A DNA stretch of 47,899 nt, filler included, from Stramenopiles sp. TOSAG23-2 (Eukaryota), in the NCBI GenBank assembly GCA_900128395.1. It is 2 parts of 2 records of this genome, joined end to end, with 100 filler letters (N's around TTAATTAATTAA, not from the genome) between each part and the next. Parts side by side here need not be neighbours in the genome. Positions count along the whole stretch, not along the records: positions 1 to 23,916 come from LT649476.1; 1 more part is not named here. One strand, 5' to 3'. This document shows positions 1 through 47,899 of the stretch, in pieces; the first letter of the stretch is position 1; each line of letters begins with the position of its first letter. The notes beneath the pieces were generated by a model. It worked only from the letters and a program-made list of their open reading frames with translations, ran no database searches and had not been told where the DNA came from. The translations under genes were made by a program, and so were the position numbers.

Positions 1-54
1 ACTGGATTCAGACCTACTTGTGCTTATGGAGTATTAGCTTGCGGTGGCGCATGA
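1..54 (+). CDS. Possible 3' end of an unidentified gene (TGFRPTCAYGVLACGGA*)
   Basis: GC-richer open frame from base 1 to TGA at 52-54, followed by AT-rich DNA converging on the DHHC gene. Too short to identify. Confidence 0.3.
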   Translation, partial: TGFRPTCAYGVLACGGA

Positions 55-256
55 GAGCTTGCGGCGACGTCAGGAGAGCTTTATTATAGTAGGATAGCAT
101 ATTATTCTTGCGATTGAGTATTGAGCATATTACTTTAACACGAGAAGTGTAAAATTATTATAACTTTAGATTTTAACCATATTTCATATGCATATCATAA
201 ATCTTTTCATGACACCCCCCCCCCCCCCACCATATATATTACATATTACATACATT

Positions 257-1033
257 TTACAACCCAACAGCAGCAAACATTGCAGCAAATGTACTACCCA
301 TATGGATAAACAAACTAATTAAAAACCAATAGAAATATTTAATGTTTCCACTACCTATAGTCGTACCAGTCCATGGACAAAAATGATCAATGTCTTTAAT
401 TAATGTTTGCGTTTCATTACAATATTGTACACCAAAGACACGATATGCTTTTGCTTCTTCACACCATATCAAATCATCTTTATCAATATTATGTGGTCGT
501 AATGCTAATATTTCTTCATCTTCTCCTCCACCATTGTGAACATCATCATCATCATCATTACCACCACTACCTGCACCACTTTCTAAATCATCATCATCAT
601 CTATATTATTATTCCTCCTTCTTCTTCTTATTGCATCATTAGGATTGTCAACATAACGTGGTTGGATACCGGGATCACTGCAACCGGTTAAAAAAAATGC
701 ACTTAATACATTAATCAATGTTACGAAACAAAAAATCCACCATATTGCATTTAATTTAGGCAACGCATCTGCTAATATTACCCATGATATTCCAACTATT
801 AACGACGTAGTCACTAAAAACATTGGCCAACATGGACCAGCAACACATAAAAATTTAGGCAATCCATTTTTTTGCCTTTCTTTGCTTTCTGAAAATACAA
901 CTAAACGACCTATTTTACGTTTACCAAATGGTAAAGATGGTACGCAAGCGGACATTGACATTTGATTGGACATTGGATATTCCCATGGATTTATCGCCAT
1001 ACCAGCTACATTACCAGGCATAGATGATTGCAT
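257..1033 (-). CDS. DHHC-family protein S-acyltransferase, atypical DHFC variant
   Basis: Two N-terminal hydrophobic helices, SDPG motif, IDHFCPWTGTTIG..N.KYF matching DHHCPW.xxxIG..N.RYF, then a C-terminal hydrophobic helix. Confidence 0.85.
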   Translation of the reverse strand: MQSSMPGNVAGMAINPWEYPMSNQMSMSACVPSLPFGKRKIGRLVVFSESKERQKNGLPKFLCVAGPCWPMFLVTTSLIVGISWVILADALPKLNAIWWIFCFVTLINVLSAFFLTGCSDPGIQPRYVDNPNDAIRRRRRNNNIDDDDDLESGAGSGGNDDDDDVHNGGGEDEEILALRPHNIDKDDLIWCEEAKAYRVFGVQYCNETQTLIKDIDHFCPWTGTTIGSGNIKYFYWFLISLFIHMGSTFAAMFAAVGL

Positions 1034-1254
1034 CTTGTAAATAAAACGTTTTTTTTTTGAATCGTTAGATTTGTATGTCTTTCTAGCTATATTTTTCTTC
1101 GTCTCTCACTATATTATTAGTACAACAATTGATGTAATAATTTTATTTTTATTTATATAAATTTGTTTATTTATTTAATGATGTATATATTTTACTACGT
1201 AATATACAAAACCAAAAATAGATGTATATATATTGTTACTATATTTGTTTATTA

Positions 1255-1286
<32 letters not shown>

Positions 1287-1590
1287 ACTAAACAATATTA
1301 ATATATCTGTGAACTAATATTTTAATATATGTTTTTCTTATTTTCATATATATGTAATACATATATACATACACTCTTCATCCTTTGCATTTTCCTCTCT
1401 GTTCTATTAATTAATGATTTAGATTGTTGTACTAAGAAGCACCTAACTGGCTACACTTGTAACTAAATAAAAAAAAAAAAAAACCAATAGCATCTTATAG
1501 ACACAGTGGGTGTTATTTTTCAATTTGGCATTTGGCACTTGAAAGAAATAATAATGAATGTATGTAGTAAGTTATATACGCTAACGCTCC

Positions 1591-1860
1591 ACAAACACGG
1601 TGCAGGCAAGGAGACAAACACGGTGCAGGTACCTAGGTACCAAGGTAAGGAGACAAACACGGTGCACAGGATTTCACTCCACAAACACGGTGTGCAGGTT
1701 TTTTTTTTTTAAACATATTTTTTTATTTCTCTCTCTCTCTCTCTACGTCGTGTGTATTAATTCCTCTGTACTCTCTGTCAAAACAAATATGCGAACGCAT
1801 CATTTTATTTATATTTATTTAAACACGGTGCAGGATTTCACTCCACAAACACGGTGCAGG
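1591..1860. repeat. Cluster of six (AC)AAACACGGTGCAGG-like motifs with a 14-bp palindrome
   Basis: Copies start at 1591, 1614, 1653, 1681, 1821 and 1845. GGTACCTAGGTACC at 1628-1641 is a perfect palindrome. Confidence 0.85.
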
Positions 1861-1875
1861 TAAGGGGATTCTATT

Positions 1876-4134
1876 TTATTTATTCTTGTTCTTCTCATGT
1901 TCCTCTGCAATTGTATATAAACGTAAACATACCGTGATCAATGCAACTAATTCAAACAATTCAAACGTAACAGCATTTCCAAACATGAAAATAAAAATAA
2001 ATAAAAATCCTAATAAATTACTACCAAGCGTTGAAATCATTTTACTACTTATAATATCAAGCGCTAATGATGCACATGTATTTATCCAAAGGAAACGGAT
2101 GATGGTACCATTAATAAATCCACCTTGAAACAAAGATGTATTTACACCACGTTCCCAACAACCATTGATCGGTCGTAACAATGGAATGGCGATGTCAAAC
2201 CATACCCAACAGCTACATAACATTATAAAATAAGTACCAAAACGATATAAAAAATATGTTTCCGGGCCGACACTGAAACATCTTGTACCCGATGAATGAA
2301 TCCTAAACACATTGTAATCATTGTATTTCTGATTTTGAAGAAAATCTTTACCCATTTTACAATTCACACCACTACTAAAATGATCCGATACAACCATATC
2401 AGGTGCCATTTGACTTTCTGTTTGAACACCTATTGCAGAACGTAAAGTTGTTTCCCAATTTTCATATTCATCCGTAGCAATTTTACCATCATCTGGTAAA
2501 ACCCAACGATACACAATAAAACGTAATAAATTTTTCTCTTCATAAACAATTTGCATCATCCCTTCCTTTCGTTTTTCTTCCATTTCCTTACGATTTGAAT
2601 CCGTTGCGATACCAATACCATTACATAAATCTTTGAAAAATGTATTGTAAATTTCATATACAATTTCCGTTGGTTCAGATAATACAGATTGTTGATTAAA
2701 TATATCTTTCAATGTTGCAAAACGCATTTTCCATTTTGATACAAATCCAACGGATGGTTGCTCTGGATTAAACCATGAGGTTGCACTAGGTTTTTGTAAT
2801 ATCCCAGTTTTACTATGTATAAACCAACTAAAATACGTTCGTTTTATTCCATATCCAAGTAGATTAATCAAACATATTTTTGCACGTATGGTGAAAACAC
2901 AGAAACAAAGTATTAAAAAAAAGATTACATATAAAAGCCAATACCAAAAATGTGATTTTAAAGAATATCCAAATGTTACGGTACATACACTTTCACGTAA
3001 TATTGGTCCATATCCTAAATATTCAAATGATTTGATTGAAAGTTTCAAACCGGATATCCAAAACAATAATAATAAATAAACAATTTTTACTACTTGTGGT
3101 ATTGGCATAGGAAATTTAAATATTGTATAAACTGGCAATGGTCGACGATCATGATCTTGACCTTTTGCTTCATGTGTACATACATATAAAAAATCCTTCT
3201 TGTTCTTCTTACTAGTAGTAGTAGTAGTAGAAGATAATGTTGTTGCAGTATCATTTAAAATTGGACAACGAGATAATAATGCTTGATTTAATAATACAAT
3301 TTCACCATCTTGATTCATTAAATAAAATGCTTTTGATTTGTCTGTACGTTTACTTAAACCACCTGATTTCGATTTAAATGGTTTACATAAATTACGTATA
3401 CATCGATCTACTTCATTTACCATTTTGCTACCATTCTTACTATCATAATGAAATTCAATCTGTTCATTACGATTTTTTGGTGGTCCTTGCAATGTTTGAA
3501 AATTATAACCATTTCGATAACAGATATATCCTGGACCACAACGATAAGAATATTGGGGAAAACGTAAATTCAATACACGGACATCAAGCTCGTCGGCGTT
3601 GTTGACGGATGTTACACCACGTAATAAATTCATACGTTCATCATCTGGCATAGAATCTATTCTTGGTTGAAAACTTTCATGTGAACAAATGAAATATACA
3701 CCATTTGTATCTTCGGTATATTTCAATGTACGTGATAATAAATCGATATCATTCGGTTGAGTTGGGTTGCCAAATTTAGAAGCAACAATCCTCTGGAATA
3801 CACCGTTCCATCTCATCTCATCATCTTCATTTTTATCGTATACGATACCGTCCACCAAGGAAGGTAAACGACGTTCACAAAAAAAATTTAATGCCGCCAT
3901 TTCTGCATTACCTAAGGAAACATCAAGTTCATTAAGTTGTTGTATCACACGCTCAACAAGGTCTCGTTTAATTTTTATGTTATAATCTGTCGTTTCTTCT
4001 ACTGCTGCAGTAGTAGAAATAGTAGTAGTAGTACTTGTTGTTGTCGTCGTCGCTGCGATGTTTTCATCATCATGATCATCTTCTTCATCACTACTTGATT
4101 TTTTTTTACGTGGTTTGGATTTAGATCGTGGCAT
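1876..4134 (-). CDS. Hypothetical multi-pass membrane protein (~752 aa)
   Basis: Long ORF (track start 4278; MPRSKSK at 4134 looks the likelier start). Hydrophobic helices in the middle and C-terminal parts. Ends KNKNK, which fits a KxKxx ER-retrieval pattern. Confidence 0.75.
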   Translation of the reverse strand: MPRSKSKPRKKKSSSDEEDDHDDENIAATTTTTSTTTTISTTAAVEETTDYNIKIKRDLVERVIQQLNELDVSLGNAEMAALNFFCERRLPSLVDGIVYDKNEDDEMRWNGVFQRIVASKFGNPTQPNDIDLLSRTLKYTEDTNGVYFICSHESFQPRIDSMPDDERMNLLRGVTSVNNADELDVRVLNLRFPQYSYRCGPGYICYRNGYNFQTLQGPPKNRNEQIEFHYDSKNGSKMVNEVDRCIRNLCKPFKSKSGGLSKRTDKSKAFYLMNQDGEIVLLNQALLSRCPILNDTATTLSSTTTTTSKKNKKDFLYVCTHEAKGQDHDRRPLPVYTIFKFPMPIPQVVKIVYLLLLFWISGLKLSIKSFEYLGYGPILRESVCTVTFGYSLKSHFWYWLLYVIFFLILCFCVFTIRAKICLINLLGYGIKRTYFSWFIHSKTGILQKPSATSWFNPEQPSVGFVSKWKMRFATLKDIFNQQSVLSEPTEIVYEIYNTFFKDLCNGIGIATDSNRKEMEEKRKEGMMQIVYEEKNLLRFIVYRWVLPDDGKIATDEYENWETTLRSAIGVQTESQMAPDMVVSDHFSSGVNCKMGKDFLQNQKYNDYNVFRIHSSGTRCFSVGPETYFLYRFGTYFIMLCSCWVWFDIAIPLLRPINGCWERGVNTSLFQGGFINGTIIRFLWINTCASLALDIISSKMISTLGSNLLGFLFIFIFMFGNAVTFELFELVALITVCLRLYTIAEEHEKNKNK

Positions 4135-5950
4135 ATTATTATTGTTGTCTTTCGTAGTATTGGAATTTGTATAAATTGATGTTAATAAATGATTTTTTAT
4201 TTTTGTTTGTTTTTGTTTTAAAACTTTTTCTAATTCTCTTTTCTTATTCGGCGTAATATGTACTTGTATCCAGGACATATGTATCTATCTATAGTTTCAA
4301 ACTCTCTCTATGTCTATTTGTCTGCACTAATCGTCGTCATATATATATACAGACGACACTTGTTTCACTATTTTCAATAGTGTTCCACACCCTTTCATAT
4401 TGATATATAATATTTATTTTTTTTTGAGAGAAGTGGGAGAGATGTGGATAAGTTGATAGGATAAAGTTGTACTTAAAGGTAATTAGACTACAACTTGAAA
4501 AAAAAACCAAAAAATGGTAAAGAAGTTAGTTATAATAGTGATATATAGTTATATAGCTTTTACTTTCGGGTAGGTAAGAATTGGAAAAAAAATAGAACTA
4601 AATACCATTGTGATTTGTTGTGGGAAATTGATTTCTATAGCTAGGAATATCCGATTTTTAAATTTTATAGATAGCTAATACTTAAGATATCGTATGTTCG
4701 TGTACATATTGTCGATGGTAGATGGTAGATATACAATGTATATTAGTATTTAATTAGTAATCATGTGTACATAGAGTTATAGTTTGTATTATGATGTAAT
4801 TATTTTCTAGAATAATTCCATTCTGAATGGTTTGGATAAAATTGGAAATAACGTCATTTATTCAGCACTTTTATTAGATTTATTAGTTATCTTATTTTCA
4901 TTTCAAAAATTTTTGATAACACTCCTGCTGAGCTGCTGAGATTGTATGAGAGACGAGATATAGGGCATACTTCCTGTATTATATACTATGCCACGTTTAA
5001 GTACGTAATATTATAAATAATCGCCGCTGCTGTGTAAAAACAACTATTTCTATAACTTTTTTGTTTTAATCAACTTGTGCACTTGTACGAGGAAAGGTAC
5101 TTGAAAGGAAATATTACATGGGAATAGCATTAGGCATCGTTTTCTACATCCAAATCTATGCACCATATATCTTGAAGGGAATTTGAAAATTATTAGGTTT
5201 TTTTTCATCTCAAAATTTCAGCTATGGGAATTAACATGGACATAGCATTACATGTGGTGCGAGTCTGAAAAATCGTTATTTTCGATTCTCAATTTGAATC
5301 TTTTTTACCTGCTATCTCCATGCTAAATTCCCAAATACCAAATTTGACACCACACTGCCATTTGGTGAAGTGCAATATACTTCGCTTGATTGAATTTAAG
5401 GGTTTACAATATTCAAATTATACAAAATCCACACACACAGATTTCTTTAATTTATACTTAAACGGATGATAAGAATACTAAAATGTTAAAATGCAGTATG
5501 ATAGGAATATTATTCCAATACTTATACTAATACACCCGATTTCAGTATATATATATTAACCCTAACACCAACATCAAGTACAAAAAATACCTAATATATC
5601 CTATCAAATATATCAAATACTACAAATCTACTTAGTATATGAAAAGTACTATATTAAGTATAAATATGATAGGAAATGAAAAACAGAAAATGCTACACGC
5701 ACCATGACAGACAGTATTTCAATTCCCCTTAAAAATGATTTCTTCCTCAAGAACTGGTCGAACAACACACTTTACAAAAACATATATATATCGATATACT
5801 AAGCGACCTGTGGAAGAGTCGTATAGAAAGAAGGTTTGAGAATCAATTGTAGACAAGTTTGAACTTACATAAAATAGTTTATACATAATACGTAAACGTT
5901 TATATAACAACAACAAAAAAACAGACAAACACAACAAGAAAAATTTCATT

Positions 5951-8900
5951 ATGGCTACGTAAGTAAATCTATCTATCTATATATATTGAATTCTACATTT
6001 TTATTTTAATAGATTAAATATATTTTGAAATATATATATATATACATTCAAGTGTGTATGATAATTGTGAAAAAAAAACCAAGATATATTTATACATATT
6101 ATCTTATATATACGACAACATTCATCGAAACATTTACAAATCCATATCTATCCTTCTATCACAAATATAATCATACAAATATAACTAACATATATAATTT
6201 TTTATATACACACGCACACCTCATCTATCTATATACGTATTAAAAAAATTATCAAAAATTGACAACGAATTCATAAATTATGCACAACATATTATACAAC
6301 AGCAATACATTCTTTTCAGTTGATGCTGAAAATGGTGAAAATACCAATGAAAATTTATGGACGGTTAAACAACCAAAAATGCCTGCACATTTAGCTGAAC
6401 GTTCTGCTAATTTGAGGGAAAAATTCTATTCATATGATAAAGAACAACGTAATAAACAAGCATTTGAAAATCGTGAAAATAATTTAAAAGCGATACAAGG
6501 CAAAGCTAAACAATTCATTGCAAAAGCTGAAGCAGTGAAAACACGTAAAGCACAAATATTAGGTGAAAATAACCAAACAACGTTTACACAGGATGGTTCT
6601 CCATTCAAAATGCGTGGTAATTTAGCAGAGAAAGCAAGTCAAGATGTTGTAGATCATCAAAAGAGTACGTCACCAGTAAACGTTGCTTCAAACTTGGAAG
6701 CTAAATTTGCTTCGTTTGAAACCAACCGTACGGAACAAATGAACGAAAAAGTTTCCTTCGCTGCACGTGACATGGCAAAAGTTGACGGCGTTAAAAAACG
6801 CAAGGCACAATTGCAAGCGCAACAATTGTTAACGCAAGGCTTTGCCAATGAAGGCGATACGAAAGGGGAACAATCACAAGGATGGGGTTCACCAATGAAA
6901 TTACCAACACGTTTAGCAGCACGTGCAGAAGCATTACAACAACGTTTCAAATATTCACCAACAAATATGCAACAAAAAGCAGAGGCAAACCGTAAAGCAT
7001 TTTTAAATGGTATTCGTGCAAAAGCACATAAAGTATCCGAACGTCGTGAAGTTGTATTTGCAAGAAAAGCAGCAATGACGCAAGAAAATGCAGGCATGTA
7101 CACCGTATTTGCACAAGACGAAAACGATTCTGTCGTGCCAAATGCTGGATGGAACCAACGAGCAAAATTACCAGCAAATTTAAGAAAAAGATATCATACA
7201 TTGAGACGTAAATTTGCATATGATCCTGCACAACGCGTAGCAAATGCAGAAAAAAATCGTGAAGCACAATTGATGGACGTACGCATCAAAGCACGTGATT
7301 TCTCTAGCAAAGCACAACAAGCACGTGATAGGAAAGCATTGAAAGAAGGAAATGAATTTACCTTTTCCTTTAGTGCAGATCCAGATAACAACGATGCGGA
7401 GCAAGGTTGGGGTGTTCAAAATGTAAAATTGCCAAAAGCATTGAAAATGCGATGTGAAAATTTACAACAACAATTTAAAAAAGAACCATTCGCAGTACGT
7501 GATGCAGAAGCAAAAGCACGAAGAGAACAATTTTACAGTGAAATCAGTGCAAAAGCACGTACATTCAGTGGTGCACCAATGGGCGTAAATGCATATTCCA
7601 TCTCATTCAATAAAAAAGACGATGATTTCGTAGAGACGCAAACTGGTTGGACCGATTCACAAATTGTTATGCCAACTGCATTGAAAGCACGTTGCAATAA
7701 ATTAAATGCACAATTCAAACCAAAACCACATGCAGAGAGACAACAAGTAGCAGATACAAACCGCGCTCAATTCATGGCTGAACGTGTAGCAAAAGGACGC
7801 GCAGTTAGTTTCAAAGTGGATAGTGCCAAAGCAAAACGTGGAATGATGCAAGCTGCTGGATTTTTCAATGTAAATGCAACAGATGCGAACGATAACAATT
7901 CAAATGCTGGATGGGGTGTTCGCACACGTTTACCAAAACGTTTAGCACAGCGCAACAATAAATTGCAACAACAATTTAAAAAAGCACCATATGCAGAACG
8001 AGAAGCAGAAGCAAATGCAAGGCGTGAAATGTTTTACGATACAGTAGCAAATACAGCGCGTTCCACGCGCTCCAAAGGGTTAGGCAATAAAAACATGTAT
8101 TCCGTCGTCCCAGCGGATGAGGAAGAGTTTAAAATGAAACAAGCAAATGGATGGGGCAAAGCAGTCATGATGCCAAAACGTTTAAAAGAGCGTGTTGCAT
8201 TTTTAAATGCCAAATTTAACAATCGCCAACCATATGAAGTACGTAGACAACAAGCATTCTATAATCGTCAAGCGTTTAATGAACATACTAAGCAATTTGC
8301 AAACTTAAATGCTATGAAAGCAGTTAATGCAGCAGAACGTCGTAGTGAATTCGAGGACAACATGGTCATCTTTAGCAACGCACAGCCTGTAGCTATGCCA
8401 ACTAAATTAGCAGAACGAGCCAATTTCTTACAAGCCAAGTTTAAGAAAAAAAATACATACGAGGAAAGGCGTTTTAATGCCTCCATGAACCGTGGCAAAT
8501 TCAATTTGGAAAAGTCAAAAATGGCAGCATCCTTCAGCAACCGAACAAACACTGTACAAGCACAAAAAGAAGCATTTGCTGTGAACATGTCGTTGATCAA
8601 TGTGAACGGCCCAGTAGACTCCCCAGTGAAAATGCCAAAAAGGTTGCAAAAACGCGTTGTAGATTTACATGAAAAATTTTCATACGACCCATTCAAACGT
8701 GCACAGCATGTAGAGGCAAACCGCCAATCACGTTTAGCAATGATCCGCGCAAAAGCAGCACGCCAAAAGACACGTGCAGCAGCTGCAGCAGCACGCCGTG
8801 CACAAGGTGCCGGTACCGTAGTAGAAGAATCTAACGAAGTGTCAACGAATGATGTTAAATTAGAAACTGTTAAAAGTCAAAGTGTCGCAAAAACTAACAA

Positions 8901-8955
8901 TAGTGGTGAAAATGTATGTTCCAAAGTAAGAAAGAAAACATGTAACATTCAATAA
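5951..8955 (+). CDS. Helical repeat protein, ~10 stathmin/TCP11-N-like units, C-terminal CaaX (CNIQ); exons 5951-5958 and 6303-8955
   Basis: ATGGCTAC|gtaagt at 5951-5964 and cag|C at 6300-6303 splice in frame to MATNTFFSV. Repeated [ML]PxxLxxRxxxLxxxF...A..[NR]R...KA units. Ends CSKVRKKTCNIQ*. Confidence 0.85.
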
Positions 8956-9617
8956 AAATTTAATGTCCACATATATATCAAACGGTGCTTTTTAACTAAC
9001 CACGAAGTTCAAATATATCATACTCATGCTGAAATAATCACTTATACATTAGTAAATTACTAAATGTTTGTGTGCGTATTATGTGTGTTGTGTTTTGTAT
9101 TTTGATATCGACGTGTGTTTTGATTACCGAGAGATTTGATATTGTAGAACGTGCAAATTTAGTTTTATCCCATTATATATATAATATGCATTTCATAGGA
9201 ACGAGCCAAATAATAATAATAAAAAAAAGAAAAAACAGAAAGAACCAAAAAAGACATTTTGATTTATTTGATAAATATTAATATAAAAATATTGAAGCAA
9301 TTGGAGAAAAATTGTAATGAAAGTTTGTCCCAATTATATTTGAGAATCAACGATCGAGAAGAGTAAAAAATAAAATTCCCCAGCAGGATTTTAGAAGAGA
9401 AAAAAGACACTCTCTCCCGAGTGTGACGAAAAATTTAAAAAAATTTATTAAAAAAAATAATATCGTATTAAAATAAAAATATAAAAACACATTATATATA
9501 TATACGTATGATGTTTAACACTTTCTCCCTCTCCTCCTCCCTCTCCCCCCGTTTTTCGTTTTTCCATTTTTTACCTCTGTCTCTTACTTCGTAACTCATA
9601 CACAAACGTGTCTTTTT

Positions 9618-11384
9618 TTACATCTCTCTTTCATGTGGTGCTAAATATTCTAAATGTAGAAATTCAAATAATTCTTCTTCACTATTAAAATCAGGCCGTC
9701 CATTGATACCATCCGCTTGAACTATTTCGACATGTTTCGTACCACTCATTTTAATCCTTGCAATCATTTTATTATTAATTTTCCATTCAATACGATTGAC
9801 TGGATTTTTTGCTTTAAATCGATTCTTGTCAGAACTACTTGTACCTATATTATTCTTTGTTTTATTAATGTTCTTTTCCATCATCTCAGTAAATTCACCA
9901 TCAACATATGTTCGTAATGATCTTTCAAACATGGTTGTTCCTGTCCAACCAAGAATAGCAAATATCCAATGTCTCGGTGGTACAATTACAAAATCAACAC
10001 GACGATATTTACTAGTCGGCGTTTCTTTAATAACTGATAATTGTATTGAATGTTTTTCCTCTCGTGTCTCTGGTAATGAATCATGGTTAGCAAAACTACC
10101 ACTATGATTCTTCAATATTTCAATAAAATGAAAATGTTGTCTCAGTTCATTTAATAATTTATCTCCAATATCCATTACATCAAAATTACGACAAGAAATA
10201 CTTGATGATGCAGATAAACTTTCATCTAATGTAAACAATAAATCTAAATCATGTCCAAGTTTTTTACGACGACGTGTACCACCACAAATTTCCATTTTTA
10301 AATTGAATTTTTCTTTTGCTATGTTTCTAATATTTTCTGCAAATGAATGTCTCTCGTATAGACTATAATTAATTTGTAAATCGTCATAATACTTGAGTGA
10401 ATTTTCCAATGTTTCCTTCAATGTTGTTTCATTATTGATTGGACCAGTTGAATTGAATACATCATATTTTAATTCTTTAATAGTACGATAACCTAACGAA
10501 TATAAAACACTTGCATTGCTGCTACCAATATTATGAATTTTAACAAATTCTAAACATGAAGTTGCTTTTGGATTGGTTTTTAGTGCGTTTAACCTTTGAA
10601 ATGATCCACTTTCTAAAATTTGAAAAATAAAATTTTGATATGTTTTACCAATATAATTAATATTTTTCAATAGATCTATATTTTGAAATGAAATTTGCAT
10701 AGGTAAACCACGTAAGACACTTAACACACGTGGGAGCGTAAATTCTTGAATCCTTTGTTCTTGAGTTTTATAAGCTTTGGTTAATTTATAATATTCCTCA
10801 AATGCTGATATTATATGTTTATTTTTTTCTGCAGTTTCAATTGTAGTTGCAACTTTGCAACATAAAGATGGATACGAATATGTAGTAGTTGTCGTGGTGC
10901 TTGTTTTATGTCGCTTATTGTCTTTTATTGCTGTTGTTGTTGTTGGTATTGGTCTTTTATTGCTGCTGTTGTTGTTGTCATTGGTATTATTATTATTATT
11001 ATTATTATTATTACTACTACTGTTATTGTTATTATTATTATTATTCACAATTATATCATTAGATTCAAACGTTTTCTGCAATTTCAACTTTTCAAAACTT
11101 TCTTCTGTCATTGGTATTATTTTTATTTTATTACTATTTGATTCAATAAGTTGTTGGCAATTTATAGATGACAATTTCTTCATGATTGCCTCATAATTTA
11201 ATGTCGATTCAGTGAGAATTATAATCTCGTTGTATTTTTTGATTTTTTTTTCTAATTTTTTTACATTTACACTATTATCTACAATATAAGTTTTAATTGC
11301 ACGTTTCATTAAAATTTGTTGATACGTAGAAATTTTTTTATGTGTAAAATTTTTACCATAATGTAATATAAGGACTACCCTCAT
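9618..11384 (-). CDS. X-family DNA polymerase, Pol mu/TdT-type motifs
   Basis: HhH motifs (NYIGK, HNIGSSNA), CGGTRR..LGHDLD (GHDLD at 10242-10256), RRVDF, FAILGWTGTTMFERSLR (GWTG at 9939-9950), C-terminal SEEELFEFLHLEYLAPHER. Likely start MRVVL at 11384. A degenerate N-terminal BRCT is possible. Confidence 0.92.
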   Translation of the reverse strand: MRVVLILHYGKNFTHKKISTYQQILMKRAIKTYIVDNSVNVKKLEKKIKKYNEIIILTESTLNYEAIMKKLSSINCQQLIESNSNKIKIIPMTEESFEKLKLQKTFESNDIIVNNNNNNNNSSSNNNNNNNNNTNDNNNSSNKRPIPTTTTAIKDNKRHKTSTTTTTTYSYPSLCCKVATTIETAEKNKHIISAFEEYYKLTKAYKTQEQRIQEFTLPRVLSVLRGLPMQISFQNIDLLKNINYIGKTYQNFIFQILESGSFQRLNALKTNPKATSCLEFVKIHNIGSSNASVLYSLGYRTIKELKYDVFNSTGPINNETTLKETLENSLKYYDDLQINYSLYERHSFAENIRNIAKEKFNLKMEICGGTRRRKKLGHDLDLLFTLDESLSASSSISCRNFDVMDIGDKLLNELRQHFHFIEILKNHSGSFANHDSLPETREEKHSIQLSVIKETPTSKYRRVDFVIVPPRHWIFAILGWTGTTMFERSLRTYVDGEFTEMMEKNINKTKNNIGTSSSDKNRFKAKNPVNRIEWKINNKMIARIKMSGTKHVEIVQADGINGRPDFNSEEELFEFLHLEYLAPHEREM

Positions 11385-12073
11385 TTGATGTGTATTAATA
11401 AATAAATGATATAGGATGGATATATGTTTAGATATTGTTTTTTGTTTTGTTTGTTGTAAAAATGTTTTGCGTTTCTTCTGTGTTATAGTGAAATACATTT
11501 TGATGATATATGTATAGCCTAGCAAATTTGCGGAATTTGAGATTAGAGATTTAACCTTTTAGTCCCTGCTGTGTCTATACTATTTTTTTCGGATTAGAGC
11601 TTTTTCAAGCAAGCCTTAGCAAGCACATAGCATTGTGTCTTTTCGGCTCTAATATTCACCAAAATCCAGATTGAAAGGACAAAATTTGCGTTCCGCACAT
11701 CATGCAAATAATACATCAACAAAAAAACATCATAGATTGTTACAATCCTTATTTTCTATTTTATATATAATATTTTATAAAATTTCCGAAAAAAATATTT
11801 TCACGACACAACATAAAGAATATTACCATAGACACAGCATTACAATCGGGATGTTTTGTAAGAATCCAAATTCCGCAAAATTACCCGAGTCTTATACGTC
11901 GCTACGCTCCTTGCAAAGGAGTGTAGCAAGACGTAGAAGACGAGACACCATTAGTGTGAAGGGACCGAGTAATATATGTATATGTAAATAGTGAAGAAAT
12001 TTCTATTTATTTATTATTTATTATTGATGTATATATGATAGGGATATTGTAGTTGGTAGTATATAAATATATA

Positions 12074-14139
12074 TTAATAATCATCTCCAGTGAATATCGT
12101 CATCCCTTCCACTTGTTGATACCCGTTTGATCCATCTCTTTTATATTGTTTTATAGCATTTAATTGTGATTTCATATTATCACTAAGTTGATTATCAGCT
12201 AGGTACAAGTACTTTAATGTCTGGTTTATTTTTAATCCATCAATAATACTTTGTATTCCACCATCATCAGTAATATTATTATTATATAGGTGCAATTCCT
12301 CTAATGTCTTGTTTGTTTTTAACGCTTCACCTATACTTTGTACATCAGTAATATTATTATTGTCTAGGTACAATGTAGGTACAATGTCTTTAATGTATTG
12401 TTTGTTTTTAATCCTTCACCAATACTTTGTACATCAGTAATATTATTATTTTCTAGGTTCAAGGACGATAATGTATTGTTTGTTTTTAACAATTCACCAA
12501 TAGCTAATGCATCCTCATCCGTGAGATTCTTATCATCCAAATCCACTTCCGTCTTCCCATCAAATTCTTTTTCCCATTTAATACATGCAGCACTCTTTTT
12601 TATATTATTAACCACCACTTCTTCTCCCTCCTCCTCCTCCTCCTCCTCATCTTCCAACGATTCTTGTCGTTTCCGTTCCGCTTCCAAACGACGTTTTTCT
12701 CCTTCTTCTTCTTTCTTCTTTCTTTTCCTTTTCTCCTCCCCCTCTTCCTCCTTCTTCTCCCTTTTCTTACGTTTTCTTTCCTCCTCCTCTTCCTTATCTT
12801 TTTCCTTTAAACGTTTTTCATTCTTATCTAACATTTGTTGTTTCATTTGTTCTTCCATTTCTTTCATTTTTCGTTCCATTTGTTCTTGAATTCTGTCTAG
12901 CTTATCATCAATATTTTTTTGCCCTTCCTTTAAATCATTTTGCCCGTCTTTTATATCATTGAAGCCTTCCTGTAATGCTTGTAAAAACTCACCATCACGA
13001 TGACTATTTTCTAAATTTTCTAACACTTCTTTTATATGTTTCAACGTACGCTGATCATTTTGATCTTTTAAATCAAATTTATTGTTAAAGTTTTGCAAAC
13101 TATTTAACATCTCACTCATTTGATTTAAACTATGCGGAGATATATTGTTATGACCATTATTTTGTAAATTATTTAAATTATTCATAACTTGTTTAATAGC
13201 ATTTGTCTGCCCATTTTCAAGTTGTTTGATTTGTTCATTCATCATTTGGAAGGCTATGCCAACATCATCCAATTTACTTTCAATATTACGTTGTCCTTTT
13301 TTTAAATCATTGAAGCCTTCCGTTACAATAGTTAAAAATTCATTATTATCATGTTTTTCTTTCAATTCATCAAGTACATCTTGAATATGAAATAATGTAC
13401 GTTTTGTTTTACGACTTTTTAAATTAAAATTATTATTTAATTCATCTAAATTTCCCAAAATATCTACTAATTTATTGGAACCATCCGGTGATATTTGATT
13501 ATTATCTTGAATTTCTTGCAACATATTTTTAAGTTCATTAAAATTAGTTTCATTTCCATTCCATGCTTTTTCCAAACGTGTTTCAATTGTCTCGAAAGAT
13601 TTTTTAATTGTATTATCCATTTCATTTAATTTATCATGTATTTCTACTATAAATTTAGTATCTTCCAATACTTTATTATTACTATTTAATATTTCAATAC
13701 TTAAACCAGTTTGTACTAATTTCATTGCTTCAACGATTTCACTATCAATGGATTCGTATTTTTTTTTAAATTTTTTAGCACCCCATAAACGACGTACTTT
13801 ACCTAAACCAATGTATTTTTCACACGCTTTATGAAGATCTTCCAAAGCTTCAGCCAAATCATTTAAACCATCTTCTTGGCCTTTTGATATTTTACCATTT
13901 CGTTGATATGCTTGTGCACATTCAGTAAGAATTGATAAAAGAGCATGACAACGTTTAGATATTTTTTTACAATTCTCTTTGTTTTTTTTAGAGGTACGAC
14001 TGGCTGCGGTTGTAATATCATAAATTTGTTTACATGTTTTAGCAACGGAGACGACAGTTCCTACAACTGGTATTGCTGTAGCAATAGTTGTAATTGTAGC
14101 AACAGCAACATTAACTGCTTCAAGTACCATTTCCGTCAT
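12074..14139 (-). pseudogene. MLKL-NTD-like four-helix bundle + coiled coil + RI-type LRR protein, frameshifted by an 11-bp duplication (real lesion or assembly error)
   Basis: N-terminus IPVVG...KNKENCKKISKRC...L..L...C..Y....KVRRLW...KF fits the MLKL/RPW8/MCAfunc-type 4HB pattern. 26-aa LRRs LKTNxTLxxLxLxNNNITD. TAGGTACAATG is tandemly duplicated at 12365-12386; removing one copy joins ORFs 12364..14139 and 12074..12373. Confidence 0.75.
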
Positions 14140-15528
14140 TGTGTGTTTTGTTGTCCAATAATAATAATAATAATGATAAAATATTAAAATATATTTTTGT
14201 GGCTATTTCTTTCTCAACTATGAATATATTTATAATTAAATAATACACAAAATTATATTAATTTTATTATACTTCTTCAATTATAATGTAATAATATATT
14301 ATTAACGTGGAATAAATAATACAAAAATTAATAGTACCACACTAAATATGAATATAAATATGAATAGATAGATTATTTCTAATTTGTAATTGTTCACGTA
14401 TTCATTAAATCAATTTCCTACTTTTCTACATCGATGTATGCATTGCTACCTTCGGTTTGCATTTATTTACACTTTTTACACTCGCTGGTCGTAAGTTTCG
14501 TTCAAATAGTTTTATAGTCTAATTGCCCTTTCAAGTATAAATAAAACCATCTCCTCATTTCCTTCATAAAGATCCATCACGATGATCTTCATGAAAATTA
14601 CATTGTTATACGTTTTAATAATAATATAAAAAATCTTTCCATTTTTTTTTTTAAAAAAAAAGTGATAGGGAAAAAAAGGCCAAGAAAGAATAAGAAGTTG
14701 GAAAAATTAATGGTTTTGCGACGTTTTCCATTGTCCTACGTTTTATTAATTTTTTAAAATCTGATTGTTTAATTGTCCTGCGTGTTATTTATAGTGTATT
14801 AGTGAATTCCTGTAGCAATTAGCAAACACTATTATAGCTATATACATGCTATTTACATACTTCGTACTTATTATATACTAAATATATTATATTACCTATC
14901 AAATATTTCTCAATGCTATGTGCTATGTGTATGTTGGATGCTATTTCAATAGTGAATGGTGAATGGTTTTCCACCTGAAGATATAGGGTATGATTTAGAT
15001 TTGTAAATGTTAGAATACATAAGAAGAATAGGAAAGTTGTAGATTTGAGTTGAACATTTTACAGTAGCTACTACAACAATTAGTATAAGGATCTGTCTTC
15101 CTAGCGAAGTTTTTTTAATAGGCCTATTTACCTGCTAAACAATCTTCTGATTAATATTTCCGTTCTTTTCGCACACCAAAAACATTACAAAACTTACCTT
15201 CGTATGGGGTGAGGTACAGACCGGTGAAAGCAAGAAGAACTACATTGGCAACGTGCAAAGTGTTTGGGAAAGGTATCTATAGATTGATTTGTTCATTATA
15301 GTTATATATCAGTCTTCATTCATATAGTGCTGGTATTATTATTTGAAAAAAGTGTAATATCATTTTTAAATTATTTTTTTTTTTCTAATCATTCTTCTTT
15401 TATAATAAATTTTAGAGTAAAAAAAGATAGCCTTTTATAGACATCGTTTGATATAAGTTACATATATAGACACAAGTAAAAATACGTTAAGATAAAGTAG
15501 AGCACGGCAACGATACATTCAATCCACA

Positions 15529-15924
15529 ATGAATTCAAATGCTGTTGGTGGAAGTGCAATTATTGATGGAGGATCGTCAGAGATGCCACAAACAAATATG
15601 AAAAATAATAACAACACATTATCACGTGCTGGTCCTTCCATGGAGGATATATTTTTATCAACTAGAAAATTAGGATTATTAGAAAGTAGGTTTAAAATAC
15701 CACGGCATTTAACATTTAGGGAAAAGAAATTATTGAGGCATCGTGCGGAGCAACGTAAGGCACAAATGGATGCGGACGAAGCAAAGGAAACGACATTAAA
15801 AGAATCATTTGATGATTTTGAAAACCGTTTAAAAAAAGTCAAGAAAAAAGCAACATCGATTACATTAAAAGATGTAATAGCTGCTCAAAAACCATGTGAT
15901 GAACCTTTAACGCTTGCTTTGTAA
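15529..15924 (+). CDS. Hypothetical protein (131 aa), basic/coiled-coil
   Basis: ATG-started ORF with coding-like composition in AT-rich surroundings. No recognised domain. Confidence 0.6.
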   Translation: MNSNAVGGSAIIDGGSSEMPQTNMKNNNNTLSRAGPSMEDIFLSTRKLGLLESRFKIPRHLTFREKKLLRHRAEQRKAQMDADEAKETTLKESFDDFENRLKKVKKKATSITLKDVIAAQKPCDEPLTLAL

Positions 15925-16492
15925 ATGTATTATTATTATTTTGATATGGAAAATGAAAAACAACAGAAACGGGTGTGTGGTGTATTATATATAAACACGA
16001 CGTAAATATGTCTACACACAATATAAAACAATGTAAAGAAAATGTATAATAATAGCAAAAAATTAAAAGCGAGAGTCCTAAAAAATCTAGATAAAAAAAG
16101 TTTGTATCTCTTTTTTTAATTTTTTCTAATCGAATGATAATACCAACTACAAACTCTTTTACCAAGTCATTTAAACAGGCACTGAAGGACTGAATGAAGG
16201 ATGGAAACACCAAGAGGAGAGAATGAACAGAGAGCAGAGAGAGAGAGAGTTGTGTGCGTGGGAGTAAAATACCACACAAGCCTTTATATCTAGAAAAATA
16301 CGAAAAATAAATATTACTCTAAAACTACGTTTTCCATTTTTGGTCGCTTCTTTTTGTGTGCGTGGTTAAAAACTCTCTCTCCTCTACACCACGTAATTTC
16401 TTCACATACATCGGATTTTACATTTGTTTTTAGTTTTTATATAATATCATAAGATTTAACGTTTACATATATAATTAGTGCGTGGAAAAGGA

Positions 16493-17331
16493 CTAGCAAC
16501 ATTTACTTTTCTTATTTCCATCCACGCCACTTCCACTACCAACATCGAGATCTACACCACCAGATGGTAAACCGCAATTTTCACCATTGGATTCATCACG
16601 TAATTGTTGTTGATTACTCATAAAATGATAAATATCTAATATGATAAATGTTAGTATATGATATGTGTTTATATAATTATACATTTCATTGACTTACCAG
16701 TTAATATTTTATGAAATGCTTCATTTACATGTGTTGAATCTAATGCAGATGTTTCCATAAATGCTAGATTATGTTTTTGCGCGAATGCTACTGCTTCTTC
16801 CGTTGCAACTGCACGTACATGTCGCAAATCGCTTTTGTTTCCAACTAACATGATAACAATACTTGCATCTGCATGATCACGTAATTCTTTTAACCATCGT
16901 TCTACATTTTGAAATGTAACATGTTTATGTATATCATATACTAATAATGCTCCAACAGCACCACGATAATATGCACTAGTGATTGCACGGTACCTTTCTT
17001 GACCTGCTGTATCCCAAATTTGTGCTTTAATAGTCTTTCCTTCCGTTACTATACTTTTCGTTGCAAATTCAACACCTATCGTTGATTTTGATTCAATGTT
17101 AAATTGATTTTGTGTAAACCTAGATAATAAATTCGATTTTCCAACGCCTGAATCACCTATTAAAACAACCTATATTTATTTATTAATTATTATCATTTTG
17201 TTAGAATATTATTATTTCAATATGTACAGAGAATGATATATATATATGTAGTTGTATATATATATATATATATACACATAGTTACTTACCTTGAATAAAT
17301 AATCATAATCTTCATCTTTTGGACCTGACAT
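16493..17331 (-). CDS. RAB11: Rab11 small GTPase (218 aa); exons 17331-17290, 17169-16698, 16635-16493
   Basis: Spliced product [88 protein letters not shown] introns at 17170-17289 and 16636-16697 keep frame. Confidence 0.97.
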
Positions 17332-17713
17332 GTTTTATATTATATATATATTATTATTTTTTTTATTATTATTATTGACAGTTATATATATTAACGATGA
17401 ATAGTCTAGAAATCTAAAATATTTAAAAATGATAAAACTAATAACAATATTACTATTACAAATCTTCCAGTTCAAAAAAATAAAAAAGAAATTAGATGTT
17501 CTTGTTGGATTACACTTCTAACGAGAAAGGAAAAAAGGATTGATCAAAGAAAAGAGAAAAGATGAGGAGAATGAATATGCTATGAAATGCATTATAACGA
17601 CGACGGGTATACATTACATATATATTTAGGCACTTATTAGTATATATATTTGATTCAAAAATTTGATAAGAAAAAAGGCCACATGAGCTAGCATCACACA
17701 GCACTAAAATTTA

Positions 17714-17912
17714 CTAGCATATACACACCACAAGTAATGCTATTCCATGCGAAACATTTCTAGCATATACACACCATCAGTTATGATAGCATACACACAC
17801 CATAAACAATGCTATTCCATTCTAAAAGTTATACACACCATCACTTAGAAGGCTATTCCATGCTAAACAGTTGCTAGCATATACACACCATCAGCAATGC
17901 TATTCCATGCTG
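17714..17912. repeat. Degenerate tandem repeat (TAGCATATACACACCA...TGCTATTCCATGCTA) upstream of RAB11
   Basis: GCTATTCCAT cores inside motifs starting at 17738, 17810, 17851 and 17898, interleaved with ATACACACCA motifs. Confidence 0.8.
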
Positions 17913-18326
17913 GTTCAAAATTACCATACGCACAGCATGGGCTAAAATAAATTTAGGTGGAACTATTTTTCATTAGCATTGCATAGCATTATATATTTTA
18001 TTATATAGATAATTAGTAGCAATTAGTATACATAAAGTACAAGTGACCATCACGACTCACATTCCTCAGTATAGGCCATGGTCATTTGATTAGCCTTGGA
18101 TACATGTTAGTAGGTGAAACAGGTGAAATCGATGACCGCCGAGACTACTGTGTTATTATTTGTTGTTGTTGTAATTATGCCTTAATACAGGTACACTACA
18201 TATTGACACAAGGTACATATCGTTAATAAGGCTGGCGACAACGAAATCAATTTAACAAAAAGTAATTAATTGCATACACCACTTGCCACTTTCATTTCCC
18301 CTCATATCAATACATTTTTTTTAACA

Positions 18327-19925
18327 TCATTTACCACCTTTCTCATCTTGTTGTATTGAAAGTTTACGTTTTTTTAATTTGTTTTTCATACTTTTATGCC
18401 ATTTCGTTTTTAAATGTACTTCATATTCAAGTTGGCCATCTAATTCAGTATCACATATCTCACAATATATTTTTTTCCATTTTAATGTTGGATCTATATT
18501 ATGTATTTTTGGATTACCAAACACTTCTTTTGCTGCATTTAATCTATCGTTCATGATATCTGTTATATTGTTTTCATCCTCCTCCTCCTCCTCCTCCTCG
18601 TTACTATTAATCAATGATTTAGCAATTTGTAATGCAGGTGTCGATACAACATCATTCCATGTAGTTTTATATGTAGTTGTATCAAACATATATACAGGTA
18701 TGCCACGTTTAATAAATCGATTTTTGATCCATTTTAATTGTCGTTTTGCATATCTACGTGTTTGAATGCGAAGTGCATCGGTTCCTTCATGTAATGCATT
18801 TTCATATGCTTTTGACATCCCCGTTTGATTCATTAATTCAATTTCTGTTTCTGTTTTATTTTGACATAATTTTAAATAGGAATTAAATTCTTTAAAACCA
18901 ATTGCTTGTAAAACACCTTGATTCATATGATATTCGTATGTATTATTATTATTATTACCACTATTATTGTTATTATTATTATTATCATTTCTTTCATATT
19001 CTTCTATATCTTTTAATATTATACGTTGCAAATCTCGTATTTCTTTCTCTAAACCAGTTAATAACATTTTATCAATACGATCATTTAAACGTATATCATG
19101 TGTTTCTTTCTCACAATGTAACCATAACATTCGATAATCATATGGCGAATTACCACCAATACCACCACCTTTCGATACTTGTAAATCAATTAAATCACTA
19201 TGGCGTTGACCACTTGTTTCAAAAATTTCAATTGAACGTTCTATTTTACGTATATTATTTGGATGTAATCGTTCTGCCATGACTGGATCAATCGATTTTA
19301 ATTTTTCCCATAAATTACCATTTTTGTTGTTGTTGTTGTTGTTGCTTTTATTTACATTGTTCGATATAGTGTTGGATGGTGTTGTTTTATTTAAGTTATT
19401 ATCATTATCATCATTGCTAGTAATGGAATCCTCGTTTGAAATGATTGTGGTCATTTCTTTTGCATGATTCATAATTTTTTCTTCAAGATTTGAATTACCA
19501 TGATTTATTAACGAATCCCATAATAGCGATTGGACATAATACAGTGTACCACCAACTACTATTGGTACTTTACCACGTTTATGTATATCTTCAATGACTG
19601 GTACAGCTTCTTTACAAAAATCATGAGCAGTAAATACTTTTGTTGGCGGTAAAAAGCTCATTAAATGATGTGGAACACCATCCATTTCTTTTGCATCTGG
19701 TTTTGCCGTTACAATAGATAATCCTTGATACATTTGCAAAGAATCTGCATTGACAACTTCACCATTTAATTTTTTTGCAAGTTCAATACCTAATTTTGTT
19801 TTGCCAGTTCCAGTGGCACCAATTATAACCAATAGTGGTATTTTATTATTTGGTTGGTGTGTTGTCGTTTTTTTGGCTGTAGTCGTCGTAATTTTTCTCA
19901 TGATAGTTTGTATCAATGTTGCCAT
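18327..19925 (-). CDS. TRIT1: tRNA dimethylallyltransferase (MiaA/Mod5/TRIT1 family) with C-terminal zinc finger
   Basis: GATGTGKT P-loop, NADSLQMY, TAKP, VPHHL, VGGTLYY, HPNNIRKIERSIEI, QAIGFKEF, TRRYAKRQLKW, and CEIC...HLKTKWH. Confidence 0.96.
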   Translation of the reverse strand: MATLIQTIMRKITTTTAKKTTTHQPNNKIPLLVIIGATGTGKTKLGIELAKKLNGEVVNADSLQMYQGLSIVTAKPDAKEMDGVPHHLMSFLPPTKVFTAHDFCKEAVPVIEDIHKRGKVPIVVGGTLYYVQSLLWDSLINHGNSNLEEKIMNHAKEMTTIISNEDSITSNDDNDNNLNKTTPSNTISNNVNKSNNNNNNKNGNLWEKLKSIDPVMAERLHPNNIRKIERSIEIFETSGQRHSDLIDLQVSKGGGIGGNSPYDYRMLWLHCEKETHDIRLNDRIDKMLLTGLEKEIRDLQRIILKDIEEYERNDNNNNNNNSGNNNNNTYEYHMNQGVLQAIGFKEFNSYLKLCQNKTETEIELMNQTGMSKAYENALHEGTDALRIQTRRYAKRQLKWIKNRFIKRGIPVYMFDTTTYKTTWNDVVSTPALQIAKSLINSNEEEEEEEDENNITDIMNDRLNAAKEVFGNPKIHNIDPTLKWKKIYCEICDTELDGQLEYEVHLKTKWHKSMKNKLKKRKLSIQQDEKGGK

Positions 19926-20256
19926 TAAAAAGGAATATTATTTTTAGATTTTTTATGATGTACTTGTAATGATGGAATGGTTGAATTATTTTGACTATGT
20001 ATTTATATATTTTTTTTCTTCTATATATATATCTATGGTTACAATATCTTGTATATTTAATGAAATGTATGTATATTTATATATATACACACACACAGAT
20101 TCTTCTCCTATATATAGTTATAGTTAGGTAGATATTATCATGTCATCGATGTGTATCGCCCCAACTATATCCATCCATACCAGCAATAATATATATATAT
20201 ATATTGCTATTGTAGACGACTGGTAGAATGAATGTAGTACATAGTAGTAGTATGAT

Positions 20257-20935
20257 GATCTTCTGGAGGTGAAAATCCTGAAGAAAAATCCAGCACAAAC
20301 AATATAAAAAAATATTTAAGATAAAATCAATTCTAATACTATACTCCTATGATTTCAATGCCTTAAATTACCAACATTCCCATATTAGCATATCTAAATT
20401 AAAATGTTATATATCTCCGAAACAGTGTTCATTTGATATTTTTTTAATCATCTGAAGAAAAATCCAGCAAACAACATCAGAAAAATATTTAAGATAAAAT
20501 CAATTCTAATATTATTTCCTTATGATTTCAATGCCTTAAATTACCAACATTCCCATATTAGCATATCTAAATGTTATATATCTCCGAAACAGTGTTCATT
20601 TGATATTTTTTTAATCATCTGAAGAAAAATCCAGCAAACAATATCAGAAAAATATGTAAGATAAAATCAATTCTTATATTATATGATGATGATTTCAATG
20701 CTTTAAATTACCAACATTCCCATATTTGTATATCTAAATGTTATATATCTCCGAACAATGTGATATTTTTTTGCTGTAAATATGATCTGGAGAAGATGAA
20801 ATCATCTGAAATCCAATATCAAAATATCAGAAAAAAATAACACCATTCACTATTGGCAACATTGATCTGGAGGTGAAATCAATCCTGAAATCCAATATCA
20901 ACAAAATATCAGAAAAAAATAACACTATACACTAT
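20257..20935. repeat. Intergenic tandem array: 3 x ~170 bp plus 2 related ~80-bp units
   Basis: CTGAAGAAAAATCCAGCA starts units at 20278, 20452 and 20619 (periods 174 and 167). GATCTGGAG...CTGAAATCCAATATC..AAATATCAGAAAAAAATAACAC occurs at ~20785 and ~20863. Confidence 0.9.
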
Positions 20936-21282
20936 TGAAAGAAAAGCGAGAAATAACGGTTGTTCCATATATATATGTAAGGAGCTATCTACATGAGCTT
21001 TTAGAGATATCTGCGAAAAGAAAAGACATATTGATTCTTCTTTGATTCATAGACAGACGACATAGTAGAGTAAATATAGTTTTCTTTACATATTGATAAT
21101 TATCGGGTCGTCTATTCAAGTTTATAATACATATATATATATATATATCTTATGTGAACATCATTTTAAATTTTAAAATTAATAATTTGCCAATAATATT
21201 TTTTATAACGATATTTGACTAAAAAAAAAAACAAGATTAATATATATACATACAATACTCCATCAAAAACAATAATATAAAA

Positions 21283-23364
21283 ATGACAACAATTGCAACA
21301 AATGATATTGATATAAAATTAGCAGAAACAAATATCAACGACGATGAAGCTGATACTATGAATAATCCAACCACCAACACCACTATTAAACAGAAAGATA
21401 TGAATATTACTAATAATGATAAAAATAGTATTGTTGCTACTGACGGAAAAAAAAAGGAAAAAGAAAAAAAAGTAGCAAGAAGTACATTAATTGCTGCGTA
21501 TAGACAAGAATGTCAAAAGAAATATGCTGCATTAACAAATGATAAAGATGCAGTTGAGAAATTGAATACAGAATTAAGAAGATTATTCCCATTATATAAG
21601 GAAGTAGATGAAAAAATGCGTTTAAGATCTGTTAATTTATTTGATATGGAATTTGAAACATTAAAACCTTTTATTGAATTTAGGATTTTACAACAAGTTA
21701 TGCAAGAATTATCTGAAATTCGTATAAATACATCTAAAAAACCAGATAAAATGATTGAACGAAGTAAGAAAATTACTGCATATACAGAAGAATGCCAACG
21801 AAAATATTTTGGATGGATCGATAAACCAAATGCAGCTAAAAAATTAAATACTGAAGGACAAAAACTCATGCCACGTTACATGGAAGTACATGAAAAAATG
21901 CGTAAACGAAATTTAAGTATGTCGGAATTAGATTTTGAAAGTTTAAAACCGTTGATAGCATATAGATATTTGCAACAAGCTATGAAGGAATTTACCGCAG
22001 ATGCTATCAGAGGCAGTAGTAAAGGTCGACGTGTAGCACATGGTGGTCGTTCACGTGGTGGTCTTCAATCATGTTCATGTTGTGGTCCACCTACAAATGC
22101 TCGTGGGGCATCAGGCCGTCCATCCTCTAATGGTCCTCCCAAACCAAGACCAATGCCACCACCGTATCCTCCACCAGGAAATGGGAAAAAAATACCAAAT
22201 ATGGTTGTCGGTAATAATAACGAGAAAAGAATATCATTTGAAAAAGATATTGAAAGTTTCGATGTGACGAAAAGAGATAATGTTATTAATTTTCTAAAAT
22301 GGGCAAAAAAATGGTTAGAATCTGATGAATTGCAAAATGAGATTCAATTAAAATGCAAAGATAAAGAAAAGAAAGAGAAAGAACGTATTATTTATGACAT
22401 GTTTGAAGAAGGTTATAATAAAGAATGGATCAAATCAGTTGAAAAAAATTTAAATATTGAAAAAGGAAATGCGGAAAATCGTTTAATGTTTGCCTATGAG
22501 AAATACGTTAGTCGTGGAAAAAAAGATTATTTTTATTATTTAATACAAAAATTATATAAAGCATTTCAAAAAGCGGAAGATGGCTGTTTTCATATTGGTG
22601 TATATGGATCCGATATATTTGAAAAAAAACAAATACGGGATAAAAAAATACGTGAATATAGGAAAGAAGCACAAGAAAAATATATTAATTATTTAAATGA
22701 AAACGATGATGAAGGTGATGATATTGATCGATTAAATGATGAATTTATGAGATTGGTACCAATTTATAGGGATTTACGTGAAAAAATTAGAAGTGGAAAA
22801 ATAGATCCTGCAGAGATGGATTTTGAAACCATAAAACCAATGATTGAATTTCAAGCACTTGAACGGATCATGGATTTATTAGTCAATGATCAAGAAGATA
22901 ATAATGATGATTATTATATGAATCAAAGTTATAATACTACCCATGCAAGACCAGCAAATCAAGCAGAATGTTATGATCCATGTTGTCAACCATTAATGCC
23001 AACAACAGTTGGAGGAAAGAAAAAACCAGCAAAACCGAAAACGTTTAAACGAAAGATTCAAACGAAAAGAAATAATATTTCACAACGTAGTGCGATTAAT
23101 GCAAAACTTGCTGCTTCCACTACTAATACAACTAATGAAAATAGTAATGGTACAAATAATAAAAAAAATACAACAACAGGTATGTACAACTCTTTTTTTT
23201 TTGTCCCCAATTTTTTGCTTATATATATATTGTTCGACCTCACATTAATTATATACCCCCATGTCAAACATACACATTACTAACATTTTTTTATGAAAAA
23301 TATTTATCGATTATTATTATTAGGAGGTGGAGCAGATGATTTATTAAATATGTTTATGAGTTAA
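21283..23364 (+). CDS. Hypothetical protein with three copies of an unrecognised ~75-aa domain; exons 21283-23179 and 23324-23364
   Basis: Long ORF. Intron gtatgt (23180)...actaac...ttag (23323) gives an in-frame C-terminus GGGADDLLNMFMS*. Internal repeat Y..E[CA]Q.KY...LN.E...L.P.Y....EK.R.......[ML][DE]FE..KP.I. Confidence 0.85.
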
Positions 23365-23916
23365 CATTTTTGAAGTTCGAAATGAAAAAAAAGTTATCGA
23401 GAATATGTGAAAAATTCAGTACAAAAACCATCATAGGCTTGTATAGTTGTATTTTTACAGTTATGTTACAATTATTCCAACTTTAATATATTATAAAATA
23501 TCCTCATTTGTACAGTTTTAATTATGTTCGTAAAATACACTTAATAGAATGTAAACATATTTTATTTTCATATATAAATATAGGCTATGTTATTCCAACA
23601 CAGTATTGTGTTTTTGAAAATTTCATTTTTTGAAATAGATGTACGATAATTAGTATACTAATTTAATGCATATTTGATCGGAACCATGTGATGACATATT
23701 TTAAATTTTATAACTACACACTATTGAATTTTTGAACAATTTTTTGAACAAAATTTGGCTTTACTTAAATCAAGGCCAAATATTGTTGGGACTAGTAACT
23801 GGTGTGTTTTTTTTTACATACAGCAACATAATGTGCTAATATTGCCGTTCTCAAAAATCATGCCGAAAACCTTACATCGTTCAAAATCCAAAATCTGGTC
23901 TTCCACACACTTTTTT

Positions 23917-24016
23917 NNNNNNNNNNNNNNNNNNNNNNNNNNNNNNNNNNNNNNNNNNNNTTAATTAATTAANNNNNNNNNNNNNNNNNNNNNNNNNNNN
24001 NNNNNNNNNNNNNNNN
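23917..24016. other. Artificial contig linker / gap (N44-TTAATTAATTAA-N44)
   Basis: Exactly 100 nt, symmetric, with a central 12-mer that gives stop codons in all six frames. Confidence 0.95.
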
Positions 24017-24017
24017 A

Positions 24018-24617
24018 TATCATAATAAATCATTAGATATTTATATAAATAAATTAGGTAAAGATCATACTAATGTTGCAGATTCATATAATAATATAGC
24101 AAATGTTTATCAAGCACAAAATAAATATGATGAAGCATTAGAATATTATAATAAATCGTTAGATATTTGTATAAATAAATTAGGTAAAGATCATACTGAT
24201 GTTGCAATGACATATATGAATTTAGGTAATTTAAACGAAGAAAACCTTCATAATTATAAAGTTGCATTGGAATATTATCAAAAAGCAAAACCTATATACA
24301 CTAAATCACACAATGGACAATACGATGGATATTTCGATGAATCACAAAATAAATATGATGAAGCATTAGAATATTATAATAAATCATTAGATATTTATAT
24401 AAATAAATTAGGTAAAGATCATACTGATGTTGCAGCATCATATAATAATATAGGTAAATTAAACGAAGAAAACCTTCACAATTATAAAGTTGCATTGGAA
24501 TATTATCAAAAAGCAAAACCTATATACACTAAATCACACAATGGACAATACGATGGATATTTCGATGGAAGAATCCAATTTTGTAAAGATAAATTAGAAG
24601 AAGAGAGTAAAGAGTAA
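24018..24617 (+). CDS. 3' fragment of a 42-aa TPR-repeat protein (kinesin-light-chain/NPHP3-like TPRs)
   Basis: Frame is open from the gap: YHNKSLDIYINKLGKDHTNVADSYNNIANVYQAQNKYDEALEYYNKSLDI... Units are near-identical at DNA level. The capping block LNEENLHNYKVALEYYQKAKPIYTKSHNGQYDGYFD occurs twice (228-nt period). Confidence 0.88.
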   Translation, partial: YHNKSLDIYINKLGKDHTNVADSYNNIANVYQAQNKYDEALEYYNKSLDICINKLGKDHTDVAMTYMNLGNLNEENLHNYKVALEYYQKAKPIYTKSHNGQYDGYFDESQNKYDEALEYYNKSLDIYINKLGKDHTDVAASYNNIGKLNEENLHNYKVALEYYQKAKPIYTKSHNGQYDGYFDGRIQFCKDKLEEESKE

Positions 24618-24653
24618 ATCACACGCGCGCATCACGCACAGTATATGTCACCG

Positions 24654-24933
24654 AAGTATATCTGTGTATAAATAAATGCAACAAGTATTTATTACGTTTG
24701 TGTTTTGTATGCTCTCGTTCTTCCATCTTCCAGACCTCGTGTCGTGGTTCCCCCGTCTCTCCCGCCGTTCTTCACACTAAAACTTTTCCCTCCCATCATT
24801 CACAACTCACGACTTTTATCATCTTTATCATCACCACTTTTCTTCTTCTTCTTCTTCTCTTCTTGTTCCTCCCATAATAAGTATATCTGTGTATAAATAA
24901 ATGCAACAAGTATTTATTACGTTTGTGTTTTGT
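24654..24933. repeat. 55-bp perfect direct repeats flanking a 170-bp insert
   Basis: AAGTATATCTGTGTATAAAT...GTTTGTGTTTTGT at 24654-24708 and 24879-24933. Confidence 0.9.
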
Positions 24934-25060
24934 CTTTTAAAAAGTAATATTTACTGTGTATATATTTTTGTATAACACTGGTATGTATAGAGTATGAACA
25001 AAATTGTCTAATTTCTCGAAATTATGAATATCATATTAGATTTGAATTGTTTCTTATCAC

Positions 25061-25188
25061 ACTGATGACATTAGTCGTCTAGCTAGCGATTATATTGACT
25101 TGTTACCGAGAATCCGAGAATATAACTGATGACATTAGTCGTCTAGCTAGCGATTATATTGACTTGTTACCGAGAATCCGAGAATATA
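25061..25188. repeat. Perfect 64-bp tandem duplication
   Basis: ACTGATGACATTAG...CCGAGAATATA at 25061-25124 and 25125-25188. Confidence 0.92.
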
Positions 25189-25420
25189 TAGAGACGCAAC
25201 ATTATACAAAACAATAAAATTAAGTCCACGCTTTATTATTAACTATTGTTATCACATTCGTTCGATCAATAAATAAATACCACTTACAAACAAGTATACA
25301 TACAATACCACAAGCAGATAATATATAATTATCATTATTATCCGTCCAATCATTAAACATTAATTTAATATTCAAATTAAAGAGATACAATTTAATTATT
25401 AAACCAACAACAACAACAAA

Positions 25421-26941
25421 ATGAACCATTCAAACAACACCACCACCACCATCCTCCTCCTCCTCTTAACCATCCTCACCACCACCACCACCACAACCTA
25501 TGCATCCCTCACACTCCCAATCTACCGCACCGTTTCCTATCGTAACCACAAAAAATTCGAAACAAATTCAAAATACGACATACATGACGGTCCAATTATC
25601 CAACTTGGTACAACATTTTATCGATATGCTATGGCATATACAAAATGTCCATTACGTGGATATGGTTTCAACGAAACAAAACATAAAATGTTTGCTACGT
25701 TTGTTGAATCAATGACAGTATTTGGTGTTGGTTCTGGATTTGATTGTTCACAAATTGTATTAGGGACATTAGTTGGTGCTACTGGTACGTGGGGTGAAGA
25801 TTGTGGGTTTAAAACACCACATTTAGGACAAACTGTGAATATTTATAAATCAACTGATTTAACAAATTGGAAATATGTTGCAGATGCATTTACTGGTGGG
25901 CCAGATTGGTTAGTCAAAGATTCGATTATTTTTCGCCCAGCTATTGTTTATAATAAACAAAGTAAGAAATATGTCTTATGGTTAAATCGTTTACCACGTT
26001 TAAAAGATCAATTAGTTGTGAAATCATATGAAATTGCTGGTTTTGTAGTTGGTACGTCAAATTCACCAGAAGGTCCTTTTACATTTGAATCAAAGGAAGA
26101 AAATGCTATGGTACAAATGGAACATGATGGTGGTGCTGATTTTGCAATATTACAAGATGATGATTATGATGGCAATAATAATGGCAAGCAGAACAAAGCA
26201 TATATTATATATGGCGCATGGCATCATTATGGTATGGATAAATCAGATTGGAGATATGATTATTATGCTGATTGGGCAAAAGATGGACATCAAATTGCAA
26301 TACAAGAATTAGATATGGAAACATTTACAAAACCAATTGGACCAAGTATACGTATAACAACGGAAGGGCAAGAAAGTCCAAGTATATTTAAACGTAATGG
26401 TGTTTATTATGCAATACATGGTAATTTATGTTGTTTTTGTGAACGTGGTTCAGATGCAAAAGTATTAGCATCACGACATCCATTAGGACCATATAAATAT
26501 ATTACAAATTTAAATAATATTAAACCAGATAAAGATCATATTAAAGCACAAAGTAGTGGTATTATATCTGTACAAGAATACGATGGTACGATGAAATATA
26601 TATGGACAGGTGATCAATGGTTTAGTGCTAAAAATGGTATGAAAGGTAATGATCATCAATATTTTCAACCGTTAAAATTTAAAAAAGCAATGGATGGTAG
26701 TGGAATTGATATACCATATCGTGATCCATTATGGAAAGATTGTTTTGAATTGAAATTGAAGCCATCATCAGATGTTGGTGATGATAAAAAGGACAGTTAT
26801 TGCAAGGGTGGAAAAATAGCACGTGTTGCATATGATCAAGAAGTATTAGCAAAATTATGGGAGGAACAAGAAGAGAAGAAGAAGAAGAAGAACAAAGACC
26901 CTCGCGACTACACCAGAGCAACCAACACTCTCCACACTTGA
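25421..26941 (+). CDS. Secreted glycoside hydrolase family 43 (GH43_24-like beta-propeller); extreme 3' end suspect
   Basis: Signal-peptide-like N-terminus. IHDG, YKSTDLTNWKY, FRPAIVYN...YVLW, GADFAILQDDD, ESPSIFKRNGVYY, CCFC, AQ, WTGDQW and QYFQPL motifs. Confidence 0.85.
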   Translation: MNHSNNTTTTILLLLLTILTTTTTTTYASLTLPIYRTVSYRNHKKFETNSKYDIHDGPIIQLGTTFYRYAMAYTKCPLRGYGFNETKHKMFATFVESMTVFGVGSGFDCSQIVLGTLVGATGTWGEDCGFKTPHLGQTVNIYKSTDLTNWKYVADAFTGGPDWLVKDSIIFRPAIVYNKQSKKYVLWLNRLPRLKDQLVVKSYEIAGFVVGTSNSPEGPFTFESKEENAMVQMEHDGGADFAILQDDDYDGNNNGKQNKAYIIYGAWHHYGMDKSDWRYDYYADWAKDGHQIAIQELDMETFTKPIGPSIRITTEGQESPSIFKRNGVYYAIHGNLCCFCERGSDAKVLASRHPLGPYKYITNLNNIKPDKDHIKAQSSGIISVQEYDGTMKYIWTGDQWFSAKNGMKGNDHQYFQPLKFKKAMDGSGIDIPYRDPLWKDCFELKLKPSSDVGDDKKDSYCKGGKIARVAYDQEVLAKLWEEQEEKKKKKNKDPRDYTRATNTLHT

Positions 26942-26978
26942 TCCCTCTCTCTCTTTCCCCCCCCACCTTGTTTTCTGC

Positions 26979-29900
26979 TCAAACAAACGTAAAATGTTGA
27001 TACATGATATTCCTTACTTTATAATACAATTCACATAATGGACCTTCAATACTAAAATCATTTGGACCATGTTTAGTAATCGAAATACCCATTTCCGTCA
27101 TCAAGACACCACCTTCTCGTATTTCTGTTTGTACACCTAATTTTTCATTTAAATCATTTCGCATGTCTAATAAACGTAAATCACCTACACCAACAATAGT
27201 AGTTGGTTTATTTATTAATTCTTCAATTCCAACACCACCTTTACCAATCGTAACTTTTTCGGGTGCTTTTGATAATGTCAATTGTTCCATATTTAATGCA
27301 ACATGTGCAAGTTCATTTGACGATGTCGTTGTCGTCGTAATCGCATTTTTTCCAACTGCTGCATTTTGTTTCATAATTTTATTATTTTCAACATCAGAAT
27401 AAATTGCATCTAATATACCAATTTCATATGCACCTAACGTAGATATTTGCATTTTACGTAATAATTCATCATCAACGACAGTTTCAAAATATTTACTATC
27501 TGCATCGATTTTAATAATATCACGTTTATCACTTGATGGTATAAATACATTTGTATTTAAATCATCTTTCACTTCAAATCCACTGGAACTTAATATTGTC
27601 GATGCAATACTGGATAATTCATTTTGTTTCTTTTTATTACTGCTACTACTACTTTTAGCCATATCTTCTTCTTCTTCTTCTTCTGTACCAGTACCAACTA
27701 ATATTAATTTTTTTGGATTTACTTGGCGTATTAAAATACCACATGAACGATGATTTGCTAAACCTAATAATGGTGCATATTTAATTTGACATTTAATTGT
27801 TATACCACCTTTAATAATTTCTTTACGCATAATAGTTGGTATTGCATCTTCTAAATCTTCATCTTCATCTTCTTTATCTTCGTCACTGTCATCCTCGTCC
27901 ATTTCATTATTGTCTTTGTTATTTTTACTATTATTACTATTGTTATTATTATTTTTGTCACTCCCATCTGCTGTAGTCTTATTAGTAGTAGTAGTAGTAG
28001 TAGTAGTATTGGTATCACCACCATCAACATCCATTTCATTTGCACCAACAGTTGTAAATTTTTGTGTATAACGATCTAATGTATTTTGATCTAATACTTC
28101 ACCATATGCATCAAATTCAACACGTTTGACTTTAAAATTAAACATTGGATGAACTGGTTTTGCATATTGTCCAAATTGTTTTAAATCAATTTGAAAAGCA
28201 TCTTTATCTTGATTTTGATCATCTTTCACCACTTCTTCTGCACTGAATTCTAACAATTGTGCTTCAGCTTCTTTTTTCAATTGCATTGCTATACGTTCAT
28301 CTTCAATTTTTTTCTTTGCATTTTCCCAATCAATTAATTGTTGTCCACTAATTTTTTCACGTATATATTTCGTGAAATTATCAATTTTAACAGATGATTG
28401 AATACCTTGAATAATTGTTTTTCCTTGTATAATATTTTTTGCTAATTTATATGAAAGTGAGGATGGATTCGAGGATGGTTTATTTGTAAAAATAATAGTA
28501 TTATTTGGATTACTATTAAATTTCGTTTCTCCTATAATATCATGTGCATAACCATAATCCATCGTTGGACTTGTAGTAAATATTACTTTTGGTGATGGTA
28601 ATGCATCTAATTCTTGTTTTGTGCGTATAATTTCAATATATTTCAAATCAAATGCTTTAATACGTTTATCATCAAAATTATTTGTAACAGTTGTTGACAT
28701 CCATGATAATAATAAATTTGCAAAATCAATAACATTGAAACCGTTGTGATGTAATAATGCAATACGATAGGAACCTTTTGATTTTAATTTACCCCTGTTT
28801 TGTGTGTGTTGCGTGTGTGTGTGTATTTGGTGGTGTTAGTGGTTGTTTTTGGTGTGTGTTTGTGTGTGTGTGTGTGTGTGTTTCTATATAAATATATAAT
28901 ATAAACATAATTATAAACTTACCATTCTTGATCGAAAAATAATAATAATTCTAATAAACGTGTTGAACTATCTGTTGGAAACAATACATCACCACCACTA
29001 CGTAATGTGGATAATACAGTTGATATAATATCTTTTTCAATATTGACTCTTGTATTTGTATTGTTTTTGTTTGGTTTTGAAGAAATATTAATACATTTGT
29101 TTAAATGCAATGGATTACGTACACCACATATCATTAACGCAGGTTTTTTCAATGTATTTAATAAGGTTGGATTTAAATGTCGTTCTTTTGCATGATTTAT
29201 ATCAATTGCATAGACAATACTTTCAATTTCTTTTGATATACGCCATACTGCACCACCTGTATATATATATATATATATGTAATTTTTTTTGTTAGAGTTA
29301 AATATATATTTTTTTTTATTTTGAATAGAAAGATAACATACCAAGTGTATGCCCAGCACTAAATGGTGTAATGGTCATGGAACCTTTTTCTAAACCAGTA
29401 ATAGTTAAATTTTGACGATAATTTAATGGTATAGATTTTTCACGAAAACAATATTCAATATCTTCAACAGTAAATAATTGTTTATTTTCATCTTCTTCCT
29501 CCTCGTTAATATCATCATCATCCATATCGTTTTTTTTCACTAATAATGTATCACGTCCACTCCATCCACGATTAAATAATGCATCTAATAAACACATTTC
29601 ACCTAAACGTTGTGCTGGTATTGTTAAATATACTGGTGGATTTTTTTTAAAATCAAATTGTTTTAATGCATATGGTAATGCACCAATATGATTTAAATCA
29701 CCATGACTAATTAATATCAAATCAACTTTAGATGCAATATTACGTAATGGTTCCAATATATTAATATCAAATGTTTCATCCCAACCACAATCTAATAATA
29801 TAGTAACACTATCGGTTTCCAATAAAAAACATACAGGCCCATCTGTTTGTGCACCATATAATGGTTGAAATATATGGTGTGATAGTTTTGAGGATGGTGT

Positions 29901-30269
29901 TGTTGGTGTTGTCATGATAATTTCTGGTTTGATTGTCGTATTCATCTTGTTTTGTTTTGTTTTTATTTTTGATATTGTTGGTTGTAGTTGTTCCTCTTTT
30001 GTTTTGGTGGTAGATGATTCAGTTTCAATATCCATGTTGTTGTTGTTGTTTGATTGTTCTTCTTCGTTGTCGTCGTCGTCATCATCATCGTCATCTTGTG
30101 GTTGTTTTTCCATTTCTATGGATTCTTCTAAACGTTTGATTAATGCAGCTTTTAAACCACTCGTTTCTAATTTTCTTTTTTTTAATTCTTTTTTTAAATC
30201 ATTGACTTTTAATACTTTTGGATTAATTGTACCACCTGGTGTATGTTTATTTACTTTTTTCTTCGGCAT
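26979..30269 (-). CDS. CPSF2: CPSF subunit 2 (CPSF100) with N-terminal SAP domain (~1025 aa); exons 30269-29342, 29256-28923, 28794-26979
   Basis: ILLDCGWDETFD, LISHGDLNHIGALPY, spliced AGHTLGGAVWRI, YAIDINHAKERHLN, LR.GGDVLFPTDSSTRLLEL, FDAYGE, IEGPLCELYYKVR.IMY. Introns 29257-29341 and 28795-28922 are GT-AG and frame-preserving. Confidence 0.95.
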
Positions 30270-30365
30270 GTTTTTTTTTTTGTTCTTTGTTATGATGTGC
30301 TTTAATATTGTATATGATTGATTTGTATGTAACTATAAATTATTAATACAATATAATATATCTTA

Positions 30366-30606
30366 TGTTCAATGTATTCTATTCTTATACCGTAAATTAT
30401 TTTTAAAATTAATATAATATAATTATATAATACGGTCGGTGTATAGAATTATTTCTATGATGATTGTTACGTCCAATAATATAATTGTTCAATGTATTCT
30501 ATTCTTATACCGTAAATTATTTTTAAAATTAATATAATATTAATTATATAATACGGTCGGTGTATAGAATTATTTCTGTGATGATTGTTACGTCCAATAA
30601 TATAAT
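30366..30606. repeat. ~120-bp tandem duplication with two differences
   Basis: 30366-30485 and 30486-30606 differ by one indel and one A/G substitution. Confidence 0.9.
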
Positions 30607-31354
30607 ATTATAAATCTATCTATTAGAAGACACACAAATTATATGTATTTCTGATTGTTTCACACGCGCAGAGAGAGAGAGATATATATATAGTAAGTTG
30701 TACAATACAATACGTTTTATACAGCTAGCTGGATGGATAGATAAAGCTACTACTCATCAAGATGCATTCATTCATTATTACTACCTGTATGGACTGCTTT
30801 CTATCTATCTAAGTGACGACAATGGACAATAATGGACCCAAATCAACCGGACTTACAAATATTGGATCATCAAAAAATCAATTTAAAAAAAGGAATTTTT
30901 TGTGAATTTTTTGTTTTTTTTTTAAATATATAACTAGACACATATATATAACTACACAAAGATATATTACTATGTAATAAAATCGGATATATTTTTGTTA
31001 AAAATATCAATAATCGGCATATCTGGAGTCATCCCAACCAAATTTCTAGAACCCTACTCTACAACTCTATCATTGTGCTATTCCTATGCTAGGATTTGTC
31101 GATGAATAAAAACGATGTTGATGCGGTGTCCATATCCAGCTGCTGCTGCTGTGTGCTGTGGTGCTGTGCTGCTGTGCTGCTGTGTCGATGTAATAAAAAC
31201 GATGGTCAATGCCGTGTCTCCCATTCATCTAATGCTGTGTCCATACTACCTCCATCACACCATTCAAGCCCAGCACCCAGCACCAAGAATCATCCTCCAT
31301 AACACAACATACAAAAAACATCATAAAAACTACTATTTATCATGGCTAGAAATG

Positions 31355-31492
31355 AACAATAAACAAGTAGTTGGAAAGGCAGAGAGGGGTTTGGTTGTTT
31401 GGTTAATAGTAGTAATAATAATAAACAATAAACAAGTAGTTGGAAAGGCAGAGAGGGGTTTGGTTGTTTGGTTAATAGTAGTAATAATAATA
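31355..31492. repeat. 69-bp tandem duplication upstream of NAA10
   Basis: AACAATAAACAAGTAGTTGGAAAGGCAGAGAGGGG...AATAATA at 31355 and 31424. Confidence 0.9.
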
Positions 31493-31574
31493 ATAATAAT
31501 AACTGCCAAGATTTGATTGATTGATCGAAGTTTTAGTAATAGTAGTAGTAGTACTTTATATATACCCCCCCACC

Positions 31575-32120
31575 ATGGTATCCATACGACGTGCGACGTT
31601 AAATGATATTATCAATATGCAAGATGCTAATTTACATTGTTTACCAGAAAATTATCAAATGAAATATTATTTATATCATATATTGACTTGGCCACAATTA
31701 TTATACGTAGCAGAAGATCATAATCGACATGTTGTTGGGTACGTATTGGCAAAAATGGAAGAAGATTTAAAAAAAGATGATAAACCACATGGACATATTA
31801 CTAGTTTAGCCGTATTGCGTACACATAGGAAACAAGGTTTAGCAAGTCGTTTAATGCGTTGTGCACAACGTGCTATGCAAGAAGCATTTAAAGCGGAATA
31901 TGTTAGTTTACATGTTCGGGAGAGTAATTATGGTGCGTTTCATTTATACAATGAAACATTAAAATATGAAATACGTAGTGTTGAGGCAAAATATTATGCC
32001 GATGGGGAAGATGCATATGATATGAAAAAAACATTTACAGAAGAAACGTTTAAATCATTAAAAACAGATAAGCAATTAAAAAGTGAAATAGATGAAGAGT
32101 TAAAATTAATTGGGTTTTAA
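31575..32120 (+). CDS. NAA10: N-alpha-acetyltransferase 10 (NatA catalytic subunit, ARD1)
   Basis: [93 protein letters not shown] at 31575 is in a CACCATGG context. Confidence 0.97.
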
Positions 32121-32554
32121 AAAAATTTAAAATGTTAAACATTTTAATAAAAATGAAATACACGAGTAAATATTTTAAAAAAAGTAATATATTATCTTAT
32201 CACGTAGCCTCCACCCTCCTCGCATTCAGACTCACCCCACATATCTCCATCAACCGGGGTCTCTCAACTCTCAACCTCGCACGCACTCAAACACACTGCA
32301 CACACACTGCACACACATTCTCCACACTGGAAACTGAAAACTCTCTCTCTACCCTCTGCCTCTCACAACCTTCTCGTCTCTACTATGCGATGTATTATAT
32401 ATTTGCAAAGTACTATATCGCCATCATCATCATCAACAACAACACATATATATCATACTATACGACTGACTTTCACTTGTGGATCCATTATCATCCCCCC
32501 GTTGTTGTTGTTGTTGTTGTTAATAGTATTAAAATCACTCTACTACTATATTCG

Positions 32555-34684
32555 TTATGCGATAGTATTTGCATTACTATCATCATCAAACAACATAGTA
32601 CAACTAGTTTCACTTGGACCCATCATCATCATCATCATCCCCGCCCCATTGTTGTTGTTGTTACTATTATTATTAGTAGTAGTAGTATTGACATTACTAT
32701 TTGTTTCTGTCTCTACAACAACAACAACATCATTATCATCATCCACAATCATTGCATTTTCATCAGTTACATCAACCACCGCACTATTACTACTATCCGC
32801 ATTATTATTCTCTTTTTCTTCTTCTTCTTCTTCTACTACAACAACAACTGCTGCTTCCTCCTCTTCCGCAACTTCTTCTTCAATATCTACCATATAATAA
32901 TTACTTTTTTCTTTCCATATTTGTAATACATTATCTTCACCAACACTACATAAAACATTTGGATCATTTAAATTAAATGAAATATCATTCACACCCATTG
33001 TATGTCCACAATGTATAAAACGTACGCAATGTTTCGAATCGTCATCATCATCATTTCCATTCTTCATTTGTGATAAATCCCACATAATTACTTTACGATC
33101 ATTACCACTACTTGCTAATGTATATTCATCATGTGGTGAAAAACGTATACTATAAATTGCATCGGTATGATTTTTTAAGATATGTAATGGTATTACATTC
33201 TTGTTACTAGTACCAACACATGAACGAATATCCCATATATTAATATGATTATCTGCACCACCAGTTGCAAAGATATATTGATTAAAGCTATTGAATTGTA
33301 TACAATTAATTTCTTTATTATTGTGTTGGTTTTCTAAATGTATAATTGGTTTTAAATTGTCGATGTTCTCTTCGTCGTCGTTGTTTTCTGGTGTAATATT
33401 TGTTGCCATTGTATAATTCCAAATATTAATAGTACTATCATCACCAACTGTACCAAATAATGATGGATGTACACTATGCCATTGTACATCATTAATAACA
33501 CCATTATGTGCATTACACATACGTTTAAATGGTTTGTCCACAACTATCGTTTCTTTATCACCACCTTTAATATCTTGTACGGGTATTTGATATAAACATA
33601 TTGTACCATCATCACTTGCAGATAATAACATACCTTTCGTAGTATGTGACCATGCCAATGCATATCCACTACTTTGATGTCCTTTTAATATCATTTCTGG
33701 ACGTGTTGTATGTATATCTATTGGTGTGGATGGATGTTTACCAATATGAAAGATATAAACGTTTGGATCAATGGTGGTGGTGGTTGTCGTATTATCATCA
33801 TGTTCTTCATCAATAATCACGTCGTCATCATCAACTTTGTTTTCATCTGTTGTAGCTGTTGTTGTTGTAGATATATCTTGTTCTTCTTCTTCTTCTTCTA
33901 TAATAATTTTTTTATTTTCATTATTATCAGTATTCATCTTCTTGGACGTTGTAATTCCACCAGATTTTGTTGCAATGATTAATGGTTCTTGTGGCATATA
34001 ACGTGCAATATTAATACTACCAGGATGATTAATTTTAACTTCTGCTTTATACATGGCTTGTACACCACCATATCCACCTTTAATACATTTTAATGTTGAA
34101 GTATTCTTGTTCTCGTCGGTAATATCCATAGCATTATTATTATTATTATTATCATGTTCATCACCATTTGCTACTATTAATACTTCTTCTTTTTTCTTAA
34201 TTGGATAATGTTTATCTTTTTGTATCACTGCATTATTTTTTGGTAAATATATTTGTGTCAATAATAATTGATTCATTTCATCGTTAGATGTATGTGTACC
34301 TAATAATAATTTATGTTGCGTATGTGATTTCGTATTGATTTGATGTGGTAAGAATTGACAAGTTAAAGATGGCCATTCTAAATCATGGGATACTAATACA
34401 TCATATAAATATGGTGTATTTTTTTTCCATATAAAATATTCTTCGTTGATTTGTTGATCTTCTTCTGATAATTCTGGTTGTTGTTGACCAAAAGCTGGTG
34501 TGTTTGATCGGCTGCTGTTGTTGTTGTTGTTACCTCCGTTACGATTTTTGAATTTATTCACAATATCGTCGTGAGTATCATTGTTATCATTCATATCATC
34601 GTATTGTATACTTGTAAATGCATTATTACCATCTTGTATAGGTTGCATAAATTCTGGTGGTGGTGGTAATGAAAATGTTGCCAT
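32555..34684 (-). CDS. RBBP4: Histone-binding WD40 protein of the RBBP4/MSI1/Hat2 family
   Basis: INEEYFIWKKNTPYLYD..HDLEWPSLTCQ, LLLGTHTS, INHPGSINIARYMPQ, LKGHQSSGYALAWS, FIHCGHT, VGEDNVLQIW. Low-complexity inserts and an acidic tail. Confidence 0.92.
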   Translation of the reverse strand: MATFSLPPPPEFMQPIQDGNNAFTSIQYDDMNDNNDTHDDIVNKFKNRNGGNNNNNSSRSNTPAFGQQQPELSEEDQQINEEYFIWKKNTPYLYDVLVSHDLEWPSLTCQFLPHQINTKSHTQHKLLLGTHTSNDEMNQLLLTQIYLPKNNAVIQKDKHYPIKKKEEVLIVANGDEHDNNNNNNAMDITDENKNTSTLKCIKGGYGGVQAMYKAEVKINHPGSINIARYMPQEPLIIATKSGGITTSKKMNTDNNENKKIIIEEEEEEQDISTTTTATTDENKVDDDDVIIDEEHDDNTTTTTTIDPNVYIFHIGKHPSTPIDIHTTRPEMILKGHQSSGYALAWSHTTKGMLLSASDDGTICLYQIPVQDIKGGDKETIVVDKPFKRMCNAHNGVINDVQWHSVHPSLFGTVGDDSTINIWNYTMATNITPENNDDEENIDNLKPIIHLENQHNNKEINCIQFNSFNQYIFATGGADNHINIWDIRSCVGTSNKNVIPLHILKNHTDAIYSIRFSPHDEYTLASSGNDRKVIMWDLSQMKNGNDDDDDSKHCVRFIHCGHTMGVNDISFNLNDPNVLCSVGEDNVLQIWKEKSNYYMVDIEEEVAEEEEAAVVVVVEEEEEEKENNNADSSNSAVVDVTDENAMIVDDDNDVVVVVETETNSNVNTTTTNNNSNNNNNGAGMMMMMMGPSETSCTMLFDDDSNANTIA

Positions 34685-37600
34685 GTTGATTGTTATTAAT
34701 TAGTTAAAATTTATTTTTTGTCGGTGGTGGTGGTGGTAATATGTAATTCCTCTTTGTGAAAAAATAATGAAATCAATTATTTGTTTTAAATAGATTAATA
34801 AAAATGTATTGTTATGAATATATATTTGATCTGAAATGTCACTATCTCTCTGGTTGTTCCATCTATCTATCTATCTGTTTGTTTGTATTTTCTACGTCGA
34901 TAGATATATATATTTTGATACATAAAATAACACTATTCACTATGGAAAAAATAATATATCATTCCAAATTGCAAAATCGATTTTGAAAATTTATTGTGAA
35001 AATTATTGCCGCCCGATTGGAGGTGGTACATCGACACAGCATTAACAATTAAAAAGCAAGTATAATTTTTGTGTATCTATTAGGTCGTATAGCATATGAA
35101 TAATATTAGATTTTATAATGTATATATTCGGATATTATTGATATTTATATATTCGAAATTCATCATAAAAAATGATATTTTTGGATTGGAAATAGCATGG
35201 ACATAGCAGCAAGAATATTTCTTGATCTGAAAATTGCTGCTTCACTCGAATTTGACAATCTAGCCCGACCATTTTTCAGTACAAGACGACACATTGTACA
35301 AACAAAAAACAAAATAATGTTGCAACAAGAGAAAATAAATAATGACCATTACAATACCGTTCTATTTATAACTAACAAAAAAAAATTTGTACGTGACTTA
35401 ATTGCTATATCATCCATTGTTTTACCGTTTTATCTAAGAATTTGAAAACAATTACTGTATTAGATATACATCAATTTATCATTTATGATAAATGTTTTTG
35501 TCACCAAAATCATATTTTTATCAAGTTTTTTGCTTCTGCGATAAAAAAATATTTTCATATTTGAAAAATATTTTTCAATTCCATAAAAAGGATATTATTT
35601 ATTATGCAATATTACGTCTGCCTCTTTCATTCGTTAATTATAGCACAAAGATGGGATTTTGAAGTCTAGGCTGAGAGTTATTGAAAAATGCAGATTTTAA
35701 ATGATTTTTTTATCACTGGTGTGACATTGCAATAAAATTTAAAATATTGCAAAAAAATAATAAACACTTTTTTTCAATCCTTTTTTTTTTTTTTCAGTAA
35801 ATCGTGTAAACATAAATATTTCACTCTATCGTTTTTTGCAGATCTTCGTAGCCCTTCGAAACAGTGCACACTCGTTTAATATATAAAAATAAAGCAATCC
35901 TAAGTTTTATACGAAACTTGGAATCCATTTTCCAACATACCATGGCCCATTTTCATTTTGTTCAAAATTGTCGCATCACTTGTTTCAAACTATTGTGTTC
36001 ATTTTTGATATGTTTTTTTTGATAATAATAAAAAAGTGTAATAAATAGCAAAAATACTTTAAAAAACAAAGTTCCCAACCGATTGACTTAATATAAAGTT
36101 TCAAATTCCTTTTTTAATAGATATGAAAGGATTTAAAAGCATCCGGAACAGTTTTACATGTGTATATCTATGTTTGTATGCACATTTGTGTGTTTACATG
36201 TAATGTATATAGGTATCAAGAAATTACTGTTCATACCTCTGTAATGCTATAAACCTGTTATTTTAGCTTTCGTCATGTACTATGTTGACCCAACGCTTAC
36301 TTTTTAGTAAATGAAAATCACCAAATCCACACTCACAATACACTAAAAATACACTTTCCCATTATATATATTCCTGATGATAGCACTTTTATGATGCGCT
36401 GATGAATTCTAAACATTCCTATGCCATTTATTTCACTCCACAACATATATTTGCTGAGATAATACAAATTTTCCATTTTTGCCAAGTTGGATTTTGCAAA
36501 TGGCTGAAATCTAGCATGGGGATACTATTGGATGAAAAAAACATAGTCAACCAAGATAAAAATACATATAGTACACTATTTCCGATTGTTATAAAGCCAG
36601 GTAGATCGTTCATTAGGCATGTAATCTATGATCTTGAGAAAGGAATAGTGATTTAGAGGTTTGAATAGATGTGTTATATGTGTCATCCTGATCGATGGTG
36701 ATTCAAATACACTGATTCTACCTTAAAATAACACCGTGATACTGCCATGCTAATTTTCAGCGAGATTTTTTATTGAAAAAAAGAGTAAAAATAGGACTTG
36801 TACATCTTTGATTGAGCTGCACTCAGGTTAAAATATGTATTTATATATAAAATGAATATATACACTGTTATATACATATAATCTCTCCAGTTGGCTTCAG
36901 TCTTGCAATTTGCTGCGTTTTTGACCATGAAAAAAACGGCATTTTAGTGCTATTCCTATGGTAAGTCGAAATCCAATCGGGAAACTGTTTGTTGATAACT
37001 CTGTATGATCGAATCATTCAAATTTGAATGTGTTGGTGCTCAAATGGGCAAATATATGTATTATGAAGGTACTTGATGTGTAATTTGAAAAGTCTGTGGT
37101 TGAAACTATTTTTTTTTGAGAAGTTAGCATGGATATAGCATCAAGCGCTGGATTGCGCGGATTGCGGATCGTAAAATCCAATGATGTCAGTTTAAGGGAT
37201 ATAGCATTACTGAAATTACCTGGATTAATGATTTCAAGATCTGATGGTACAAATTTAATTTCTTGTATACTTAGTTGGAAGAATTATTTCAATGATGTGT
37301 AATGTTATATTCGATACCTATTCATAGCGTAAAGAGAGTATTTGATAGGTTGTGGTGATTAGCATGTGAATAGCACCTGGATATTGTCTAGCATCGATAT
37401 AGCACTAATAATTATAGAGATTTACAAGAAGAGATCTGGGAGATTAAGAATAATTGATGAAAGGTGGATCGAGCAATCTGAGCAATCTGTGTGCAATCCA
37501 GCAATCGAAGAAAGGTGCATCGAGAAATTGAAAATCGAGCATCTGGTTTTTGTTTTTTGGTGCTGTGATTATGATCCAGTAATCCAACAATCCAAAAACA

Positions 37601-38037
37601 TAAAAACAGCACAGCAGAAGAGCACAGCAGCACAGCAGCACAGCAGCAGCAGCAGATTGAAATGATGTGATCGAATAATTTTGAATGAATGATGTGAAGG
37701 ATATTGTTGGATGATTGCTGGATTGCTTGCTTAAATAATTGATAATATTTATATTATATTATTGATAGGATGTAGATAGAGATGCAGGAAGTTGGAGGGA
37801 GAGAATATATATATATATGTGTCAATGTTTAACAATATAGATAGATTATACTATTACAATATTCATTGAACGATACGTCAATATTCCGTTACATCTGAAA
37901 AGTGAATACAAGATATCTTTACTATATACTACGAATCAAGATAAATAATTTCGATAGCTAAATTTACTACATTTTTCACCAAAAATTCATACATTTATTA
38001 GTAATAATAATAATAATAATAAAATAATCCAAACAAC

Positions 38038-41000
38038 ATGTCGTCTACTACTACTACTACCACTACAACATTAAAACAAGCTGCATTAAAACCAACAACA
38101 ATGGATAGTATCGATTCAGATAATACATTATTAATCAATATGATGAAAAAAATATATACATATTTACAAGAACAAGATATTACCGATAATAATAATAAAA
38201 ATAATAAAATTATTGCTACAACATCTTTATTACAAAATGCATTTAAACATGTATTTAAAACACAAGAAGAATTAAATAGTTTAGTCAAATTTACATTTGA
38301 ATGTCGTTTTGGTTGGTCGGAACGAAAAGCAACAACTACAACAAACGACGACCCGTTCAATCACGGCACGTTAGAAACATCCATGTCTGAATCACAAAAT
38401 TCAACATCTATTAATGATAAAGACGGTTCATTAGCTAGTAATCGTAAAAGAAAATTAAATATAAATGCAGATAAAATGATTAAAATGTTTCGTGAAATTC
38501 AACCAAGTACACGTATTTTAAATGCTATACAATATTGTGTATTAAATACAAGCAAACCTGTTGTACGAAAACAAGTCTTTATCCATTTTTACGATTGGTT
38601 TAAAAGTTGGGTTAGTAAAATGTATATGGAATTAGGAAAGTTAAATATATATAGTGATAGTGATTATCAAATCATGCGTAATATTATCATATCAAGTGTG
38701 ACTGATATTTGGAGTGCTATTCGTAAAAATGCAGCTGTACGTTTATATAGTGTCGTAGATTTATTTCCAATACATCATGTTGAATTATTGTTTCAAGGTT
38801 TAGTTAATATATGCATTGATAATTATATTAAAGGAGAAACTGAACAAGCAACGATAGCAGATGATGACGATGTTGGGGTAACAACAATAAAAAATAAAAC
38901 ACAAAAAAGTCCATGGCAAGCAAAAGAAGGTGCATTATTAGGTATTACAGCAATAGTGAAAAAATTTAGACGTGTACAAACACCATCTAATTCACCATTA
39001 CAAAGTAAATATTTAAATAAAACAATTATTAGTAATAAAAAGAAAAGTAAGAAGAACAACAATAATAATAGTGGTAACGACGACGACAACAACAACAACA
39101 ATTTCCCAACAACAACAACAAATGATGATAATAATAACAACAATAAATCATTGAAAAAGAAAAAGAAACCAAAAGGTTCACCATTATCACTTCAATTGAA
39201 TAATTTATCATTTTTAAGTACAAATACATTTGATGATTCAAATCCACCATTAAGTCCAACTGGTACACGTCAAAGTTTTAATATGGTAACACCAGTTGCT
39301 AATAGACATAATTCGTTTTTTAATGCGATGGAAGAGGGCACTGATACTAGCAGTAAGGATGATAAAAATAAAACAACATCAACAAATGCATTACAAACAC
39401 CAAAACGTAATAATAATAGTGATAAAAAAGATAACAATAATAATAATGATATTAAAACAACCGCCACCACACCAACAACAAATAACAACAATGCAAATGC
39501 AATTAATCGAGCATTAAATAACAGCTCACCATCATCACATGCAACATTGACATTTGGTAAAGATTTTATATGTATTGGTGGATTGCCTGATTTTATTGAA
39601 ACGGAAATGCAACGTGTTACGTATGAAAATTTAGGACATCCACAATTAACTGTACGTGAAAATGCAACAAAAGCATTTGCTGCATTTTTATCACGTAGTC
39701 CATCACGTCAAACATTAAATGCATTTAGTGATGTAATTGGAAAATTAGCAAAAGAAACGGAAGGGAAAACAATTGAAAATAGTAGTAACGATGGAAAAAA
39801 TCGTACACAGCGTACTACACATACAATACCAGATCCATATTTAGCAGAAGGTCTTTTATCATTATGTGTCATCTTAGCAAAATTACGTATGGTACCTGAA
39901 TATTATTTAAAAACAAATTGGAATCATATTTTCACTACATTAAATAAATATTTAGGACATACAGCAAGTACGGTTCGTCAAATGAGTTCTACCGTGTTTA
40001 AACATTTAGCATTTAAAGGTTCTCGTTCATGGTCACATACTAGTGATATTGCACAACAATCACCAGCATTATTATTATTAGTATTAGAAGGTTTAGTGAA
40101 AACATGGAAAGTAGATCGTGAATTAGTAAACGAAAGTAATAATAAAGTGCAAGTTATAAATGAATTAGCAGGTGATGATTTTGATGACGATTTTGATGAT
40201 GATGAAGACGAAGACGAAGAGATGCAATTATCATGGCAATCACGCGAAGGACGATTATTAACGTATGAATTAGTGATTGATTATGTATTATCAAATCATG
40301 CAAATTATATAGCAACCGATCCAAGTAGAAAAATATATCGACGTATTAGTAGTCCACCAAGTATTGGTGGAAACATTAACCGTTCACCAGTTGTTGTTAT
40401 TGGTGAAAATGTGATAAATCGTAGCAAAACATCTGATATTGCTGGTGGTACAACGGGGAATAATAGTACTACGGCGGAAAAACAACCACCAAAAACACCT
40501 GTACGTGAAAGTCCAAAAGATAATAGTAGTTCCAACAACAACAATCCATTATTTGCATCACCAGCACCATCGTTGCCATCTCCTTCACCATCACCAAGTG
40601 CAAATCCATGGAATTCACCACCAAAGAAAAAATCATCGACACAACAACATGGACGTAGTAATTCCTTGCATTTGAATACCGGTAATAGTGGTAAGAACAC
40701 AACTAGCAAACGTTCACCATTACGTATTGAACATATTTCTACTAGTAGTAGTACAAATAGTAGTCCAAGTAATACACCAACTAGTGCAGATGGTTTATTA
40801 ACGAATAGTAATCGTAAACTACGTAATGAACCAAAATCATTATTAATGTTTTTCATGGAAGCTAGTAATTTGAATAAAAAAAATCGAAATACTACTACAA
40901 TAACTGATACTAAAACATCAGCATCCAATACAGATATTCAACATTATTTGCATCATATGATATTGCAAACAAAAGAATGTTTAATGGATGATCGATTTGA

Positions 41001-43456
41001 ATTGACTAGAATGGCAGATCAAGTATTGCCTGGTTTAGTAAAATTATTATGTTGGATCGATGTGAATATTTTAGGAAAACATTGGTTATCGTTAGGCAAT
41101 AGTATGCGTGATAAAGATGCATTAACATGTCGTTTTATTTCCAGTTCGTTATTAGTAGCAATTAAATATTTCATTTCTTTACGTTATATGTTAAATGCAA
41201 GACAAAAAAGTGGTAATAGTAGAAGTCGACCAAATAGTCCAAGTGGAAATAGTCCAATGAGTAAAGGTGTTAGTACCAATAATAATAACACTGCTGCAGT
41301 ATTGAATCGAAGTCCAACTGGTACTATTGGTACAGGTTCTAGTGACAAAAATAAAGGAAAAAGTGGTACAAAAAATACTAGTAATAATATGACGACACCA
41401 CCACCGCAATCCTCCACAACCGTCACCACGCCATCATCGTCGTACACACCATTTACGGTTGTTTTTAAAACAAAATCAACGACACAAGCATCAAAACAAG
41501 CATCTATATTACAATCTATTTTATGTGATATTTTGCCAATGTTTCAACGTTTAGCAAATAGAGCGGTGACGGAAAAATTATTTGCAAGTACGATTGAAGG
41601 AATGGTTATTTTACATTCATTATTTGTAAATAAGAATGATAAAAAGAATTACGATGATAAAAAAATGATGAATGAGCAATTTGTTGCATTGGATTTACGA
41701 ATTCCAGTCAGTGAAGCGGAAAGTATTAAACATGCAACGATTATTGTCAATCGTGTAGTACGAATACATACCATTGCACATCCAAAACATCCACAACGAG
41801 CGCAAACGGCACATAATCGTATGGTAGCAATGGCAGCAAAGGAAAAACGTGCACAGCAATTAGATAATGCAGCAGCTGATGCATTGTCGATTCATATTCC
41901 AGGATTTTTCAATCGCATGGCAAATAGTACAGGTTGCATGGATCAAGTATTTAAATTAGTACCAATCGTGTTACGATGGGCATGTAGTCGTGATACGATC
42001 GATGCGAAGTGTAAGTAGTTGTAATAATATGGAGTTTTGAATTTTCTGTTGTTCCTTTTTATATTTTCCATCATTCTTTTTAATATTTTTAAACATACAT
42101 TTCTAACATTTTATATATGTTTCACACATTATATGTAAAACAGGCTCTTTACTACATGCTGTTGTAGATAGTATTAACAAAATTAAACATTATATTGTTG
42201 ATACGGAAACAAGACGCAAGGAAAAATTAGATGAAAAAGTTCAAGGTGGGGATACAATTGATGATTTTGATGATGATTTTGATGAAGAAAACTTTGATTT
42301 AGAAGATGATGATTGTGTTTCCGTGATAAAACCAGAGCAAATTGAAAAAGTTTGTTTATTATCGATTGCACCGTTGGAGAAATTATTAGGTACAAGTGCA
42401 GAAGCAAGTGTATTGAAGAGTGCTTTGCAAGTTACATTAGCATTAACAATGCTGGGACGAGTAGATATTGGTAGTACGAATGATAAAAGTCTTGGCGATA
42501 GCATTGGTTCGAAAAAGAAAAATGTAAATGCAGGCAGCAATAGCAATAATAATAATAATAATAAAAATGCTACTGCAAATTCCAATACTACCAATAGTAA
42601 CAACAAACAACGTGTAAATAAATCTAGTAATTTATTAAGTCGATTGTTACCAGTAATAGCAGAACGATTAAGACAAGTTGCACCACGCAGTGTTCGTATT
42701 TCACGGAGTGCATCGATGTTATTCCGCGGTGAGCAAAGTATAAAATTGCAATTAATGTCAAATGAAATTGTAGATGATTCTCACGGGAATGATGATTCTC
42801 AACATTTAGATAGTAGTACGGAAGATGATGGTGGTGATACTACAGATGGTGGCAATAATAATAATAATAATAATAATAATGCAACTATCAAACGTCTAAA
42901 TGGTGGTAATTTACGAATAAATATTAGCAATAAAAATAGTGCTAGTGGTTTAATTGATGAAAACGATATTGATGTTGAAAATGAGACTGTAGAAGAAAAC
43001 GAAGCAACATTTAATCAAGATGTACGAACAAATTTACGTGAACGTAGTCCAAGTAGTGGTAGTAGTAATAATGGAATTTCCATGTTTGATGATGATGATA
43101 GTAGCGATAATGATGATTGGGATGATTGGGATGATGAAGCTGGTGGTGATACTGGCAATGAAGCGTTGAGTAATGAATTAGGATGGTTTGTCCATCGTTT
43201 ACATCTTGGTTTAGGAGGTGGTTTGAATGATCCGTTGAGTAGTGGTGGTGATGATGGTGGATTTTTAGGAATGGATCTTGCATCGAATGATGATCAAAAA
43301 AATCGTGTATTAGAAAATTTAACGTTGTCAAATGATGGTGTTGTTGGTGTTGGTGATGATGGCGAAGATGATGATGGATTGCATGGTTTAGGATTTGTTA
43401 GTGGACGTGATATGGAAGTATTGCAATGGAGTTTGCAGATTTATAATTTGAAGTGA
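38038..43456 (+). CDS. Large HEAT/ARM-repeat protein (~1761 aa); exons 38038-42010 and 42144-43456
   Basis: HEAT-like segments (WSAIRKNAA, PWQAKEGALLGI, HPQLTVRENATKAF, HTASTVRQMS, WQSREGRLL) between S/N/T-rich linkers. Intron gtaagt (42011)...ttctaac...cag (42143) joins ORF 42323..43456 in frame. Confidence 0.85.
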
Positions 43457-44137
43457 GGAGGGAGAGAGGAGAGAGAGAAGTGTGTGTATGTGTGTGTGTT
43501 CAAAAGTAAACACATTTTTTTATAAATTTAAAAACTAAGTTGTTTTTTGTGATAATTAATTTATTTTATTTCAAAAAAAGATGAGAAGATGGAAAGACAT
43601 TTCTATTTTCAATGCTGTGTAGTGTTAATTTTTAATTTCATGGTGTGCAACGCATCCAAAATCCAAAATCTAGAAGCTGCTTATCCATATCAAATCAATT
43701 TGGACATTTGTGTATGGGTAGAAATTAATAGGCAATCTTTAAAACGTATTGGAAACGTGTTCCTTTTGATTTTTTATTTTTTGTACACTATAAACATTCC
43801 AATCATTGCATGCATAATTTGAATATTATTGCCAATATATTGTAACGTATACGCTGCCAACAGCCTTAGAACAAGATATAACAATATTTAAATTTGTATA
43901 CATAGTATAATATTAAAAGATATATAGAATGTATATTTTGATTATGTATTTGTAAATATATCAATAATAGCCTTATAACCGACATACGCCTCAAACGTAT
44001 CTAACAAAACTATCTACCGTTGAACGTTATCTATTTACACATAATATATATAAATATCACATACAGATATTACAGATTAATTAATAATTTAATATACAAT
44101 TATTTAAAATATTGTATAGAATAAAATATATATAATA

Positions 44138-46489
44138 ATGGGTGGTAAAACGTCGAAAAGAAAGGGAAGGGTCATTCCTGCTGTACAAAGTGATACAATA
44201 CCAGTTACAAGTAATACTCATCATACCGATGATGAATTACAAAATGAATTTTATGAAATAAAAAATGTTGCAACTACTGAATTAAAAAAAGCTGCAAATA
44301 AAGTAAAAGATGTAAATAACCAAGATAATTTAGGTGAATTATGGAAAAATATACAACGAATTAAACGACAAAATATTATTGCTGATATATTCATAATTTT
44401 AACAAGTCCTAATATGAATCAAGATGGCAAAAATTTTGACAATATAGTAGAATTGTTAATTACATATATTGATATTATTGTTGTATTAATACGACGTGAA
44501 ACATTAGTGTTGGCTGCGTCAGTCATAGCATCCGAAGCCTCTCGCATTGCTTTATGTATAGCAATTGTTACAAGGTTTTCATCAAATAATAATAATAATG
44601 CTAATAGTGACGCCAACAAAATGAAAATAAATCAAGCAATAGATAATATTGCTATCGTTCTTCGTCGTTTAAATGCGTCATCGCCATCAAAAGTACCAAC
44701 AAATGGTCTTTTCATCGAAATAATGTTTTTAAAGCAAGTTTTCACATTTTTGAAAGCATCATCATCATCAAATAATGCAGATTTATACAAAGCTAGTGGT
44801 AAAATTGCAAATGGTGTCTTTAAACTTGTAATTGGTACTGCGACTGGTGGCGCAGGTGGTAATCCATTGAGTGGAATTGGTAATGTTTTACAAGGTGGTG
44901 CTGATTTAGTAAAAGCTGGTATAAAACATCGTTTAGAATTAAAAGAGAAAATGATCTTTTTCACTGTATTAACAATAAAAACAGAAGCTTCGAATATTAT
45001 TCAAACTACGATGTCTAAATTTCAAGAGGACAAAGAAGTGACTCATAATATATACACCGAATTAGAAAATAAATTAGTAATGTTGTATAATACTGCATTT
45101 AACTTGTTTGGTACAAAATTAAATCCACCAGTGGTTATAGTACTTGCATTTGTGCAATTATTAGGTTCTTTGTTGATGTATGTTTTAGAACATAGTTCCG
45201 AAATACCAGATGTAACATTACATTTCCAAGAAATTATTGATTTATTATGGAATGGAAATGAACGAAAACGTTTGAACGGGTTGAAGTATTTTATTACATA
45301 CGATCCAACTAGTGATATTGTTTCTGATGTACAAAGTAAAGGTAAAATGTATGTTGGTGTTGTGGATGATATATTAAAATCACGTGAAACGATGATGATG
45401 AATGTAAATCCAACAATTATGTTGTTACATAAATTAATAAATGGTGGTCAATATTTGATTGACCAAGCGGTGCAAGAAGGAAAGGAACGAATGAAGCATT
45501 ATGTAGATAAAATAATACCGACGGAAGAAGAAGGGGCGTTTGGGGTTATTTTTGATGAGATTAAACGGTTGGTGAATGAATATGATAAAAATTTGGATGG
45601 GAATGAAGTAGAATCGAAAATTAACTTTATCAATAAATTTGTTGGTGAGGGGAAAACTAAATGTTTAAATATGATTTCCACGTTTGAAAAAGTAACAACG
45701 ACAATGTTACGAGATACGCAGAGTGCAATAATTCATATAAAAGAATTTCAATCTGGTATATTGAAACCGATTGCAGATGAATTGAATACGATTAAAAGTA
45801 TATGTTCGTCTATGTTGAGTAACTTTGTTGATGGAGAATTGAAGGACTTGTTCGATGATATAAATAAAGCTATGGTTGATGCGTATCAAATAATACAAGA
45901 AATTACTTTGATTGCAGATGAATGTAATGTAGCAGTTGAAAAATTGCAAACATGTGTATTAACATCAAGAGAATTAGTGATAAGCCCGGAAGGTAGTGAT
46001 GTATCGTTGTATAAATTTATGCAGTTACTGAAGAAAATACCTTCGCCTACTGGTTCAACTGCATTAGCAGATTTAGTATTCGAACGATTGAAAGTGATTG
46101 TAAATAGCAAGTTGGAAGCGGAAGATGAGACAAAAGTGGATGATGCCATCGATAAGAGAATCAAAAGAATCTATGACGAGATAAAAAATGTAACCAACAA
46201 AATGGAATCGTTTGGGATAGAGCAAATTTTCACTAAACTTGATAGTCAAGTAACAAAAGTAGAAAAAATGGCTACAGATAAATTGACCGAATTAGAAAGT
46301 AACGTAAAAACATTTTTCAGCAAAAGCGAAAGTACATTTAAGCAGAAATTACAATTAAATGATTCGATGGAAAATTTAGTCGGTGGAAAAGAAAGACTGG
46401 ATGCAATAAACTCTACAGCAAATATGGTCTATGAAAGTACAAAACTGTTTTTAAATAACAACATCCAATGGTGTTTGGTAACCAAATGA
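44138..46489 (+). CDS. Hypothetical alpha-helical protein (783 aa), candidate N-myristoylation, probably 3'-truncated
   Basis: MGGKTSKRKGR start (G2, S6, polybasic). Gly-rich hydrophobic hairpin-like segment. The last codons read through sequence antisense to the ankyrin gene end, inside a 98-bp duplication. Confidence 0.8.
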   Translation: MGGKTSKRKGRVIPAVQSDTIPVTSNTHHTDDELQNEFYEIKNVATTELKKAANKVKDVNNQDNLGELWKNIQRIKRQNIIADIFIILTSPNMNQDGKNFDNIVELLITYIDIIVVLIRRETLVLAASVIASEASRIALCIAIVTRFSSNNNNNANSDANKMKINQAIDNIAIVLRRLNASSPSKVPTNGLFIEIMFLKQVFTFLKASSSSNNADLYKASGKIANGVFKLVIGTATGGAGGNPLSGIGNVLQGGADLVKAGIKHRLELKEKMIFFTVLTIKTEASNIIQTTMSKFQEDKEVTHNIYTELENKLVMLYNTAFNLFGTKLNPPVVIVLAFVQLLGSLLMYVLEHSSEIPDVTLHFQEIIDLLWNGNERKRLNGLKYFITYDPTSDIVSDVQSKGKMYVGVVDDILKSRETMMMNVNPTIMLLHKLINGGQYLIDQAVQEGKERMKHYVDKIIPTEEEGAFGVIFDEIKRLVNEYDKNLDGNEVESKINFINKFVGEGKTKCLNMISTFEKVTTTMLRDTQSAIIHIKEFQSGILKPIADELNTIKSICSSMLSNFVDGELKDLFDDINKAMVDAYQIIQEITLIADECNVAVEKLQTCVLTSRELVISPEGSDVSLYKFMQLLKKIPSPTGSTALADLVFERLKVIVNSKLEAEDETKVDDAIDKRIKRIYDEIKNVTNKMESFGIEQIFTKLDSQVTKVEKMATDKLTELESNVKTFFSKSESTFKQKLQLNDSMENLVGGKERLDAINSTANMVYESTKLFLNNNIQWCLVTK

Positions 46490-46604
46490 GTCATTAACAT
46501 TGATATAACTCTACAGCAAATATGGTCTATGAAAGTACAAAACTGTTTTTAAATAACAACATCCAATGGTGTTTGGTAACCAAATGAGTCATTAACATTG
46601 ATAT
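46409..46604. repeat. Perfect 98-bp tandem duplication spanning the junction of two convergent ORFs
   Basis: AACTCTACAGCAAAT...CATTGATAT at 46409-46506 and 46507-46604. Confidence 0.92.
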
Positions 46605-47899
46605 CAGAATAACTTAGTAATAATTTTGCTGCATCCACATTACTGTTACTGCATGCTGCAAATAATGGTGACTGTCCCCTATCTGTACACTGGTTGTAAT
46701 CAAGTTTCCATAGAACTAATAACTTAATTGCTTCTGTGGCGCCACCATATGCAGCGTAAAATATTGCAGATGCACCAACGTCACTGTTGTTTTCATCTGT
46801 GCCACCAGACTCAGTACAAAAGATATCAGCTTTGTTACTTTTCAACAACTTCATTACTTCGAGATTACCAAATTGACATGCAACTAGAAATGGCGTTGCA
46901 CCATTATCTGTTCTTGTTTTATTGATATCAATCGATTCTTGATTTAACAATGCATTTACTATATCTGTATGGCCGTTTAAACATGCGATATAAAGTGGTG
47001 TTCGACCATTATCTGTTGTTGCTTTATTTATATCAATAGATTCTTGATTTATCAATGCATTTACTATATCTGTATGGCCTTGAGAACATGCTACATAAAG
47101 TGGCGTTTCACCATCATCTGTTGTTGCTTTATTGATATCAATCGATTCTTGACTTAACAATGCATTTACTATATCTGTTTGATCTTTTAAACATGCAGTA
47201 TAAAGTGGCGTTCCACCATCATCTGTTGTTGCTTTATTGATATCAATCGATTCTTGATTTATCAATGCATTTACTATATCTGTATGGCCTTGAGAACATG
47301 CAGTATAAAGTGGCGTTTCACCATCGTCTGTACATGATTTATTGATATCAATCGATTCTTGACTTAACAATGCATTTACTATATCTGTATGGCCGTTTAA
47401 ACATGCAATATAAAGTGATGTCCAACCATCATCTGTTGTTGCTTTATTGATATCAATCGATTCTTGACTTAACAATGCATTTACTATATCTGTATGACCT
47501 TGAGAACATGCTACATAAAGTGGCGTTTCACCATCATCTGTTGTTGCTTTATTGATATCAATCGATTCTTGACTTAACAATGCATTTACTATATCTGTAT
47601 GGCCTTGAGAACATGCAGTATAAAGTGGTGTCCAACCATCATCTGTTGTTGCTTTATTGATATCAATCAATTCTTGATTTAACAATGCATTTACTATATC
47701 TGTATGACCTTGAGAACATGCTACATAAAGTGGCGTTTCACCATCGTCTGTACATGATTTATTGATATCAATCGATTCTTGACTTAACAATGCATTTACT
47801 ATATCTGTATTGCCGTTTAAACATGCAATATAAAGTGATGTCCAACCATCATCTGTTGTTGCTTTATTGATATCAATCGATTCTTGACTTAACAATGCA
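46549..47899 (-). CDS. Ankyrin-repeat protein, 3' part (5' end outside window); near-identical 35-aa/105-nt units
   Basis: Nine units of DINKxxTDxGxTxLYxACxxxxTDIVNALxxQExI, followed by three more divergent ankyrin repeats. Confidence 0.95.
   Translation of the reverse strand, partial: ALLSQESIDINKATTDDGWTSLYIACLNGNTDIVNALLSQESIDINKSCTDDGETPLYVACSQGHTDIVNALLNQELIDINKATTDDGWTPLYTACSQGHTDIVNALLSQESIDINKATTDDGETPLYVACSQGHTDIVNALLSQESIDINKATTDDGWTSLYIACLNGHTDIVNALLSQESIDINKSCTDDGETPLYTACSQGHTDIVNALINQESIDINKATTDDGGTPLYTACLKDQTDIVNALLSQESIDINKATTDDGETPLYVACSQGHTDIVNALINQESIDINKATTDNGRTPLYIACLNGHTDIVNALLNQESIDINKTRTDNGATPFLVACQFGNLEVMKLLKSNKADIFCTESGGTDENNSDVGASAIFYAAYGGATEAIKLLVLWKLDYNQCTDRGQSPLFAACSNSNVDAAKLLLSYSDINVNDSFGYQTPLDVVI

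Follow-up and report, generated by a model that had tools for sequence, protein, structure and literature searches.

A spliced marine stramenopile gene encodes ten diverged tandem units and a predicted C-terminal lipid anchor, with microtubules as a possible partner

INTRODUCTION

Proteins of the stathmin family (PF00836) are small and acidic, bind two alpha/beta-tubulin dimers, and lack a stable fold without a partner. Their major part is one domain with two half-repeats, in which a strand-like segment leads into a long charged helix; this helix is continuous, lies behind an N-terminal hairpin, and has an internal duplication. Engineered "R" scaffolds of the family hold one to four tubulins. 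Tandem-repeat microtubule-membrane linkers and repeat MAPs of protists, such as the trypanosome MARPs, are basic, consist of many tandem units, and are proposed to follow the protofilament. Ras/Rho-type C-terminal signals, which are located on small GTPases, combine a Cys four residues from the end and a Q, M, C, or A at position X of the CaaX box with a basic cluster and a second Cys upstream. Some stathmins carry a lipid anchor beside the tubulin-binding part, with STMN2-4 and STMND1 described as lipidated at the N terminus (PMC11238091). In that survey, the supplementary list of which may add non-opisthokont entries, stathmins are nearly confined to opisthokonts, apart from two exceptions among ciliates (PMC11238091).

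The protein described here was compared with each of these systems. Like the stathmins, it is predicted to lack a stable fold without a partner and to place a strand-like segment ahead of a long charged helix, and it carries a putative lipid anchor beside a part that may bind tubulin. Unlike the stathmins, it is built of ten units rather than a single domain of two half-repeats, is 886 aa long with a pI of 10.2, has no such domain as its sole major part, ends in a CaaX box instead of being acylated at the N terminus, is from a stramenopile instead of an opisthokont, and has no significant sequence match to the family; its helix is broken by a Pro loop in an AF2 monomer model of what may be a partner-dependent fold. 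The C-terminal signal has all of the Ras/Rho-type features named above but is found on a 100-kDa repeat protein and not on a small GTPase, and the modification is predicted. Likeness to the MARP-type linkers was drawn by description: the protein is basic, has many tandem units, and would tie microtubules to the membrane if the proposed function holds, but its units are 75 to 97 aa long with a strand-Trp-LPxxLxxR-helix pattern. An earlier note on this DNA had also likened the motif LPxRL...RRxxFY to plant TCP11 proteins. That resemblance is to plant N termini only, which the Pfam Tcp11 domain (PF05794) does not cover; the domain itself is missing from the protein, from its ten units, and from the matches listed for 74 relatives.

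RESULTS

Gene structure, expression, and selection

The window, meaning the whole stretch of 47,899 nucleotides (filler included) that was analyzed from Stramenopiles sp. TOSAG23-2, contains a two-exon gene on the + strand at positions 5951-8955, with a protein product of 886 aa. Exon 1 (5951..5958, +) comprises ATG and 5 bases, encoding M-A and supplying bases 1 and 2 of the T3 codon; it was assigned because a 100%-identical protein begins MATNTFF and because RNA contigs link 5958 to 6303. An intron of 344 nt (5959..6302, +; GT..AG) is followed by exon 2 (6303..8955, +), which ends in a TAA stop at 8953-8955 and is contained in an open frame at 6280..8955 (+). Once joined, the exons form a CDS of 2661 nt, the translation of which runs MATNTFFSVDAE to TCNIQ*. 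The true protein is the 886-aa product of the two exons and not the 891-aa single frame. AT-richness, poly-Asn tracts, and an intron right behind the start codon were also observed in this gene or region.

The GT..AG joint 5958>6303, with its 344-nt skip, was found in RNA contigs from all three marine metatranscriptome runs compared, one of which was polyA-selected. The skip was absent in a DNA run, the contig of which was collinear with the window. At least half of the sampled words were present in 20 of the 24 listed runs (12 on record as RNA; 11 studies). The gene is real, spliced, and expressed in the sea. Between the window gene and one related locus, dN/dS was 0.083 at a dS of 0.94, and the gene is under purifying selection. 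Orthologs were 883 to 886 aa long, with identities of 55 to 87%.

Ten diverged tandem units

A motif scan of the open frame revealed ten anchors of the [ML]PxxLxx[RK] type at a spacing of 75 to 97 residues, and the 886-aa protein was divided into ten diverged units of 75 to 97 aa. In general, a unit opens with an aromatic strand-like segment and an acidic loop; these are followed by a Trp, LPxxLxxR, a short helix, and, beyond a Pro loop, a long basic helix. When the ten units were compared with one another (Smith-Waterman, 100 shuffles each), z was >3 in 38 of 45 pairs and >5 in 33 of 45, with a median of 8.4; the similarity of the units is far above chance. A 42-unit profile identified exactly ten domains in the frame of the gene and zero in any other frame of the window. 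This profile was built without window unit 2 and included the nine other window units, which match it by construction; unit 2 matched it at 17.1 bits (i-E 1e-4). At the DNA level, no repeat of unit length was found by Tandem Repeats Finder, which returned only 5 short rows with periods of 2 to 15.

Unit 1 (6304..6531; aa 4-79; this and all following features on the + strand) has the strand NTFFSV, an LW, and the anchor MPAHLAER and scored 72.0 bits against the profile. Unit 2 (6532..6822; aa 80-176) is degenerate and was the weakest in the shuffled comparisons (z, -0.2 to 4.2); it contains an insertion that is largely invariant across orthologs. Units 3 (6823..7089; aa 177-265) and 4 (7090..7350; aa 266-352) scored 76.6 and 76.3 bits, respectively, the latter containing the helix that had been likened to stathmin. 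Units 5 (7351..7590; aa 353-432), 6 (7591..7851; aa 433-519), 7 (7852..8091; aa 520-599), and 8 (8092..8316; aa 600-674) were each identified by motif, alignment, and profile match, and the strand and acidic segment of unit 8 (YSvVPADEEEFKM) is almost invariant among seven orthologs. These are followed by units 9 (8317..8553; aa 675-753) and 10 (8554..8808; aa 754-838), the latter with a nearly invariant strand, NMSLINVNGPVDSPVK.

In the ten-unit alignment, positions L31, L38, F42, and R58 were invariant, and P28, R34, and A69 were conserved in at least 90% of units. All seven Trp residues of the protein are located 7 to 8 residues ahead of the anchor Pro, in units 1 and 3 to 8, in the contexts GWG (four times), GWN, GWT, and LWT. 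The ten tandem units proposed in the earlier note were thus borne out by the motif scan, the shuffled alignments, and the profile domains, with the count of ten unchanged and the boundaries moved from 6376-8800 to 6304-8808. The proposed composition (aromatic strand, acidic loop, LPxxL anchor, and basic helix) also held, except that Trp is absent from units 2, 9, and 10 and that unit 2 has MRGNL in place of [ML]PxxL.

Predicted C-terminal lipid-anchor signal

Unit 10 is followed by a spacer (8809..8916; aa 839-874) that is poorly conserved and had an AF2 pLDDT of <50, and the spacer is followed by a predicted C-terminal membrane-anchor signal (8917..8952), CSKVRKKTCNIQ, which comprises Cys875, a basic cluster, and the CaaX box Cys883-Asn-Ile-Gln. 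The last residues are ...CNIQ, directly before TAA, with the Cys fourth from the true C terminus. The earlier note did not mention this signal. Across aa 839-886, 23% of columns were invariant, compared to 43 to 48% elsewhere; a CaaX box closes every complete ortholog and is preceded by a basic cluster and a second Cys. Of 150 family members examined, 54 had a Cxxx ending, and in 53 of these 54 a second Cys was found 5 to 10 residues upstream. The relatives contained 13 distinct CaaX-type tails, including CNIQ, CSIQ, CAIM, CIVM, CVVM, CVIM, CTIC, CIIC, CTVC, and CVIA, and in the tails listed K/R residues lie between the two Cys. At X, each relative had Q, M, C, or A, which points to farnesylation. 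The C terminus is predicted to be farnesylated, with a palmitoylatable Cys and the basic cluster aiding the hold on the membrane. Relatives ending in PET[DN] contained 12 to 14 units and had neither a CaaX box nor any GW.

Predicted structure and charge

The full-length AF2 model consisted of helices only (mean pLDDT, 50.9; pTM, 0.19). In a model of unit 5 (mean pLDDT, 79.4), helices of 13 and 27 residues (29-41 and 47-73), both with pLDDT of >90, were separated by a Pro loop, and the first 28 residues were unstructured. Judging from these models, the protein probably has no globular fold of its own. Among the seven orthologs, 48% of columns in the 26-residue pre-anchor segments were invariant, versus 43% in the helices; such conservation of "disordered" segments, level with that of the helices, is what folding upon a partner would predict. 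The protein has a pI of 10.2, with 161 K+R against 94 D+E and a net charge of about +67. Per unit, the charge was +3 to +12 in the helical parts and -4 to +2 in the strand and loop parts. No membrane-spanning stretch was found in the protein (maximum KD(19), 0.75). The unit model gave 0 matches with Foldseek. A wide structural search gave none at Z ≥ 5, and its best matches (Z, 3.7) were generic long helices. Tied long-helix rows at Z ≤ 3.7 included a ciliary doublet chain, MAP7 on a microtubule, Rib43a, and many unrelated coiled coils and were given no weight.

Searches for stathmin similarity

The whole protein had no match to Pfam Stathmin or Tcp11 at E ≤ 10, and neither family was matched by any of the ten units. 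No stathmin chain was found in the PDB at E ≤ 10 with the whole protein, the ten-unit profile, or unit 4, for which the best matches were a fibrinogen coiled coil (E 0.69) and augmin subunit 7 (E 1.1). The stathmin likeness claimed earlier for this protein was therefore not upheld. With a wider family profile, the top PDB match was the stathmin-like chain 9f07_C (E 0.082); with a second wider profile, 4f6r_C ("Stathmin-like domain R1") was matched at E 0.26 and 9f07_C at E 0.58. The stathmin chains matched were engineered short constructs only and not native ones. Pfam Stathmin matches below the cutoff of 24.7 bits were found in 2 of 74 relatives, P0030 (E 0.0011) and P0069 (E 0.005; profile positions 32-133 of 136), both firm members of the family (E 8.4e-16 and 4.9e-22, respectively). 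The remaining 72 of the 74 relatives scanned had no Pfam Stathmin match at E ≤ 1. Tcp11 was likewise absent from the 25 families listed for 65 relatives and from the matches of 10 more. Stathmin was absent from the PDB matches at E ≤ 10 for three of five profiles and for P0001, P0030, and unit 4 searched singly, with P0030 giving no PDB match. The profile of three-unit proteins (A5) and profile A6 each gave one unrelated match (E 0.96 and 2.9, respectively), and fibrinogen, augmin-7, CDK5RAP3, ARP8, and Ask1 were returned at E 0.7 to 1.7 in the same PDB searches.

In a language-model search (Atlas), the nearest named clusters were annotated as Stathmin (scores, 0.81 to 0.82), with Stathmin on 49% of members of the rank 1 cluster (score, 0.82); Atlas scores were 0.81 to 0.85 overall, below the 0.9 line, and are taken as leads only. 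Across these comparisons, the stathmin signal recurred but never exceeded the noise level of the same searches. A search for literature linking stathmin, TCP11, and plants returned nothing relevant.

Distribution of the family

Searching with the unit profile identified 62 cluster representatives among 1.84 billion. Members of the family carry 1 to 14 units, and single-unit relatives of 101 to 120 aa exist; about 575 units were found. The few named members are from stramenopiles (MAST-4 and a thraustochytrid), and a EukProt MAST-4 protein sits in the 90%-identity cluster of one ortholog; with this, a budding yeast or amoeba source, as the AT-richness, early intron, and poly-Asn tracts had suggested, was dropped. 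The taxon id in one MMETSP record header (87120) resolves to a basidiomycete and was disregarded as unreliable. Three sequences were left out of unit alignment A7: window unit 2, which is degenerate; P0014, which closely resembles P0017; and P0063, which looks frameshifted. The alignment included, for each nonwindow protein, only the unit with the best score against the ten-unit profile. A word-index search with three-unit proteins returned known family members only. No Pfam domain or functional name was found for any relative, and a literature search on the family gave no paper, in agreement with the earlier description of the protein as undescribed. The gene appears from these searches to found an unnamed, unannotated family of protist proteins.

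DISCUSSION

We tentatively favor a reading, which we hold to be possible and short of an even chance, in which the protein is tethered to a membrane and binds, at many points, a periodic acidic polymer, most probably microtubules. The farnesylated C terminus would be helped onto the membrane by the basic cluster and the palmitoylatable Cys, and the ten modules would line up along a periodic acidic partner and fold on contact with it, with one module per partner repeat. The strand and Trp segments may make specific contacts, and the basic helices may run along the surface of the partner. The likeliest partner would be tubulin in a microtubule protofilament, so that in a tiny flagellate the protein would link the membrane to cortical, root, or flagellar microtubules along about ten tubulin dimers. 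Tubulin is suggested by the stathmin-like top matches in the PDB, the two subthreshold Pfam matches, and the Stathmin clusters in the language-model search, and a lipid-anchored tubulin binder is made plausible by the precedent of the lipidated STMN2-4 and STMND1 (PMC11238091). Membrane-tethered binding of this kind does not need stathmin homology. Counted against tubulin as the partner were the noise level of the stathmin signals and their restriction to engineered short constructs, the expectation that so basic a protein would adhere to acidic lipids or nucleic acids as well, and structure searches that gave generic long-helix matches only.

A membrane-skeleton or coat protein unrelated to tubulin, in which the anchor and the basic helices keep an extended scaffold lying flat against the acidic inner leaflet or a different cortical partner, is somewhat doubtful. 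Such a scaffold is consistent with the conserved CaaX box, basic cluster, and second Cys, with the concentration of the net positive charge in the helices, and with the lack of both a predicted fold and any significant similarity to a tubulin binder. Electrostatic binding to lipid would nevertheless leave unexplained why the acidic, aromatic strand/Trp segments are conserved on a par with the helices, as well as the fixed spacing of 7 to 8 residues between Trp and Pro. The relatives ending in PET[DN] also argue against it, since 12 to 14 units are kept there without a CaaX box, which suggests that the job of the module is independent of the membrane anchor.

An unlikely extension of the tubulin reading is that the module is an ancient tubulin-binding unit, a distant relative of the stathmin repeat, carried by stramenopile proteins of 1 to 14 units, and that the window protein is a lipid-anchored "ten-tubulin ruler." If this is true, the ruler would align tubulin dimers or follow a protofilament under the membrane and would parallel, in nature, the engineered multi-tubulin stathmin scaffolds, and the origin of stathmin-like tubulin binders would move from the opisthokonts back toward the eukaryote root.

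Still less probable is a true multiplied stathmin homolog that sequesters up to about ten curved tubulin dimers and restrains microtubule assembly near the membrane. Stathmins are almost only opisthokont, as far as the survey with its two ciliate exceptions describes them (PMC11238091), and the split of the modeled unit helix into 13 and 27 residues by a Pro loop also argues against such a homolog. The stathmin-like chains at the top of two profile searches, the Pfam matches of P0030 and P0069, and the rank 1 Atlas cluster are consistent with homology, but no signal was above threshold, and the window protein, its ten units, and 72 of 74 relatives were without a Pfam Stathmin match. The length and basicity of the protein likewise set it apart from the small, acidic stathmins.

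We consider it very improbable that the protein is a farnesylated nuclear-envelope, chromatin, or RNA-binding protein, with the basic helices on nucleic acid and the CaaX box as a tether to the inner nuclear membrane as in lamins. The pI and many K/R clusters would fit such a protein, and the tails CAIM and CIVM resemble lamin-type endings. A second Cys and basic cluster before the CaaX box are, however, typical of plasma-membrane targeting of the Ras type, no nucleic-acid-binding domain was found in Pfam scans of the protein and its units, and the models contain neither a lamin-like coiled-coil rod nor an Ig fold. A GW-repeat "Ago hook" protein, in which Trp residues in acidic disordered surroundings bind Argonaute, is scarcely credible: each of the seven Trp residues does stand beside G, N, or T after an acidic stretch in an AF2-unstructured segment, but Ago hooks evolve fast and not in register, whereas the Trp residues here are in fixed register with the anchor Pro in strongly conserved surroundings, the PET[DN] subfamily has no GW, and no known GW protein has, to our knowledge, a membrane anchor.

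MAST-4 and its relatives rank with the most abundant grazers of bacteria in the surface ocean, and we know of none in culture. The gene is transcribed in many marine metatranscriptomes and is strongly conserved, and its family is without any annotation. If the modules do not bind tubulin, they would still be a clear conserved module, probably one that folds only on a partner worth finding. If, as in the membrane-tethered microtubule binder that we tentatively favor, the modules bind tubulin, the family would add to a major eukaryotic group a new class of tubulin buffer or microtubule-membrane linker and would bear on the origin of stathmin-like tubulin binders, which the survey assigns nearly exclusively to opisthokonts (PMC11238091).

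Repeat architecture and predicted structure

A motif scan of the window protein found ten anchors of the type [ML]PxxLxx[RK], spaced 75 to 97 residues apart. When each pair of units was compared with 100 shuffles, 38 of the 45 pairs gave z > 3 and 33 gave z > 5. A 42-unit profile, which includes nine of the window units (these match by construction) and excludes the degenerate unit 2, recovered ten domains in the frame of the feature and no domain anywhere else across the window's six frames; unit 2 was still detected at 17.1 bits (i-E, 1e-4). The ten units and the motif order described in the earlier note are correct; its span of 6376-8800 shifts to 6304-8808. Each unit runs from an alternating aromatic/hydrophobic segment through an acidic loop, a Trp (units 1 and 3 to 8) constantly 7 to 8 residues ahead of the anchor Pro, the LPxxLxxRxxxLxxxF motif, and a loop containing Pro to a long basic helix in which one Arg is nearly invariant. 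No unit-length tandem repeat was visible at the DNA level in the window, and the duplication is therefore old. An insertion in unit 2 (6532-6822; …HQKsTSPVNVASNLEA…) was almost invariant among seven orthologues and may be a separate binding site.

The full-length AlphaFold model was poor (mean pLDDT, 50.9; pTM, 0.19) and contained helices only, two per unit. A single-unit model based on 42 diverse sequences reached a pLDDT of 79.4, with helices at residues 29 to 41 and 47 to 73 scoring above 90 and no structure over the first 28 residues. A Foldseek search with this unit model gave no match, and a wide structural search returned just tied long-helix rows (Z ≤ 3.7). Among seven full-length orthologues, 48% of columns were invariant in the 26 residues ahead of each anchor versus 43% in the helices, and the C-terminal spacer was less conserved (23%). 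Segments that are disordered in a monomer model yet conserved to this degree usually fold on a partner. Charge was also partitioned within units, with helical parts at +3 to +12 and strand/loop parts at -4 to +2.

Gene model, expression, and genomic surroundings

An open frame at 6280..8955 (+ strand) covers the feature. P0002, a public protein of 886 aa that is 100% identical to the window protein, begins with MATNTFF, a start that is impossible from the unspliced genomic frame. In three marine metatranscriptome runs, each from a different study and one polyA selected, contigs joined 5958 to 6303, and a DNA run contig was collinear with the window. These three observations together indicate a two-exon gene on the + strand, with exon 1 at 5951-5958 (RNA contig joint and P0002 N terminus), a 344-nt GT..AG intron at 5959-6302 that is skipped in the RNA contigs, and exon 2 at 6303-8955 (RNA contigs and open frame). 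The joined coding sequence of 2,661 nt translates from MATNTFFSVDAE to TCNIQ and then a stop. At least half of the sampled gene words were present in 20 of the 24 runs listed; these 20 spanned 11 studies, and 12 are recorded as RNA. Between 6579 and 8802, the 12 listed differences between RNA contigs and the window were all transitions and are probably strain variation. Comparison with an 87%-identical orthologue gave a dN/dS of 0.083 at a dS of 0.94, and synonymous sites were saturated in two more distant orthologue pairs.

The window, which holds 88 N, is eukaryotic, with a G+C content of about 30%, long open frames, and neighbors that include a polymerase-lambda-like gene, an IPP transferase, CPSF100, and an RBBP4-type WD40 protein. 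A family-X DNA polymerase-like frame at 9618-11525 (- strand), with polymerase beta thumb and lambda fingers domains, carries long poly-Asn/Ser/Thr tracts. Five long frames of 591 to 1,326 aa had no Pfam match at E ≤ 1e-5 (1876-4278 and 12364-14139 on the - strand; 21283-23283, 38038-42018, and 44138-46489 on the + strand). A glycoside hydrolase family 43 frame (25421-26941, + strand; E, 2e-12) adjoins housekeeping genes and fits a polysaccharide-digesting grazer.

Predicted C-terminal membrane-anchor signal

The window protein ends in CSKVRKKTCNIQ, which comprises a terminal CaaX box, a cluster of basic residues, and, eight residues ahead of the CaaX Cys, a second Cys; this signal was absent from the features listed in the earlier note. 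Under the established CaaX processing rules, Q, M, C, or A in the X position points to farnesylation, and a Cys close to a basic cluster provides an additional, Ras-type membrane signal. The C terminus is thus predicted to be farnesylated. A Cxxx end was present in 54 of 150 stored proteins matching the unit profile, 53 of them with a Cys 5 to 10 residues upstream; the 54 include a single fragment with an odd tail. The tails of relatives were CNIQ, CSIQ, CAIM, CIVM, CVVM, CVIM, CTIC, CIIC, CTVC, and CVIA.

Protein family

Searching 1.84 billion cluster representatives with the ten-unit window profile yielded 62 proteins at E ≤ 1e-3, 32 at E ≤ 1e-10, and 14 at E ≤ 1e-30; P0068, among the weakest of the 62, looks unrelated. 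A wider profile searched against a database of 5.8 billion gave strong scores to distant members, such as P0044 (3e-94) and P0069 (4.9e-22). No Pfam domain was found in any of 15 wider-profile matches, and a GBP domain was found in 1 of 65 relatives scanned.

The family takes several forms: a Trp/CaaX type with 7 to 12 units; proteins of 948 to 1,160 aa with 12 to 14 units that lack both Trp and CaaX and end in PET[DN]; eight-unit proteins (P0035 and P0038); three-unit proteins of 231 to 277 aa; and proteins of 101 to 120 aa that consist of a sole unit (P0050, P0053, P0061, P0065, and P0066). In the PET[DN] relatives P0027, P0032, P0033, P0044, and P0127, two unit types alternate, one ending in ...RF and the other carrying RRPTxEAILRK and ending in N.IDF; the PET[DN] relatives share an N-terminal KPGTPTKR motif that resembles a proline-directed kinase site. 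Organism names were given by the sources only for a EukProt MAST-4 protein, which shares a 90% cluster with an orthologue whose identity to the window protein is 55%, for a hypothetical PET[DN]-form protein of the thraustochytrid Hondaea fermentalgiana, and for an MMETSP transcript of doubtful taxon. The header taxon identifier of this last record (P0141) is that of a basidiomycete in the NCBI dump, a misfit with a marine protist transcriptome, and the field is probably wrong. Judging by the MAST-4 cluster member, the source of the window is most likely MAST-4 or one of its near relatives, an uncultured marine flagellate that feeds on bacteria.

Proposed function

Building on the observed architecture, conservation pattern, charge pattern, expression, and anchor signal, we infer the remainder of a functional reading. 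For a protein that lacks an independent fold and has ten equal modules with "disordered" parts as constrained as the helices and a predicted lipid anchor at one end, the best explanation is a membrane-tethered multivalent adaptor, which would run along a partner with a periodic structure, each period taking one module. Since the helices are basic, the partner surface would be acidic. The best candidate would be a microtubule protofilament, because the source cell, a flagellate, has microtubular roots, the helix-loop-helix (about 45 to 60 residues) is by our own estimate comparable in scale to a single tubulin dimer, lipid-anchored tubulin binders are known (PMC11238091), and stathmin is the only family ever named by the weak signals. 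We propose this adaptor, with the protofilament as its partner, tentatively. That the protein instead belongs to a membrane skeleton independent of tubulin is only slightly less likely.

A true stathmin homologue sequestering tubulin is unlikely. The earlier note had seen resemblance to stathmin and TCP11, but against Pfam at E ≤ 10 the whole protein matched just GP68 (0.049) and MscS_TM (0.11), and neither Stathmin nor Tcp11 matched any of the ten units. Against the PDB, the whole protein had no match, the ten-unit profile matched just CDK5RAP3 and augmin-7 (E, about 1), and unit 4 alone, which holds the segment likened to stathmin in the earlier note, matched a fibrinogen coiled coil (0.69 to 0.8) and augmin-7 (1.1), with no stathmin in either case. 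The augmin subunit 7 chain (9nba_G) was thus matched twice, over the LPxxL helix and following loop, at noise level but in a microtubule-associated protein.

In the wider family, a stathmin signal recurred weakly. A profile of six long relatives placed the stathmin-4 chain 9f07_C first in the PDB (E, 0.082; 14 bits), and the first two of four matches to the 42-unit profile were 4f6r_C, "Stathmin-like domain R1" (E, 0.26), and 9f07_C (E, 0.58), with profile positions 35 to 82 aligned to stathmin chain residues 35 to 84. P0030 and P0069 matched Pfam Stathmin at E values of 0.0011 and 0.005, both under the 24.7-bit cutoff, and a language-model search with units 4 and 5 gave, as a lead only, a first named cluster in which 49% of members carry Stathmin (score, 0.82). 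No stathmin was matched in the PDB by two family profiles (A5, from three-unit relatives, and A6) or by P0030 alone, and 72 of 74 distinct relatives scanned (65 plus 9 new) had no Stathmin match at E ≤ 1. The PDB matches were engineered short constructs only, with no native chains, at E values equal to those of plainly unrelated coiled coils from the same searches. In our reading, the long-helix pattern resembles a stathmin repeat more often than chance alone would suggest, at a sub-threshold level that does not establish homology. Stathmins are described by Deng et al. (2024, PMC11238091) as almost confined to opisthokonts, with two ciliate homologues reported and none in Chlamydomonas. Literature searches found no paper combining "stathmin-like" with "stramenopile," none citing the Hondaea relative by accession number, and nothing relevant on stathmin, TCP11, and plants together.

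The protein is strongly basic (pI, 10.2; 161 K+R versus 94 D+E) and has no membrane-spanning stretch. A nuclear-envelope or nucleic-acid binder is improbable, and an Ago-hook protein is highly so. The single-unit relatives would be the most straightforward material for binding studies. The family carries no annotation; lipid-anchored tandem-repeat linkers are a kind of protein already known.
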